In this document: positions 1 to 64,000 of the stretch, one piece after another
How positions within the stretch are numbered: the stretch's first letter is position 1
Layout of the letters: every line of letters starts with the position of its first letter
Origin: an uncultured delta proteobacterium
GTDB lineage: Bacteria > Desulfobacterota > BSN033 > UBA1163
DNA: 64,000 bases
Reading direction: 5' to 3'
Assembly: GCA_963827685.1 (NCBI GenBank)
Contig: CAWHBU010000001.1
Location: forward strand, 96,001 to 160,000
Notes under the pieces: model-generated
Told to the model about the DNA's origin: nothing
Database searches by the model: none
Seen by the model: the letters and a program-made list of their open reading frames with translations, nothing else
Position numbers and translations under genes: made by a program

Positions 1-2103
1 TAATTCAGTGAAGAAGGCTCTCCAGAAGGGAGACATCTCGTGGAAATAGAGAATCCTGGGTATTCCGATTTCTGGGGCATTGGATGGGAGTTTCTCTTCT
101 CCTTCATAGGGAGCGAAGAGCATCTTCTCTCTTTCTTCAAAGAGATCTGGTATCGTGGAGCCCTTCGTCCGTTTAATGACATCGTACTTCTCGCATCGGC
201 TTCCGTAAAAGAGGGGCTTCTCTCCCTCCACACTCACTTTTCGAATGAGACAGAGATTGGGACAACCCTTGCATTCAAACGATGTCTGTTCATAACGGCG
301 CTGACTCAGGTCGAACCCTTTAAAGCCCGATCGCTCCCATATCCGCTCTTCCATGGCCAGAATAGCGACACCGATGGCCCCTGTCACATCATGATTCTCA
401 GGAACGATGATCTCTTTCTCTAGGACTTTTTCAAAGGCAGCCACGACTCCTTTATTGAAAGCCGTCCCGCCTTGGAAAAAGATTCGGTTGCCAATACGAC
501 GGTCCCCGACCACACGATTGAGATAGTTCTGAACGATGGAGTAGCTGAGTCCGGCAATCAGGTCATCTTTTTCGGCACCCCTTTGCTGGTGATGAACCAG
601 ATCGGACTCGATGAACACTGTACATCGCTCCCCCATCCTCACTGGCTCTCCGGCAGAGAGGGCAAGGGTTCCGAATTCTTCTTTGATGGAGACATCCAGT
701 TTCTCAGCCTGTTCTTCCAGAAAAGATCCTGTCCCGGCAGCGCAGACCTTGTTCATCTCAAAATCGACCACCACCCCGTTGTCGATGCTGATATATTTGG
801 AGTCCTGTCCACCAATCTCAAAGATGGTATCCACTCTCGGATCAATATAGATGGCTGCGGTGGCCTGGGCAGTGATCTCATTTCGCACCAGATCCGCTCC
901 TACAAAATCTGCCGTGAGGTAACGACCGGAGCCTGTCGTTCCAACCCCTTTAATCTCCACACGGCCCCCAATCTCCTCGCCGATCTCCTGAAGTCCAATA
1001 CGAACCGCCTCGATGGGCCGACCTGCTGTCATCAGATAGCGTTTTGCAAGAACCTTTTTCTCCCTGTCAATGACCACCAGATTGGTGCTGATCGAACCTA
1101 CATCCAATCCCAGATAGACTTCGATCTTCTCTCCCCCTAAACTCCAAACTTTATTTCCCTCCCCATCGAAGGGGGAGGGTTGGGGTGGGGGTGAAGTGAG
1201 GTGGTTGGCAGAGAGGCAGAGAGGCTTTAGTGGAGTCTCTGTTTCTCGATGATCCCGGAGATATTGATTGAAGCGGCCGAGGCCATTCCATTCCTTTTTG
1301 CTCTCCTTGTCTTCCTGGGCCACCAGGATGGCACCGATAGCTCCCATCGAAGCGAAATGCTTTGGAACGATGAGTTCCCCATCGGAAAGTTCTAATACAT
1401 CCAAGAAGGCTTTCCGCATCCCCACATTGGCTGCCACTCCCCCTTGGAAGGAGACGGGCTTCAGAAAGATTTTTCCCTTCCCGATGTTACTCTTGAAATT
1501 TCTGGCCAAGGCATAACAGAGGCCAGCTACAATATCGTAATCCGGGGTGGCGATCTGTTGAAGATGGATCATATCCGACTTGGCGAAGACGCTGCATCGG
1601 CCTGCAATGCGGGGTGGGTTCGTTGATTTGAGAGCGAGCTGCCCAAATGCTTCAATGGTCAGGCCTAATCGGCTGGCTTGCTGATCGAGAAAGGATCCGG
1701 TGCCGGCAGCGCAGAGCGTATTCATCGAAAAGTCGCTGATCTTGGAGCGGCCCTCCTCTTCTTCGATGAGAATCAGTTTGGAATCCTCTCCCCCGATATC
1801 AATGATCGTCCTGACCTCTGGATAGAAATATTGAACCGCTTTCGCCTGGGCAATAATCTCATTGATGAAATTTCCCCCTAAGAGTTCGGAGAGGAGTTTT
1901 CCTCCGGTCCCGGTAAAAGAGATGGAGTGAGATTGTTCAAGGGGAATCCGCCGGAGGACCTCCTCCAATACCCTCTGGACGGTCTGGAGGGGTTGCCCCT
2001 TGGTGCGTGTGTAATGTTCCTCCAGCACATTCCGATGATCGTCCATGACGACGGTATTCGCGCTGACGGATCCAACATCAATACCCAAATAAAGTGACTT
2101 CAT
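1..2103 (-). CDS. Multidomain acyl-CoA dehydratase activase (two BadF/BadG/BcrA/BcrD ASKHA ATPase domains plus DUF2229-like region); 3' end runs off the window
   Basis: Absent from the ORF track, consistent with no stop in the window. Manual translation from ATG 2103 gives MKSLYLGIDVGSVSANTVV, a second domain VYLGLDVGSISTN, IFEIGGQDSK, MNKVCAAGTGSFLEEQA, FQGGTAFN, then CKGCPNLC and IGIPRIL. Confidence 0.93.
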   Translation of the reverse strand, partial: MKSLYLGIDVGSVSANTVVMDDHRNVLEEHYTRTKGQPLQTVQRVLEEVLRRIPLEQSHSISFTGTGGKLLSELLGGNFINEIIAQAKAVQYFYPEVRTIIDIGGEDSKLILIEEEEGRSKISDFSMNTLCAAGTGSFLDQQASRLGLTIEAFGQLALKSTNPPRIAGRCSVFAKSDMIHLQQIATPDYDIVAGLCYALARNFKSNIGKGKIFLKPVSFQGGVAANVGMRKAFLDVLELSDGELIVPKHFASMGAIGAILVAQEDKESKKEWNGLGRFNQYLRDHRETETPLKPLCLSANHLTSPPPQPSPFDGEGNKVWSLGGEKIEVYLGLDVGSISTNLVVIDREKKVLAKRYLMTAGRPIEAVRIGLQEIGEEIGGRVEIKGVGTTGSGRYLTADFVGADLVRNEITAQATAAIYIDPRVDTIFEIGGQDSKYISIDNGVVVDFEMNKVCAAGTGSFLEEQAEKLDVSIKEEFGTLALSAGEPVRMGERCTVFIESDLVHHQQRGAEKDDLIAGLSYSIVQNYLNRVVGDRRIGNRIFFQGGTAFNKGVVAAFEKVLEKEIIVPENHDVTGAIGVAILAMEERIWERSGFKGFDLSQRRYEQTSFECKGCPNLCLIRKVSVEGEKPLFYGSRCEKYDVIKRTKGSTIPDLFEEREKMLFAPYEGEEKLPSNAPEIGIPRILYFHEMSPFWRAFFTEL
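1155..1194. repeat. REP-like palindromic element lying in-frame inside the activase gene
   Basis: Minus strand TCACCCCCACCCCAACCCTCCCCCTTCGATGGGGAGGGAA closely matches intergenic copies at 3423-3463, 18088-18126 and 53016-53054. Confidence 0.8.
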
Positions 2104-2236
2104 CGCCTTGCGCCCAAACCACTTCAAATAGAAACTCTTAGAATTCTAATCGATCTAAATTCGACTTTTCAAGTTTAATTTCTCCCCCTCTAACGAAAAT
2201 GAACATTGACATCAACTCCCTTCCCCTCTCCCTTGA

Positions 2237-2368
2237 GAGACTGTGTCGCAATGGTGACTACGCAAAGAGATGAATCCTTCATGTTAGAGAATACAAGATT
2301 GTTAGGGGACAGGGGGCTGGCTTCCGAAGCTGGTCACCTGTCCCTCACTGCGATTACGACACAGTCTC
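2237..2368. mobile_element. 132-bp MITE with 16-bp terminal inverted repeats
   Basis: GAGACTGTGTCGCAAT (2237-2252) and ATTACGACACAGTCTC (2353-2368) pair with one mismatch. A solo copy of the right end lies at 49434-49449. Confidence 0.7.
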
Positions 2369-2417
2369 CTGGGGAGGAGAGTTTTTGGTTTGATTTCAAA
2401 CAAATCCTGTGATAATA

Positions 2418-2549
2418 GTGAAGCTGCACGCCCTAAAGGGCGGGGCTTCCCGGTGAGGTAGTTTCCGTTTATATTGTGCCCCTCCCTGCCTGCCGGTAGG
2501 CAGGGACCCCACCCTAAAGGCGGGGACCTGCGGGACACATACCGGCCAA
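2418..2549 (+). mobile_element. Non-autonomous two-hairpin element (IS200/IS605-type PATE-like), copy 1, carrying a 20-bp palindrome at 2485-2504
   Basis: GTGAAGCT...GGGCGGGGCTTCCCGG...GACCCC...GGCGGGG...CCGGCCAA aligns end to end with the reverse complement of 13759-13868. Confidence 0.7.
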
Positions 2550-2555
2550 ATCCAT

Positions 2556-2834
2556 ATGGAAAAGGTAAGGGCACGGGTCATCGTTGAAGGGAGGGTTCAA
2601 GGAGTCTTCTTTCGCCAGCACACTCAGGATACGGCTTTTAGGTTGGGGGTGAAGGGTTGGGTCAAAAACCGAAGGGATGGCTGTGTCGAGGCTGTCTTTG
2701 AAGGTGATAGGGAGAATGTGGATCAGATCATCCAGTGGTGCCATCGGGGTCCCTCTGAGGCAAGAGTAAAAAACGTTAGTGTGACCTGGGAGAATTATAC
2801 TGGCGAGTTTGAAGATTTCTCTGTTACTTACTGA
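2556..2834 (+). CDS. acyP: Acylphosphatase
   Basis: GRVQGVFFR, GWVKNRRDG.VE and GPSEARV motifs; 92 aa. Confidence 0.96.
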   Translation: MEKVRARVIVEGRVQGVFFRQHTQDTAFRLGVKGWVKNRRDGCVEAVFEGDRENVDQIIQWCHRGPSEARVKNVSVTWENYTGEFEDFSVTY

Positions 2835-2951
2835 CCTGCCGTGTTCCCAGAATACCACGCCACGAGACGGGGTTAAGGGACACAATATGAATGATATTTC
2901 GTTTGCTCGCGTCCCTCTCGCCACTGCGTGCCTGGGAAGCTCCCTGCTCTG

Positions 2952-3200
2952 TTAGCGTGGAGCTTCCATTTTCTTGGTAGCATCCTTATCCTCTTTGAAT
3001 ATCCTCTTCTTCACATCCTTCTCCACATCCTTCTCCACTTCTCCTTTTTTCTTTTTGATCATTTCTTCCATCACTTCTATTTTTTTGCCGGTATCGGTTA
3101 AACCATGTCCTACCTTCTTCAGGGTCTTACCGCCGCCGAAGTAGACGAAGAAAAAGAAGATGAGGATGCCAACGAGAACTCCTATTAAGAATTTAATCAT
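2952..3200 (-). CDS. Small membrane-anchored hypothetical protein
   Basis: N-terminal hydrophobic helix (MIKFLIGVLVGILIFFFFVYF) followed by a charged tail. AGGAGG RBS before ATG 3200. Confidence 0.7.
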   Translation of the reverse strand: MIKFLIGVLVGILIFFFFVYFGGGKTLKKVGHGLTDTGKKIEVMEEMIKKKKGEVEKDVEKDVKKRIFKEDKDATKKMEAPR

Positions 3201-3658
3201 TACCCTTTTCCCTCCTTTTCCCGACTGGGCAGACATTCAGACATTCCAAACAGGAATAAAATATTCCGTGGGTAAGGTTCTCCTACTTCTCCCAGAATAC
3301 TTGTCCTTTAAGCATGGCCCCTTTTGATCATCTGAAGCGCCTACCCGTACTTGACCAATTGGTTGACTATCTCTTCAATTTAGGGTATCAGGATTCCTTG
3401 AATTTTTCAATCCATTTGTTCCTCATCCCCACTCTTACCCTCCCCCGTCAAAGGGGGAGGGAATTCTTAAGTTAATCCCCCATAAGTGCCCCTCTCCCCC
3501 CGTGCCTGCCTGCGCGAAGCCGCTTCGGCGAAGGCAGGGGAGAGGGGAAGGGTGAGGGGGAAAGTCTTAATTGTTTTGAAATGCGAAGGTATGATAAAAT
3601 TGTATTTGAAATGAGTGGCAAGAATTATTTCGATCGGGTCTTTTCACGGAGAGATACG

Positions 3659-4405
3659 ATGCGGAAGGGATTCCTTTTTATTTTAATCTCTGTTTCGATG
3701 ATCCAATTATTTCTCTCTTCTTTAATAACGCATGCCCAATCACAAGCTATCATCGAAGTAGGAAAGTTTTCCGCTGCAAACGTCGAAGACACACTACCCC
3801 CTGGCTGGAAGCCCCTTACCTTTAAGAAGATCGAGAAGCATACTACTTATACATTGGTCAAGGATGACGATACCGTGGTCATCAAGGCCGTGGCAGAGGC
3901 ATCGGCATCCGGCTTGACCAGGGAGATTAAAATCAACCCCAAGGAATATCCCATTGTACAGTGGCGTTGGAAGATAACTAACATCCTGAAAAAGGGTGAT
4001 GTGCACCGGAAGGATGGTGACGATTACCCTGCCCGCATTTATATCACCTTCGAATATGATGGCAATAAATTAGGTTTCTTTGAAAAAGTAAAATACGAAG
4101 CAGTAAAAATATTGTATGGACAGTACCCTCCTCTCGGTGCGATTAACTATATTTGGGAAAGCAAGGCTCTCGTTGGGACAATGGTTCCCAACCCATATGC
4201 CGATAGGGTCATGATGTTTGTGGTGGAAAGCGGCTCAGCCAAGGTCAATCAATGGGCGAATGAAGAACGGAATGTTTATGAGGACTACAAGAAGGCCTTT
4301 GGTGAAGAGCCTCCGATGATCTCAGGCGTAGCCGTCATGACCGACACCGACAACACCGGTGAGTCGGCAACCGCTTATTACGGAGATATCGTTTTCAAAA
4401 AATAG
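3659..4405 (+). CDS. DUF3047 domain-containing exported protein
   Basis: Signal peptide, W.W, DDYPARIY, INYIW, ERNVYEDYKKAFG and AVMTDTDNTG motifs. ATG 3659 preferred as start. Confidence 0.88.
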   Translation: MRKGFLFILISVSMIQLFLSSLITHAQSQAIIEVGKFSAANVEDTLPPGWKPLTFKKIEKHTTYTLVKDDDTVVIKAVAEASASGLTREIKINPKEYPIVQWRWKITNILKKGDVHRKDGDDYPARIYITFEYDGNKLGFFEKVKYEAVKILYGQYPPLGAINYIWESKALVGTMVPNPYADRVMMFVVESGSAKVNQWANEERNVYEDYKKAFGEEPPMISGVAVMTDTDNTGESATAYYGDIVFKK

Positions 4406-4441
4406 ACCTGCAACCCATCCGTTTTTTCCTACTAAACTGCT
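4224..4441 (+). repeat. Direct repeat copy 1 (3' end of the DUF3047 gene plus about 36 bp downstream)
   Basis: Colinear with 7770-7987; 26 mismatches counted over the 180 coding nt. Confidence 0.93.
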
Positions 4442-4663
4442 CGTAGCTCGTTAAGTGTGGATCTAATCCAAAAATGCAGATTTCAAATAGATATCTTGAT
4501 TTCCGGAGAAGTGCACATAATGGCAAGCTATTCGCAATTTAGAATTGTAGCTTTTACATCCCCCCGTGTGTTTGTATCTCCCTTAATTACGCAGGAAATT
4601 AGTTCAACATCGAGCGAAGGATTCAATTGCTAACCCTTGGGTCCCAGACAAAGCTAATCTTGT

Positions 4664-7510
4664 TCAACTGTTCCTAAGCCGCTTTTGAGCAAAGGCATCA
4701 ATGTCTGTTTCCTGAGATCTAAGGAATTCTAGGAAACTCAACCCATTGATCCGACAGGTCTCGCATAAACTTAGAAGTATAAGATAGTCACGAATACCGC
4801 TTTCAGTTGAATTGCCACGAATATCTCGGCGCAGATAAACAAACGCTTTAACCGCATGTTCCGCGTTATTGTTATTCCAAGGAATGTTATCGTAATCGAG
4901 AAATGTAAATAGCTGCCTTTGGTTCTTCAGGAGTCGCACCTTGCATTTGGTAGCAGCATCCGTACGGAAATCTTGTTGTAAAAGTGACTTAAAAAATCGG
5001 TTCACATCTTTTTTGTGTTTTCGTAGGAAGCGTGCCTTTAAGCCGAACCTATCCACTGTTTCTATCATCGGCTTAACGAGGGCTGCAAAGTCAGCGACAA
5101 GGGATTTCATTTCATTATTAAAAGGTTCTTTGAGAAGATCGTCATTCATGTCACGAATCAGATGAATCAAACACTTCTGCTGAGGGCAGTTCAGTGAATC
5201 ATAGACTGAGTAGAAATCGGAAACCAAAACTCCCTTGAATTCCTTTAAGAGTTCAAGAACCCAACTCCCTTCACGAGTGGGGGTATATAAATACACAACC
5301 TCTTTCAAATTGGTGAACGCCCAAACATACCCTATTTGTCCCTTTACGTTCACTTCCGTTTCATCAGCGTGAATTAAATCGCCGCTAATGATCTTTTCCA
5401 TAAGTTTCTCGGTGGCAGGTTTACAATATAGGGCTACAATGGACTTGAATCTATTTGGGACGGCCCGAGAGAAACTGAGACCCAGTATTTCGTTGAAAAA
5501 TGTGGCAACTCTCTGTTGGGGTACTCGAAGAGCGATATTGAGATAGATGGTCATCGCCAGAAGATTTTTACCAAACTTCTCACTACTGTTCCAGGGTCGC
5601 TCTGAGCTCCAAAAGACTGTGTTACAAGCGGAGCATCGATACCTACAATACAAGTATTTTGTAACCCATCTCTTAATCCCTGACTTGTTATATTTTAAAT
5701 CGAGAATTGTCTTCGTATAGGCCTGGTGCTTATAGATCTTTGTTTTTCCACAAGTGGGACACTGGGAGGGGGCTGGAAAAGAAATCACTTTATTAGGGCG
5801 GAGTTTTATTCTTCTTGTTTTTGTTACTCTTCGCTCAGCTGTTTTAGGGGAGTTATCGGACTTTAGAAGTAAACGCTCTCTCTGGTAATCCCAGTATGCA
5901 GCACTATTTATCTCTTCAAGTTCGGGGAAGACAAACTGGATTTTCCGATAACGAAAGGGAAATGCACTAGGCAAAGAATCGATGTGAACGAAATCATTAG
6001 CAAATGTGCCACGGACTCCCGAATTGCGGGTACTTAAATTGATTAAACAATCCATTACTCGGCAAATTGCTTCACAGTCCTCTGAATTGTAAGTGATAAG
6101 TTTTTGCTTGAAGACACCCTCACGTGAATTATACCAGCTTTCTCGCCACAGGATAGCTTGAATCCCGCTTACATTTGGCTCAGACCACTCGAAACCGAGG
6201 AATCTCGAAATATCTTTAAGTCCATTGGAATAACAGGGGAAGTAAATCTGCCCGAATATCACTGATAACAAGTTCACAGCAGACTTGATGACATTGGCTG
6301 CTACAGAGCCTTCTGGAGGTTTACCATAACGCTTCGTCATATCCCTAAGAAAAGTGGTTTCAAAGCTACCGTAATGAATGAGAACAGGGTTTTCAACGGA
6401 TGCCAAAATATCCAAGAACTGTTGCCAGATGACTTCCTCGTCATTAACACTGTCTGCCCAAAGACTGTATTGATCGGTTGAGGAGTTGTTTCTGATTCGA
6501 AGGCCAATCAAGTAGTAAAAACCCCGATCAGGGAGTGCTTCTACGTCGAAACAGACAGGCGTACCATCAATTTTAAGTTCAGGGGTTCCCGCTACATGTA
6601 TTTTGTTCTCCCGAATCGCCAATGCCTTTAGTGAATGGTGGTATTTTTCCCTTTTTCCTCTAAGCCGCTTTGGTCGCCGACGGGGACGAAAGGTATAGGA
6701 AAGCTGGTTGACAGTGAAGATCCCCTTCTTATGATTCATCTCGCGTTCCTTTGCTGTCATGCCTTGTAACAAGCTTAGATCATCCTTCTCGACGGCCTTT
6801 TGCCGGCACTCGGCTTTGAACTCACACTCGGAACAATTTCGGTTCAGTACGAGGTCCGGTGGAGAAGGGTTCTCCAGTAAAGTGACAATCTTTTCAACTC
6901 GCTTCCGAACCTTACCCAATAGAACGATGGTCTTCACTTTCAATACGCTGTAATCATCTCCTCGGATGATTTTGGCATAAGCTACGTTATGCCCGAGCGC
7001 TTTCGACAGGGTGAGTGCATCAAATCCCAAAACTAGCCTATCGGCTTGGGTGATCTTGTACCTCGAAATAAAGCGGATGGGAATATATTGGGTGGCTCTT
7101 CTTTCCCGTTTGGAATCAATCCGTTCAACGGCCTGAAGATGAGCGGCCAACACAACTCTAGCGCTCGGGGAAGCAGACGGATATTCCTGAGAAGCTATTT
7201 TCATATGTGAACGATTCAACAGCTTCTGGAAACTAGAACTGTTGACATCACGGGGATCAGATTCAACCACCAATCTCGCAGCCAAACACCACCTGGGCAT
7301 CTTCAAATCTCCACGGGCAAATGGGAAAGAGCATTCCTTTTGTGGTGATCCTTCAAACAAGCGTTTCACTCCCGCACTATAATAGGAATTGTTTCGATCT
7401 TTGACCCACTCGGCATACTCGTTCCCTTCGCCTTTTTTGCCAAGAGAAATGTGCCAGCATTTAGTATTGCATTCGAGGTAGGCTTGGAATATCTGGGATG
7501 TGATTTTCAT
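4664..7510 (-). CDS. Fusion of TM0106/Cas4-like RecB-type nuclease region, RNase H-like (DEDD) exonuclease and IS66-family DDE transposase
   Basis: N-terminal YLEC..KC and NCSECEFKAEC (Cas4-like Cys cluster); FDVE...HYGSFE...GLK...YNSEDC (RNase_H_2-like); CPTC...RCSAC zinc finger; IHADET, LVSDFYSVY, QKCLIHLIR, NNNAEHAVK (IS66 core). Confidence 0.85.
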   Translation of the reverse strand: MKITSQIFQAYLECNTKCWHISLGKKGEGNEYAEWVKDRNNSYYSAGVKRLFEGSPQKECSFPFARGDLKMPRWCLAARLVVESDPRDVNSSSFQKLLNRSHMKIASQEYPSASPSARVVLAAHLQAVERIDSKRERRATQYIPIRFISRYKITQADRLVLGFDALTLSKALGHNVAYAKIIRGDDYSVLKVKTIVLLGKVRKRVEKIVTLLENPSPPDLVLNRNCSECEFKAECRQKAVEKDDLSLLQGMTAKEREMNHKKGIFTVNQLSYTFRPRRRPKRLRGKREKYHHSLKALAIRENKIHVAGTPELKIDGTPVCFDVEALPDRGFYYLIGLRIRNNSSTDQYSLWADSVNDEEVIWQQFLDILASVENPVLIHYGSFETTFLRDMTKRYGKPPEGSVAANVIKSAVNLLSVIFGQIYFPCYSNGLKDISRFLGFEWSEPNVSGIQAILWRESWYNSREGVFKQKLITYNSEDCEAICRVMDCLINLSTRNSGVRGTFANDFVHIDSLPSAFPFRYRKIQFVFPELEEINSAAYWDYQRERLLLKSDNSPKTAERRVTKTRRIKLRPNKVISFPAPSQCPTCGKTKIYKHQAYTKTILDLKYNKSGIKRWVTKYLYCRYRCSACNTVFWSSERPWNSSEKFGKNLLAMTIYLNIALRVPQQRVATFFNEILGLSFSRAVPNRFKSIVALYCKPATEKLMEKIISGDLIHADETEVNVKGQIGYVWAFTNLKEVVYLYTPTREGSWVLELLKEFKGVLVSDFYSVYDSLNCPQQKCLIHLIRDMNDDLLKEPFNNEMKSLVADFAALVKPMIETVDRFGLKARFLRKHKKDVNRFFKSLLQQDFRTDAATKCKVRLLKNQRQLFTFLDYDNIPWNNNNAEHAVKAFVYLRRDIRGNSTESGIRDYLILLSLCETCRINGLSFLEFLRSQETDIDAFAQKRLRNS

Positions 7511-7769
7511 GGGTCAAGGCTACTCCTTTGCTCAGATTTGTAGGATTGCGATGCAATTATGATATAAGATTCGCTTACGCAGTTGAAGTTACGCGCCCTT
7601 TTAGCAGTAACCGATCATCCGAAATGGACTCATTTAAAAATTAGTAACGGGTAAAAGCGATATCCATGTAGGACCAGATGGAGCCTTTTGGAGAAGTGCC
7701 ACTATCTGATATCTATTCTTTGTTTCCAGACAGCACAAAATATTTCGATATAACTTTCATTTATTGATT

Positions 7770-7987
7770 TGGAATGCGGCGCAGCCAAGCTCAACCAATG
7801 GGCAAATGAAGAACGAAATATTTATGAGGACTACAAGAAGGCTTTTTGTGAAGAACTGCCAATGATCTCAGGCATTGCCATCATGACCGACACCGACAAC
7901 ACCGGCGAGTCGGCCATAGCGTACTATGGCGATATCCTATTCAAAAAATAGATCTGTACCCCATCCATCTCCTCCTCCTAAACTACT
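7770..7987 (+). pseudogene. 5'-truncated second copy of the DUF3047 gene 3' end (direct repeat copy 2)
   Basis: Encodes ECGAAKLNQWANEERNIYEDYKKAF...TDTDNTGESAIAYYGDILFKK*. The upstream part of the gene is absent. Confidence 0.9.
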
Positions 7988-8002
7988 TCCTGTAAGTATC
8001 GC

Positions 8003-8031
8003 TTGACAAATTGTGTTTAACTGTGTAGATT
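8003..8031 (+). promoter_or_regulatory. Sigma70-type promoter for the ParB/PAPS reductase operon
   Basis: TTGACA-17 nt-TAGATT, about 145 nt before the ATG at 8176. Confidence 0.65.
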
Positions 8032-8175
8032 TCTTTCCGAAATCTTCAATTGACAGTTTCCAATAAAAGTGCCGTTCTAATCAAAGCTGGCGAACTTTTC
8101 TCAGGTCTTGCTTTAGTAATGAAAATGAAGTTGGTAGACCTTGTTATCTTTTTTTCTTAGATAGTGGAGGCCGCT

Positions 8176-8991
8176 ATGACCAGTCAAATATACGAGATCC
8201 GGTTAGATGAAATCAATGTCTCTGATTGGAACGTCCGCCACACTGAACCGGAGAAAGATCTTGAAGAGTTGGCGGCCAGTATCGCAAAACATGGTTTGTT
8301 CCAACCTGTTGTGCTAATGGGTAAGTATGGAAATCCACCATATGAGCTTATTATTGGCCAGAGAAGATTTCTTGCACATAAAAATATCCTCCATAAAAAG
8401 AAAATCCGTGCTGTCTTTGTTGAAAAACTGAACCAAGTACAAGCTACCATCCGTTCCTTGGTGGAGAATATGACCCGTACAGACCTTAATCACGCTAATG
8501 CAGCTGAGGCTATCACATTCTTATATAAGCGACTTGGCAAAGATGAACGTAAAGTAAAGACTGAAACTGGGTTGTCGTTGCAGAGGATAAGGCAATACGT
8601 AGATATCGGAGAACTCGCTTCAACCAAAATGAAGGATAAATTGCGTTCAAGAAAGGTTACGCCGGTTGACGTACAGCGCGTTTTAAGGGCTGCTTCTGGC
8701 GATATCGACAAAGCGGACCGCCTTTTGGAAAAGATGGAAAAGCAAAAGCTCACACCATACCAAAAGAAAAGAATGGTTGAATATGGAGAGAAACACCCTC
8801 ACGCTCATGATGATACGATTATTGAAGAGGCGCAACGCCAAGTGGTGGAACGCACAATTCTGGTGAAGCTATCAGATCAAGCCAGAGCAGGGCTTGAAAA
8901 AGCGGCTGAAAAACTTGCCATGAGCCCCGATGAAGTCGCAGCACATGCAGTTGAAGATTGGCTTTCAAGGAAGGGTTTCATAATTGCATAA
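8176..8991 (+). CDS. ParB/Srx-family CTPase-domain protein with HTH and C-terminal ribbon-helix-helix-like segment
   Basis: LAASIAKHGLFQPVVL, YELIIGQRRFLA and ENMTRTDL (ParB boxes). GGAGG RBS before ATG 8176. No parA nearby. Confidence 0.88.
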   Translation: MTSQIYEIRLDEINVSDWNVRHTEPEKDLEELAASIAKHGLFQPVVLMGKYGNPPYELIIGQRRFLAHKNILHKKKIRAVFVEKLNQVQATIRSLVENMTRTDLNHANAAEAITFLYKRLGKDERKVKTETGLSLQRIRQYVDIGELASTKMKDKLRSRKVTPVDVQRVLRAASGDIDKADRLLEKMEKQKLTPYQKKRMVEYGEKHPHAHDDTIIEEAQRQVVERTILVKLSDQARAGLEKAAEKLAMSPDEVAAHAVEDWLSRKGFIIA

Positions 8992-9676
8992 GAAAGATGA
9001 CAAGGCGCGAAAGGGAAAATACAGTCAAAGCGAAATTGAGGATGCTCTGGCTGGGCTAATAGCGAGTACAAAGCGGATCCATCGCAAATTAGACCTTGTA
9101 CAGATAGCAAAAAAGATAGAGATCGCTCGCGAAGGATTAGGAAATTTGAAGAAAGTATCTGAAGCTATTGGGTTGTCCACAGAGATGCTCCGCCAGTTCT
9201 CAAGAGTCACAAAAATTGTTCCTGAAGCACGACGTTTTGTAACAGCAGGTGCAATTCAAAGTGTTGATATCGCAGATCGCATTAGCCGACTTCCACAGGC
9301 AGATCAATTTCTGGTTGCCCAGGCAGTTTCGCGTGGGGAATTGAACAGCGATGATGTCAGGGCCATTATTTCATTTAGAAAAGACCAGCCAAGACTTCCG
9401 ATAAGCAAGGTAATATCCCTTGTCATGGGCTCTCGCAATATAAGAGAGTACGTTGTCCAATTTCTGGTTCCTGCAGAAGAAAAGCTAAAGAACATAGAAG
9501 ATCTGTTTTTCAAATTGCTCGGCCAAGACGGAGTACGTTCTGTGAATCTCGAAAAAGGACTGGGAACGCTAATATTAAATGAAGATGGCAAGAAACGGTT
9601 TGAACTTATTGCTAAAAGGAGGGATTTAACAAAACGTGCACTGGTGAAAGAAATCATTTCCGGGGAGGTTAAATAA
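8984..9676 (+). CDS. ParB-related HTH protein lacking the N-terminal CTPase domain
   Basis: LKKVSEAIGLSTEMLRQF HTH resembles ERKVKTETGLSLQRIRQY of the upstream ParB. The TTG start overlaps the upstream stop. Confidence 0.7.
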   Translation: MHKKDDKARKGKYSQSEIEDALAGLIASTKRIHRKLDLVQIAKKIEIAREGLGNLKKVSEAIGLSTEMLRQFSRVTKIVPEARRFVTAGAIQSVDIADRISRLPQADQFLVAQAVSRGELNSDDVRAIISFRKDQPRLPISKVISLVMGSRNIREYVVQFLVPAEEKLKNIEDLFFKLLGQDGVRSVNLEKGLGTLILNEDGKKRFELIAKRRDLTKRALVKEIISGEVK

Positions 9677-9678
9677 CA

Positions 9679-10341
9679 ATGCCCAGAATGACAAGGAGAA
9701 CGCAACCCGGGCGTCTGGCCACTCAACTACATTTGCAGGAATTTTACTCTCTCAAAGAAGAGCTTTCACAATGGAGGACAAATCCACAGATCCAAGAGAT
9801 GGAAAGAGAAAAGTCCGGTGGACTTGTTTTGGGCTTTGTTAAAGGGTTACGCTTATCAGCAAGATTGATTTACGCTATCCGTGAGAATCTTTCTGAATAT
9901 GAGCTTGAGGTAGACTGGGGTCATTTATTGACAGAAGATGGAAACTCATGTTCGCCAGAGTGTGATATCATTATTCATTTGCCCGGACATTGGCGTGAGT
10001 GGAATGAACATGAAAAAAAAATTATGGATTTCAAGTTTATAAAATGTCAACGAGCAATTGCAGTCATCAGTTGCAAATCTTTTCTCAGTGCGGTCGATCG
10101 GGAATATCCCCGGAAACTGAGTTCCTACGTTAACAAGGTGCTACTTTTCGCTGAATGTTGTGAACCAAATGCTGTAGATAGACTTAAAAGATCTGCAGAA
10201 TCGGCTGGCTACAAAGGTTTCTGGTATTTATACGCATGTAACCAAACTACTTCCCAATGCACTATAGATCCAGACCAATGGGAAAACTTTCTGCACACGT
10301 TAAGGTCCATTGCACACAGGCATCGGCGGGGGTATCGTTGA
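9679..10341 (+). CDS. Putative PD-(D/E)xK-like nuclease (DUF6602-like)
   Basis: GHLLTEDGNSCSPECDIIIH and AVISCKS resemble the SxQxDIII...IEVKS pattern. GGAGG RBS present. Confidence 0.6.
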   Translation: MPRMTRRTQPGRLATQLHLQEFYSLKEELSQWRTNPQIQEMEREKSGGLVLGFVKGLRLSARLIYAIRENLSEYELEVDWGHLLTEDGNSCSPECDIIIHLPGHWREWNEHEKKIMDFKFIKCQRAIAVISCKSFLSAVDREYPRKLSSYVNKVLLFAECCEPNAVDRLKRSAESAGYKGFWYLYACNQTTSQCTIDPDQWENFLHTLRSIAHRHRRGYR

Positions 10342-10343
10342 AT

Positions 10344-11330
10344 ATGAAGGCTACAACGGAAAAAGGTCTTGGAAGAGGATATGATGCCGGTTGGGAATCT
10401 GCAGCAAAAATAATACTGAAAAAGAATTTTCGCGGCCTACAAATTCGATGTCCAAAATGCAATAAAACCGGTACATTAATCACCAAATGGATAAAGGGAT
10501 CACCGATAAAACCGCTTTATGCTTGCCATAGCAATGGTAACGGTTACTTTAAAGCATGTCACTTAGAAGGCAAACAAGCCACCTATGCGAGAGCCAACAT
10601 TGGAATAGGCAGAGATGATATTTTGAAAACTTTGAGAATGGGAGAACCTTTTGTACTTTTTAGCGGTGGCAAGGATAGTCTCTGTCTGCTCTATTACATC
10701 AGCCGACTGGCTAAAGCAATCGGGAAAGAAATCACTGCAATCCACGCGGATACAACGGCGAGCTTCCCGGAGGTTGAAGAATACGTTCAGAATGTTTGCT
10801 CCCAATTAAGTGTACCTCTGGTGACCGTCCGTCCACCTCACGATTATTTTGAGCTTGCGAAAAGGTGGGGTATCCCTGGAGTAAAATCTCGCTGGTGTTG
10901 TTCAACTTTAAAAATCGCACCAATTCGGCGGTTTCTTTCGAATGTGGTAGGACAAAAAATTATATTTGATGGCATAAGATCAGCCGAATCGAACATCCGT
11001 GCAACTTATAATCCCATTTGGTACCATCCGGCATTTCGGTGTATCAGTGTGAGCCCTATTTTTGATTGGTCGGATGAAAAAGTAAAAAAGTATATAGAGG
11101 TGAATAATCTTCCAAAAAGCCCGACCGCGAATCTGAACACTTCAGCGGAATGTTGGTGTGGTGCATATAAGTGCAGAAATGATTTTGAAGCCTTAATCGA
11201 TATTCACCCGGACATTTTTGATAAACTTGTTGAGATCGAAAAAGCACAAAAGGGTAAATACACTTTTCTCTTTGAAAAAGGCGTGCGAGTTCCTTTGGAC
11301 TCTCTGAAGAAGGAGAAAATAAGAAAATAG
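10344..11330 (+). CDS. Phosphoadenosine phosphosulfate (PAPS) reductase-family PP-loop protein with N-terminal zinc ribbon
   Basis: FSGGKDS PP-loop, HADT, RWCCSTLKIAP, GIRSAES..R, PIFDWS and ECWC; N-terminal CPKC...ACH...ACH. ATG 10344 lies 2 nt after the previous stop. Confidence 0.88.
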   Translation: MKATTEKGLGRGYDAGWESAAKIILKKNFRGLQIRCPKCNKTGTLITKWIKGSPIKPLYACHSNGNGYFKACHLEGKQATYARANIGIGRDDILKTLRMGEPFVLFSGGKDSLCLLYYISRLAKAIGKEITAIHADTTASFPEVEEYVQNVCSQLSVPLVTVRPPHDYFELAKRWGIPGVKSRWCCSTLKIAPIRRFLSNVVGQKIIFDGIRSAESNIRATYNPIWYHPAFRCISVSPIFDWSDEKVKKYIEVNNLPKSPTANLNTSAECWCGAYKCRNDFEALIDIHPDIFDKLVEIEKAQKGKYTFLFEKGVRVPLDSLKKEKIRK

Positions 11331-11442
11331 ACAAAACCAATAAGACTTTCAGTCAATATTCCTCAACTGCCTATCATCGGAATATCTGGAGATAAGTAGT
11401 TGAAAGTGTTGGTCCAGATTTGATGAACTGATGTCTGCCAAA

Positions 11443-12345
11443 TCAAATCTTTGCTTTTGCCGCTTGTCCCTCCTGTCCCCTTCTGGCTTTCCTAATGTCC
11501 TCCAAATAAAACTTGATCAGAGGAGACATCTCGGGGGGTTGCCAATCTGTCTTTTTGGGTTCTTCGGGCCAGGTGAACGGTAGATGCCAGACCTCCCCTG
11601 GTTTTTTGGCCTTTTCAAGAACCTCAAGGGTTTTTAGAAGAACTTCCCTTTGACCTTCCCGGTCTCCGACCTGCCCTACGGGTCTCCCGTAAGGGTATTC
11701 AATGGAGGCAGATCGGGGGATTCCTACAGCCCGATGAAATTCATAGGTGGGCGTGAGAACAACGGCTGAGAATCCATCCTCCTCCAAGAACCTCGCAGCC
11801 AGTCCGACGGACTGACAGCAGAAGGGTCAGGCTGGAGTCATGAGGACTGCCTCGACTCTCTCAAGTCTCATCCTCATGGAAATAGGCTCAATAGCTCCTT
11901 TTAGGTAATCGGTACTCTTCCATTGAAAACCGTAAAAGGAATAGGAGGTAGGAGCGAGACGGCCAATGATTTTCTCCTTCTCAAATTCAGCCATCCGTGC
12001 CAGAGGAAGGATGACATTGATATCCTGTTTGATATAGTTGGTATTAATATGGAGGTGATTGACTTCAATATCCTTCTCGGTGGTCCCTCTCGGTATCTCC
12101 CGATAAGAACGGTCACCCCAGAGAGGTTCCTTTTTCTCTCTTTCCATATCAAAAGGAGGATCTGTTTTTAAACTGATGCCAGCGCTCGTCACTAAGGCCA
12201 TGGTCGTCTGATTCAAGGGCTTAGCCACTGGCGTCCAGGGAATATAGCCCTGATACTCTTCTTCTGGAATGAAGGTGTTGACCCAAGCTTTTAAGCCTGG
12301 GGGAAGAAACCGAAATCCATCCACCTTTTTCTCTCCTTGTTCCAT
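11443..12345 (-). CDS. Glycine/sarcosine/betaine/D-proline reductase selenoprotein B (GrdB/PrdB) family protein, Sec at UGA 11827-11829
   Basis: ORFs 11827-12372 and 11443-11787 are in the same frame across one TGA, reading LMTPA-U-PFCCQSVGLAARFLE (UxxC). ALVTSAG and QDINVILPL motifs present; a SECIS-like hairpin follows. Confidence 0.88.
11789..11826 (-). promoter_or_regulatory. Putative bacterial SECIS element
   Basis: Minus strand after UGA: GU-CAGUCC-GUC-GGACUG-GC hairpin with G as the first loop base. Confidence 0.7.
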
Positions 12346-12585
12346 AGGATCCCCCTCTTTCGCTATGCGCATAGCGCCTGCCTACCAGCAGGCAGGCTTA
12401 GCGTGCTTAGATATATATATAAATGTTAGGAAACAGCCAAGTCGAAAAACCCGATAGCTACCTTCCCCTTACTTTTAGATTTCATTTTTTTCAGTCGTAA
12501 GGGTATAATAGTCGCTAATAAAATAATTCTATCAAAAATCTGCCCTTATTCCAATGGACTGTTATTGTCAGAAGGGTGTTAACAA

Positions 12586-13641
12586 ATGGAAATTATAAGA
12601 ATACACCAGAGCAGAAGACATCAAATCGATTTCGAAAATTTGGGGTTCGGAGAGATTTTCTCAGACCACATGTTCAGCATGGAATATAAGAACGGGGGAT
12701 GGGGTTCATCTCAGATTATTCCGTATGGGGAGATTGCGATTTATCCATCCATCTGTTCACTGCACTATGGACAGATCGTCTTTGAGGGTCTTAAGGCATT
12801 TTATACCCAGAGAGGTACGATCAATATCTTTCGCCCTGAAAAATATTACGAGCGGATGAATCTCTCCTGTCAGAGGCTCTGTATCCCCGAGGTAGGTTTT
12901 GACATCTTCATGAACGGTTTGAAAGAACTGGTGACCCTTGATAAGGAATGGGTCCCAAGAAAAAGGGGATATTCCCTCTATATTCGCCCGTTCATCTTTG
13001 CGACAGATAATTTTCTCGGCGTCAAGGTCTCTGAGACTTATCGTTTTATGATCATCACTTCTCCTGTCGGAGTCTATTACAAAGAAGGGATTAATCCCGT
13101 GAAATTGATCACACCCGGAGAATATATCCGTGCAGCAAAAGGTGGCCTCGGCGCAGCAAAAACGCCAGCCAATTATGCTGCAACTCTCCTGCCTGCTGAA
13201 GAGGCAAAAAAGAAAGGCTTCACACAGATCCTCTGGCTTGATGGGAACGAAAGGAGATATATTGAAGAAGTGGGTACGATGAATATCTTTTTCCTCATCG
13301 ACGATCAACTGATTACGCCCCCTTTAGAAGGAACCATCCTCGGCGGAGTCACTCGGGATACGGCGATTCATCTTGCAAAAGATTGGAAAATCAATGTAAC
13401 AGAGAAGAGAATCTCTATCGATGAGGTCATATCGGCTTCAAAGAGAGGCGGATTAAAAGAGGCATTTGGAACCGGCACCGCAGCGGTGATCTCGCCTGTC
13501 GGTGAGATTCAATATGAGAATTGGCGAATGATCATAAACGAAGGCAAGATAGGGCCTTTGTCCCAAAAACTATACGATGAGATTACAGGAATCCAGTATG
13601 GAGAAAGAGCAGATAAATACGGATGGTGTTATTTGATCTAA
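12586..13641 (+). CDS. ilvE: Branched-chain amino acid aminotransferase
   Basis: LHYGQIVFEGLKA, LYIRPF, AKTPANYA, EEVGTMN, ILGGVTR and GTAAVISP. Confidence 0.96.
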   Translation: MEIIRIHQSRRHQIDFENLGFGEIFSDHMFSMEYKNGGWGSSQIIPYGEIAIYPSICSLHYGQIVFEGLKAFYTQRGTINIFRPEKYYERMNLSCQRLCIPEVGFDIFMNGLKELVTLDKEWVPRKRGYSLYIRPFIFATDNFLGVKVSETYRFMIITSPVGVYYKEGINPVKLITPGEYIRAAKGGLGAAKTPANYAATLLPAEEAKKKGFTQILWLDGNERRYIEEVGTMNIFFLIDDQLITPPLEGTILGGVTRDTAIHLAKDWKINVTEKRISIDEVISASKRGGLKEAFGTGTAAVISPVGEIQYENWRMIINEGKIGPLSQKLYDEITGIQYGERADKYGWCYLI

Positions 13642-13758
13642 GGATTTTGGACAGGGCGATCCTCTACGGAATTTGAAGGTGTCCAATTTATACGTAGAGC
13701 ATAAGGAAAAATAGAGAGAAATGAGTTAGTATTTGGAAAAAGAGTTTTCCGTTTTCTC

Positions 13759-13868
13759 TTGGCCGGAACGTGCCCCGCAAGCCCCGCCTTGTAGGCGGGG
13801 TCAAGGGGCATAATATGAAATGAAATTACCTTGCCGGGAAGCCCCGCCCTGGGGGCGGGGAGCTTCAC
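13759..13868 (-). mobile_element. Non-autonomous two-hairpin element, copy 2 (no palindrome insert)
   Basis: Reverse complement aligns with 2418-2549; two GC-rich hairpins CCCCGCC...GGCGGGG. Confidence 0.7.
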
Positions 13869-13929
13869 ATCGATTAGATTTTAGAATTATTTTTGTTTAA
13901 TGATTTCACTTGATTCGGGGGATAATAGC

Positions 13930-14598
13930 GTGTCTCTCTTTATTACTTTTGAAGGCGTAGAAGGGAGTGGTAAGACCACGCAGATTCAACGCCTGAAAGA
14001 ATATCTCACCCGAAAAGGCATTCCGTGTAAAGTAACCCGAGAGCCAGGAGGGTGTCCTATTGGTGAGAAAGTAAGGAAAATCCTTTTGAACCCAGACCAT
14101 CGTGAGATGGTCCCGACAACCGAGCTCCTCCTCTACGAAGCCGCCAGGGCACAACATGTGAATGAGGTCATTAAGCCCTTTTTGAAAAAGGGAGGGGTCA
14201 TTCTTTGCGACCGTTTCAGCGATGCCACCCTTGCCTATCAAGGCTACGGGCGAAGGATAGACTTGAAATGGATTGAACGCCTCAATCATCTCTCCTCTCA
14301 GGGCATCAAGCCCGATGTCACCTTCCTTCTGGATTGTCCTTCTAATGTAGGATTAAACAGAGCGCTTCAAAGGAATCGAACGCTGAAACAAGAAAGAGAG
14401 GAGCGCTTTGAAAGAGAGGAGATTCCATTTCACCAGCGGGTGAGAAAAGGGTACCTTGCCATTGCCAAAAAAGAACCCCGTCGGGTCAAAGTGATCGATA
14501 CCCGAGAGGGTGAAGAGAAAGTCTTTGAAAAGATTCGAAAAATCGTTGATAATTTATTAATAGGGATCAAGGAGTCAAGGGGTCGAGGGATCAAGTAG
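13930..14598 (+). CDS. tmk: Thymidylate kinase
   Basis: FITFEGVEGSGKTT, TREPGG and CDRFSDATLAYQG. GTG 13930 preferred as start. Confidence 0.96.
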   Translation: MSLFITFEGVEGSGKTTQIQRLKEYLTRKGIPCKVTREPGGCPIGEKVRKILLNPDHREMVPTTELLLYEAARAQHVNEVIKPFLKKGGVILCDRFSDATLAYQGYGRRIDLKWIERLNHLSSQGIKPDVTFLLDCPSNVGLNRALQRNRTLKQEREERFEREEIPFHQRVRKGYLAIAKKEPRRVKVIDTREGEEKVFEKIRKIVDNLLIGIKESRGRGIK

Positions 14599-14741
14599 AC
14601 CCCCAAAATTTTTTGGAACATCATATATTTTCTTCAAGTTTTGCACTCGAACCCTTGAACCCTAGAATCCCTGCCTGCGGCAGGCCCTGAACCTAGCATG
14701 GTACAGGGCAGGCAGGCTCGAACCCATTTAGCGAGAAAAAT

Positions 14742-15728
14742 ATGTCATTCAAAGACGTTTTAGGACATTCTAAACCCATCACATTGTTACAGCGGGCGAT
14801 CAAAAATGAGAGGGTCATTAACAGCTACCTCTTTCTGGGAAACGAAGGGATCGGAAAGAAGTACGTAGCTCTTCAATTTGCAAAGGCGCTCAACTGCCTC
14901 GGAGGAGAGGCTGACAGGGGAGATGCCTGCGATCATTGTGCTTCCTGTAAAAAGATTGATCACGCTCTTCATCCCGACGTCTTACTCATTGAACCAGAAG
15001 GGCAAAATATCAAGGTCGATCAAGTGAGGCAATTGCAGAAGGAACTGGCCTACCGACCCTACGAAGGGAAGCGTCGTGTCTGTATCCTGACGGCTGCAGA
15101 TCGGATGGCTCCTCACATACCGAACACTCTCCTCAAAACATTGGAAGAACCTCCGCTCCATACGGTGATCATCCTATTGGCTAATAACTCCAGGTTTATA
15201 TTGCCCACGATCCTTTCACGATGCCAGACGGTTCGCTTTAATCCCCTGCCCGTCCCTTTGGTCGCCAAATGGTTGATGGAACGCAAGGGCCTCAACGAAG
15301 CGGAAGCCCATCTCCTCGCCTCTCTTTCAGAAGGAAGTCCTGGAAAGGCTTCGGAGATCCAAGAAGAGATCCGCCAGGTTCCGAGAGAAGAACTCTTGAA
15401 GGACTGGGTGGGATTGAAATCACTTTCATTTGAAAGGATAGGGAGTTGGGTTGAATCTTTACCCTCTCAACGGGAAAATCTCCTATTAATCCTCGAAGTG
15501 GGCAAGACCCTATTGAGAGATTTAGTCATGGTGAAGACTTTGGAAAAAGAGCCAAAACTGATCCATTCAGATCTCTTGCAACTCATGGAGTCGATGGCTG
15601 CGAATTGGAGTCTCTCCTCCCTTTTGAAACGGATGGAGATCCTCCATCAAACCACTCTTGCTATCAAGGCCAATGCCAATACGAGCCTGGCCCTCGAGGC
15701 CATGATGCTCTCCTGGGCTGAAGGATAG
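14742..15728 (+). CDS. holB: DNA polymerase III subunit delta'
   Basis: YLFLGNEGIGK, CDHCASC, HPD, LLKTLEEPP and LPTILSRC; follows tmk. Confidence 0.95.
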   Translation: MSFKDVLGHSKPITLLQRAIKNERVINSYLFLGNEGIGKKYVALQFAKALNCLGGEADRGDACDHCASCKKIDHALHPDVLLIEPEGQNIKVDQVRQLQKELAYRPYEGKRRVCILTAADRMAPHIPNTLLKTLEEPPLHTVIILLANNSRFILPTILSRCQTVRFNPLPVPLVAKWLMERKGLNEAEAHLLASLSEGSPGKASEIQEEIRQVPREELLKDWVGLKSLSFERIGSWVESLPSQRENLLLILEVGKTLLRDLVMVKTLEKEPKLIHSDLLQLMESMAANWSLSSLLKRMEILHQTTLAIKANANTSLALEAMMLSWAEG

Positions 15729-15733
15729 AGAAG

Positions 15734-16520
15734 ATGATTCGTTTAGTTTTTGTCAAACTACCCAATGGAAGAATAGAAGAATTCGACGCGACGCAACTCT
15801 CCCTCGAAGCGGGTGAAAACGTCATCGTCGAGACTGAAAAGGGATTGGTCCTGGGAAAGGTCCTCTCTCCACCTCATGAAAAGGAAAAACGCTACTTTCT
15901 GAAATCTCCAAGAAAGGTAACTCGGAAAGCCACGGCTGAAGATCTCGAGCAATTTAAGGGAAACCAACAATTGGAGAATGAGGCCTTTCAATTCTGCCTT
16001 CAGAAAATCAGGGAGAAGAACCTGGACATGAAGCTGGTCAAAACGGAGATCCTTTTAGACCGCTCTAAGGCCCTCTTCTATTTCACGTCTGAAAAGAGGA
16101 TCGATTTTCGGGAGCTGGTCAAAGATCTAGCCGCGGAATTCAGGATGCGGATTGAGATGCGGCAGATCGGAGTGAGGGATGAAGCCAAAATGGTCTGTGG
16201 CCTTGGGAGTTGTGGGAGGGAGCTCTGTTGCGCCAAATTCATGAATCGATTCGAACTGGTCTCCGTCAAAATGGCCAAGGAGCAAAACTTAGCCCTCAAC
16301 CCGACAAAGATTTCCGGAGTGTGTGGCCGTTTAATGTGTTGCCTGGCTTACGAATTTCCCACTTACGTCGATTTAAAAAAAGATCTCCCCAAAGTGGGCA
16401 AGTACATTATGACTCGCTCCGGTAAGGGAAAGGTCATCCGTCAAAATGTCCTCAGCCAGACCGTGACTGTAAGAATTAGAGGAAGGGGGAGAGATCACCA
16501 TTCATGCATCCGACCTCTAA
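15734..16520 (+). CDS. ricT: PSP1-domain protein (RicT/YaaT); apparent +1 frameshift near the 3' end
   Basis: RIDFRELVKDLA, RIEMRQIGVRDEAK, CGRELCC and KISGVCGRLMCCLAYE. Removing one A near 16471 gives TVELEEGGEITIHASDL* ending at 16520. Confidence 0.9.
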
Positions 16521-18075
16521 AAAGTCCTTCTACATCACCACCCCCATCTACTATGTCAATGATGTCCCCCATATCGGCCATGCCTATACCACTGTCGCTG
16601 CTGACACCCTCGCCCGCTTCAAGCGCTTGGAGGGGTATCAGGTTTTCTTTCTCACCGGCACAGATGAACATGGCCAGAAGGTGGAGAAAGCGGCTCAGGA
16701 GCGGGGCGTCGATCCAAAGGCTCACTGCGATGAAATGGTTGTGCGATTCCAATCCCTCTGGAAGAAACTGAATATTTCCAACAATGATTTCATCCGCACC
16801 ACAGAATTGCGCCATAAAAAAGTGGTTCAGAAAATCCTTCAGGATCTCTTTGATCGCGGAGAGATCTATCAGGACAATTATGATGGATGGTATTGCATCC
16901 CCTGCGAACGCTTCTGGACTGAAAAGGATCTGATAGATGGGAAATGTCCGGATTGCCTTCGTTCGGTGACCGAGATCTCAGAGAAGAACTACTTCTTTCG
17001 GATGAGCAAGTATCAATCCTGGTTGATCGAGTACATCGAAAAGAATGACCGTTTTATCTTCCCCTCACCGAGAAGAAATGAGATATTAGGATTTCTCCGC
17101 AGCCCCTTGGAGGATCTCTGCATCTCGAGACCGAAGAAACGGTTGAAATGGGGAATTGAAATTCCTTTCGATACCGAATATGTAACCTATGTCTGGTTCG
17201 ACGCCCTGATCAACTATGTCAGTGGGATTGGCTATGGTGCTGGAGAAAATACATTCTCTCAATTTTGGCCCCAGGCGACTCATCTCATTGGCAAGGATAT
17301 CCTCACCACCCACACGGTCTACTGGCCCACCATGCTCAAGGCAATTGGCTTGTCTCCTCCGCGAATGGTATTCGCCCATGGATGGTGGACCATCGAAGGT
17401 AAAAAAATGTCGAAATCCCTTCAGAATGTGGTCGAGCCCAATCGTTTGATCGACACCTATGGGGTAGATGCCGTCAGGTATTTTCTCATGCGGGAAGTTC
17501 CCTTCGGAACGGACGGTGACTTCTCCCATTCTGCCATGGTCCATCGGATCAATGGCGATCTGGCAAATGATCTGGGTAACCTTTTCAGCCGAGCTCTCAG
17601 CATGGTCGTCAAATATTTCGATGGTCTTATTCCAACCCCTTCCAACCTTGAGGATGTGGATCGAGGACTTCAAGATGTCTCTGAAAAGATTCTTCCCCAA
17701 TTATCGAAACAGATGGATGATTTGGCCTTTCATAAAGCATTGGCTTCGATCTGGGAGATGGTCAATGCTGGCAATAAATATATCGATGAAACCGCACCCT
17801 GGGCTTTAGCCAAAGAAGAAAAAGATCGACCCCATCTTGGCACGGTGCTCTATCAGACGTTGGAATCTCTTCGAATCATTGCCCTGCTGCTTGCTGCCTT
17901 CATGCCGTCCACTTCTGACAAGATGTGGTCCCAACTTGGCATAGAGGAAAATCTCTGGGAACAAAATGTAAAAGAGAACGGAAAGTGGGGAGGCCTAAAA
18001 CCTGGAAAGAAGTTGGCTAAACCGATTCCTCTCTTTCCAAGAATTGACCCCTCTAAGATCTCACAAGGCACATAA
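16504..18075 (+). CDS. metG: Methionine--tRNA ligase (short form without C-terminal tRNA-binding domain)
   Basis: FYITTPIYYVN, HIGH, GTDEHGQK, YVWFDAL and KMSKS. Confidence 0.97.
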   Translation: MHPTSKKSFYITTPIYYVNDVPHIGHAYTTVAADTLARFKRLEGYQVFFLTGTDEHGQKVEKAAQERGVDPKAHCDEMVVRFQSLWKKLNISNNDFIRTTELRHKKVVQKILQDLFDRGEIYQDNYDGWYCIPCERFWTEKDLIDGKCPDCLRSVTEISEKNYFFRMSKYQSWLIEYIEKNDRFIFPSPRRNEILGFLRSPLEDLCISRPKKRLKWGIEIPFDTEYVTYVWFDALINYVSGIGYGAGENTFSQFWPQATHLIGKDILTTHTVYWPTMLKAIGLSPPRMVFAHGWWTIEGKKMSKSLQNVVEPNRLIDTYGVDAVRYFLMREVPFGTDGDFSHSAMVHRINGDLANDLGNLFSRALSMVVKYFDGLIPTPSNLEDVDRGLQDVSEKILPQLSKQMDDLAFHKALASIWEMVNAGNKYIDETAPWALAKEEKDRPHLGTVLYQTLESLRIIALLLAAFMPSTSDKMWSQLGIEENLWEQNVKENGKWGGLKPGKKLAKPIPLFPRIDPSKISQGT

Positions 18076-18150
18076 CGCAAAGCGCATCCCCCCCACCCTT
18101 TCCCTCCCCCTCGAGGGGGGAGGGGGTGGTTGTTTAATTTGTGAGAAGTT

Positions 18151-18627
18151 ATGAAAAAACCTCAATCCATCCGCTCGATTCTTGAGAAAACCGTGAAGAC
18201 TTTAGAGATCGATGTCCCATTGAAAACCTATTCCATATTGGGAGCATGGAACGAAATCGTAGGTGAATCCGTGGCGGGTCATTCTCAACCCCATTCCATT
18301 CGAAACCGAATTCTCTTCATTGATGTCACCCATCCAACCTGGATGCAACAACTCCAGTTTCTTAAACCTACCCTTCTCGAAAAAGTAAATACCTTTTTAG
18401 GCGAGTCGCTCATCCAGGACATTCGATTCAAATTGGGGAAGATCTCTCGAACCATCCCTGCTCCTCCAAAAACCCTTTGGATGGAAGACGAGAAACTTGA
18501 CAAAGCGACCTTGAACCGCATTGAAAGTCTTCTCCAAGAAATTGATGATGAAGAGGTACAGAAGAGTCTGCGCGAGGTTTTGATCAAAGGAGCAAAATTG
18601 GAGCGTTACAGAAGGAAACAAAAATAG
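18151..18627 (+). CDS. DUF721/DciA family protein
   Basis: W.EIVG..VA.HSQP..I...IL.I.V.HPTWMQQLQF..P.LL pattern. Confidence 0.85.
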   Translation: MKKPQSIRSILEKTVKTLEIDVPLKTYSILGAWNEIVGESVAGHSQPHSIRNRILFIDVTHPTWMQQLQFLKPTLLEKVNTFLGESLIQDIRFKLGKISRTIPAPPKTLWMEDEKLDKATLNRIESLLQEIDDEEVQKSLREVLIKGAKLERYRRKQK

Positions 18628-18638
18628 AAGGCTGATGA

Positions 18639-18833
18639 TTATTTCAATCTCAACCCCGAACCTCTTATTTCATTTTCCATTTCTTCTATTTGCCATTGAG
18701 TGAGGGCATCCATCTTATCATAAAACCGAAAATCCTCGTCACTCATCAAATGGTTACAATCGAGATCGCAATAACCCCCTTCAAGGATACATTTTGAATC
18801 TTGATAGAATTTGCAGGATTTCTCGAGACTCAT
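18639..18833 (-). CDS. Small Cys-rich hypothetical protein
   Basis: CKFY...CILEGGYCDLDC; AGGAGG RBS upstream. Confidence 0.6.
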   Translation of the reverse strand: MSLEKSCKFYQDSKCILEGGYCDLDCNHLMSDEDFRFYDKMDALTQWQIEEMENEIRGSGLRLK

Positions 18834-19550
18834 CAACACCCCTCCTTACAAAGAAAATCGTCATAGATAAAAAACCCTATGATGGAAATAGACGACGGGT
18901 TTTGCAAAATTTTCTCTGTTTCAGCCCGCAGGCGTCGCTTTCCCCATCTACACCCTATTGGGAACAGTAGGCCCTCCATCGGTTACGGCGGGCAAGGACC
19001 CTCCCATTGTTTAGAGTTTGGCCTTTTCGGTAACTTAGATACCACCCATTACTATAGAGCACCTTGAACATTGCAATACCAATGCCAATGTAAGGAACCC
19101 TTAAGCCTGTTGAAGAATGAAGGATTTAATTGAACATTGAAATGAATAAGACACCTAAGAATGGAATTTTTCTAACCATACGGTACAATTCTGAACCTTA
19201 ATCAGATCCAAATACCTTGTCCGCCTTCCATCCCCGGTTATTGATTGCTCGCAATGGGTATTCGACCGGCAGCCGCTCACCCATCTTGTTGCTCACCGTT
19301 CTAAGTTTGCTACCATTCTATTTCCTTTGAAATCTATAAGAAAAATCGGCACAATTTGTCGCTTCAGTGGCCTTTCTTGTTACTTTTCAAATCTTGAGAC
19401 AAATGACATTTTTCTGGCTTAAGAAAAAAATTCATAAATTCCAATAGATACATTTACTCTTAAATTCTTATTTTATGGCACACAAGATGCAGGTCAGCAG
19501 AAAAGGTTTACTTTGTTTACAAAGTCTACAGATAGTACAAGCTGGCAACA

Positions 19551-19742
19551 ATGGTTTTGAATAAAACCTCACAAAAAGGGCTCAAGGATGGATGGATCAG
19601 GGCCACATTCATCCTAAGGAAGGATTACTTAGAGAAACTCAAGGCATTAGCATACTGGGAAAGAAAGAAGATTAAAGAGGTCATCGATGAGGCGTTAAGG
19701 TTGTATCTCAGGAGGAAAAAAAACAAGAGCAAGGACAAATAG
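19551..19742 (+). CDS. Small ribbon-helix-helix-like DNA-binding protein
   Basis: RATFILRKDYLEKLKALAYWERKKIKEVIDEALRLYL gives a strand-helix-helix pattern. Confidence 0.6.
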   Translation: MVLNKTSQKGLKDGWIRATFILRKDYLEKLKALAYWERKKIKEVIDEALRLYLRRKKNKSKDK

Positions 19743-19814
19743 AAAATCTACCTATTAGATTGGAAGGAATTTCACCTCGCAATCTGTGAAAAAGTTATTT
19801 TTAAATCTATCGAA

Positions 19815-20597
19815 ATGAATAAGATTTTGATAACCATTTTATTTGTCACCTTACTACTCGTCCTTTCTCCATTAGGATTGCTGCCAGCCTGGGGGACAGT
19901 TCGTGTCCCCATTCTTCTTTACCATCGCTTTGGGCCTGTAGCTGCCGACAGCATGACGGTGACAACAACCCTTTTCGAGTCCCAGCTGAAATATCTCAGG
20001 GACAATGGTTATAATGTGATACCTCTCAGAGAACTTGCCGACTATTATCTTGGAAAGAGGCAGGCTCCCCAACCCCGTTCAGTCGTGATTACCGTTGATG
20101 ACGGCCACATTTCTGTCTATAGAGACATGTTTCCTCTCGTCAGGAAATACCATATCCCAGTCACCCTTTTCATATATCCTTCGGCAATATCTAACGCACC
20201 CTATGCCATGACATGGGACCAGCTTAAGGAGATGAAAGAAACAGGGTTTTTTGACTTTCAGTCTCATACGTTTTGGCATCCTAACTTCAAGAAAGACAAG
20301 AAGAGGCTAAAACCGGCTGAATATGAGAGTTTTGTTGGCATGCAATTAAGAAAATCAAAGGAGAAACTGGAGAAAGAGTTGAATGTCAGAGTGAGTATGC
20401 TGGCGTGGCCTTTTGGCATCTATGATGACGACCTCATCCATCGGGCCATCGAAGCAGGATATGTGGCTACATTTACTATGGAGCGCCATCCTGCCAGCGC
20501 TCTTGATAATGTTATGGCGCTTCCCCGTTATCTTATGACGAACGGAGAAACAGGTAGAGGCTTTGCGACCATACTGGCAGACTCACCGCGGGGGTAG
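19815..20597 (+). CDS. Polysaccharide deacetylase (CE4, NodB homology), exported
   Basis: PILLYHRF, VITVDDG, QSHTFWHP and AWPFG; signal peptide. Confidence 0.92.
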   Translation: MNKILITILFVTLLLVLSPLGLLPAWGTVRVPILLYHRFGPVAADSMTVTTTLFESQLKYLRDNGYNVIPLRELADYYLGKRQAPQPRSVVITVDDGHISVYRDMFPLVRKYHIPVTLFIYPSAISNAPYAMTWDQLKEMKETGFFDFQSHTFWHPNFKKDKKRLKPAEYESFVGMQLRKSKEKLEKELNVRVSMLAWPFGIYDDDLIHRAIEAGYVATFTMERHPASALDNVMALPRYLMTNGETGRGFATILADSPRG

Positions 20598-20601
20598 AAA
20601 A

Positions 20602-21879
20602 ATGCTCATGAGTAAGGGACATAAGGCACTGATGATATTGTTTGTAAATCTTCTCTTATTGATTCCAGTGTATGCCATGGCGTATACCACTGGAAGAGTC
20701 GTCGATTTTTTCACAGGGAAGCCGGTAAAGGGAGCCCTTGTTACTTTGAATAATGATGTTGTCCTGACTGATCAAAATGGGATTTTCACGGTGAGCACTG
20801 CATTGAGTAAATTGTCGGTGAGAGCGCCCGGATACGGAAGAACCGAGCAGATCTTCATCCCTTTAAATGGGCAGCCTCAAGAGATAAAGCTCATCCCTTT
20901 TACACCCAAAGCCCTTTACCTCTCCTTTTTTGGAATCGGGGATAGAAATCTGCGAGAATCTGCAATCAAACTTATGCAGGAGACCGAGCTCAATACCCTT
21001 GTCATTGATGTGAAGGGGGACAGAGGCATGATCCCTTATAAAAGCTCGATCCCCCTTGCCGCTGGAGTGGGTGCTCAACGAACCATCACGGTAAAAGAGA
21101 TGGCCCATCTGATGAGATCGTTGAAGGCGAAAGGGATCTATACGATTGCACGGATCGTTGTGTTTAAAGACAATCTCCTCGCCCTGGCACGGCCTGATTG
21201 GGCGGTGAAGACACCGGGCGGTGAAATATGGCGCGATCGAGAAAACCTGGCTTGGGTGGATCCATTCAACAAGGAGGTATGGGATTATAATATCAATATT
21301 GCCATGGAAGCGGCTCAATACGGATTTGACGAAATCCAGTTCGACTATGTCCGATTTCCTGATGCCTCGGGCCTTCGATTCTCAATGCCCAATACAGAGG
21401 AGAACAGGGTCAATGCCGTCTCCGGATTTCTCATGGAAGCGAGAAGGAGGCTGATTCCTTACAACATCTTTCTCTCTGCAGATATCTTTGGCTACGTCTG
21501 CTGGAATCTCAACGACACCAAGATTGGACAAAGGCTTGAAGACCTTGTCACCCACCTTGACTATATCTGTCCTATGTTATACCCATCCGGATTTCAGTAC
21601 GGAATACCCGGCTACAGAAATCCTGTTGCAAACCCGTATGAAATCATTTATCTTTCCCTCAAACGAGCCCAAGAACGGACCAATCTCCCATCCCATCGTT
21701 TCAGACCGTGGCTACAGGCATTTAAAGATTATGCTTTTGACGGAAGATGCTTCAGCGACAAAGAGATCATGGGTGAGGTCAAGGCGGCTGAAGGATTTGG
21801 TTCCCATGGTTGGATGCTCTGGAATCCAAGGAACACTTACTCCTCGGCGGGCCTGAAAAAAGAAAAGCCATTGGGCTGA
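20602..21879 (+). CDS. Putative glycoside hydrolase (DUF4015) with N-terminal carboxypeptidase-regulatory-like domain
   Basis: LVIDVKGDRG, IARIVVFKD, WVDP, GFDEIQFDYVRFP, PMLYPS and RPWLQAF. Confidence 0.85.
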   Translation: MLMSKGHKALMILFVNLLLLIPVYAMAYTTGRVVDFFTGKPVKGALVTLNNDVVLTDQNGIFTVSTALSKLSVRAPGYGRTEQIFIPLNGQPQEIKLIPFTPKALYLSFFGIGDRNLRESAIKLMQETELNTLVIDVKGDRGMIPYKSSIPLAAGVGAQRTITVKEMAHLMRSLKAKGIYTIARIVVFKDNLLALARPDWAVKTPGGEIWRDRENLAWVDPFNKEVWDYNINIAMEAAQYGFDEIQFDYVRFPDASGLRFSMPNTEENRVNAVSGFLMEARRRLIPYNIFLSADIFGYVCWNLNDTKIGQRLEDLVTHLDYICPMLYPSGFQYGIPGYRNPVANPYEIIYLSLKRAQERTNLPSHRFRPWLQAFKDYAFDGRCFSDKEIMGEVKAAEGFGSHGWMLWNPRNTYSSAGLKKEKPLG

Positions 21880-21912
21880 GATTCGTTTCGATTCGTTCGC
21901 TAAGAATTCGGG

Positions 21913-24240
21913 ATGATCATTTTAAAGGAGCAGAAGACTGTGAAGCGGTGGAGGATTCTCTTCCCACTGATTCTATCCGTTATGATTGCCACCTCAGCAT
22001 CCTCTCAGATGCTTCAGGAAGAGCAAATGGCGCCCATTGCAGAGATGGCGAGGAAGGCGATTCAATCTGGCAAGATTCCGGGAGCTGTCATTTTGATCGG
22101 AAACCAGGGGAAAATTGTATACCGACAGGCTTTCGGCTTTCGCGCACTAAAACCGAAGAAGTTACCCATGACAACAGATACCATTTTCGATATTGCCTCC
22201 CTGACTAAGGTAATCGCCACATCCACCGCAGTGGCGCAGTTGATAGAGATGGGAAAATTAAATCTCGAAGACCCAGTTGCTAAATATTGGCCTGAGTTTA
22301 AAGTTAACGCCAAAGAAGAGATCACGGTGCGAGATCTCCTTACGCACTATTCCGGCCTTCGACCGGCTCTGGACTCCAGGCCAAATGGGTCAGGTTATGA
22401 CACCGCCCTCCGTATGATTGAAGAGGAGAAACCCGTTCTTCCTCCTGGAACGAGTTTCATCTATAGTGACATCAATTTTATCGTTCTGGGTGAGCTTGTC
22501 TCACGCATCTCCGGGGAGCCCCTTGACGTCTACTGCGCCGATCACATATTCAAACCTCTGGGAATGAAGGACACGGGCTTCAAACCCTCCCCTCTTGTCC
22601 GGCCTCGCATCGCGCCTACCCAATACCAGCACGGGACCACAGGGAAAATCCTCTGGGGAGAGGTCCATGATCCTATGGCCCACAGCATGGGGGGTGTGGC
22701 CGGACACGCTGGGCTTTTCTCCACCGCCGATGACCTTGCGGTCTTTAGCCAGATGATCCTCGATGGAGGCAGCAGAAAAGGTGTGCAGATTCTTAGTCCT
22801 TTTATGGTCAAGAAGATGACCGCCCCGCAATCCCCGTCTGACAAAATCCCTCCAAGGGGACTCGGCTGGAATATTGGCTCGTCCCTCATTTCTGTAGGCT
22901 CCTTTGAACACAAAGGGTTCACCGGAACCGGGATTTGGATGGATCCGGTTTCCAAGACATATGTCATTATCCTGTCTAATCGGGTTCACCCAAATGGCAA
23001 AGGGAATGTCGAACCGCTGCGAGCCAAGATCTTATCACTTATCAATGAATCGATTGGAATGGCCAGCCGACCCTCGCTCGGTGACTATGACGAACAATGG
23101 GCGGGCAACAGTGGAAAGGTACAAACAGGAATCGACGTTCTGGCTGGAGAGAAGTTCAGACCCCTGGCTGGATTGCGTGTGGGACTGATTACCAATCATT
23201 CGGGCATCGATTCTGGAGGAAGGCGGACCGTAGACCTGCTCCATAAGGCTCCAAATGTAAAACTGGTAGCGATTTTCAGCCCGGAGCATGGCTTCTCAGG
23301 AAAGGCAGAAGGAAGGGTTTCCTTGACAAAAGAGCCTTTGACAGGCCTGCCTATATACAGTCTTTACGGAGACGTTGCTCGCCCGACGCAAAAGATGCTC
23401 GTTGGCCTCGACGCGCTCGTCTTCGACATTCAGGATGCAGGAGCTCGCTTCTACACCTACATCACCACAATGGGTTATGCGATGGAGGCGTGTGCCAAGA
23501 AGGGAATTCCTTTTTATGTTCTCGACAGGCCAAATCCGATCACGGCGTCAGTGGTCCAGGGACCTATCCTGGACAGGAACCTGAGATCATTCACTGGATA
23601 TTTCCCTCTGCCAGTCCGGCATGGTATGACGGTTGGTGAGCTCGCTACATTGTTTAACGCCGAAACGAAGATTGGGGCCAAACTGCACGTCATCAGAATG
23701 CGTGGTTATGAACGCACCCACTGGTATGACGAGACCGGCTTGCTGTGGCTGAGCCCATCGCCTAACTTGCGTACTTTAACAGAAGCGATCCTTTATCCGG
23801 GAGTGGCGATGGTTGAAAGTGCAAACGTGAGCGTGGGCCGGGGGACGACAACACCTTTCGAACTTCTCGGCGCTCCCTGGGTGAATGGAGAAGAGCTTGC
23901 GTCATACCTGAACAACCGCAGAATCCAGGGTGTCCGATTCATGCCGGTGGATTTTACACCGGGAAGCAGTAGTTTTAAGAATCAATTATGTCACGGCGTC
24001 CAGATTGTACTGCTGGATCGACAGGTCTTGGACTCCCCGGCCCTTGGAATCGAAATCGCCAGCGCGCTCCACCGGCTTTATGCAAACGACTTCCAGCTTG
24101 ATAAGACACTGGGACTGATTGGATCTCGTGAGGTTCTGAAGGCCATTGAGGAGGGTCAGGACCCCACCTCCATTGTGCAATACTGGCAGGGTCCACTGGA
24201 ACAGTTCTGCAATCTCCGGTCGAAATATTTGCTCTATTAA
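21913..24240 (+). CDS. Serine hydrolase (beta-lactamase family) fused to DUF1343 exo-beta-N-acetylmuramidase (NamZ-like)
   Basis: FDIASLTK (SxxK), LLTHYSG, YSD and GHAGLFS; then GLITNHSG, FSPEHG, FDIQDAGARFYTY, VLDRPNP and SPNL. Confidence 0.92.
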   Translation: MIILKEQKTVKRWRILFPLILSVMIATSASSQMLQEEQMAPIAEMARKAIQSGKIPGAVILIGNQGKIVYRQAFGFRALKPKKLPMTTDTIFDIASLTKVIATSTAVAQLIEMGKLNLEDPVAKYWPEFKVNAKEEITVRDLLTHYSGLRPALDSRPNGSGYDTALRMIEEEKPVLPPGTSFIYSDINFIVLGELVSRISGEPLDVYCADHIFKPLGMKDTGFKPSPLVRPRIAPTQYQHGTTGKILWGEVHDPMAHSMGGVAGHAGLFSTADDLAVFSQMILDGGSRKGVQILSPFMVKKMTAPQSPSDKIPPRGLGWNIGSSLISVGSFEHKGFTGTGIWMDPVSKTYVIILSNRVHPNGKGNVEPLRAKILSLINESIGMASRPSLGDYDEQWAGNSGKVQTGIDVLAGEKFRPLAGLRVGLITNHSGIDSGGRRTVDLLHKAPNVKLVAIFSPEHGFSGKAEGRVSLTKEPLTGLPIYSLYGDVARPTQKMLVGLDALVFDIQDAGARFYTYITTMGYAMEACAKKGIPFYVLDRPNPITASVVQGPILDRNLRSFTGYFPLPVRHGMTVGELATLFNAETKIGAKLHVIRMRGYERTHWYDETGLLWLSPSPNLRTLTEAILYPGVAMVESANVSVGRGTTTPFELLGAPWVNGEELASYLNNRRIQGVRFMPVDFTPGSSSFKNQLCHGVQIVLLDRQVLDSPALGIEIASALHRLYANDFQLDKTLGLIGSREVLKAIEEGQDPTSIVQYWQGPLEQFCNLRSKYLLY

Positions 24241-24393
24241 TTAGCATCTGTCCGTAAACTTGATTATTTCGTCATTCCTGCCCCGATTTTCATCGGGATA
24301 AACTCCAGCAGGAATCCAGAACCGGTTGAAATCCCTGGATACCCGTTTTCACGGGAATGACGGCAATGCAATTTATAAACAGACACTAATTAA
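24237..24393. mobile_element. MITE-like element with a nested GTCATTCC...GGAATGAC palindrome
   Basis: Imperfect TIRs TTAATTAGCATCTGTCCGTAAA / TTTATAAACAGACACTAATTAA; internal GTCATTCCTGC...GGAATCCAG...CTGGAT...CGGGAATGAC. Confidence 0.6.
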
Positions 24394-24758
24394 TCTCCCC
24401 AAAGGGTTTCATAATGCATGCCGAACGGAAAAGGTGAAAGGGTGAAAATGTCTAAGCTCCAAGGTTTCATGTTCTTCCCTCCTTTGATCAAATTTTCATC
24501 CTAACCAAAAGGCAAGAGCTGAGGAGAGTAGTTTAAAAAAATTTAGTGGGCAACTCAATGCAGCATAAAAAGTATTTTATGATTAGTTGCTTATTTGATA
24601 TGATAGCATCAATGAAGTATACCCTGGCACTTTCCAATACAAATTCTTAAAAACACAAATTCCTGCAGGTCGTCAAACCTGAAACATCATATGATTTTCT
24701 GCGTCTTGTTCAGTGACGGAGACCTTCGGGTGTTAAGAAATACAATTCTTGGATAGGA

Positions 24759-25217
24759 GTGCAAGTGAGGATGACCTTCAATCGAAATTTCATCAAGTAT
24801 TGGCTTCCCGTAGTGTTTTGGATGGCCTTTATCTTTTGGATGTCTACCGAGACATTTTCCTCGGAGAATACATTGTCGTGGATAGAAATAGTCATACGTT
24901 CTTTAGTGCCTGAAATCTCAACTCAGGGACTCGACTTAATACATACAGTGATTAGAAAGGCCGGACATGTTATCGAGTATTTTATCTTAGGTCTTTTACT
25001 GTTCCGGACGTTTCGCGGCGGCTCTATTTCGTCGTGGAGCTGGCGACGGTCTCTTTACGCTGTCATGATAGTGGCCCTCTGGGCCGCAAGCGATGAGTTT
25101 CACCAATCCTTTGTTCCAACACGGACGGCTTCCGCTGTGGATGTGGGCATCGATATAGCAGGTGGGATCCTTGCGCAGTTTGTCGGTACTTTGTGGCATC
25201 GTTATAGGAGGAAATAA
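24759..25217 (+). CDS. VanZ family membrane protein
   Basis: IRKAGHVIEYFILG, DEFHQSFVPTR and DVGID. Confidence 0.93.
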   Translation: MQVRMTFNRNFIKYWLPVVFWMAFIFWMSTETFSSENTLSWIEIVIRSLVPEISTQGLDLIHTVIRKAGHVIEYFILGLLLFRTFRGGSISSWSWRRSLYAVMIVALWAASDEFHQSFVPTRTASAVDVGIDIAGGILAQFVGTLWHRYRRK

Positions 25218-25341
25218 AGTTTCAACGGCGATACCTCCGCTTGTTTTCTATTATATTTTGGTGGGTCATTTGAAATTGGAGATTAGAGCTCCTGCCTGCC
25301 GGCAGGCAGGTATTTGGAAGTTGAAATTTGAGCTTTGGACT

Positions 25342-25722
25342 TTAGCCCTGGGATTTTTCCAAGGTGATTTTCACTCCCTCTTTAACTTTCAGGAGGACTT
25401 TGAGGTCGGATAGAACCTTTCCAATCACATTCACCGCACTGGCGGCACGAATCTCTTCACCCCGACTCGCCGGGGTGGGTCCGAAAAAGATGCAGAAGGC
25501 ATGTCCGGTTGGCCAATATCCCAACTCTCCCGCTGAGACGACCTCTCTTGCACCTTGCTCCAGCCCGGCCTTCACCGGAATGGTGAAGTAAATTTCCTCG
25601 CCCCAGAGATTGGTCTTTGCCTCAATCGGGAGAGCTTCCCAGATCAATTGGCCTGTCTCCGATTCGTTCAGCTCAGCTTCGACCCTTAGTTCACTCACGA
25701 GGATTCTGATCTTTTTTCCCAT
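25342..25722 (-). CDS. Cyclophilin-like fold protein (DUF369-type)
   Basis: WGEEIYF, GELGYWPTGHAFCIFFGPTP and VNVIG. ATG 25722 preferred as start. Confidence 0.88.
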   Translation of the reverse strand: MGKKIRILVSELRVEAELNESETGQLIWEALPIEAKTNLWGEEIYFTIPVKAGLEQGAREVVSAGELGYWPTGHAFCIFFGPTPASRGEEIRAASAVNVIGKVLSDLKVLLKVKEGVKITLEKSQG

Positions 25723-26323
25723 CTTCCACTCCTCTTGCCTCAAGAGGATCAAATTCATTAAAAAGACCTTCATGTTCTTCCTGATTCTCTATATTGTTCG
25801 GAAAGAAAAGGATCTCCCGATCCATCTTGACTGCCTCCCCTTTTAGGGTAAGGAAAGTACGAGTCTGGTTTCTCAACAAAAAGAAGCTAAGTACCACCAG
25901 AACATAGCTGGAAACCTCCCTTGCTGTAATATAGAAAAAGTGTGCGTCCAAACCAAAAAAGTAGTAATCTTCTGTAAAAAGCCTCGCGGTGTTGATCAAA
26001 AGCCCCAGGGTGATGAGCTGCAAAAGGCGTTTGGTCTTCGTCGTATTCTGAGCCAAGGAAAGGACGCACTGATCATAGGTCTTTTTGAAGTTTTTCCAAC
26101 TGCTCGAAATGTTCTTGAGGAGGTCCAGATATACCTTTTCATCCCCTCCGTAAATCTTCAAACGGACCTGTCTGTCTCCACGAAACAGAAGATAACGCTT
26201 TAACAACTCCTCTCTTTCTGAAAGGACTGTCTGGTTTTTTCTGAGTCCTCGGTAAAGCACAAAGGCCAGGCCGATAAGAAGCAAGAAAGGAATTCCTTCG
26301 TTGACCAGCTTGATCCAATTCAT
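25691..26323 (-). CDS. Hypothetical membrane protein
   Basis: 210-aa ORF with about three hydrophobic segments, co-oriented with and close to or overlapping its neighbours. Confidence 0.75.
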   Translation of the reverse strand: MNWIKLVNEGIPFLLLIGLAFVLYRGLRKNQTVLSEREELLKRYLLFRGDRQVRLKIYGGDEKVYLDLLKNISSSWKNFKKTYDQCVLSLAQNTTKTKRLLQLITLGLLINTARLFTEDYYFFGLDAHFFYITAREVSSYVLVVLSFFLLRNQTRTFLTLKGEAVKMDREILFFPNNIENQEEHEGLFNEFDPLEARGVEDGKKDQNPRE

Positions 26324-26408
26324 GACATCCTTTCTCCATCACCCTGTTAGACCTGCCTCACCCTTCCCGTCTCCCTTCGGGGAGACGAATGGGCTGAGGG
26401 GACAGGGT

Positions 26409-27158
26409 TCAGATTCGATTGATCAGGCTGGCCATAAAACCAGCTCCGAACCCGTTATCAATGTTGACCACGGCCACACCCGAGGCGCATGAATTCAACA
26501 TGGCCAGCAGTGCCGTGATCCCTCCAAAACTTGTCCCATAGCCGATACTGGTGGGAACGGCAATCACAGGCCGGTCCACCAACCCACCCACAACGCTGGG
26601 CAAAGCCCCTTCCATTCCAGCCACGACAATGAGGACTCGTGCCGCTTCCAATCTCTGCCTCTCAGAAAGGAGCCGGTGAATCCCTGCGACACCGACATCA
26701 TAAAGGGTGTCCACACGATTCCCCATGAATTGAGCGGTGACCGAGGCTTCCTCAGCAATAGGGATGTCCGTGGTTCCCGCAGTGATGACCAGGATCGTTC
26801 CCTTCCCTTCGGATTTGACGGAATGGGTGAGATAGGTCAGAACTTTGGATCTTGGATAGTATTGGCTCTTCGGAAAGACCTTTTGTATGGCCTTGGCCTT
26901 TTTCTCTTCCAAGCGCGTGATGAGGATATTCTGCCCTTTCCTCTTTAACTGTTTCATAATTGAAAGAACTTGTCCAGACGTCTTCCCTTCCCCCCAGATC
27001 ACCTCTGGAAAGCCTTTTCGAAGACTGCGATGATGATCAATCCTGGTAAACCCCAAGTCTTCAAAGGGAAGCGACTTCAATTCCGCCATGGCCTCATCAA
27101 CTGTGATCTTTCCTGACTTCACTTTCTTCAAGAGAGCTTCGAGCTTCCGAATGTTCAT
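26409..27158 (-). CDS. larB: Nickel-pincer cofactor biosynthesis protein LarB (PurE-like)
   Basis: DHHRSLRKGFPEV, AGTTDIPIAEE, DVGVAGIHRL, AGMEGALPSVVGG and VVNIDNGFGAG. Confidence 0.94.
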   Translation of the reverse strand: MNIRKLEALLKKVKSGKITVDEAMAELKSLPFEDLGFTRIDHHRSLRKGFPEVIWGEGKTSGQVLSIMKQLKRKGQNILITRLEEKKAKAIQKVFPKSQYYPRSKVLTYLTHSVKSEGKGTILVITAGTTDIPIAEEASVTAQFMGNRVDTLYDVGVAGIHRLLSERQRLEAARVLIVVAGMEGALPSVVGGLVDRPVIAVPTSIGYGTSFGGITALLAMLNSCASGVAVVNIDNGFGAGFMASLINRI

Positions 27159-27415
27159 TCATCCCTCTAAAAATTATTCTATTCGGTCTCATGATGAAAA
27201 GTCAAGAAAAACTCCCTCTTCCGTAAACAAATTTTTTCTGGTGAACATTCGTCTGCTGAATGGTTCTCTCATGATGAGTGGGAATAAAAGTTGGGATACT
27301 TCCACAATGATTAGTGATGGAGAGCATCGCTCCTATCTGACACTGCCGTTATTTCTTCGGTAACGAATGGTTTACTAAATCTGGATAAGAAAGCCAAAAG
27401 AATTAGAGCAGGGTG

Positions 27416-27684
27416 CTTGCTCACCCTCAGTTTCTGTTGCTCGCCGAGGGCTTAGGAAGAAATCTCTCTGGGCAAGCTGCTCGGAGGGACCTTATCGGCC
27501 GTACCGCTTAGTGGATTTGCGCCTTAATTCCAACGCCCATGCGGAATCCCTAGAATGGATGGAAGCAGTTATTCATCGATCTACGATGGCCTGATGAAGC
27601 CTCGAAGGGCGGTTCGTCCAGGTGGCAAAAGGCATCGAATCTAAACCAGCGGGGGCGGGAGAAGGAGAAACTGGGGGTAGCAAG
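27416..27684. repeat. About 270-bp segment closed by about 20-bp inverted repeats
   Basis: CTTGCTCACCCTCAGTTTCT (27416-27435) versus AGAAACTGGGGGTAGCAAG (27666-27684). Confidence 0.6.
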
Positions 27685-27777
27685 AAGCAGGTGACCTTGA
27701 CAAGGAATGACAAAAAAGATAGTCTAAATTGAACAATTTTGGAAGGTTATCCTTTGTTCGAAGCATGAGGAGGATAG

Positions 27778-28836
27778 ATGAACCGAACGGGGGTTGTCAA
27801 GGATCGAAGATATATGGAGCACGTGATGGACCCTGGTCATCCGGAGAGTCCAGAGCGACTTCGGGAGATTTATCAAGGAATCGAGGAGGAGGAGATGAAG
27901 GGCCGGGTTCTCTCGAAGGTAAAGCCTCGACTCGCCACCCGCGAGGAGTTAGAGATGGTTCACTCCCCTGCCTATATCGATCTGATCGCCTCGACTGCGG
28001 GGAAGCCTCATGTCCGGCTCGATGCAGACACCTCTACCTGTGCAAAGTCCTATGAAGCCGCCCTTCTTGCTGCCGGAGGCCTCCTGGAGCTGATCAAGGT
28101 TGTGATGCAAGGAAAATTGAATAACGGATTTGCGCTGGTACGACCTCCTGGCCATCACGCAGAGCGGGATAGGGCGATGGGATTCTGTCTCTTCAACAAC
28201 GTGGCGATCGGCGCACACTATGCGCTCAAGAATTTCTCCCTCCAGAGAATCCTGATTGTAGACTGGGATGTCCACCACGGAAATGGCACGCAGAACTCCT
28301 TTTACGAAGACCCGCGGGTCCTTTACTTTTCTACTCATCGCTACGTTTTCTATCCGGGGACAGGGGCAGCAACAGAGGTTGGAAGGGGCCGGGGAGAGGG
28401 ATTCACCGTAAACGTCCCTCTTTCGCCCGGAGCGGGTGATACGGAATATGGAATCGTCTTTGAAAAGATCCTTAAGCCCATCGCTCTGGAATATCAACCC
28501 CAGTTAATCTTGGTCTCAGCCGGGTTCGATACCCATTACAATGATCCTTTGGGTGGAATGGAGGTGACAGAAAGAGGATTTGCCAGGATGACTCAAATCC
28601 TGATGGAGATAGCAGACGCCACGACTCAAGGAAAATTGGTTCTCACGCTTGAGGGGGGTTACAATGTTGCGGCTCAGAGACGGTCTGTGAAGGCCGTCTT
28701 AGAAGAACTTTCTCAGGCCTTGCCCCTCGATAAGAAAGACCTGCCGGAAGAAGAGAAGGCCAATTATCCCAGAATGGAGAAATTCCTCCTTCAATTGAAG
28801 GAGATACAGAAACGATACTGGAAGAACCTTGAATAG
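27778..28836 (+). CDS. Histone deacetylase-family (acetylpolyamine/protein deacetylase) enzyme
   Basis: HPESPERL, RPPGHHA, GFCLFNNVA, DWDVHHGNGTQ, SAGFD and LEGGY. Confidence 0.95.
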   Translation: MNRTGVVKDRRYMEHVMDPGHPESPERLREIYQGIEEEEMKGRVLSKVKPRLATREELEMVHSPAYIDLIASTAGKPHVRLDADTSTCAKSYEAALLAAGGLLELIKVVMQGKLNNGFALVRPPGHHAERDRAMGFCLFNNVAIGAHYALKNFSLQRILIVDWDVHHGNGTQNSFYEDPRVLYFSTHRYVFYPGTGAATEVGRGRGEGFTVNVPLSPGAGDTEYGIVFEKILKPIALEYQPQLILVSAGFDTHYNDPLGGMEVTERGFARMTQILMEIADATTQGKLVLTLEGGYNVAAQRRSVKAVLEELSQALPLDKKDLPEEEKANYPRMEKFLLQLKEIQKRYWKNLE

Positions 28837-28884
28837 GCTGATGGTTATTTTTCTCAGCCTGCAAAAAAAGTTTTTCAGAACGTG

Positions 28885-29169
28885 TTAAGCTCCACCTGTG
28901 TTCACCATCTCTTTCAGTTCTTTTCCGACCTTAAAGAAAGGGAGTTTCTTCGGCGGGACATCCACGATCTCCCCGGTCTTCGGGTTTCGGCCTTTGTAGC
29001 CCCCGTAATTTCTCACCACAAAGCTTCCAAATCCTCTGATCTCGATTCGTTCTCCCTTCTCCAGACTTTCCTTCATCCCGTCGAAAAGGGTGTCGACAAT
29101 GACCTTGGCAACCTTCTGTGTCACATTCGCCTTCTCTGAGACCTTCGTAATCAGTTCAGCCTTGTTCAT
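28885..29169 (-). CDS. ihfB: Integration host factor beta / HU family protein
   Basis: MNKAELI, RIEIRGFGSF, GRNPKTG and PFFKVGKELK. Confidence 0.9.
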   Translation of the reverse strand: MNKAELITKVSEKANVTQKVAKVIVDTLFDGMKESLEKGERIEIRGFGSFVVRNYGGYKGRNPKTGEIVDVPPKKLPFFKVGKELKEMVNTGGA

Positions 29170-29184
29170 AGTTCCTCCCTTCCA

Positions 29185-29301
29185 TTAAACTAAGTGACTT
29201 CGAATATATTGCACCGCATTTCTAAAAAAGGCAAGACCCATTCCCTCTTCAGGCAACTCCTCTCGCGTCCAGCGAGGATGATTGGTTCGGTGAAGATAGG
29301 C
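29185..29301 (-). pseudogene. purQ: 3'-terminal remnant of phosphoribosylformylglycinamidine synthase subunit PurQ
   Basis: AYLHRTNHPRWTREELPEEGMGLAFFRNAVQYIR* resembles the tail following the MPHPE motif of PurQ, from recall. The upstream part, including MPHPE, is missing. Confidence 0.7.
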
Positions 29302-29414
29302 TGTGGTGCCATAACCCGTGATCACAATGGAGCGAGCCACTTTCTTTTTCAACCACTCTCCGTGATTCGTGACTCGCGTTGATGATTCGTAATTTTTCAA
29401 GAAATTGATAACTC

Positions 29415-30842
29415 TTAACTCCGAACTCCGAACTCGGAACTTTTTTTACGGACTCCATCCACCAGCTCACCAAAGGTCTTTTCAAAACCTACCCGGTTCT
29501 TGTTAGCCGAACCCGCCAAAACAATCTCTCCCCCGGGGCCCTTGGGAATTCTTACCCATACCCTTTGATGGGAAAAGAAGAAGGAGACAATGAGGCCGAA
29601 AATCATCAGTCCGCACCCGATCCAGACCACCCAGACTCCCGGGTCTTTTGTCACCGAAAGTCCGGTATATTCCCTGGGAGAATCCCCCTCAAAGGTGAGG
29701 ATGAACTCATCCTTCCTCTGCTCATCGAATTTTGGATAGGCTCTCAATAACCAAAAAGGTAGGGACTCCTGGTTGGGCTTGAACAAGACCACCTGAACTC
29801 CTTCCCCAAAGTTGTGGACTTGAGGAGCATATTGCAGAACCCGAATGAGATCATTGGAATTTGGGACTGGAACCGTGGTCCCTTCAGGAGCCTTAAAAGT
29901 TGCCCTCTCCTTTTTGTTCTTCCACTGAATGCCCAATGTGACATCGTGGACAGTTCCATAATTAGCCTGATAGAAAGCCAACCCTTTATAGTGAAGGGGA
30001 TGATTGACCTGGACGGCCTTCTTCAAAACCTCTTTCCCATTTTCGAGAATCGTGAGGACGCTCGTATATTCCTTTACATGTTTTTCTTTTCTTCCAGGAA
30101 GGTCATAATAGGTGATTTTGAAATCATCGCAATGCACAGAAAAACTGAGGGGTTTCGGGATCTCTCTATCTTTTATCCGCACATAAATCTGATCTGCCGT
30201 TTCCCCCTCTAAGATGTTGACAAAACCCTTGAAGCCAAACTGGGATCCAATCAATCCTCCGATCAGGATGATGAGAATGCTCAGATGGGTGCCATATACC
30301 CCTAATCTGGAAAATCTACCCTTCTCTGAAAAGAGAGTAACCACCTTTTCTGTCTCAATTCGTTTCGGGTTCCCAAACCACTTCTTCAGATGAGTTTGGA
30401 TAACCTCTTCTCCCTTGGCTTCGGCTTGGGTTGGAATTCGGATTCTCTCTACATAAGGAAGGGTCTTCAACATCGAATCCTCCAACCCGCTTGAACTGGA
30501 TTCATGGAGAATCTGTCGCCAGACACCGGGAAGGCGTTGAAGAGAGCAAACGATTAGATTGAGCGCCATCAGAGAAAGCATGGCCTTGAACCACCATGAA
30601 TGGAAGATGTCGAAGAGACCGAAGAAACTCAGCACCTCATAGAGCCTAACGCCGTACCACCGAATATAATCTGATCGAGGTGCATTCTGCGTGATCAGTG
30701 TGCTGCCAATAAAGGAAAAAATAGCAAGCAGAATGAAGAGAAAAATGGTCAGTTTAAGCGACCGAAAAAGGTCATAGATTATGGAAAGGACCCCACTCTC
30801 CTTCGCTTTAGCCGCGTCTTTGGATTCTTTCATAGTATTCAT
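29415..30842 (-). CDS. resB: Cytochrome c biogenesis protein ResB (system II)
   Basis: SLKLTI, DIFHSWWF, LIVCS, HLSILIILIG, VNHPLHYKG..FYQ and DPGVWVVWIG. Confidence 0.93.
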   Translation of the reverse strand: MNTMKESKDAAKAKESGVLSIIYDLFRSLKLTIFLFILLAIFSFIGSTLITQNAPRSDYIRWYGVRLYEVLSFFGLFDIFHSWWFKAMLSLMALNLIVCSLQRLPGVWRQILHESSSSGLEDSMLKTLPYVERIRIPTQAEAKGEEVIQTHLKKWFGNPKRIETEKVVTLFSEKGRFSRLGVYGTHLSILIILIGGLIGSQFGFKGFVNILEGETADQIYVRIKDREIPKPLSFSVHCDDFKITYYDLPGRKEKHVKEYTSVLTILENGKEVLKKAVQVNHPLHYKGLAFYQANYGTVHDVTLGIQWKNKKERATFKAPEGTTVPVPNSNDLIRVLQYAPQVHNFGEGVQVVLFKPNQESLPFWLLRAYPKFDEQRKDEFILTFEGDSPREYTGLSVTKDPGVWVVWIGCGLMIFGLIVSFFFSHQRVWVRIPKGPGGEIVLAGSANKNRVGFEKTFGELVDGVRKKSSEFGVRS

Positions 30843-31066
30843 TGAATAATATTTTATAAGATAGAGAAATTTCTACCCTGCCTGAAGTGGAATATAACAG
30901 GCAGCGAAGTATTTGAAATATTTAACATATCCTCTTGTTTGCTGTCAACCCTTCGATTTTCTTCCCCTTATAAAAGAAAAGGCAGAAATGACTCAGGGTT
31001 GACCCTGAGCGCGGCCTTCGTCTCCGCTTTGCAGAGCAAGATTTAGTCGCAGTTGAAGGGTCAAGC

Positions 31067-31102
31067 AAAAAGGGGTAATTCCTTTTTAGGAACTACCCCT
31101 TT
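31067..31102 (-). terminator. Rho-independent terminator after the cytochrome c3 gene
   Basis: Minus strand AAGGGGTAGTTCCT-AAAA-AGGAATTACCCCTT followed by TTT. Confidence 0.75.
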
Positions 31103-31130
31103 CTAATTTACTCTTGATGAAAACTTCAGT

Positions 31131-31499
31131 CTACTTCTTTTCCTTTACATGGCACTGAGTGCATCCTGTTGGGCCGGCAGGTTTGTTGGCCTTCTTCGCT
31201 TCCTCATGGCAGCCCTTGCAGTCCTTATGGGCGGCCTCTTTCATCGAAGGAGTCTTTCCTTCTGCCTTGGCCTTATGACAATCAACACACAATTTACCAG
31301 TGGTCTCGCCCTTCTTCCAGGTATGGTGGCATTTCATGCAATCGTACTTCAGGTCCACATGCTTCTTATGGGCAAATGTCACTTTTCCATAAGGAACATC
31401 GAACGTGATCACATCTTTTGCAGCAAAAGCCCCAGTGACCATCAGGATGGAGAGCAGGAAACCTGCCAGGATCCCTATGCTGATCAACCCTTTTTTCAT
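31131..31499 (-). CDS. Tetraheme cytochrome c3-family protein
   Basis: Signal peptide, VTFAHKKH and four CxxCH motifs (CMKCH, CVDCH, CKGCH, CTQCH). Confidence 0.93.
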   Translation of the reverse strand: MKKGLISIGILAGFLLSILMVTGAFAAKDVITFDVPYGKVTFAHKKHVDLKYDCMKCHHTWKKGETTGKLCVDCHKAKAEGKTPSMKEAAHKDCKGCHEEAKKANKPAGPTGCTQCHVKEKK

Positions 31500-31697
31500 T
31501 ATTGTCTCACCCCCTTTCCTTCAATATCTGTCTGCCTCTTAATCAACTTTTTAGACTAAAAAAGTCTATCAAATATTCATTCTTTGTCAAGAAAAAAAAG
31601 GGAAAAATTTGGGATCTCTGAAAATTTTTTTATCTTTGATAACTTGGCTTGGCCCTTGCCTGACAGATTGAATTCACCTATGTCTTTAAGATCAAAG

Positions 31698-31922
31698 TTA
31701 ACATCCCCTCTCAGTCGCGCACGAGGTGAAGATGATCTCCATCGCGTGTGCTCCGATTAATTCCGCTACCTGTGCCCGTGCCGTCTCGATCACCGTCTTC
31801 AGCTTTGAGCCAAACTTGTATGTACTTGATGGATTACCCCATTCAGAGGTCAGATACGGCATCATTGCTTCCAGTACCTCGGGCAGCACCGGAGTAGTCG
31901 CATTGTAATCTAGGTAAATCAT
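31698..31922 (-). pseudogene. N-terminal fragment of an IscS/NifS-type cysteine desulfurase
   Basis: [15 protein letters not shown] and [10 protein letters not shown], then an abrupt stop; only 74 aa. Confidence 0.88.
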
Positions 31923-32008
31923 AATACACTCACTACATGAAGAGGTTAAATCCCTCCCGACCTCCCTTTTCCAAAGGGAGAAAAAGGCTTGTGTTGCAAC
32001 CTGCGATA

Positions 32009-32851
32009 TTATAGGATCTCGATTTGCTCTAAGATTCGTTCTTTTGTTTTAAGCGGGGTATGATTCCGTTTGGCCTTTTCCACAATTTCCTTTCCCAACA
32101 AGGCAGCGCCAAGGGCTCCGGTGATCAAAGGCTCTTCGGGTACCAGAATCTCGCGGCCCAATTGTTCGGAAAGAGCTTTAAGCAAACCTCTATTTTTAGC
32201 CCCTCCACCTGTTACGACCACCGCCTCCTCCACCTTTAGACGGTTGACCATTCTACATATCCTGTCGGCAAGGGAATGATGAACCCCTGCAAGGAGGTCT
32301 GAAATGGGTATACCTTGTGCCAAACTGGCTGCCACCTCTTGCTGGGCCCATATGGTACAGATGTTGCTTATCTGTGCACGATTCTTGCCTTGCAGAGAAA
32401 GGTCACCGACTTTATCCAAAGGGACCCCGAGGGTATCGGCAATCACTTCTATGAATCGACCACTACCTGCCGCGCACTTGTCATTCATAACAAAATCAGT
32501 CGTCTTGCCCGTAGTGTCTATTTTGATTGCCTTGATATCCTGACCCCCGATATCGATGATAGTCTTGGCATTAGGAAAAAGACTGATGATACCCTTGCCG
32601 TGGCAGGTGATTTCCGTAAACTGTCTATCGGCAAAAGGGACATTAATTCTCCCGTAGCCCGTAGAGACAATGTAGGTGATCGCTTGGAAGGAAAGTGCAG
32701 CCCGACTGAGCGCCTCTTCCATGACCTTATTGGCTAACCGACGCTGCTCTGGGCCTGTAGACCCAATAATCGAAGCGATGATCCCTTCATTTAGGATCAC
32801 CGCCTTTGTCATCGTGGAACCAACGTCAATGCCTGCAAAATATGAGGTCAA
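32009..32851 (-). CDS. ATP-dependent activase subunit (BcrA/BzdQ/HgdC family)
   Basis: [40 protein letters not shown] and TGGGAKN. Confidence 0.92.
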
Positions 32852-32946
32852 TGCAATCTTCCATAGGTTGAGGCTTAGGTTAAGGCTAAGGGGAAAAAAT
32901 TCATTTTAACCCTCAACCTAAACCTTAACCTCAACCTTCCTGACAA

Positions 32947-34350
32947 TTAGGCCGCCTTATTTAATCGATTGGATTCCAGGGTGGCGATGAAGGCGTCGAT
33001 CTTATTTCTTGTATCCACTTCCGAATACGATGTGATATCGATGATATCACTTTCAAGAATCAGGGAAGGAAGCTCTCTGTAAACCTTTTCCTTCTTTCCG
33101 GCTTTCCCTATCATATAGACTGGGATCGGTTTATATATTTCGGCCAGTTGGTGCAACTGCCAGATCAGGCCTACGTGCCAGGTTCGACACGAAAAGGCTT
33201 CATGCATAACAATTCCATCAATCTTGTACTCTTCGATCCAGTTGATTAAGCGTTCCACATCGGGCTCTGATCCCGGCCTTTTCTTGGCTTTGTCATACCA
33301 GAAGGTCCAATATCCGAGCCATCTCCATGCCAGATGCTCGATGGGATCTTTGGTTTCCGGGATATCCATCTCATTGAGAGGAGCGACCATTCGATAGGTT
33401 GTCTCCACAGGGAACGAGGCCCCCTTGCTGTTAAAGTAATTGAAATCGGTCAAGGCAAACCAGGCAGGTAATCCACCTCCCCACATAAGTCTATATTTTT
33501 CGTTTTCAACCTCTCCCTCACCCTTGGCGATCTTCTCCTCCAATTCTTTTTTCAGGCCCATGAAGAAATCATAAGCCTCCTGGGTGGCCATCATGTAGTT
33601 TAATGGTACCATGGTATTCATTGCATCACCGGTTCCCATGGGACAAGGCACAGCCTTTCGAAGGCTATAGGTTTCATCGATCAGGTTCCAGGTTCGATCG
33701 CTTAAACCAACCAGTTCTCTCAAACGATCGTAATCCATCTTCTTTTTGGTCTGCTCTTCAAGAAAGGCCACCAGTCCGCGCAATTGTTTGACGATATATG
33801 TGTGGTAGTAGCCCCAGACTTCTCTGTGATCCTGATTCCTCTGAAACAGGGGATAGGGAAGGTCTATATTGTAGATCGGGACATCCTGCATAAATTGCTG
33901 GGAGGCCTGATACCATTTCGACCTTGGATCACAGAGGATCTGTCCGCTGGATATCATCATATCAGGCCTTGCCTGTCCGCCCCAGGGGGCATCGGGTGGC
34001 ATTTGGCCCAATTCTTCTCTCCACTGATCAAACCCGATCCCGCAAAGGGCATAGGTGCACAGGGAGCGCGAAAGACCCAATGACTCTGCCCTCTGAAGAA
34101 ATCTTTCCGCATCCCTCTTTGCTCCGCATACACCAGCATATTGCTCTGTCCATATAGGGAGCACATCCATGGCCCGGAAGATCTCTTCATGATGGCAGAC
34201 GATAAAGGTATAGGCTATTTTTTGTTTTCCCTCTGCCCGTGCCTGGAGGGTTCTAGTAATAAATTCCCTTGCAATTCGGCTAATAGATGCAGCCGCCTGG
34301 GTTGCCGTCACCCTCTTTTTCGGTTTTGCCTCTCTTTGTTCCTCAGCCAT
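32947..34350 (-). CDS. Benzoyl-CoA reductase / 2-hydroxyacyl-CoA dehydratase subunit (BcrB/BzdO/HgdA family)
   Basis: LCTYA, ILCDPRSKWYQ, EKYRLMWGGGLP, YKIDGIV...SCR and LILESD. Confidence 0.88.
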   Translation of the reverse strand: MAEEQREAKPKKRVTATQAAASISRIAREFITRTLQARAEGKQKIAYTFIVCHHEEIFRAMDVLPIWTEQYAGVCGAKRDAERFLQRAESLGLSRSLCTYALCGIGFDQWREELGQMPPDAPWGGQARPDMMISSGQILCDPRSKWYQASQQFMQDVPIYNIDLPYPLFQRNQDHREVWGYYHTYIVKQLRGLVAFLEEQTKKKMDYDRLRELVGLSDRTWNLIDETYSLRKAVPCPMGTGDAMNTMVPLNYMMATQEAYDFFMGLKKELEEKIAKGEGEVENEKYRLMWGGGLPAWFALTDFNYFNSKGASFPVETTYRMVAPLNEMDIPETKDPIEHLAWRWLGYWTFWYDKAKKRPGSEPDVERLINWIEEYKIDGIVMHEAFSCRTWHVGLIWQLHQLAEIYKPIPVYMIGKAGKKEKVYRELPSLILESDIIDITSYSEVDTRNKIDAFIATLESNRLNKAA

Positions 34351-34380
34351 ACTCTAAACCCTCCTTGTTCAGAATCCATG

Positions 34381-35541
34381 CTAGCTGATCATCTCCAGAA
34401 AGGCCTGGATTCTGGTTCTGAGCTGACCAATTGTACCCGCAGAATAAATATCCTCCAGATGAAGAAGTGGAACATTAATAGACTTGTAGTAGGCTTTTCT
34501 TGCAGGGACTTCAAAGCCAAAGGGATCACAGTATTTGTAGACATAAAGAATGGCGCCATCCACCTTGAATTCCCTGGCATAGGCCCCGATATCACCAAAT
34601 CGAGAGGCGATATCCCCTTCAAAGGTACCCGCCTTGTTTTCCCTGTACGTCTTGGGGCAATTGATTTTATCGAGATACCGATGGGCCAGTGCATTGATTG
34701 GATCTCCTCCTTCATCGGTCCGTGGAAAATAATCCCTCGCTCCGTTGCAGATGGTATCGGCCACCACATTGCCCCCGAGTTCTTCTACGAGCTTGATGAG
34801 TTCAATATTATCGAGACAGGCACCGTCGATAAATATTCGAGGGCCTTCCTTAAGTGGAGATTTCTTTCTTTTCCCAATCTCCGCCAAAACCTGATCAACC
34901 AGAGTATTAGATTCGCCAATGGGTAAACCTGATCCGGCTGTTAACACCATCGTTAATTCTGTTCCAGAGATAAGTGGCGGATCTGCCTTTCTGAATTCAT
35001 AAAGGGCTCTCACCTTATCCCTGTTTTCATTATAGGTTCGAATGGTCTTACCCAGATCACCATCGGTGATTGCCTTTCCAGCAAACTTCTCCAGACTTTT
35101 CCTGAAGGTGTTTAGCTCCGCATGAAAGAATTCAGAGGACGATTCGTCGCAGACAGTAGGAATATTGATAAAGTGAAAATAGGAATAGGGAAGAGAATAA
35201 CTCCAGGCACTATAGCTTCGCACCATGCTATCACAGCCATGGGGAATGACCATACCAGAGAGAAAGTCATATTTTTGTTTCACCGAGAGGTCGAAGCAGC
35301 TACGGTAATAGGGGCATACAATGGTTTCAAGGAGTGTGTCTCCTTTCGTAATGGGCTCATGGATATTTCCTCTCACCCGAAAAGGGATACATCCGGCTGC
35401 TGTGATGATTTCCAAAGGGACAAAGGAACAGATATAGCCGATTATCTTTTTCCCTTTCTTTTTCAGCTCCTTCGCCCTCAGCCCGTAATCCTCATAATAT
35501 TTTTCTACCGTGTTTAAAGTGCTGCTCCGTCTTCCATTCAT
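34381..35541 (-). CDS. Benzoyl-CoA reductase / 2-hydroxyacyl-CoA dehydratase subunit (BcrC/BzdN/HgdB family)
   Basis: GYICSFVPLEII.AAG, VCPY, HGCD, KYCDP and GQLRTRIQAFLEMI. Confidence 0.9.
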   Translation of the reverse strand: MNGRRSSTLNTVEKYYEDYGLRAKELKKKGKKIIGYICSFVPLEIITAAGCIPFRVRGNIHEPITKGDTLLETIVCPYYRSCFDLSVKQKYDFLSGMVIPHGCDSMVRSYSAWSYSLPYSYFHFINIPTVCDESSSEFFHAELNTFRKSLEKFAGKAITDGDLGKTIRTYNENRDKVRALYEFRKADPPLISGTELTMVLTAGSGLPIGESNTLVDQVLAEIGKRKKSPLKEGPRIFIDGACLDNIELIKLVEELGGNVVADTICNGARDYFPRTDEGGDPINALAHRYLDKINCPKTYRENKAGTFEGDIASRFGDIGAYAREFKVDGAILYVYKYCDPFGFEVPARKAYYKSINVPLLHLEDIYSAGTIGQLRTRIQAFLEMIS

Positions 35542-35794
35542 CGACTTTCTCCTTTAAACTCTAACGTCCTTTCTAATGTAATATATACATGATAGAGATT
35601 TATGTTTCAATCTCATTGTCCTTAATTGTAATTCAGATATTTGACCATAGACTTCAGACGTCAGACTGAATTTTTTATCGCAAAACAGCAGTTGCGAGGT
35701 ATAGGCTGTAACTCCTAACGACTTATGACTTGCGCTCTCGCGAAATAGAAAAGCCTGGCGTCTAAAGTCTGAAGTCAGGCGTCTGAATCACAGA

Positions 35795-36571
35795 TTATCC
35801 TAAGCTTTCCATAGCGATAATCGCCGCACCTAACGCAGCCGTCATATGGGGATTTTGTGGTACAAGGATATCATGACCTCTGATTTCCTTTAAAGCCCGC
35901 ACAAGACCTACATCTCTTGCACCGCCACCCACCATGGCCACATCCTGTTCCACACCCATTCTCTCCGCCAAACTGTTGATCTGGGCGGCAAGAGCTCTGT
36001 GTATGCCTGCCAGAAGATCTTCCTTTGTGACTTCTTGAGAGAGTCGGGAGATCGCCTCTGACTCCGAAAAAACTGCACATCCGGTGTTAAACTCCACTCT
36101 CTTTTCAGATTTCAAAGACAACTCACCAATCTCTTCCACCTTGACCTGGAGAACCTTGGCAATGACTTGCAGGATTCTGCCGCTTCCTCCAGCGCATTTG
36201 CCGCTCAATAAAAAATTGGTCACACTTCCATTACCATCGATGCGGAGGACCTTCGTATAAAGATCTCCCACGTCAATGACGGTTTTCACAGAAGGGAGAA
36301 GAGAGGAAACGCCTTTTGCATGGCAGACGATATCCGGCTTGACTTCGTCTGCGAAGGCCACCAGTTTTGATCCATATCCGGTAGCGACAGCCCGGGAGAT
36401 ATCACCTGGTGATCTCCCTGTCTGGGAAAGTAATTCCTCTCTTATCCTCTCGGCCGTAAGCTTGAAATCACCCCCAGAAGGACACTCAAAAGAACCCAAG
36501 GGTCCTTGATTACCGAGGACGATCCCTTTTGATAAGGCTGACCCGATATCAATACCCAATACAAAAACCAT
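35795..36571 (-). CDS. ATP-dependent activase subunit (BcrD/BzdP family)
   Basis: GIDIGS, ATGYG, CHAKG, KCAGGSGR, CAVFSESE and GGGARD. ATG 36571 preferred as start. Confidence 0.9.
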   Translation of the reverse strand: MVFVLGIDIGSALSKGIVLGNQGPLGSFECPSGGDFKLTAERIREELLSQTGRSPGDISRAVATGYGSKLVAFADEVKPDIVCHAKGVSSLLPSVKTVIDVGDLYTKVLRIDGNGSVTNFLLSGKCAGGSGRILQVIAKVLQVKVEEIGELSLKSEKRVEFNTGCAVFSESEAISRLSQEVTKEDLLAGIHRALAAQINSLAERMGVEQDVAMVGGGARDVGLVRALKEIRGHDILVPQNPHMTAALGAAIIAMESLG

Positions 36572-36832
36572 CTTCCCTCTAACATTCGTTAAATTCGTTA
36601 TTGTTCGCGCCATTCGTTTACATAAATAACACAAATCCCAAACCCCCTCAAACTACCCTCAAAAAATCTGTCATTGCAAGGAGTCCCGCATGAACGGGAC
36701 GGCGAATCAATCTCAGGAAATGAATTGAGGAGGCGACTCAGTCGCGCTGACCTCTTGAATCATTGTTTGACATGTTCTACCAAAAAGTATAAATCTTCAT
36801 ATTAGCCATAACATTTCCGCAGATGGTTGTAC

Positions 36833-37941
36833 TAATACAAACGCATTAAGTAATGTTACATAGCCTACGAATCTTTTGACAAGACCATGAGCGAGTTGTT
36901 TTACAAACGACAGACCAAAGATTATCAAGGTTTTCAAACCAACGGTTGGTGGTGGATTCATAGCGAACACTGCGCCAAATCCGTTCTTGCACGTTTAATC
37001 CCGGTTGATACGGGGGTAAATATTCGATATGGAGCCTCGGATGTTTTTTAAGAAATTGTTCGATGGGATCGCCTCTGTGCCAGCGGGCCCTGTCGACATA
37101 AAGCCAAATGGTATATTCTTTAAACCTTCCATAGAGGTGGCGCAAAAGTTTGAGAAACCCTTCTCTATCCCCCCGTTTTGTCTGAATCATGCCATAGCGT
37201 CCAAGCAAAGGATTGACCCACCCAGAGATATTCAAACGGATACGATGCTGGCTGGTCGTGGGAATCTTAAGACGCTTTCCTTTTTTCGCCCAGCCCCGGC
37301 TAAGCCTGGGGTGCATCGTAAAGCCTGTCTCATCCTGGAATACAATTGTCTCTTTTGGCCCCAGGGACTCAAGTTTTTTTTAAAGCCCGCTGGAACTTTC
37401 GGGCTTCTTGGCTTTGTGCTTGAAGATAAGAATAACTCGCTCTCTTTAACCGATAACCCAAATGATGCATCCAGCGTTGGGCTTGCCGCACCTTCAGGTT
37501 TATCCCGAAAGACCGTTTCAGATGAATCGCAACCGTTGGCCCATCCCATTGAGTCCGGTTTAAACCAAATTCCCGCGGAGACTTCTCTAAGTGTCCCTCC
37601 AGCACCCTTTGAATCTTTGTCTCTAACCGTGGAGGCCTTCCCGATCTTGGCTTGGATTTTAAGAACTCTAAGCCGTCTTTGTTCACCCCGTGAATCCATC
37701 GGCTTAAACTCATCCGGGTCAACCCTAACACCTCGGTTATCCATCCCGGACGTTGCCCTTCAAGCACCAGGAGTAAGGCGGCTATCTTTATGCCTATCCA
37801 AGCCCCTGATATTTGTTCGGCTAATGCTAATAAACGCTCTTTATTGGCCTCTTTATGCTCTAAGATTAATGTGGGATTTTTCATGCCCACATATTAACAT
37901 AAATAAACTGTTATGTCACTTTATTTAGGACGTTTGTATTA
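36833..37941 (-). mobile_element. IS630-family insertion sequence, apparently intact
   Basis: Imperfect TIRs TAATACAAACGCATTAAGTAATGTTACATA / TATGTCACTTTATTTAGGACGTTTGTATTA with terminal TA; two-ORF transposase inside. Confidence 0.92.
36846..37890 (-). CDS. IS630 transposase in two frames (HTH ORF and DDE ORF) joined at an A8 run
   Basis: ORF A has GRPPRL and a winged HTH and ends RALKKT*. The +1 frame continues KKLESLGPKETIVFQDETGF...VDRARWH...LPPYQPGLNVQERIW. Confidence 0.9.
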
Positions 37942-37964
37942 ATATAAGAAACAATGTTAAACGC

Positions 37965-38537
37965 ATGGATGTGATTGAGAGATCATCGACATCTTTCCTC
38001 CTTCGGCAAAGTCCTTTTGGACGATTTGCTGTACTTTGGTCACTCCATGGAGGGCAACCTGAGATTTACCGAGTTTTACTTTCGAGGCCTGGCTTGTCGG
38101 CTGAACAAGCAGTCAGGGAAACACTTCCAAGGTTAAAATCATCGACTTGCATTGAAATCAACGAGGTCGCTGACCAGATTGAGTCTTTCCTGCACGGAGA
38201 GGACATCCGCTTTTCTCTGAAAAAGATCCGACTCGATCTTTGCTCGACATTCCAAAGGGAGGCATTACAAGCCGAACATGGAATACCGCGTGGATGGATA
38301 AGTACTTACCAACGAATTGCCGGGTATTTAGGCAGAGCATCAAGTGCCCGTGCAGTTGGTATGGCTTTGGCCCGGAATCCATTTCCCATCATAATCCCAT
38401 GTCACCGGGCCATACGTACTGACGGAACGCTTGGTGGGTATCAAGGCGGACTCGCGATGAAGCGGAAACTACTTGAAATGGAAGGCATCCGCATCGAGGA
38501 TTCCGGATACGTCATTACTCGGAATTACTTCTATTGA
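37965..38537 (+). CDS. ogt: Methylated-DNA--protein-cysteine methyltransferase
   Basis: TYQRIA, ARAVGMALARNP, PCHR active site and GGYQGG. Confidence 0.93.
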   Translation: MDVIERSSTSFLLRQSPFGRFAVLWSLHGGQPEIYRVLLSRPGLSAEQAVRETLPRLKSSTCIEINEVADQIESFLHGEDIRFSLKKIRLDLCSTFQREALQAEHGIPRGWISTYQRIAGYLGRASSARAVGMALARNPFPIIIPCHRAIRTDGTLGGYQGGLAMKRKLLEMEGIRIEDSGYVITRNYFY

Positions 38538-38570
38538 AGGATATAGGCGTTTAAGAGGCTGCAGCCGGCG

Positions 38571-38981
38571 GTGAGAGATATGGGAGACATTGAGGAGAAG
38601 GCGAAAATGGAGATCATCATAGGAAATCATTTGAAGATGCATCTGCCGTATCATCTCCGTGATCGGGCGTTGCGGTTTTACACTGAGATATTAGGTTGCA
38701 GGAAGCTCACTGTTCTACCCTATCCGAATGTAGACCTTTATGAGTTCCAAGGAGGATTCGTTCTGGGGCTGTTCTTTTGTGATGAGGTGGATACGCTATC
38801 TGAAAAGGAACAATTAAAGGCAACCTGGATGGAGATCAAGGCCGATAACCCGGACGCTCTCAAGCAACGCTTGATTGACTTTGGCGTCAAGGAAGTGGAA
38901 TTTGAAGACAAGTCGCGATTCTATTTTCAGGCCCCGGGAGGCCAGGTGTTCCGTGTGGCTCCAATGGAGGGGGGCCTGTAA
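38571..38981 (+). CDS. VOC/glyoxalase-superfamily protein
   Basis: RFYTEILG and RFYFQAPGGQVFR. Start uncertain (38580 or 38606 region possible). Confidence 0.75.
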   Translation: MRDMGDIEEKAKMEIIIGNHLKMHLPYHLRDRALRFYTEILGCRKLTVLPYPNVDLYEFQGGFVLGLFFCDEVDTLSEKEQLKATWMEIKADNPDALKQRLIDFGVKEVEFEDKSRFYFQAPGGQVFRVAPMEGGL

Positions 38982-39178
38982 GTTCTTACCAATTCGTTGA
39001 ATAAGGATGTTTCTCAGCTAATGGGTCAACACAGTTTTCTTGTCTTATTAGGGCCATCTTCGAAATTCGTTTTGCGAATTGGCGAGGTTTTTGGTATAAA
39101 AAAACCGAAGCTGACGGCTAACAGCATCGCTGGCTGCCCACAACTTGGCTCGGCGTAAGGTGACAAAGGAGGTCTACT

Positions 39179-39814
39179 TTGGCAAATGTCCATGATAGCT
39201 TAATCATCGCCTTTCCATGCCCACCAGAATCGGGGTGTACCTATTCCTTTACACTTTCCTCTCGCTTGGGGCAAATGCTTGAGATGGCCGAACACAGATT
39301 CGGCCCTCGTGATAGATCATACACGATTCTTGGGTTTGAGTTTCGGGCAGGGTTACCACAGATTTGTTTCCCTGAAAATGGGATGAATGTGATTGTGCAA
39401 CTTGATTCTTCAACCATGAATGATCCGAATCTGCCTTTGTTTCAAATGGCCCACGAATGTGTGCATCTTTTGACCCCTGTATTACCTGCCACTGTAAGTG
39501 TTTTGGAAGAGGGACTCGCAACTTATTTTTCAAAAGAGTATATGACATCGCATGTCGGTGGTGTATGGTTCACTGGTGATCAAAAGTACGGCCATGCCGA
39601 GGTCTTAGCTCGGAAATTGTTGTTGTTGAATGCAGATGCCATTAAAGCTCTCCGTGGACTTGTTCCTGTCATCTCACGCGCCACTGCACAGGATATTCTC
39701 AAAATATGCCCAAACTTGCCATCACATTTATCAGAACAGCTCGTTGTACGCTTTCAATCTTGGGATGGGAACATTAGGTCCGTCGGAGCCAAACCGACCA
39801 AACTCCACTTGTAA
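39179..39814 (+). CDS. Hypothetical protein with HExxH metallopeptidase-like motif
   Basis: FQMAHECVHLL...LEEGLATYFS; AGGAGG RBS before TTG. Confidence 0.7.
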   Translation: MANVHDSLIIAFPCPPESGCTYSFTLSSRLGQMLEMAEHRFGPRDRSYTILGFEFRAGLPQICFPENGMNVIVQLDSSTMNDPNLPLFQMAHECVHLLTPVLPATVSVLEEGLATYFSKEYMTSHVGGVWFTGDQKYGHAEVLARKLLLLNADAIKALRGLVPVISRATAQDILKICPNLPSHLSEQLVVRFQSWDGNIRSVGAKPTKLHL

Positions 39815-39898
39815 ATCGGTAAAGTTGCTGGTATAGAAAATTGATTACTTATCCTGACTGGGCATAACATTTTTACAAATTGTTGCAGTCACATAGCG

Positions 39899-40714
39899 AT
39901 GCCTTTCGTTGCGGTTCGTGACCTCCAGGTGTATTACGAGATTCGCGGGGCAGGCCCGCGCTTACTCACTATCAGTGGTACAGGCGGTGATTTACGCTCT
40001 TCACCCAATATCTTCGAGATGCCCATTGCCCGGCATTTCGAGATCCTCGCCTATGATCAGCGCGGTCTGGGTCAGACTTCGCGCCCGGATATCCCCTATG
40101 CCATGGCCGACTATGCCGACGATGCCAATGCGTTACTCGACGCCGTGAGGTGGAAGCGCTGCTTGGTGATGGGCATCTCTTTCGGAGGGATGGTCGCGCA
40201 AGAGTCCGCTCTGCGCTATCCGCACCGAGTAGAACGTCTGGTTTTGGCTTGCACCAGCAGTGGCGGTGCAGGCGGAGCTTCGTATCCCTTGCACGAGGTC
40301 GCTGACCTCCCTGTTGAGGACTACGTGCGCCGTGTCCTCCAACTCAGCGACACCCGCTGGGATGCAATCTGGCAGGCAGCCAATCCAGCTCAATTCCAGA
40401 CATTGATTGACCAGATCCTGAAGGGTCTGCAGGTGGGAGCAGACGAACCCGGACGCCATATCGGTTTCCGCCGGCAGTTGGAGGCCCGCGCCCATCACAA
40501 TACATACGAGCGGCTTCCTACCCTGCGGATGCCCGTGTACCTTTGCGGGGGCCAGTACGACGGCATCGCAACGCCCGCCAATCTCGAAGCGATACAGAAA
40601 CAGATTCCGGGGGCACGGTTGGAACTGTTTGAAGGCGGGCACCTATTTTTCATCCAAGACCCCCGAGCATTCGATCGCATTGTGGCGTTTCTCCGAGGGG
40701 ATCTCGACGATTAA
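39899..40714 (+). CDS. Alpha/beta fold hydrolase
   Basis: YDQRGLGQT, GISFGG nucleophile elbow, G..DG and GGH. Confidence 0.92.
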   Translation: MPFVAVRDLQVYYEIRGAGPRLLTISGTGGDLRSSPNIFEMPIARHFEILAYDQRGLGQTSRPDIPYAMADYADDANALLDAVRWKRCLVMGISFGGMVAQESALRYPHRVERLVLACTSSGGAGGASYPLHEVADLPVEDYVRRVLQLSDTRWDAIWQAANPAQFQTLIDQILKGLQVGADEPGRHIGFRRQLEARAHHNTYERLPTLRMPVYLCGGQYDGIATPANLEAIQKQIPGARLELFEGGHLFFIQDPRAFDRIVAFLRGDLDD

Positions 40715-40999
40715 CCCTGGCAAGGACATGGCGTTATCCAAGGGCCTCGCTTAGCAAGAAGAAAAAAGGTTGCAGTTAAGCCTTCAGAATTCATTTTGTG
40801 AATTTTTCGCTAAGAGACCCTATCTCCTTTCCTAGTCTTATCTCTCCGTCCAGCCTTTCCTCCATCCTTGTTAATTGACAAAGGGAGAACGCTGTGGCAT
40901 AAGACAGTGGTGAGTAAAAAGCTGCGATTTTCACATTGACATGCCAACCAAAATTTCTGCCCTCGTTTGAATAGAAAAAAGGAAAAAGGAGGATAAGAG

Positions 41000-41749
41000 A
41001 TGAGGCTCAAGGACAAGGTAGCGATTGTGACGGGAGCCGGACGGGGAATCGGTGAAGGGATTGGTCTGCGCTTTGCAGAAGAAGGAGCAAAATTGATCGT
41101 CAATGATGTGAGCGAAGCGGATGCCAGCGGCACGGCGGAAACAATTAAAAGCAAAGGCGGCCAAGCAGTGGTCGTGATCGGCAGCGTCGCCTCACGGCAA
41201 GTGGCCCAGAAAATGGTCGATACAGCCGTTAAAGAATTCGGGACCGTGGATATCCTGGTGAACAACGCCGGTATTATCCGCGACGCCATGCTCCACAAGA
41301 TGACCGATGAGCAGTGGGATCAGGTCATCGAAGTCAATTTGAAGGGCGTTTTCCTCTGCACTCAGTGTGCGGCCAATGTGATGCGGGAGAAAGGGTATGG
41401 GAAGATCATCAACGTTTCTTCCAGTAGCTGGCGGGGTAATCCTGGGCAGATCAACTATTCCGCAACCAAAGCCGGGGTGATCGGGATGACCAAGACCGCC
41501 GCTAAGGAGCTGGCACCCAAGGGGATTAATGTCAACGTCATTGCCCCCGCGATGGTCTTCACAGACATGATCAAGTCCATGCCGCCCGAGAAGGTCGACC
41601 GGCTGGAAAAAATGCTGGCTCTTATTGTTCCCCTGAACCGGTGGGGAGCACCGAGGGATATCGCCAATCTGGCCCTCTTCCTGGCTTCCGACGAAAGCTC
41701 GTTCATTACCGGTCAGTTGATTCATTGTGACGGCGGGATGATTATGTAA
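41000..41749 (+). CDS. FabG-like short-chain dehydrogenase/reductase
   Basis: TGAGRGIG, NNAG and YSATK. Confidence 0.93.
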   Translation: MRLKDKVAIVTGAGRGIGEGIGLRFAEEGAKLIVNDVSEADASGTAETIKSKGGQAVVVIGSVASRQVAQKMVDTAVKEFGTVDILVNNAGIIRDAMLHKMTDEQWDQVIEVNLKGVFLCTQCAANVMREKGYGKIINVSSSSWRGNPGQINYSATKAGVIGMTKTAAKELAPKGINVNVIAPAMVFTDMIKSMPPEKVDRLEKMLALIVPLNRWGAPRDIANLALFLASDESSFITGQLIHCDGGMIM

Positions 41750-41959
41750 AAAGAGAGGGTTCAAGGGGCTTGGGGCCAAGGGTTCAAGAGATTTACTGGT
41801 CAAAGAATAAATCTTGGTCTTTTCACTCGAACCCTGGAACCCCTGCCTGCCGGCAGGCAGGCTTGAACCCTGGGCAAAGGGTTTTCGATAACTTAGAAGA
41901 AGGTCTTTACTCTTTCATTGCCGGAATCACCAGCACGAAGTGCAGTAAAGGATTGAGCC

Positions 41960-42871
41960 GTGTTCGATTTCGCCAAGGGGACAATTCAATTTATTCGGGG
42001 AGGCAAGTATCCCTTTTGCCACTCGGTGCTGATCGATGACCGAGACCGGGCGGTCATTGACGCCTCCAGTGACAGGGACAAATTACAGCAGTTTAAGGAC
42101 CAGGGACCCGTAGACTATCTGATCACCTCTCACGCCCATGAGGACCATCTCATTTTCAACTACCTTTTCCCTCAGTCCAAATTTTGCGTCCATCCCTTCG
42201 ATGCCCCCCACTTTGAAAACGTCGAATCCCTGATTGACTCCTATGGGGATGCAGCCAAAGAGGAAAAGGAAAAGTGGCGGGCTTTCCTGGAGAACGACTG
42301 TCACTATCGGCCCCGCCGAGTCGATCTGCTCTTAAATGACGGGATGGTGATGGACTTAGGGGGGGTTAGAATGGAGGTGATCCACACTCCAGGGCACACG
42401 CGGGGACACTGCGCCTTTTATTTTATCAATGAAAGGATTATGTTTACCGCTGACCTGGATCTGACCAAGGCTGGCCCTTATTACGGGGACCGTGGCTCCG
42501 ACATAGGTGAAACCATTCGCTCCCTCGAGCGTCTTAAAACGTTTGAGGTAAAAACCTACCTGACCGCTCACGGAAAAGGAATTTTGGAAGGCGACCCAGG
42601 ACACATTGACCGCTACTTGGAAGTTATTTTTCAAAGAGAAGAAAAACTGATTGACCTTCTAAGCAAGGGCCCGAAGACCCTTGATCAAGTGGTTCAGAAA
42701 GGGATCATCTATGGGAACAAATCCCCCATAGGGCCTTGGGATCTGACACTTTCTGAAAGAGCGATGATCTTGAAGCACTTGTCTCGCTTGGTAGGCATGA
42801 ATCGGGTGGAACAAGAAGGAGATTTCTACGTCCTTCGAAATCAATTGGGCCAAGATTTCTGCCCTCGTTAA
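41960..42871 (+). CDS. MBL-fold metallo-hydrolase
   Basis: SHAHEDH, HTPGHT and AHG. Confidence 0.9.
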   Translation: MFDFAKGTIQFIRGGKYPFCHSVLIDDRDRAVIDASSDRDKLQQFKDQGPVDYLITSHAHEDHLIFNYLFPQSKFCVHPFDAPHFENVESLIDSYGDAAKEEKEKWRAFLENDCHYRPRRVDLLLNDGMVMDLGGVRMEVIHTPGHTRGHCAFYFINERIMFTADLDLTKAGPYYGDRGSDIGETIRSLERLKTFEVKTYLTAHGKGILEGDPGHIDRYLEVIFQREEKLIDLLSKGPKTLDQVVQKGIIYGNKSPIGPWDLTLSERAMILKHLSRLVGMNRVEQEGDFYVLRNQLGQDFCPR

Positions 42872-42906
42872 TCATCACTCATTAATTTATTTGGAGGCGG
42901 GGTGCC

Positions 42907-43695
42907 ATGTATAATCTCGACGGACAGGTCGCTATTGTCACTGGTGCAGGAAGCGGATTGGGGCGAGCCATTGCCTTGCGCCTTTCCCAAGAGGGAGCCA
43001 CCATCGTGGCCACGGATTTAAACGGGGAGGCTGCGGGAAAACTGATTGAGGAAATGAAGAACCAGAGAAGGCCCGGTCTTTCCATTGAGATGGATGTCTC
43101 CATCGAAAGAGATGTGGAGCGAACGGTCAAACAAACAATAGAGAATTTCGGCCAGATCGACATCCTGGTCAATAACGCCGCCACAGGAAGTCCCGGGCTG
43201 ATCATAAACTGTTCCGAGGAAGACTGGGAGAGAACCATGCGGGTAAATCTCAAGGGTACTTTCTTATGTTCACGGGCTGTGGCCAAAGAGATGATTCCCC
43301 GCAAACGGGGACGGATCGTAAATATTTCCTCCATATCCGGAAAATCCGGAGAGGAATTCATCGGCGTTTATTGTGCTTCCAAATTCGGGGTGATCGGCCT
43401 GACCCAGGTCCTGGCCAAGGAACTGGGCCGCTTTGTGATCACGGTGAATGCTGTTTGCCCGGGACACATCTGGACGCCCGGTTGGGAAACCCTTGGGCGG
43501 TGGTTCAAAGAGAATTTTCCGGCGCTGGCGCAGTTGAGCCCACAAGAAATTTTTGAGAAATCGGTGAAATCCGTCTTGCGCCGGCCGCAAGAGCCGGAGG
43601 ACATCGCCAGCCTGGTGGCTTTCTTGGTTTCCGAAGAGGCCAGAAATATTACGGGTCAGGCCATCAACGTGGATGGCGGGGCGCTGATGCATTAA
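42907..43695 (+). CDS. Short-chain dehydrogenase/reductase
   Basis: TGAGSGLG, NNAA, YCASK and ITGQAINVDGG. Confidence 0.93.
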   Translation: MYNLDGQVAIVTGAGSGLGRAIALRLSQEGATIVATDLNGEAAGKLIEEMKNQRRPGLSIEMDVSIERDVERTVKQTIENFGQIDILVNNAATGSPGLIINCSEEDWERTMRVNLKGTFLCSRAVAKEMIPRKRGRIVNISSISGKSGEEFIGVYCASKFGVIGLTQVLAKELGRFVITVNAVCPGHIWTPGWETLGRWFKENFPALAQLSPQEIFEKSVKSVLRRPQEPEDIASLVAFLVSEEARNITGQAINVDGGALMH

Positions 43696-43765
43696 GGCAG
43701 TTCGGAGAAAAGACAAGGTTCAAGGGTTTTAGGGACCCAAGGGAACGAGCTGAGGCCCAATTTGA

Positions 43766-44923
43766 TCAAAAGAGAATGCTTTTGCCTGTCAGGACCCCCC
43801 GACCGCTGACAATGCGGTTGATCTGATTCGTGCCCTCGAAGATCTGGGTCAATTTAGCATCGCGCATCAGCTTTTCCACCACGGCACCCTTCATATAGCC
43901 GCTTCCAGCCAGGATCTGGACCGCGTCGGTGGTCACCTTCATCGCTGCGTCCGAGGCGAAGCATTTGGCAGCCGCGGCCTCGACGGAACACTTCACGTTT
44001 CGGTCCAACATCCAACCCACCTGCAAGTACATGCCTCTCGATGCCATGATCAACGCGTACATGTCGGCAAGCATGAAATGCACCCCCTGAAAGTACCCGA
44101 CGGGTTGCCCGAACTGTTCACGCTCCTTCGCCCACTTCGTCGCTTCATCGAGGGCTTTCTGAGCAATTCCTGTACAGATTGCGGTAATGTTCGCCCGTCC
44201 TCTATCGAGGGCCATCATCGCTAGCTTGAACCCCTGACCTTCCTCACCGATCAAATTCTCTTTCGTTAGCTTCACGTCTTCGAAGAAAAGCTCGGCCACG
44301 ACCATGGCTCGGTGGCCCATTTTGTCCTCGACTCGGCCCGTTCTGATACCTGGCGTATCTCGAGGAACGGCAAAGCAGGATATTCCCTTGGTTCCAAGAG
44401 TTTTATCCATTGTGGCAAAAACGCACAGCAAATCAGCATGCTGACCGTTCGTGATGTAGCACTTGGATCCATTTAGGACGTACTGGTCGCCCTTTTTCTC
44501 TGCCAATGTGTTCATTCCACCCGCATCGGACCCGGCCCCAGGCTCCGTCAAGCAGAAACAGGCACTTCGATAACTCTCCGTCATACGTCCCAAGAATTTC
44601 TTCTTTTGCTTCTCAGTCCCCCCAAGAAGAATGGCACCCGTTGACAGGTGAGATATACCAATCATCTGCCCGATGGCACAGCAGTCGTAGTTCAAGGCTT
44701 CGGTAACAAGATAATGGGTCACATAGTCCATGCCAGAGCCGCCGTACGCACTCGGGATGTTTGTGTACATCAGCCCCAGTTCACGGGCCTTCTTCAAAAT
44801 GGACTCGGGATAAGTGCCATCACGATCATACTGGAGGGCCATCGGTCGAATTTCCTTCGACGAGAATTCCCTGGCCAGATCCAGGAATCGCTTCTGTTCG
44901 TCCGAAAGGCTGAAGTCGATCAT
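43766..44923 (-). CDS. Acyl-CoA dehydrogenase
   Basis: CLTEPGAGSD, NGSKCYITNG, REQFGQP and RDAKLTQIFEGTNQI. Confidence 0.95.
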   Translation of the reverse strand: MIDFSLSDEQKRFLDLAREFSSKEIRPMALQYDRDGTYPESILKKARELGLMYTNIPSAYGGSGMDYVTHYLVTEALNYDCCAIGQMIGISHLSTGAILLGGTEKQKKKFLGRMTESYRSACFCLTEPGAGSDAGGMNTLAEKKGDQYVLNGSKCYITNGQHADLLCVFATMDKTLGTKGISCFAVPRDTPGIRTGRVEDKMGHRAMVVAELFFEDVKLTKENLIGEEGQGFKLAMMALDRGRANITAICTGIAQKALDEATKWAKEREQFGQPVGYFQGVHFMLADMYALIMASRGMYLQVGWMLDRNVKCSVEAAAAKCFASDAAMKVTTDAVQILAGSGYMKGAVVEKLMRDAKLTQIFEGTNQINRIVSGRGVLTGKSILF

Positions 44924-44982
44924 TTTTGGTTTTCCTTTCTTGGTAGTATGGCTATACCGAAACCGAAGTTTATTAAAACGGG

Positions 44983-45005
44983 ATGACTGACTGGCTGTGA
45001 GTCAT
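44983..45005. promoter_or_regulatory. Possible repressor operator upstream of the acyl-CoA dehydrogenase
   Basis: Inverted repeat ATGACT-N11-AGTCAT just downstream of a minus-strand TTGACA (45029-45034) promoter candidate. Confidence 0.35.
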
Positions 45006-45292
45006 TTAGTATCATCCAAGTGGGACCCTGTCAAGAAAAAAACCACCGGCAAGCTTGAAGGAACGCTGTTTTCTATTTTGCAACTACGAGAAACCCCTGG
45101 TGCCAGAAGCTGAAAATTCCCTTACAAATCTTTTCCTAAGAGTCTCTATCTCCTTTCCTGGTTACGTTACCCGAAAATACTTGCGTCAAATGGCGCCGCG
45201 CTAACACCCTTATTCCTGTTGACCCCGTTTGGACAATTCAGTGAACTCCAATTATAATTTGGGTTGTTCCTCAACGTCTTTTCACTTTAAGG

Positions 45293-46699
45293 ATGGCTCT
45301 TAAGATGCGTCGTTACCTCATATTCGTTGCTGGTGCATTAGGCCTTCTCATGTACTCGATTGACAGTACGGTGGTAGCAGTAGCCTTCCCCAACCTTATA
45401 AAAGACTTTGGCACTAATGTCCTCTGGGCAGCATGGACTATTTCAATTTATTTAATTGCCGTAACCAGTGTCATGCCATTGATGGGAAACCTGAGCGATA
45501 GCTTCGGTCGCAAAAAGGTCTTTCTGATTTCTCTCATCCTTTTTACAGTCAGTTCCCTGGCCTGTGGCCTTGCCGTCAATATCTACAGCTTGGTGGCATG
45601 TAGGTTTCTTCAAGGCATCGGAGGAGCGAGTTTTCTCCCGACGGCGGCAGGTATTGTGAGCGATCAATTTCCTGAGAACCGGGAGAGGGCCATTGGCCTG
45701 TTTACAAGCATCTTTCCCATAGGAGGTATTATTGGCCCGAACTTAGGGGGCTGGATCGTAAGTCGATATTCTTGGCGATATATTTTCTATATCAATTTAC
45801 CTATCGGCATTTGTCTGATAGTTTTGATTGTGATTTTACTTGAAGACACTGAAGTTATTTCTCGGCCTCATATAGACTTTGTGGGAGCTTCTCTTTTCTT
45901 TGGAGCAATACTTTTCCTCATGCTTGGCTTAAATCTTATTGCTGAGAACTTCTCTATCTCGTCCCTTCTTCTAACAACTATCTTTTTAGTCGTCAGTTTT
46001 TTGTTCCTTTATCTATTTTTTCGTCAAGAGAAAAGGGATTCCAACCCAATCCTGGATATAACCTTCTTAAGATCAAAGCCTTTTCTGGCAGCAAACCTAT
46101 ATAACATGATTGTAGGTGCCGGAGTCTTCGGGATCTTTGCCTTTATCCCACTCTACGCCACCTCAGTGCATAAGTTATCGACCTTGGTTAGCGGTATGAT
46201 ATTAACTCCTCGCTCTCTCGGAGTCATCTTCGCCTCAGCTGTAACCAGCTTTCTGCTCAAGCGGTGGGGTTACCGATGGCCCATGGTGTTGGGTTTGAGC
46301 ATCATCTCGCTCTCAACCATCCTTCTGGGTGGCCAAGGACTCCAGTTATTGAGGATGATCGGTACCCATTTGGGAGTCGCTGAAATCTTGGCAATCCTGA
46401 TCATGGTGACCGGAATCGGCATCGGAATTGCTCTCCCTGCCTCCAATAACGCCTGTATCGAGTTGATGCCGGAAAAGGTAGCCACCATTACAGGACTTCG
46501 AGGAATGTTTAGATCTGTTGGAGGAGCTTTCGGAATTTCATTAATTACAATTATCCTTCATTCGAGTTCTTCCCCTGCGAATGGCTTTAAAACCACCTTC
46601 ATCTCTTTTGGTCTGGGGCTTCTATTTACTATTCCTCTTGTCTTTCTTATGCCTACTGGAAAGAAAGGAGGGGGAAACAAGAAGACATTAAGTGCCTGA
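45293..46699 (+). CDS. MFS transporter (DHA2-like)
   Basis: GNLSDSFGRKK motif A, RFLQGIGG, GPNLGG and WRYIFYINLP; many TM segments. Confidence 0.92.
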   Translation: MALKMRRYLIFVAGALGLLMYSIDSTVVAVAFPNLIKDFGTNVLWAAWTISIYLIAVTSVMPLMGNLSDSFGRKKVFLISLILFTVSSLACGLAVNIYSLVACRFLQGIGGASFLPTAAGIVSDQFPENRERAIGLFTSIFPIGGIIGPNLGGWIVSRYSWRYIFYINLPIGICLIVLIVILLEDTEVISRPHIDFVGASLFFGAILFLMLGLNLIAENFSISSLLLTTIFLVVSFLFLYLFFRQEKRDSNPILDITFLRSKPFLAANLYNMIVGAGVFGIFAFIPLYATSVHKLSTLVSGMILTPRSLGVIFASAVTSFLLKRWGYRWPMVLGLSIISLSTILLGGQGLQLLRMIGTHLGVAEILAILIMVTGIGIGIALPASNNACIELMPEKVATITGLRGMFRSVGGAFGISLITIILHSSSSPANGFKTTFISFGLGLLFTIPLVFLMPTGKKGGGNKKTLSA

Positions 46700-46799
46700 T
46701 TTTCTCTTTTCCAAGTCCAGATGACTCTCGCAAACATGAGTCTTAAATCTTGCCCTATAACAACGTTTCAAAGGGGAAAAAATGACGAGGAGGTGAAGT

Positions 46800-47639
46800 A
46801 TGGGAATCCTGAACCATTTCAAACCGGTTTCGACTTGGCCGGCTGAAAAGGTCCGTCTTTTTCTCAAGGAAAAGAACCCACAGGATTATAACCTTATCGA
46901 TGTCAGAACACCCAAGGAGTATGAACAGGGCCACCTCCCTGGCGCACGATTAATTCCAGTGGGGGAACTGGCCGATCGTCTCTCCGAAATTGATCCCCAA
47001 AAGCCTACGGTCGTTTATTGAGCTGCAGGGGTGCGCAGCCGGGCCGCTGCCGCTACTTTATCGAGTGCAGGATTCAAAGAGGCCTATAGCATGCAAGGGG
47101 GGATCAATGCCTGGAAAGGTCTTGTGGCAGAGGGGGCTCCAGAATCAGGCATGGCCTATTTTTCTCCAGCCACAAAGCCAGAAGAGCTGATTGCGCTGGC
47201 CTGGTTACTCGAGGATGGATCGCGTAAATTCTATTTGGACTTGGCTGCGGTCTTGAAAGATCAAGAGGCAAAGAATCTCTTTAAGGATCTCTTCGCAGCA
47301 GAGGAGCGTCATCAGGCCTTCCTTCTCAAGCTTTACAAAGAACTCTCCGGTTTGACCTCCACCTCAGGATTCCCTGGGTCGGTCATTTCGCTGAAAGAAG
47401 AAGGCGATGTGATGGAAGGGGGAATGCGCCTCAGCGAGGTATTACCCTGGGCCAAAGGGAAAAGTGTGACAGAAATCCTTGAATTTTCTGTTTCTTCGGA
47501 GGCGAATGCCTATGATCTTTATGTCAAAATGGAACGCCAGATGAAAGATCAACGATCCGCACAGATCTTTCATGTCTTATCAGGTGAGGAAAAGCAACAC
47601 CTTGAGCGATTAAGCTCATTGCTTGAAGGAAAAATATAG
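46800..47639 (+). CDS. Selenocysteine-containing rhodanese domain fused to a ferritin-like (rubrerythrin-type) domain
   Basis: ORFs 46800-47021 and 47031-47639 are in frame across TGA 47019-47021. They read IDVR...HLPGA...TVVY-U-AAGVRS...GGINAW, then E..S..FY, EERH, E..AYDLY and EKQH. Confidence 0.88.
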
Positions 47640-47646
47640 AGGGAGA

Positions 47647-49230
47647 TTATTTTATCTTAAAGGATTCTTCCATCCCGATATATTTCTTTCTCAGTTTTGG
47701 TTTTTCAATCTTTCCTGTTGGGTTACGCGGCACCTCACCGAAGAAAATTTTTCGAGGTCTTTTATACTTCGGCAATTTCTCACAATACTTTAGGACATCT
47801 TCTTCTGTGAGAACTTTACCAGGCACAACATCAATGACAACGGTTACCACTTCACCTAAACGTTCATCCGGGTAGCCAATGGCTGCCACATCCTTGACAC
47901 TCGGATGAGCATGGAGGAAGTCTTCAACTTCTACGGGGAAAACATTCTCACCACCCGAGATGATGAGGTCTTTTTTACGATCGACCAAGAAAATAAAACC
48001 ATCTTCGTCCTGTTTTGCCATATCCCCTGTGTATAACCATCTGTCCCTGATCGCTTTGGATGTAGCCTCGGGATTTTTATAATATTCCCTCATCACACCA
48101 TCGCCTCGAACCACCAGTTCCCCTACCTCTCCCCTCTTTACTGGATTTCCTTCTTCATCCACAATTCGAGTTTCCCAGTTGAACCCTGGAAGTCCGATCG
48201 CCCCAACTTTATGTTCATTCTCTATTCCGAGGTGGACACAGCCAGGGCCTGTCGATTCGCTCAGACCATAGGTGGTATCGTAGGCCATATTGGGGAAGTA
48301 CTCCTTCCAGTGTTTGACCAGTGAAGGAGGGACAGGCTGCGCACCAATGTGCATGAGTCTCCATTGCCGGAGATCATATTCCTTTAATTTAATCTCTCCA
48401 CTGTCCAGTTTTAAAAGGATGTCTTGGGCCCATGGGACAAGAAGCCAGACGATCGTCCCTCTCTCTTCGCTCACCGCCTCAAGAATCCATTCCGGCAAAA
48501 TCCCCTTCAAGATGACAGCAGGCCCACCAACAATGAAGCTTCCAAACCAATGCATCTTTGCCCCGGTGTGATAAAGCGGAGGGATAAGGATAAAGTTATC
48601 TTTCTTGGTCTGATAATGATGGATATTTTCTGTAATACAGGCGCTCACCATGTTCTTATGGGTCAACAGGATGGGTTTGGGTGTACCCGTGGTGCCAGAG
48701 GTAAAATAGAGGCCACATGGATCATGAAGGGTAATTTCAATGTTGGGAGGATTTGAAGAAGACTTTTCAAGTAGTTTTTTAAAGGCTTCTGCATAGCCTG
48801 GAGTTTCTTTTCCAACAAATATGTAGTCTTTTACGGTCGGGAGATCATCCTTGATTCCGCTGACCCTGTCGATAAACTCCTCACCAAAGACGATGCATGC
48901 AGGTTCTGCTACATCACAACAGTACTTGATATCATTTCCCGAAAAACGAAAATTGAGAGGAACGGCCCATGCCCCAGTTCGGACGATGCCGAAATAGGCA
49001 ATGAGCCAATCAATCGAGTTCATCATGAGATGGATGACTTTATCTCCCTTCTTAATCCCCTTTTTGATCAGAACATTTGCAAATCGGTTAGCCCCGTCAT
49101 CAAATTGCTTCCATGTGACCTCGCTTCTCTTCTTTTCGCCAGGTATTCTTTCAATCAGGGCCACGTCGTTTGGATACAACCTCGCATTTCTTGCTAAAAT
49201 CTCCCCAATGTGGATGTCTAAATTTCCCAT
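47647..49230 (-). CDS. Acyl-CoA synthetase (AMP-binding)
   Basis: FTSGTTGTPK, YGLSES, WLYTGD, DRKKDLIISGGEN and GKIEK. Confidence 0.93.
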   Translation of the reverse strand: MGNLDIHIGEILARNARLYPNDVALIERIPGEKKRSEVTWKQFDDGANRFANVLIKKGIKKGDKVIHLMMNSIDWLIAYFGIVRTGAWAVPLNFRFSGNDIKYCCDVAEPACIVFGEEFIDRVSGIKDDLPTVKDYIFVGKETPGYAEAFKKLLEKSSSNPPNIEITLHDPCGLYFTSGTTGTPKPILLTHKNMVSACITENIHHYQTKKDNFILIPPLYHTGAKMHWFGSFIVGGPAVILKGILPEWILEAVSEERGTIVWLLVPWAQDILLKLDSGEIKLKEYDLRQWRLMHIGAQPVPPSLVKHWKEYFPNMAYDTTYGLSESTGPGCVHLGIENEHKVGAIGLPGFNWETRIVDEEGNPVKRGEVGELVVRGDGVMREYYKNPEATSKAIRDRWLYTGDMAKQDEDGFIFLVDRKKDLIISGGENVFPVEVEDFLHAHPSVKDVAAIGYPDERLGEVVTVVIDVVPGKVLTEEDVLKYCEKLPKYKRPRKIFFGEVPRNPTGKIEKPKLRKKYIGMEESFKIK

Positions 49231-49487
49231 ATGAATCTCTGTTCATGCAAAGCGCATGGAGCAAGACGCATAGCGTCTTCAATTTTCTCAACAGAATATT
49301 TCACAAAAAAAATAAAAACATAGGCTTGTTTACCATGCAAACACCACTTTCAACCGTTAGGACGGTCGCCCATAACCTTAAAATAATCGCAATTCTAAAG
49401 CTCCCGAAGCTGGCTCTCTCTCCCCTGGCCGCCATTACGACACAGTCTCGCGGGCAGAGGGACGGGATGAGGGGATCACCTTTTCAT

Positions 49488-50759
49488 CTATTTCCAAGTT
49501 CGCCGGTCGATTATCAGTCCTTCCTTCTCGGACAGAGTTCCTTTTTCAATGAACTCAAGCTTGTCAATTTTAACCACGCATGTTTCTCTAAAAACATTTT
49601 CAAACTCCCGCTCAAGTTTGGCCCGATCAGGTCCTTCTTTCTCTACCTCAACTCTCACGGTCAAGATATCCTTAAAGCCTTCCCTGTCTACAAGGGCCTG
49701 AAGTCTCGGTTCACCAAATCGAGATGACACAGCTTTCAATTGACTGGGCGCGATAAACATCCCTCTTACTTTGGTGGCTTCGCCCACCCTCCCGGATATC
49801 CCAGCAAGGCGCAACGAACTCCTGCCGCAGGAGCAAGGTTCCTTGATCACCTTGGAGAGGTCCCCTGTTCCAAACCTGAAAAGGAAAAATAGATTATTCA
49901 GTCTTGTCACCACCACCTCCCCCCATTCTCCCGGGTTAACTTGTTTTCCCGTCGCGGGATCCACCATTTCAACGATGACCTCCTCACAGATATGCCAGCC
50001 CTTTTTGGCTTGGCATTCATAGGCAACATCACCTACTTCTGTGGCTCCGTACATCTGATAGGTGTCGATACCATATTCTTTCTCAAATTTCTCCCGCAAA
50101 GAAGGTTGAAGCGGCTCAGCGACGAAGCTGGCCCGTCTTACTTTAAAATCGCTTTTAAAGTTGTAACCCATCTCCTCAGCCTTCTTAATGATCGCCATCA
50201 AAAAGCTGGGGGTGCCCGTGTAACCTGTTGCACCCAGGTCTCGAATCAATTGAACTTGATTTTCTGTGCTGGAAGTGCCTGAAGGAATGACCGTTGCCCC
50301 CACACGTCTCAGACCACTGTGGAAAGTCAAACCTGCGGCGACCATATGATAAGAAAAGGCATTCAACACAACGTCCCCTTTTCTAAAACCCGCTGCATAA
50401 TAGCCTCTGCCCCATATCGGGTCTTTTTCTGTAAGATGAGGCTCGTAGACTGGCCCGGGGGAAGTAAAGATTCTGTCGGTCATCACATTTTGGGCAGAGA
50501 ATCCTCCGTAGGGAGGCTCTTCCTTCTCGAGTCTGGCCAGTTGTTCTCGCGAGATGACAGGCAGCTTTTCCAAGTCCTTGACGGATTTTATTTTCAGAGG
50601 ATCGATGTTTCGTCCGTCAAAAATCTTCTTCACGCTGCTTGCTTTTCTATATCCCAGACGAACCATTTTAACCAGACTCTGATTATAATAACTCTGCCTC
50701 CTCGACAGAGACATTTTTTCTTTAGCATCATAATAACGGGATTCTTTTTTAGCTACCAT
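49488..50759 (-). CDS. Phenylacetate--CoA ligase family protein
   Basis: TSPGPVYEP, GTPSFL, YGATEVG, RFGTGDL and KVRGMF. Confidence 0.88.
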   Translation of the reverse strand: MVAKKESRYYDAKEKMSLSRRQSYYNQSLVKMVRLGYRKASSVKKIFDGRNIDPLKIKSVKDLEKLPVISREQLARLEKEEPPYGGFSAQNVMTDRIFTSPGPVYEPHLTEKDPIWGRGYYAAGFRKGDVVLNAFSYHMVAAGLTFHSGLRRVGATVIPSGTSSTENQVQLIRDLGATGYTGTPSFLMAIIKKAEEMGYNFKSDFKVRRASFVAEPLQPSLREKFEKEYGIDTYQMYGATEVGDVAYECQAKKGWHICEEVIVEMVDPATGKQVNPGEWGEVVVTRLNNLFFLFRFGTGDLSKVIKEPCSCGRSSLRLAGISGRVGEATKVRGMFIAPSQLKAVSSRFGEPRLQALVDREGFKDILTVRVEVEKEGPDRAKLEREFENVFRETCVVKIDKLEFIEKGTLSEKEGLIIDRRTWK

Positions 50760-50888
50760 GTCTCCCTCCTGTAAATCTCAAATCACTATTCTCGTGTCCG
50801 TGTCGCGTGTTACGTGCCTGCACGCCGTAGGCCGTTTCGGCACGTAGGCGTGTCCGGACACGGAAGACGGTCACGGATACGGGTCCCA

Positions 50889-51692
50889 TTAGAGCCAGCG
50901 TTTACGCCGCTTATAAGACTTCACATCTTTATACGACTTGAGCGCACCTGAGGATGCCGTGCCAAGATAAAATTCCTTCACATCTGGATTTTCCCTCAAA
51001 TTGACAGCAGCCTCTTCCATCACGATTTTACCGTTTTCCATCACATACCCATAGTGGGCGATCAGGAGGGCCATGTTGGCATTCTGTTCAACCAGCATGA
51101 TGGTGGTCTTCTGTTCTTCGTTGATCCTTTTGACAATTTCAAAAATTTCTCTGACCAGAAAAGGTGCCAAACCCAATGAGGGCTCATCCAATAATAATAG
51201 TTGGGGGTGGGCCATCAAGGCTCGACCCATAACGAGCATCTGCAATTCGCCACCACTGCAGTATCCGGCCAATCTGTTTTTCCTGGCTACCAAGGGTTGA
51301 AAGTAACGGTAGACCAACTCAAGATCTTTCTTATAGGGTTTCCCCCATCGGGTCGCTGTCCCTACTCTGAGATTTTCTTCAACGGTCAGATATTTAAAGG
51401 GTTGACGACCTTCCAGGACCTGAATGATTCCAAGGCGGGTAATGGTCTCCGGAGATGAATTATGAATCCCCTTGTTTTCATATTCAATGGAGCCTTCCGT
51501 TACCTTACCGTTCTCCGGTTTGAGCAATCCAGAGATGGCCTTTAAGGTGGTTGTTTTCCCTGCGCCGTTACTACCAAGTAATGAAACAATTTGTCCTTTT
51601 CTAATAACCAGGGAAACCCCTTTTAACACCTGGATGACATCCGAGTAAACGACGCTGATATTATTGACTTGAAGTAGGATATTATCTTCCAT
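50889..51692 (-). CDS. ABC transporter ATP-binding protein (LivF-like)
   Basis: GSNGAGKTT, SGGE, LLLDEPSLGLAP and VEQN. Confidence 0.94.
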   Translation of the reverse strand: MEDNILLQVNNISVVYSDVIQVLKGVSLVIRKGQIVSLLGSNGAGKTTTLKAISGLLKPENGKVTEGSIEYENKGIHNSSPETITRLGIIQVLEGRQPFKYLTVEENLRVGTATRWGKPYKKDLELVYRYFQPLVARKNRLAGYCSGGELQMLVMGRALMAHPQLLLLDEPSLGLAPFLVREIFEIVKRINEEQKTTIMLVEQNANMALLIAHYGYVMENGKIVMEEAAVNLRENPDVKEFYLGTASSGALKSYKDVKSYKRRKRWL

Positions 51693-51785
51693 ATCTGCCC
51701 CGTAAGGTAGTAGGGATCGTTCCCCGAGCGAATCGGTTTTTCAGGCTATCTGTGTAATCTTTTTTTTCAATCTGTGTAATCATTT

Positions 51786-52856
51786 TTAGTATGAAAATGG
51801 CCAGAGTCTAAAGCCGGATCGGATGATGCGCCATACCTCAGCTAATCCTTTGGGTTCGAAAATAATGAATAGTACAATGGCCAACCCAAACACAAATTCC
51901 CGAAGGGGTGCGATAGTCAGCGCGATCTTGGTGAGCCCTTCAATATTCATAAAGAACTGTGTGGCTTGGCTCAGTATTTCATTTAAGGCGGTGATGAAAA
52001 TGGCACCCAACACAGCGCCGGGAATACTTCCCAGACCTCCGATGATGATCATCGCTATGTATTCGACAGAGAGGGACAACGTATAGGGCTCAGGGGTGAT
52101 GCTGCCTATATAATAAGCCGCCAGTCCTCCGGCAAACCCTGCATAGAAAGAACTGATTGCGAAGGAGAGGAGTTTATATTTGAAGATGGGAATGCCCATG
52201 CCCTCCGCAGCCCTGTCATTATCACGGATGGCAATAAAGGCACGGCCGTATCGGGTCCGTATGAGGTTGACCGCAATCCATGTCAAGACGACAAAGCAGC
52301 CAAAGATGACATAATAGAAGGCGCGATCCCCTTTTACATCGAGCCCAAAGAGAGAGGCCCGAGGCAACATAATACCCTCTGGCCCCTTGGTGAGGCTTTC
52401 CCATGAAACGAAGAGGTATTGAAGAATAAACTGACCTGCCAGAGTGGCAATGGTTAGGTAGAGGTGTTTGAGGCGGACAGATGGAATCCCAAAAACCACG
52501 CCCACGAGGGCAGTGATGACGCCTGCAGAGATAACGGAAAGCCAGAATGGAAAACCCACAGCGGTTGCAAGAATGGCCGCTGCATAGGCTCCCACACCAA
52601 AAAAAGCACCATGGCCAAGAGAGATCTGACCCGTATATCCGATGAGGATATTGAGGCCTATGGCAGCAATGGCGGCCATTCCGATGTGATTGACCACATA
52701 CAGAGTATAATGACTGCTGATGAGTGGAACGATTACAAAAAGGAGGAAAAGTCCAATCCATAACCACAGCCTACCAAAATCTGTCCCAAAGATGGTGAGC
52801 TCTTCTCCATACTGTTCATTAAATTTTCCACAAGGATGTAATTTCAGCTTTCGCAT
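51786..52856 (-). CDS. ABC transporter permease (LivM-like)
   Basis: GYTGQISLGHGAF, YLTIATLA and GRAFIAIRDN. ATG 52856 with GGAGG RBS preferred as start. Confidence 0.93.
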   Translation of the reverse strand: MRKLKLHPCGKFNEQYGEELTIFGTDFGRLWLWIGLFLLFVIVPLISSHYTLYVVNHIGMAAIAAIGLNILIGYTGQISLGHGAFFGVGAYAAAILATAVGFPFWLSVISAGVITALVGVVFGIPSVRLKHLYLTIATLAGQFILQYLFVSWESLTKGPEGIMLPRASLFGLDVKGDRAFYYVIFGCFVVLTWIAVNLIRTRYGRAFIAIRDNDRAAEGMGIPIFKYKLLSFAISSFYAGFAGGLAAYYIGSITPEPYTLSLSVEYIAMIIIGGLGSIPGAVLGAIFITALNEILSQATQFFMNIEGLTKIALTIAPLREFVFGLAIVLFIIFEPKGLAEVWRIIRSGFRLWPFSY

Positions 52857-53054
52857 TCTCCCTCCAAACCCTTTACGCCCCCAATAAATGACGGCGCTAC
52901 AAATCTCGTGTCCATGACTCTGTAATTTGCACAATGAACAATGAACGATGGACTATGAACTTATTGTTTATTGTTCATCGTTCTTTCATCTCCCTATCTC
53001 CCGATCACCCCCTCCTCCCCTCCCCCTTTGAAAGGGGGAGGGAAAGGGTGGGGG

Positions 53055-53933
53055 TTACACTCTCTCAATTTCTACCAGCCCAAAGAGCCCATAGGGCTTC
53101 ACCAGTAAAATGAAAACGAGAACCACATAAGGAATGACCTCCATGAGCGAGGTGGAAACGTATCCGCCTGTGAAGGTTTCGAGGATTCCTATAATAAGCC
53201 CTCCGATGATGGCTCCCCCAATACTTTCCAGTCCTCCCAAGATGACGACTGGGAAGACCTTGAGTCCCAAGACACTGATATCATGGACATTGATCCCGTT
53301 CATGATCCCCAGAATGATCCCACTGATGGCACAGACCAGGGCAGCAATGGCCCAAGACATCGCAAAAACTCTTCTCACATGAACCCCCAAGGAGAGAGCG
53401 GCAGGTTGATTATCGGCCACCGACCTCATATAAATTCCTTGAGAGGAATATTTAAAAAAGAATCCGAAGATCGATAGGAAAATGACACCGATGATAAAGG
53501 ACGCCACATAGACAGGAGGGATATTAATGGCTCCCCATTTAATGGTAAGGCCCGCTGGAAGGAAGTCCGGATAATTAAATAAATTACCTCCGAAGATGAC
53601 CAGCAATAAACCTTTGAACATGGCCGCCAGTCCGACGGTCAGCATAATTACTTCAATGAGGGCCTCGCCGATCAAGGGACGGAGAAATAGGCGTTCGATG
53701 ACAAATCCCATAGCGAACGTTCCCACCAGCGTCAGTAAAAAGGAGAGGTAGATGGGTAAATTCCACTTTACGGAAAAGGCCAGAAAAATGAAGGCCCCTA
53801 TTGCCAGCAATTCTCCGTGGGCGAAATTGAGCACGCTCGAGGACTTAAAAATCATGACAAAGCCCAGGGCCGCGAGGGCGTATAAAAAGCCAATAGATAA
53901 CCCCTGAACTAAAAGTTGAAGAAAGAATTCCAT
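53055..53933 (-). CDS. ABC transporter permease (LivH-like)
   Basis: YALAALG, NFAHGE, ILGGL and KPYGLFG. Confidence 0.93.
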   Translation of the reverse strand: MEFFLQLLVQGLSIGFLYALAALGFVMIFKSSSVLNFAHGELLAIGAFIFLAFSVKWNLPIYLSFLLTLVGTFAMGFVIERLFLRPLIGEALIEVIMLTVGLAAMFKGLLLVIFGGNLFNYPDFLPAGLTIKWGAINIPPVYVASFIIGVIFLSIFGFFFKYSSQGIYMRSVADNQPAALSLGVHVRRVFAMSWAIAALVCAISGIILGIMNGINVHDISVLGLKVFPVVILGGLESIGGAIIGGLIIGILETFTGGYVSTSLMEVIPYVVLVFILLVKPYGLFGLVEIERV

Positions 53934-54251
53934 AAAAAGGAAACCCCCCTTCTAAAAATCATTGAAAGTTGCAAAATAGAAACTTGGCAATGGGTCATGA
54001 CGGGTTCGTCACCCTCGAATCCCGCTTAGGCGGGAAAAATCCCCCTCAATCCCCCTTTTGCCTGTCTTTGACAGGAAAAAGATTACAAAGGGGGAGCTTA
54101 CTCCTCCCTTTCGTAAAGGGAGGCGCCGCCGTCCAGAGCCTCGATACTCACGCAAGCGAGGTAGTGGGACTCTGGCGCCGGACGGTGGGGAGGGATTTGA
54201 GAAAGCTATTTTCTGAGCAATTTAGATTTTACATTTTGCATTGATACTTTC

Positions 54252-56198
54252 TTACTCGACCCTTAGGATCTTGACCTTGGTTTCAATCGTTCCCACCTGC
54301 CCGTCCCGGTACCTCACTTTGCCCGTCACCTCTAATTCATTCTGGTCGCTATACATCGCCTCGATCAATTTGATGTACTGTTCATAAACGAACTTTCTAC
54401 GTACCTTTCCAGTTCTTGTCAGCTCCTCGTCATCAGCGTCGAGGAGCTTATAGAGCAAAATAATTCTCTTAAGCCTCATTGGCTTTGGCAGTTGAGTATT
54501 CACATGGCGGATTTCGCCAAGAATCAGCTCTCCAACAGGAGGTTGCTGAGAGAGATCAGTATAGGTCGTATAGGGAATCATTCGGTCCTCTGCCCAACTA
54601 CCCACATTCCCAAAATCAATGTTGATGAAACCTGTGATGTAGTCACGACCTTCACCCCAGACGACAGCTTCTTTGATATAGGGACTGAATTTTAGCCTCG
54701 TTTCAATAAAGTCCGAGGAAATAGCTTCGCCCCCTTTGGTGCGCATGATCTCTTCTTTCCGCCCGATAATCAATAGGTGACCATCATCATCGATATAGCC
54801 TGCGTCACCGGTATGAAGCCAACCATCGCGAAGCGCTTTATTCGTCGCCTCCGGATCTTGGTAATAACCGACAAAGCAGGAGGGTGTTCTGACAAGTACC
54901 TCCTGATCTTCTGCTATCTTGACCTCTGTCCTGGGTAAGGGTTTGCCAACGGACTCTGGTTTGACCTCTTTATCCGGTTGAACCTGAAAGACCCCTCCCC
55001 CTTCGGTGAGACCGTAAGCATGCTTTAGATTTAATCCCTTTGCACGAAAGAATCGTATGACATCTGGGCTAATGGGATGCCCTCCTGTAATCGCAGCACG
55101 AATTTGTGAGCAGCCCACTCGATCCAACAGGGGACGATAGACGACCCTTGCGAATATTTTATGAAGTACTTGTACGGGGGTAGGGACGGGTTCTTTTTTA
55201 GACTCGTGATCGACCAGAGCCCCTCCAATCTTTTCACCCAAGACAAAAAGTTTACGTTTCACCCAACCCGCATCGGCGATCTTCACTCTAATTTTAGAGG
55301 CGAGGTCTTCCCAGAACCGCGAGGAGGTGATGATGACGACCGGTCCAATTTCTCGAAAATCTTCCGTTATGGTCTCTAACGTTTCAGGGAAATTCATGGT
55401 CATCCCTGTGAGGGGTGATACGCCTACTCCCCACATCTGGTCTACGATCCACGCGGTTGGGGTGATGGAAATCCAATTGTCTCCCGGACCAATCGGAGCG
55501 GTCTCAACCCATTTCCTTGCGATTTCGGTGAAACTCCGATGGGAAATCATCGCTAATTTGGGAATGCCCGTGGTTCCGGAGGTCATGATCATTAAAGCGA
55601 CTTCATCCGGTTTTCCTTTCCACAATTCTTCTTCAAAAAGATTGGGCTGTTCTTGGTCCAACTTCGCACCGAGATCTAAGAGCTCCTTGAAGCTTATCAG
55701 CCAGGGATTATTGGTATAAGTTCTCATGCCTGTTTGATCAACATAAATAACCCTCCGAACATGAGGCAGTTGTTCTTTCATCTCTAATAATTTATCTACC
55801 TGCTCTTGGTCTTGAGCGACCACAAAGACAGCTTGAATGCGATTCAACATGACTGTCAGTTCTTTTGCAGTCGAAGAGGTAAACAGATTGACTGTAATAG
55901 CACCCAATGCCTGAGCACCTATCTCGGCAAAAAGCCACTCCGGATGGTTGTCTGTGATGATCCCAATGTTTTCACCCCGTTTGAGACCAAGAGCCTTGAG
56001 CCCCAAAGCCACATTCTTCGTATAACGAAAGTAATCCAGCCAATTATAGGAGAGCCAAATCCCATACATCTTTTCGCGAATGGCGATTTTCTTCGTCCCC
56101 ATCTCTTTTGCCTGTTTCAACAGTATCTGGGGCAACGTATATTGGCACAGTTGGGATATGGCTTCTTGGTCGAGACGTTCTACTTTTCTGACCCCCAT
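54252..56198 (-). CDS. Long-chain fatty acid--CoA ligase-like AMP-binding protein
   Basis: TSGTTGIPK, YGLTE, WLHTGDAG and ELTRTGKVRR. Confidence 0.92.
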   Translation of the reverse strand: MGVRKVERLDQEAISQLCQYTLPQILLKQAKEMGTKKIAIREKMYGIWLSYNWLDYFRYTKNVALGLKALGLKRGENIGIITDNHPEWLFAEIGAQALGAITVNLFTSSTAKELTVMLNRIQAVFVVAQDQEQVDKLLEMKEQLPHVRRVIYVDQTGMRTYTNNPWLISFKELLDLGAKLDQEQPNLFEEELWKGKPDEVALMIMTSGTTGIPKLAMISHRSFTEIARKWVETAPIGPGDNWISITPTAWIVDQMWGVGVSPLTGMTMNFPETLETITEDFREIGPVVIITSSRFWEDLASKIRVKIADAGWVKRKLFVLGEKIGGALVDHESKKEPVPTPVQVLHKIFARVVYRPLLDRVGCSQIRAAITGGHPISPDVIRFFRAKGLNLKHAYGLTEGGGVFQVQPDKEVKPESVGKPLPRTEVKIAEDQEVLVRTPSCFVGYYQDPEATNKALRDGWLHTGDAGYIDDDGHLLIIGRKEEIMRTKGGEAISSDFIETRLKFSPYIKEAVVWGEGRDYITGFINIDFGNVGSWAEDRMIPYTTYTDLSQQPPVGELILGEIRHVNTQLPKPMRLKRIILLYKLLDADDEELTRTGKVRRKFVYEQYIKLIEAMYSDQNELEVTGKVRYRDGQVGTIETKVKILRVE

Positions 56199-56294
56199 AG
56201 ACGCTTCTCTCCGCGATTGGAATAGTGGAATGTTGGAACATTAGGTCAATGGGTTTTGACCATGATTCCATCATTCCATCATTCCGCCATTCCG

Positions 56295-57137
56295 TCAAAA
56301 TCTTGTGGCATCACCCAGATAGGCCTTGATGACCTCGGGGTGATTTTGGATGACTTCCGGGGTACCCTCTGCGATCTTTTCCCCGAAATTCAAAACCATA
56401 ATTCGTTGTGAAACACTCATGACAACGGACATATCATGTTCCACCAGGATGATGGTCTGACCCCATGCCGAGTTTAACTCCAGCAAAAAACGAACCATAT
56501 CTTCCTTTTCCTCAAGGGTCATTCCGGCAAAGGGTTCATCAAGCACTAAAAGTTTTGGTTCCAAGGCTAAAGCCCGGCCCAGCTCAACCCTCTTTCTCAT
56601 CCCATACGGCAAGGAGCCCACCGGTTTTTTTCGGATCGACTGCATTTCCAGAAAGTCGATCAATTCTTCCAAAACCTGACGGTGTCGAACTTCTTCCTTT
56701 CGAACGGATGAGGAAAAGATGGAGGCTTTTCCAATTCCATAATTGCAATAAAGATGACGAGCCAAAAGCATATTCGCCAATACGGTGATCCCCGGAAAGA
56801 GCTCAATATTCTGGAATGTCCTTCCAATCCCTTTCTTCGTGATCTCATGGGGGTGATGACCTGTAATCTCTTCACCGTTGAAAAGGATCTGTCCTTTTTG
56901 TGGATGGTAATAACCTGTAATACAGTTCATGAGGCTTGTCTTTCCAGCACCATTCGGCCCGATGACGCTGACCAATTCCCCCGTGTGAACGTTGAGATCC
57001 ACATCATGGAGTGCCATCACACCCCCGAAATTCAAAAACACTCTTTTCACCTCCAACTCAGCCTGTCGTTTCTCAGGCTGAGTGGAGGCATAGATACTGG
57101 GTTGACCTCGAAATGCCTTCATCGATTTTCCCTTCAA
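56295..57137 (-). CDS. ABC transporter ATP-binding protein (LivG-like)
   Basis: GPNGAGKTS, RTFQN, LPYG and VEHDM. Confidence 0.94.
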   Translation of the reverse strand: MKGKSMKAFRGQPSIYASTQPEKRQAELEVKRVFLNFGGVMALHDVDLNVHTGELVSVIGPNGAGKTSLMNCITGYYHPQKGQILFNGEEITGHHPHEITKKGIGRTFQNIELFPGITVLANMLLARHLYCNYGIGKASIFSSSVRKEEVRHRQVLEELIDFLEMQSIRKKPVGSLPYGMRKRVELGRALALEPKLLVLDEPFAGMTLEEKEDMVRFLLELNSAWGQTIILVEHDMSVVMSVSQRIMVLNFGEKIAEGTPEVIQNHPEVIKAYLGDATRF

Positions 57138-57147
57138 CGTTTAATCG

Positions 57148-58356
57148 TTACATTTTAGGAGCCATCAACACCTGAACTTTCTCTTTTCCGGGAACATAGA
57201 AATTTGTCATTGGAGCATAGGTCGCATCCTCGTTAATTTTTACGATCCTTCCTTTAAAAGAACCCTCATGGTTATCCTTCGTGTAGGTCACATAAGGGAC
57301 AAGACCTCCAAAATCCTCATTTTTAAAGGTCTCCATGGCTTTATTGATATTCTCCGCATTGATGGTTTTGTATAAACCGGCAGCCCGGTGAGCGGCTCTC
57401 TCCTCGATCATGGCCACGACCACCCCTTCCCAGTAAGAGGTTTCGAACTTATCCACGGTCTTGTACCTCGTCCACAACTTCTGAAGGATCTCAATCCCAA
57501 ATGTCTTATCCTGTGGGAGCACTCCACAGAACTGCATAAAGACTCGATTCCGTATCAATCCTTTTCCGAGCTTAAAAAAGTCGGGGTCGGTGGAGGTCCA
57601 GGTTCCAAAGAAAGGAACTTTGTAATCAACCTTGTCGGCTGCTTTGAGGGCCGTGATAATCGCAGCAGGAAGGATTTGCATAAAAACATACTCTGCCCCC
57701 TTAGACTTTAGACGGAGCATTTCTGTGGTCAGATCGACCGTTGCGGGTGGGAATTCTTCAATGGTGACGATATTGATATTATTTTTCGCGGCATATTCCT
57801 TGCTCGGATCATGAATGGACCTTCCATAAACATTGTTATAAGTGAGAAGTCCTACCTTAGGAGCATTCTTCCCTTTATGGATGGATTTTATGTACTCGAG
57901 GACGGCATAGGAATCCAGTACGTAACTCCCGAAGGGGAGATACATATAATCGATCGGAGGTTTGAGAATGCCTTGATAAGTAGAGTAGTTTATGGTGGGT
58001 ATTTTATACTCTTGGATGATAGGTTTGATCTGGATTCCTGTACCGGCGTCCCATGTAGCGATCATATCTTTCTTTTCCTCGCAGAACTTTTTTACGAATT
58101 TAACACCCTCAGGGACTTTGTAGGCATGATCGACAATTTCTAACTCGATCTTTCTCCCCACAATTCCGCCTTTTACATCATTCACATAGTTGACATAATC
58201 CCGATGGCCTTTGGCATGGAACTGACCCCACGTCGAGGCCGGACCGGTGAGATTGATGACCGCTCCCACTCTTATGGGTTGAGCCACACCATTCACCGCC
58301 AAACCAATACAAATCATTCCTAAAATAATGGTTACTATGGATATGTAGCGTATCAT
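57148..58356 (-). CDS. ABC transporter substrate-binding protein (LivK-like)
   Basis: Signal peptide, LTGP, VN..GGI.G.KIEL and DHAY; first gene of the liv-like operon. Confidence 0.9.
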   Translation of the reverse strand: MIRYISIVTIILGMICIGLAVNGVAQPIRVGAVINLTGPASTWGQFHAKGHRDYVNYVNDVKGGIVGRKIELEIVDHAYKVPEGVKFVKKFCEEKKDMIATWDAGTGIQIKPIIQEYKIPTINYSTYQGILKPPIDYMYLPFGSYVLDSYAVLEYIKSIHKGKNAPKVGLLTYNNVYGRSIHDPSKEYAAKNNINIVTIEEFPPATVDLTTEMLRLKSKGAEYVFMQILPAAIITALKAADKVDYKVPFFGTWTSTDPDFFKLGKGLIRNRVFMQFCGVLPQDKTFGIEILQKLWTRYKTVDKFETSYWEGVVVAMIEERAAHRAAGLYKTINAENINKAMETFKNEDFGGLVPYVTYTKDNHEGSFKGRIVKINEDATYAPMTNFYVPGKEKVQVLMAPKM

Positions 58357-58733
58357 TTTTTTCTCCTTTTTAAGTTTTGGGTTTTACACCCGTTCTTCTA
58401 AAAAATCTTCTTGGTTAATGTCCCTCCCACCGCTGATCATCTCGTCATCGCCCTCCTCACCCCACCTCCTTTCCCTAAAGTGTTACTACCAGCAACGAGA
58501 TCGCCACGCTTGCGCGCCCTGCCTTCGTCCCGCAAGGCGGGGCTTCGCGCAGGCACGCTCTTCAGGCTCACAATGACCATCTATTAAGAAAGAAAAGATT
58601 ATTTATATTTAAACGGGAACAATAGGAGTGAAACCCTAATGCAAGGATTAGTCTATACTTATAGAAATTTTTTGCAAGCAAAAAATTTTTCGCCCAGTAA
58701 TCCCTCAGTGATGGGCGGAGATCCTATGCCCAG

Positions 58734-58891
58734 GATCGGGATGGTCTCTCCGGAGAAAACTTGAAGCGCCACATTTGAGCGATGAGCCAAGGTGCAGATA
58801 CCCTTAAAACGCCCCCTTCGGCACCACCCGCCGATTCCCCTCTCTCTAATGATCCGCCTTTAAAGGTTTCGGAGGGGAGACCACCCCGATC
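58734..58891 (-). ncRNA. Candidate rod-shaped structured RNA (6S-like)
   Basis: An 18-bp terminal stem and further interrupted pairing toward a central GGUGC/GCACC stem. G-U pairs favour the minus strand. Confidence 0.4.
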
Positions 58892-58970
58892 TAACCACAC
58901 CCGAGACGGAGGGGTTACTTCACCTATGCTTTCTCTCCCCATTCAAGGGAGGGAGCGAAAGGGAGGCGGG

Positions 58971-61900
58971 CTAATTCAACCGGACCGAGACGACCTTCGA
59001 TACCCCGGGGGTCTCCATCGTAATCCCGTAGAGAGTATGAGCGGCCTCCATTGTATTCTTGTTGTGGGTGATCATGATAAACTGAGAGGTTTTTGAGAAT
59101 TCTTTGACCAATTCGATAAATCGATTGATGTTCGCATCATCCAGAGGTGCATCGACCTCATCAAGCAAACAGAAGGGCGTGGGTTTGATCATGAAGAGGC
59201 CGAAGAGCAAGGCTGTGGCCACTAAAGCTTTCTCTCCTCCAGAGAGGAGGTCGATATTCTGAAGCTTCTTTCCAGCGGGTTGGGCGATGATATCGATCCC
59301 TGTTGTGGCGGGGTCTTGTTCATCCAACATGATAAGGCTGGCCTGTCCCCCTTTAAACAGCCTCGTAAAAACCTCTTTAAATTTTTCATTGACCAAATGG
59401 AAGGCCTCCAAAAACCGCTTCGTCGTCGTCCGATTGATCCGGAGGATCGCCTTTTTTAAGGAATCGAGGGCTTGATGAAGGTCGGCCTGTTGTTCTGACA
59501 GGAAATCGTGCCGTTGTTTCAACTCCTGATATTCCTCAATGGCCATCAGGTTGACTTCTCCAAATCCTTCCAGGGAACTTTTTAACTCTCCCAACCGTCT
59601 TGACATCTCCTCCTTTGGGGATTCCTCAAGGGAAGCTCCTATCGAGGTGGAAAGGGTAGCCCCGTATCGTTCCTTCATCGACTCCTGAAGGTGAGAGAGT
59701 TTCAATTGAACCTCTGAGGCCAGAATCTCTTCCTCATGAATCTTCTGCCTTACCTCCTCCAACTCCCGACGCAGATATTTGGAGGAGGCTTCCACTTCTT
59801 TCCACTCGCTAAAGAGAGTTTCGACCTTCTCTTTTTGAGTGGCGAGTAATTCTTCTTTATGACGATGTTGTTGAAGGCCGCTTTCTAACTCCCCTTCCCA
59901 TTGTTGGATTTTTTCACGAAGGGAAATGGCTTCTCCCCGGCATTCCCTGATCCCCTTCACTTTTTTGAAGATCTGTTCTCTTAAAGTCCTTTGAGTTTCT
60001 GAGAGATTTTGGATTCGACCTTCGAGCCCTTTCTGCTTCTCCTCGATAGACGCCAGAATGACCTTTTTCTCAGTGATTTTTCCTCCCAATTCTTCTGTCC
60101 CTTCTCTAACTTCCTCCACCTTCTTCTTCCATGACTGGACTTGTTCCTCTCTCTCCTTTTTCGCAGCTTCCTCTGTCTCCGTTTGAGCAGAAACCTCCTC
60201 TTTCTCTTTCTCTAAATCTTGATTCTCCTCTTCGAGTTGCTTCTGTTCAAATTGGATGACCTCCATCTTCTGATGGAATTGGGAGATCTCCTTTTTCAAC
60301 CCTTCCAAATCTCTATCTTGATGGAGAAGCTCGATCTCCTTCTCCTGAATCTCCTTTCTTCTCCCCTCCAGCTGGTCTTCCCTCTCGCTGATCTCCTTTT
60401 GGAGGCGTTCTTCTTCCTCGTAGGCTTTTCGACATTCTTCCTCTAATTCTTTGACTCTCTGTTCTAAACCTCTTATCTCCCTTCGCCTCTCTAAAAGGCC
60501 GAGCCCTTGATCCCGGCTTCCTCCGGAGATCACTCCGGAGCTCTGCAGGATATCCCCTTCCAGGGTGACGAGGGTTCCAAACCCTCCGCCATTCTTCATC
60601 CAATGGAGTGCCTCCTCCCAGCGTTCGACGACCCCAACATCTCCGATCAGGAATTGTGCAATCGGGTCAAAGCCTTCTTTTACCTTGACGAAGCGAGAAA
60701 GAGGATAGGGCTTTCCTTCCTCTTGAGAGACTCGATTTTCTGTCCCGATCCCTTGAACCCCCCTGGGAATAAAACTCCCCCGCCCGAGTGACTCCCTCTT
60801 AAGAAAGGCCATTGCCTCCATGCCTTCCTTCTCTCCTTCCACAATCAAATACTGCAATCGCTGTCCCAAAACAGCTTCGAGAGGAATCTCATATTTCGGT
60901 TCTGGTTCCAGGATGTCCGCCACGGCTCCTAACATCCCCTTCCACGTCTCCTGCTCCTCTTTCTTTCGCAGGAGAAGTGACCTTACCCCTTTCTCATATC
61001 CCTCATAATTCTCTTGAAGCTCTTTGAGGGAGTGGTAGCGAGAACGGTCCTGTCTCAAGGTCTCCTCCAAGACAGAACGCTCTGCTTGCCTTAGACGCAA
61101 AACTTCTTTTAACCCCTCGATCTCTCCTTCCCATCGAACCTTTTCTTCCTGATAGATCGATTGGACGGAAAGGACGTGTTCTCTCTCCTTTATTTTTTCT
61201 GAGGTAGCCTCTTCCAATTGTTTGAGCTTCCGGTTCACTTCTTCAGATTCTTCATCATTGGAGCGAATTCGTTTCTGAAGATCTTCTTTCCTCTCCTCAA
61301 GGTGGGCGAGGCGGTTTTTGAGAGAGGTCAGTTGTGTGAGCGTGTCGATCAACTTCCCCTTCTCCGCTTCCAATTCATCTGAGAGCTCTTGGTGCGTTGC
61401 CCTAAAATCGCCAAAAACGATTTCCAGTTCTTTCAAAATTTCTTCGTTCTCATGGCGTTCTTCTTCCAGATCCCTCTGAACCTGTTCCATTCTTTTTCGT
61501 TCTTTTCTCGTGTCCCTCCAGGCCCTGAGGGATTCTCTGACCTCCTCAACAAATTGACTCTCTTGTTTTTGAAAGCCTCCTTCTTCTCTTCTGAAAAATT
61601 CTATTTCGCTTTCCGTCTTTTGAATTTTTCTACCCAGTTCAAAAATTTCCTGCTGGAGGTTCCGGAGCCTTTCCTCTTCCTCCATTCCCTTCAGCCTCTT
61701 GGTTTCGACGAAGGCCTCCTTCTGAGCGTTTTGGGTAGAAATCTCCATCTCTCGGTCTCGAAGGGCTTTAAGATAACCTCTTGCCGCCTCCCCCTTCTCC
61801 GAAAGCTCGGCGTATTCTTGGAGGGCAAAACGGATTTCGATTTCCTTGACCTCTTTCCGGATGGCCTTATACTCCTCTGCCCGCTTCACCTGCCGTTCCA

Positions 61901-62522
61901 GAGTGACGATCTGTCGCTTCACCTCGGCAATGATATCCTGAATTCGGAGAAGGTTCTGTTGCGTGGCCTCCATCTTCATCAAGGCGAGTCTTTTCCTTTC
62001 CTTGTATTTGGCAATGCCCGCCGCCTCTTCGATCAAGAAACGCCGATCCTGGGGATTGGCATTGATGAGATGTTCTACCCTTCCCTGTTCCACAATCGAA
62101 TAACCGTTCACTCCGATACCAGTGTCCAAGAAAAGATCGGTGATGTCTCGCAATCGGCAAGGCACTTTATTAATCAAGTATTCACTTTCTCCCGATCGAT
62201 AAAGCCTCCGGGTGACCGTAATCTCACTGTACTGCCCATATTCTTCGGGGGCCAATCCATCTTCATTGGCGAAAGTCAAATTTACCTCTGCCATCCCCAA
62301 AGGTTTTCTGCCGTCCGTCCCATTGAAGATGACATCCTCCATTAACCTTCCCCGTAAATGTTTGGCGCTCCGTTCCCCAATGGCCCAGAGCACCGCATCG
62401 ACGACGTTCGACTTCCCACAACCGTTGGGACCCACAATCGTCGTGATCCCCCCCGGAAAACTAAGGTGGAGACGATCCACAAAGGATTTGAATCCAATCA
62501 CTTCAAGTGATTTCAGCTTCAT
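58971..62522 (-). CDS. smc: Chromosome segregation protein SMC
   Basis: GFKSF, GPNGCGKSN, long coiled coils, hinge GG motif, LSGGE and LDEVDAPLD. ATG 62522 preferred as start. Confidence 0.97.
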   Translation of the reverse strand: MKLKSLEVIGFKSFVDRLHLSFPGGITTIVGPNGCGKSNVVDAVLWAIGERSAKHLRGRLMEDVIFNGTDGRKPLGMAEVNLTFANEDGLAPEEYGQYSEITVTRRLYRSGESEYLINKVPCRLRDITDLFLDTGIGVNGYSIVEQGRVEHLINANPQDRRFLIEEAAGIAKYKERKRLALMKMEATQQNLLRIQDIIAEVKRQIVTLERQVKRAEEYKAIRKEVKEIEIRFALQEYAELSEKGEAARGYLKALRDREMEISTQNAQKEAFVETKRLKGMEEEERLRNLQQEIFELGRKIQKTESEIEFFRREEGGFQKQESQFVEEVRESLRAWRDTRKERKRMEQVQRDLEEERHENEEILKELEIVFGDFRATHQELSDELEAEKGKLIDTLTQLTSLKNRLAHLEERKEDLQKRIRSNDEESEEVNRKLKQLEEATSEKIKEREHVLSVQSIYQEEKVRWEGEIEGLKEVLRLRQAERSVLEETLRQDRSRYHSLKELQENYEGYEKGVRSLLLRKKEEQETWKGMLGAVADILEPEPKYEIPLEAVLGQRLQYLIVEGEKEGMEAMAFLKRESLGRGSFIPRGVQGIGTENRVSQEEGKPYPLSRFVKVKEGFDPIAQFLIGDVGVVERWEEALHWMKNGGGFGTLVTLEGDILQSSGVISGGSRDQGLGLLERRREIRGLEQRVKELEEECRKAYEEEERLQKEISEREDQLEGRRKEIQEKEIELLHQDRDLEGLKKEISQFHQKMEVIQFEQKQLEEENQDLEKEKEEVSAQTETEEAAKKEREEQVQSWKKKVEEVREGTEELGGKITEKKVILASIEEKQKGLEGRIQNLSETQRTLREQIFKKVKGIRECRGEAISLREKIQQWEGELESGLQQHRHKEELLATQKEKVETLFSEWKEVEASSKYLRRELEEVRQKIHEEEILASEVQLKLSHLQESMKERYGATLSTSIGASLEESPKEEMSRRLGELKSSLEGFGEVNLMAIEEYQELKQRHDFLSEQQADLHQALDSLKKAILRINRTTTKRFLEAFHLVNEKFKEVFTRLFKGGQASLIMLDEQDPATTGIDIIAQPAGKKLQNIDLLSGGEKALVATALLFGLFMIKPTPFCLLDEVDAPLDDANINRFIELVKEFSKTSQFIMITHNKNTMEAAHTLYGITMETPGVSKVVSVRLN

Positions 62523-62733
62523 GCGCTCATCTCCGATGACAAGATCCAATCACCCAATTCGAATCCCGCCAAGGCGGGACCAAATAAATTCCAGTTACCC
62601 AATGTCCAAACAACCCACACACCTTTCGCGTCTTTTTTTCCAAAAATTCGGCCATTCCTGCCTGCCGGCAGGCAGGGGAATCTTGGTCATGAGTTGATGA
62701 CGGGTGTTTGGAAATGGCTTATTTAAATTCAAA

Positions 62734-63999
62734 TCAATTCGATTTTTCAATATATTCAATCGCTCTTTGGAGCCGTTTGATCACCGCTGTTCTACCCAGA
62801 ACCTCCATCACCTCGTCAATGGGAGGGCTAACGGTTCTCCCGGTGAGGGCCACCCGAATGGGCTGGGCAATCTTCACTAAAGGCTCTCCTCGCGTTTCAG
62901 CCAATTGTTGGATCAGTCGATGAGCATTCTCTTTTCCCAAAACCGATTCCTTCGCGGTCGGGTACGACCCGTCATCGAAAAACTTATCCGGATCTATTTT
63001 CTCAGCGATTTGGTCTGGTGTCAGACCGCTCTCGGATAACTTCTTAATCTCTTCTGTCAAACCCCTTATTGGGTTAACTCCAATCGATAGAGAAGCAATG
63101 ACCTGGTTGAATATCGGGATCGTCTCTCGGCTCAGAAATTTTCCGGCCGCTTTTTCATCATAAGTGATCTCTTCACAGAAGTAAAATTCTGAAAGCTCTG
63201 CCATCTCCACCAGGGTCTTGACTCTCTCTCTGAAAGAGAGAATGGCCTTTCTCAAAAGATCAGGATCGATGTTCGAATAGCCCTTGGCTTCGATAAAAGG
63301 CCGAACTCTCTGAACCAGTTCGTCCAATTCTATTTTCTTGATATACTGCGAGTTGAGCCAATCCAACTTCCCAGGATTGATCGCCGCTGCAGATCTCCCC
63401 ACTGCCTCCAGGCTGAATTTCTCGATCAGCTCCTCACGGGCGAATTCTTCCTGATCGCCGTAGGACCATCCCAGGCGGACCAAGTAATTGACAACAGCTT
63501 GAGGAAGATAGCCCAGCTTCTTATACTCCATGACCGATTGTGCCCCATGTCGTTTAGAAAGTTTTTTCTTATCCGGACCGAGGATCATCGGGACATGACC
63601 GAATTGGGGGATAGGGTAACCCAAGGCTTGATAAATCTGAAGCTGACGGGGGGTGTTGTTCAGATGGTCGTTTCCTCGTATGACATGCGTGACCCCCATG
63701 GTGGCATCGTCCACCACCACCGAAAAATTGTAAGTAGGGAGCCCGTCACTTCTCAGGATGATGAGGTCATCCAGTTCGGTATTGTCAAATTCCACCCGCC
63801 CTTGAATAAGATCCTCCACCACTGTCTTTCCTCCATCTGGAGAGAGGAAGCGGATGGCAGAAGGTTTTCCAGGAGGAAAGGATTTTCGATGAAGACATGT
63901 TCGATCGTATTTAGGCTTGATGCCGGCCTTCAGGGCGGCTTCCCGCTTTGTCTCCAACTCTTCTGGTGTACAGTAACAACGGTAAGCTTTCCCCTCTTT
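62734..63999 (-). CDS. gltX: Glutamate--tRNA ligase (5' end outside the window)
   Basis: YRCYC, PTYNF..VVDD, HVIRG.DHL.NTP.Q, KLSKRHGA, LGWS and IRVALTG..VSP. Confidence 0.96.
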   Translation of the reverse strand, partial: KEGKAYRCYCTPEELETKREAALKAGIKPKYDRTCLHRKSFPPGKPSAIRFLSPDGGKTVVEDLIQGRVEFDNTELDDLIILRSDGLPTYNFSVVVDDATMGVTHVIRGNDHLNNTPRQLQIYQALGYPIPQFGHVPMILGPDKKKLSKRHGAQSVMEYKKLGYLPQAVVNYLVRLGWSYGDQEEFAREELIEKFSLEAVGRSAAAINPGKLDWLNSQYIKKIELDELVQRVRPFIEAKGYSNIDPDLLRKAILSFRERVKTLVEMAELSEFYFCEEITYDEKAAGKFLSRETIPIFNQVIASLSIGVNPIRGLTEEIKKLSESGLTPDQIAEKIDPDKFFDDGSYPTAKESVLGKENAHRLIQQLAETRGEPLVKIAQPIRVALTGRTVSPPIDEVMEVLGRTAVIKRLQRAIEYIEKSN

Positions 64000-64000
64000 C

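Follow-up and report, generated by a model that had tools for sequence, protein, structure and literature searches.

Gene content and boundaries of the inserted unit

The window (the whole 64,000-nucleotide stretch of DNA that was analysed) carries a long minus-strand open reading frame at 4664–7510, stop codon included. The frame is intact and uninterrupted, as the earlier note had it, and encodes a 948-aa protein (P0001) in which a TM0106/COG2251 module, a zinc ribbon, and an IS66 DDE transposase are joined on one polypeptide. The features of the locus are as follows, with the evidence for each in parentheses.

4532..7769, minus strand: inserted mobile unit of ~3238 bp (~3.24 kb) with one ORF (L115, X3 contig, G351, DUF3047 fragment)
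7511..7769, minus strand: 5' leader of the unit, 259 nt (comparison with relatives)
4664..7510, minus strand: fusion ORF P0001, 948 aa (Pfam and NCBIfam)
6791..7510, minus strand: Cas4-like domain, aa 1–240 (Foldseek, alignment with standalone TM0106 proteins, 111-sequence census)
6686..6784, minus strand: HhH-like two-helix segment, aa 243–275 (invariant G263, T266, and L270; model helices)
6041..6565, minus strand: PolB-type 3'-5' exonuclease (RNase_H_2), aa 316–490 (PF13482, census, Foldseek)
5624..5761, minus strand: zinc ribbon, aa 584–629, with C584, C587, C626, and C629 (weak Pfam match, alignment)
4796..5575, minus strand: IS66 DDE catalytic domain, aa 646–905 (PF03050, NF033517, residues, fold)
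4532..4663, minus strand: 3' trailer of the unit, 132 nt (comparison with L115 and the X3 contig)
7572..7578, minus strand: GTAAGCG heptamer, inside the unit and no more frequent than chance
4497..4531, no strand assigned: native target DNA adjoining the 3' end of the unit (alignment with the uninterrupted G351 site)
7770..7987, plus strand: remnant of a second DUF3047 paralog, its 3' end only (60 aa and a further 36 nt)

Boundaries were delimited by comparison with related sequences. An independent copy, L115, is 95% identical to window positions 4517–7731 and shows a weaker likeness to ~7767, with unrelated flanks beyond; a 3228-nt contig of run X3 covers 4517–7731 only. In the same-genus genome G351, native sequence agrees with the window as far as 4531 and differs from there on, giving an empty site without the unit. 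The region is absent from a further genome, G347. The stretch at 4497..4531 occurs in the uninterrupted G351 site, and L115 has a similar flank of ~33 nt; no real similarity was found between the left side of the G351 target and the leader of the unit. At the other boundary, the DUF3047 fragment (84% identical to 4224–4441) starts directly beside the unit, and the 5' part of this second paralog is deleted. A gene fragment without its 5' part beside an insertion sequence (IS) is the pattern expected of IS-mediated adjacent deletion. Tandem DUF3047 3' ends are carried by the congeners G352 and G355.

The DNA around the unit is accessory and low in GC, with a ParB/PAPS-reductase island beside it. 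Both unit junctions are spanned with zero differences by Logan contigs of runs X1 and X2, and the assembly is therefore sound; the contigs over the window gave no sign of a transposition event, of a circle junction, or of an excision joint. Only the last ~70–95 nt of the leader are common to relatives of 72–82% identity, and the trailer has a 24-nt indel at 4585–4608 relative to L115 and the X3 contig. The leader (7511–7769) has no Rfam match, folds no better than shuffles (z +1.22), and contains no promoter-like site in a promoter scan. Minus-strand matches in that scan lie across the start codon (7517–7488) or inside the ORF, and the total of 5 sites compares with 5.8 expected from shuffles.

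Domain architecture and catalytic residues

The zinc ribbon and DDE core of IS66 TnpC are kept in this protein, and the TM0106/COG2251 module lies upstream of them. The module comprises a Cas4-like four-cysteine domain, an HhH-like segment, and a PolB-type DEDDy 3'-5' exonuclease. Pfam matches were obtained for RNase_H_2 (PF13482, aa 319–489, E 2.6e-22) and DDE_Tnp_IS66 (PF03050, aa 646–905, E 4.7e-34), with a weak match for the zinc ribbon (aa 581–629). The NCBIfam models TIGR03491 (TM0106 RecB-like nuclease; aa 138–487, the match spanning only profile positions 107–460 of 462) and NF033517 (transpos_IS66; aa 570–931) scored above their cut-offs, with 199.3 bits against 97.45 and 195 bits against 180, respectively. 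These matches agree with the RNase H-like exonuclease motifs, zinc finger, and IS66 DDE core that the earlier note had read from the sequence. The Cas4 model TIGR00372 scored far below its cut-off (13.5 bits against 65). Foldseek top matches for the predicted fold of the N-terminal half were Cas4 structures (8d3l, 4r5q, and 4ic1; E 1.7e-6 for the N-domain against 8d3l_I), followed by family-B polymerase exonuclease domains. The C-terminal half was matched best by the ISCth4 DDE transposase 6xgx_A (E 3.3e-7, TM about 0.4).

A census of 111 sequences was used to follow individual residues. The split cysteine cluster and degenerate PD-(D/E)xK site proposed for the Cas4-like domain were both recovered. 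The Fe-S-type cluster is formed by C14, which stands apart, and by C226, C229, and C235; C229 is present in 110/111 sequences and each of the others in 111/111. At the PD-(D/E)xK positions, the window protein has Q126, R146, I148, V160, and D164. Family-wide, the motif II Asp position is held by H (84 sequences), Q (13), or D (10); in motif III, R146 occurs in 109/111 and the Lys position is I or V in 99/111; in motif IV, L occurs in 91/111 and D164 in 108/111. Three standalone TM0106 proteins of ~500 aa (L195, L196, and L197) have the D...(D/E)xK...Q..Y motifs intact. Because the canonical residues are replaced family-wide, the Cas4-like domain is predicted to be a dead nuclease across the fusion family, and trimming, if there is any, would fall to the exonuclease domain. 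The N-domain thus shares with Cas4 its fold and Cys cluster, with the active site gone and the Cas4 model score below the threshold. It also has a variable insert at about aa 85–125. The HhH-like segment that follows, likewise proposed earlier, has no Pfam HhH match and is upheld by the invariant G263, T266, and L270 and by two helices in the predicted model; a conserved basic linker extends from it to about aa 303.

The DEDDy-like residues D322, E324, E384, Y474, and D478, plus N475, are each present in 111/111 sequences; the DEDDy-like five are the same in the aligned standalone TM0106 proteins. These five make up the ExoI D-x-E (D322/E324), ExoII (E384), and ExoIII Y-x3-D (Y474/D478) motifs, and with its signature residues complete the domain is predicted to have 3'-5' activity. 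A family-specific linker with an AAYWDYQRE motif precedes the zinc ribbon. In the DDE domain, D716/E717/T718, D765, and E884 are invariant among 32 full-length sequences and again among 63, with D716 in HADET, D765 in SDFY, and E884 in NNNNAEH. Conservation of the DDE residues among homologs was one of the points on which the earlier reading had been made to depend. The C..H..R motif of the IS66 TnpC catalytic domain (C780/H783/R786) is invariant as well.

A conserved fusion family

We scored 8000 candidates, of which 4104 proteins fell at E ≤ 0.001. Among the best 120 homolog matches, 118 carry PF03050 and PF13482 and are 794–1053 aa long; the other two are short. Linker and domain order are kept in 118/120 of these best matches, and variable in-frame junctions between IS66 and TM0106 sequence, which were looked for as a sign of recent insertion, were not seen. 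The fusion is genuine and conserved, as had been supposed. Full-length homologs number in the thousands, with 50–94% identity, and come from more than 10 phyla; 539 genomic relatives are spread over Verrucomicrobiota, Acidobacteriota, Nitrospirota, Planctomycetota, Bacteroidota, KSB1, Hydrogenedentota, and several proteobacterial classes. Clustering at 50% gave 797 representatives at E ≤ 1e-30 to the N-terminal half. In the ESM Atlas, the nearest three clusters (73, 53, and 134 members) and a fourth listed (56) have an identical architecture; 10 hits have PF03050+PF13482+PF01930 as the first family set and 2 have PF03050+PF13482 alone. Database labels for these proteins are inconsistent and include "IS66 family transposase," "predicted RecB family nuclease," and "TM0106 family RecB-like putative nuclease."

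Every domain is under purifying selection. Overall dN/dS was 0.21–0.38 in 14 close pairs, with 0.16–0.31 for the exonuclease part (one pair 0.70) and 0.12–0.42 for the DDE part. Identities of the N- and C-terminal halves are only moderately correlated (Pearson 0.43, Spearman 0.16), and a single fusion event is therefore not claimed. Mosaic copies exist, and N-truncated forms beginning in the linker occur on long contigs. Short N-truncated forms may be pseudogenes or gene-call artefacts.

Mobility and copy number

Carriers make up 3/301 genomes of the phylum, and contiguous genomes hold 1–3 fusion copies. Copies at least 99.5% identical to each other lie in different flanks (L118/L123; L133/L175/L185), decayed copies (frameshifted, truncated, or internally deleted) occur in G304 and G302, and plasmids of cultured Acaryochloris and Calothrix carry the fusion. 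No conserved neighbor gene was seen. This patchy distribution, low copy number, and decay point to a mobile element and away from the domesticated transposase that the earlier note had offered as an option, to which the near-identical copies elsewhere and the congener empty site are also contrary. It behaves as an IS in the general sense: a self-contained segment that can be there or missing at a given site, with copies in several contexts at 1–3 per genome. Its reported lack of tnpA and tnpB, which in canonical IS66 lie upstream of tnpC, was confirmed, as the unit has one ORF and PF05717 (TnpB_IS66) has 0 matches in the whole of its own genome (94.5% complete).

Ends, repeats, and target sites

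Standard IS66 ends, inverted repeats of ~15–30 bp beginning with GTAA(GCG), are wanting in the element. The GTAAGCG heptamer at 7572–7578, put forward in the earlier note as a lone IS66-like end without a convincing partner, lies 191 nt inside the unit, is not kept in relatives of 82% and 72% identity, and occurs three times in the window against 2.57 expected; it is a match by chance. It does lack an inverted partner, and no canonical IS66 end pair was found. The unit ends at 7769 and 4532 have at most a weak AT-rich similarity. A weak inverted repeat in the window (p about 0.01–0.05) was discarded because it lies partly on bases 4517–4531, which are native flank.

Terminal inverted repeats and direct repeats were not detected family-wide, since own-flank Smith-Waterman scores at 95 loci equaled those of other-locus controls. 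With 400-nt flanks at 80 loci, matches exceeded the control 99th percentile in 4 (inverted) and 5 (direct). A seed-based scan of 62–134 loci rose above background only at L005 and L048 for inverted repeats and at L039, L029, L120, and L005 for direct repeats. Among the loci above the percentile, at least L005 and L120 resemble REP-type palindromes of the host. No 8-bp target-site duplication was found at the window copy (flanked on one side by a deletion), L115, L048, or L138, which is weak evidence, since beyond the window clade the ends of the element are not placed with certainty. As a positive control, the same approach was applied to a plain 458-aa IS66 present in about 30 copies, where it recovered GTAAC... 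inverted repeats together with clean duplications of 8 bp.

A direct repeat of ~12–20 nt that at first looked att-like or guide-like, with a leader motif recurring at the 3' boundary, was spotted by eye in the window, the L131/L171 clade, and the L139–L146 clade; it has no family-wide statistical support and is recorded as an anecdote. The L138 clade has the 3' motif within a 65-nt arm. A TTCTCC-type motif was not enriched among 69 unique contexts (9 in the right flank versus 3–4 in controls), and an empty-site search with the Methylobacter copy found its flank in 0/40 congeners. Two independent copies, in the window and at L115, adjoin similar ~33-nt sequences, from which the element appears to show some target preference.

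Interpretation and alternatives

We interpret 4532–7769 as an autonomous single-gene IS that belongs to a large undescribed branch of IS66, with a probability of roughly 0.65 and with proposed roles for the exonuclease and a DNA clamp. In this mechanism the DDE half would cut and join the 3' ends of the element. The dead Cas4-like domain may serve as a clamp for DNA ends or single strands, by analogy with Cas4, which in Cas4-Cas1-Cas2 holds a 3' overhang. The DEDDy exonuclease tethered to it would shorten the 3' strand as far as the end protected by the transposase, or else process donor or target DNA, and the module as a whole would stand in for the missing accessory proteins. That the protein is a processing-plus-integration machine, as the earlier note suggested, is only a plausible inference from the analogy with Cas4 or DEDDh and Cas1.

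An unlikely alternative, though one with some weight, is a domesticated or "guest" gene, i.e., a repair, defense, or plasmid-maintenance factor that rides on other mobile elements and does not move its own DNA. Low copy number (1–3 per genome), purifying selection in all domains, and the lack of general inverted repeats or target duplications all fit such a factor, as do the accessory setting of the window copy beside the ParB/PAPS-reductase island and the copies on conjugative or other plasmids. However, the conserved unit is only the ORF with its short leader and trailer, it recurs in unrelated flanks with no conserved neighbor gene, and the X3 contig ends at both unit boundaries. The DUF3047 fragment missing its 5' part, the decayed copies in G304 and G302, and the invariant DDE triad likewise argue for a gene that moves itself.

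A mobile IS whose N-terminal module acts on the target or after integration (on ends, forks, or a preferred target, or on gaps and flaps) and not in end trimming is decidedly improbable. Retention of the Fe-S cysteines in the dead Cas4-like domain is as expected of a binding domain, and N-truncated forms starting in the linker suggest that the DDE half could stand alone, but these short forms may be gene-call artefacts or pseudogenes. Similar ~33-nt sequences adjoin the window copy and L115 and occur in the G351 empty site, but this similarity amounts to two insertions and one empty site, and the TTCTCC-type motif shows no enrichment in its 69 unique contexts. There is practically no chance that the fusion is an artefact of a recent in-frame IS66 insertion into a TM0106 gene or of a chimeric assembly, since, although a separate intact TM0106 gene exists in the same genome, that gene is only 19% identical over the alignment (24% in the search) with intact PD-(D/E)xK motifs, and the artefact is refuted by this comparison, by the residue alignment, by thousands of full-length homologs with the same junction and linker, and by independent contigs that bridge the locus.

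The autonomous IS reading can be extended to a "trimmer-transposase," a quite unlikely scenario. A DDE element of this kind would no longer rely on precise inverted-repeat ends, nor would it leave an 8-bp duplication of the usual sort. Ragged or single-stranded DNA would be turned into reactive 3' ends by the 3'-5' exonuclease that it carries, with a dead Cas4-type clamp as guide, and the element would seek out a preferred target of ~30 bp. If true, transposition would here follow a new pathway, one naturally parallel to the processing of CRISPR spacers.

Significance

IS66 is a widespread IS family whose mechanism is insufficiently characterized, according to the available part of PMC12898284. 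The fusion family is large and widespread and seems never to have been studied. Titles and abstract openings yielded no literature on an IS66-TM0106/Cas4-like fusion, although the supplements of PMC5704561 and PMC3985635 might list such proteins, and "transposase" has 0 occurrences in the available part of a Cas4 phylogenomics paper. Here, a branch of thousands of members across many phyla has a covalent exonuclease and a dead Cas4-like Fe-S domain in place of accessory proteins. It offers a natural experiment in the coupling of end-processing nucleases to integrases, following the logic of Cas4 or DEDDh with Cas1, and could open a first functional approach to TM0106/COG2251 proteins. The element can be tested through its copies in cultured Acaryochloris and Calothrix. 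For annotation, fusion genes mark mobile DNA, and their Cas4-like domain should not be labeled an active nuclease.

Comparison with known systems

The C-terminal half resembles ISCth4 of the IS256 family in its RNase-H-like DDE core with a helical insertion, but the two are of different IS families with 12%–15% identity, and the match is one of fold class only. In Tn7, TnsA is a PD-(D/E)xK-fold partner of the DDE transposase TnsB, an active endonuclease on a separate polypeptide, and in RecC an inactivated nuclease fold serves as a DNA channel. No sequence or structural match to the fusion was obtained for TnsA-TnsB or RecC, whose likeness is one of precedent only.

Among IS66 elements, the ISBst12 group (single-ORF elements such as ISDge4) is like the fusion in having one ORF without tnpA or tnpB and a zinc ribbon with an IS66 DDE core that carries HADET, SDFY, and NNNAEH-type motifs. 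According to the available part of PMC12898284, absence of tnpA and tnpB is also the rule in this group, whose elements, ISDge4 among them, measure ~1.4–1.5 kb, encode a transposase of ~450 aa, and have GTRAC... inverted repeats and duplications of 8 bp. A plain IS66 of genome G301 has the same ISBst12-type size, repeat, and duplication pattern, and its transposase matches the fusion at aa 593–876 only (E 1e-33). In contrast, the fusion ORF is twice as long and includes the TM0106 module, and neither GTRAC... repeats nor 8-bp duplications were found for it.

Standalone TM0106/COG2251 proteins (TIGR03491), for which the sole mention found in the literature is a classification in the available part of PMC3985635, have the same order of Cas4-like four-Cys domain, HhH-like segment, and PF13482 exonuclease. 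The fusion differs in that all its PD-(D/E)xK motifs are replaced and the chain continues into a transposase.

A related arrangement is that of CRISPR adaptation, in which, as in the fusion, a Cas4 fold (Cas4 with Cas1-Cas2), a DEDD exonuclease (DEDDh-Cas1), or both are coupled to an integrating enzyme that works by 3'-OH attack. DEDDh-Cas1 "trimmer-integrase" fusions reportedly couple a DEDD-type exonuclease physically to Cas1. In the fusion, by contrast, the integrase is a DDE transposase and not Cas1, and the Cas4-like domain is, by its residues, catalytically dead.

Domain architecture of the fusion protein

The uninterrupted 948-aa ORF claimed by the earlier note is real and lies on the minus strand at 4664-7510. 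Profile searches assigned five domains or family matches to its product.

Domains of the fusion protein (coordinates in amino acids)
138-487: TIGR03491, "TM0106 family RecB-like putative nuclease" (NCBIfam, 199 bits, cut-off 97)
319-489: RNase_H_2, PF13482 (Pfam, E 2.6e-22)
570-931: NF033517, IS66 transposase equivalog (NCBIfam, 195 bits, cut-off 180)
581-629: zinc ribbon (Pfam, weak match)
646-905: DDE_Tnp_IS66, PF03050 (Pfam, E 4.7e-34)

The NCBIfam Cas4 model scored 13.5 bits on this protein, below its cut-off of 65. The closest structures to an AlphaFold model of aa 1-560 (pLDDT 83, pTM 0.78) are Cas4 (8d3l_I, E 1.7e-6; 4r5q; 4ic1), followed by family-B DNA polymerase exonuclease domains, Dna2, and RNase T. 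A second predicted model, covering aa 561-948 (pLDDT 82), is closest to the ISCth4 DDE transposase (6xgx_A, E 3.3e-7) and then to Hermes and Mos1.

Size and spread of the family

A word-indexed search scored 8000 candidates, of which 4104 passed E ≤ 0.001. Among the 120 best matches, 118 are 794-1053 aa long, contain both PF03050 and PF13482, and have 49-94% identity; the remaining two (583 and 655 aa) contain PF13482 only. The N-half (Cas4-like, HhH-like, and exonuclease part), used alone as query against 1.84 billion cluster representatives, gave 3675 matches at E ≤ 1e-3 and 797 at E ≤ 1e-30. In the best 150 of these the alignment extends to ~aa 550, within a linker absent from standalone TM0106 proteins. 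ESM Atlas clusters with the fusion architecture have 73, 53, 134, and 56 members; 10 matches there have the first family set (PF03050+PF13482+PF01930) and two have PF03050+PF13482 alone. A scan of one genome per species identified 539 genomic relatives, the best 80 of which belong to Verrucomicrobiota, Acidobacteriota, Nitrospirota, Planctomycetota, Bacteroidota, KSB1, Hydrogenedentota, and alpha-, beta-, gamma-, and 'delta'-proteobacteria. Judged by these matches, the fusion is a family and not an accident.

Shorter proteins of 430-470 aa, encoded on long contigs and 45-52% identical to the C-half (zinc ribbon and DDE part), start within the family-specific linker near an AAYWDYQRE motif, and may have arisen by N-terminal truncation or represent a short form that occurs naturally. 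Three pairs of relatives (L128/L142, L013/L026, and L035/L061) are mosaic, with high nucleotide identity confined to part of the ORF, which suggests recombination among family members.

Conserved residues and selection

The DDE residues, whose conservation the earlier note had left to be checked, are invariant in 32 full-length homologs (D716-E717-T718, D765, and E884 in NNNNAEH, with C780, H783, and R786), as are zinc-ribbon residues C587, C626, and C629; the catalytic columns show no variation in the 63-row alignment A12 either. The exonuclease residues D322, E324, E384, Y474, N475, and D478 each occur in 111/111 sequences, forming the same site as in standalone TM0106 relatives. Cluster cysteines C14, C226, and C235 are present in all 111 and C229 in 110.

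The fusion family was also aligned with three standalone TM0106 proteins, one from the same genome as the window. All three have the motif II Asp, the motif III (D/E)-x-K, and the motif IV Q...Y. In the 111 fusion sequences, the motif II position is H (84), Q (13), or D (10), motif III has R146 instead of the acid (109/111) and I/V instead of the lysine, and motif IV has L and D164 where the standalone proteins have Q and Y. The PD-(D/E)xK degeneracy noticed earlier in the single protein is thus family-wide. The Cas4-like domain has kept its fold and its Fe-S-type cysteines and has lost its nuclease site. The genome's own standalone gene is intact (499 aa; G000:C3:506711-508063; locus L195, ORF 1468-2967, minus strand), and its product has canonical PD-(D/E)xK motifs and 19% identity to the fusion N-half over the alignment (24% in the search).

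Nei-Gojobori dN/dS was computable for 14 of 16 close pairs, the other two being without landmarks. Values are 0.21-0.38 for the whole ORF, 0.12-0.42 for the DDE part, 0.16-0.31 for the HhH and exonuclease part (with one pair at 0.70 from few changes), and 0.22-0.67 for the Cas4-like part, a part that also covers a variable insert and a portion of the open frame upstream. These ratios indicate that every part of the ORF is maintained by selection.

Boundaries of the unit and its neighbors

The boundaries of the unit were read from a metagenome contig, a sequencing run, and congeneric genomes.

Features of the window around the fusion ORF
3489-3560: GC-rich palindromic stretch between ORFs, with a ~35-nt core at about 3504-3538
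4224-4441: 3' end of the full DUF3047 gene, first copy of a 218-nt direct repeat (84% identity)
4532-7769 (~3238 bp): putative mobile unit, consisting of a 259-nt leader, the ORF, and a 132-nt trailer
7770-7987: 3' end of a truncated DUF3047 paralog, second copy of the repeat
8164-11330: genes for a ParB_N protein, a DUF7119-like protein, an unassigned 220-aa ORF, and a PAPS-reductase/PP-loop protein

The metagenome contig L115 matches window 4517-7731 at 95% identity and, less closely, continues to match as far as ~7767; its flanks beyond are unrelated. A 3228-nt contig from another study (run X3) spans exactly 4517-7731, both ends lying no more than ~19 nt from the limits of the L115-shared stretch; relative to the unit, they are ~15 nt outside the 3' end (4532) and ~20-40 nt inside the 5' end (7769). 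A stop so near the unit limits is what a repeat would give; the run evidence consists of assembled contigs, in which rare excision products cannot appear, and no RNA run containing the locus was found. On the 3' side, native sequence downstream of the DUF3047 gene in congener G351 matches the window through 4531 and diverges thereafter. On the 5' side, the unit adjoins at 7770 the second DUF3047 3' end, a 60-codon remnant.

In two congeners (G352 and G355), a pair of DUF3047 3' ends is separated by 1.4-3 kb, and the tandem paralog pair is therefore probably native. The second copy in the window would then have lost its 5' part beside the unit. A missing gene part beside an IS is the pattern expected of IS-mediated adjacent deletion, and such a deletion would explain why no target duplication is visible at the window copy. 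In another congener (G347), ~860 nt separate the DUF3047 3' end from the sequence homologous to window 11434 onward, so the whole of 4420-11433, comprising the unit and the ParB/PAPS-reductase island, is accessory.

The GC content of window ~4000-14000 is 0.42-0.44, compared with 0.47-0.54 across most of the window, which fits an accessory region. The gene row at 8164-11330 has matches at 86-88% identity on other contigs of congeners G356 and G349 and is missing beside DUF3047 in G347; it is probably a separate mobile or defense island and resembles IbrA/IbrB or DndB/C-like pairs. Over the palindromic core, summed contig depth reaches thousands in two runs (X3 and X4), with dozens of contig breaks at 3503-3505 and 3538-3539; the stretch is apparently a hairpin, REP-like or widely repeated in some other way, that is highly abundant in these communities.

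Element ends and target site

The motif GTAAGCG, previously proposed as an IS66-like end, could not be upheld: the window has three occurrences where 2.57 are expected. The two copies within the unit are on the same strand, one of them inside the ORF, and the copy at 7572-7578 is internal to the unit and not kept in 82% and 72% relatives. Alignment of start regions with end regions at 95 loci gave scores equal to unrelated-locus controls (direct, 10.06 versus 9.76; inverted, 10.72 versus 9.84). In 400-nt flanks of 80 loci, four inverted and five direct scores exceeded the control 99th percentile. The exceptions are a 65-nt inverted repeat at L138, whose right arm also occurs in L145, L146, and L157; a 30-nt repeat with sub-repeats at L048; palindromic host-repeat-like sequence, present in both orientations, at L005 and L120; and low-complexity sequence at L126. 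No 8-bp duplication was found at L138, L048, L115, or the window copy. The flanks, where the earlier note had looked to inverted repeats and 8-bp duplications, thus showed no general repeats (80-95 loci) and no duplication (four loci).

The same boundary approach was applied, as a positive control, to a plain 458-aa IS66 in genome G301 (loci L095-L114). This 1445-bp element has a single ORF and ~30 near-identical copies, and its GTAAC... inverted repeats and clean 8-bp duplications were recovered. The ends of the fusion family are either short, fast-evolving, and clade-specific, or else no standard ends are used.

Beside the 3' junction, the flanks of the window copy and of the independent L115 copy resemble each other at ~73% over ~33 nt, and the uninterrupted G351 site has the same flank sequence as the window. 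These two insertions and one empty site suggest a target preference. A 10-12-nt identity between the flank and a leader motif (~7700-7688) has no support family-wide or from Rfam or RNA folding, and the ncRNA raised earlier as a possible flanking feature is likewise unsupported in the leader.

Mobility across the family

In locus pairs at 84-99.9% nucleotide identity, similarity ends near the ORF. In many clades the 5' break falls 0-30 nt before the start codon, and in others it is 60-260 nt ahead of it; the 3' break often directly follows the conserved C-terminal motif, leaving the final codons to be supplied by non-conserved DNA, and elsewhere lies 45-200 nt past the stop. Copies at least 99.5% identical occur in differing flanks (L118/L123 and L133/L175/L185). 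Five contiguous genomes have 1-3 copies each; one genome (G304) has one intact copy, two broken copies, and fragments, and another (G302) has one copy and a 95% identical fragment. Carriers make up 3/301 sampled genomes in the window's phylum. Three plasmid records match the fusion; they include plasmids of the cultured strains Acaryochloris marina MBIC10699 and Calothrix sp. PCC 7716, each with one full-length gene.

The pattern reads as that of a selfish, horizontally moving element and not of a domesticated gene, because copies lie in different flanks, some are broken, the distribution is sparse, and plasmids carry it. A non-mobile guest or a domesticated gene, the latter offered by the earlier note, is unlikely: near-identical copies in different flanks, decayed copies, and presence in so few genomes of the phylum weigh against it.

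Proposed mechanism

We favor, at a probability of roughly 65%, an IS66-derived mobile element that is autonomous and has an accessory module for end processing. The DDE half would perform 3'-end cleavage and strand transfer, like other IS66 members, and the dead Cas4-like domain could serve to clamp a single strand or a DNA end. The DEDDy exonuclease fused to these parts might trim the 3' strand to a protected end, or process donor or target DNA. A specific trimming step by the exonuclease is a tentative part of this proposal, with the odds against it. That the N-module acts on the target or after integration is a reading we consider improbable. An artefact is negligible, as Logan contigs from two runs span both junctions of the locus with zero differences, and the reading frame is thus not a product of assembly.

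Comparison with known systems

The fusion architecture is already present in public databases, auto-annotated as 'predicted RecB family nuclease', 'IS66 family transposase', or 'TM0106 family RecB-like putative nuclease'. No description of it was found in the literature searched, with ISfinder and paper supplements outside that search. The available text of a Cas4 phylogenomics paper makes no mention of transposases, and that of an RNase H-like superfamily paper has COG2251 and IS66 as separate entries (PMC3985635). The G301 control element matches ISDge4 of the ISBst12 group, as far as the accessible text describes it (PMC12898284). The fusion element differs from the canonical IS66 family, whose inverted repeats, 8-bp duplications, and tnpA/tnpB were not found for it; in line with the accessory ORFs noted earlier as absent, the unit has a single ORF, and TnpB_IS66 (PF05717) has zero matches in the whole genome. 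Exonuclease and clamp activity of the N-half would make tnpA/tnpB dispensable.
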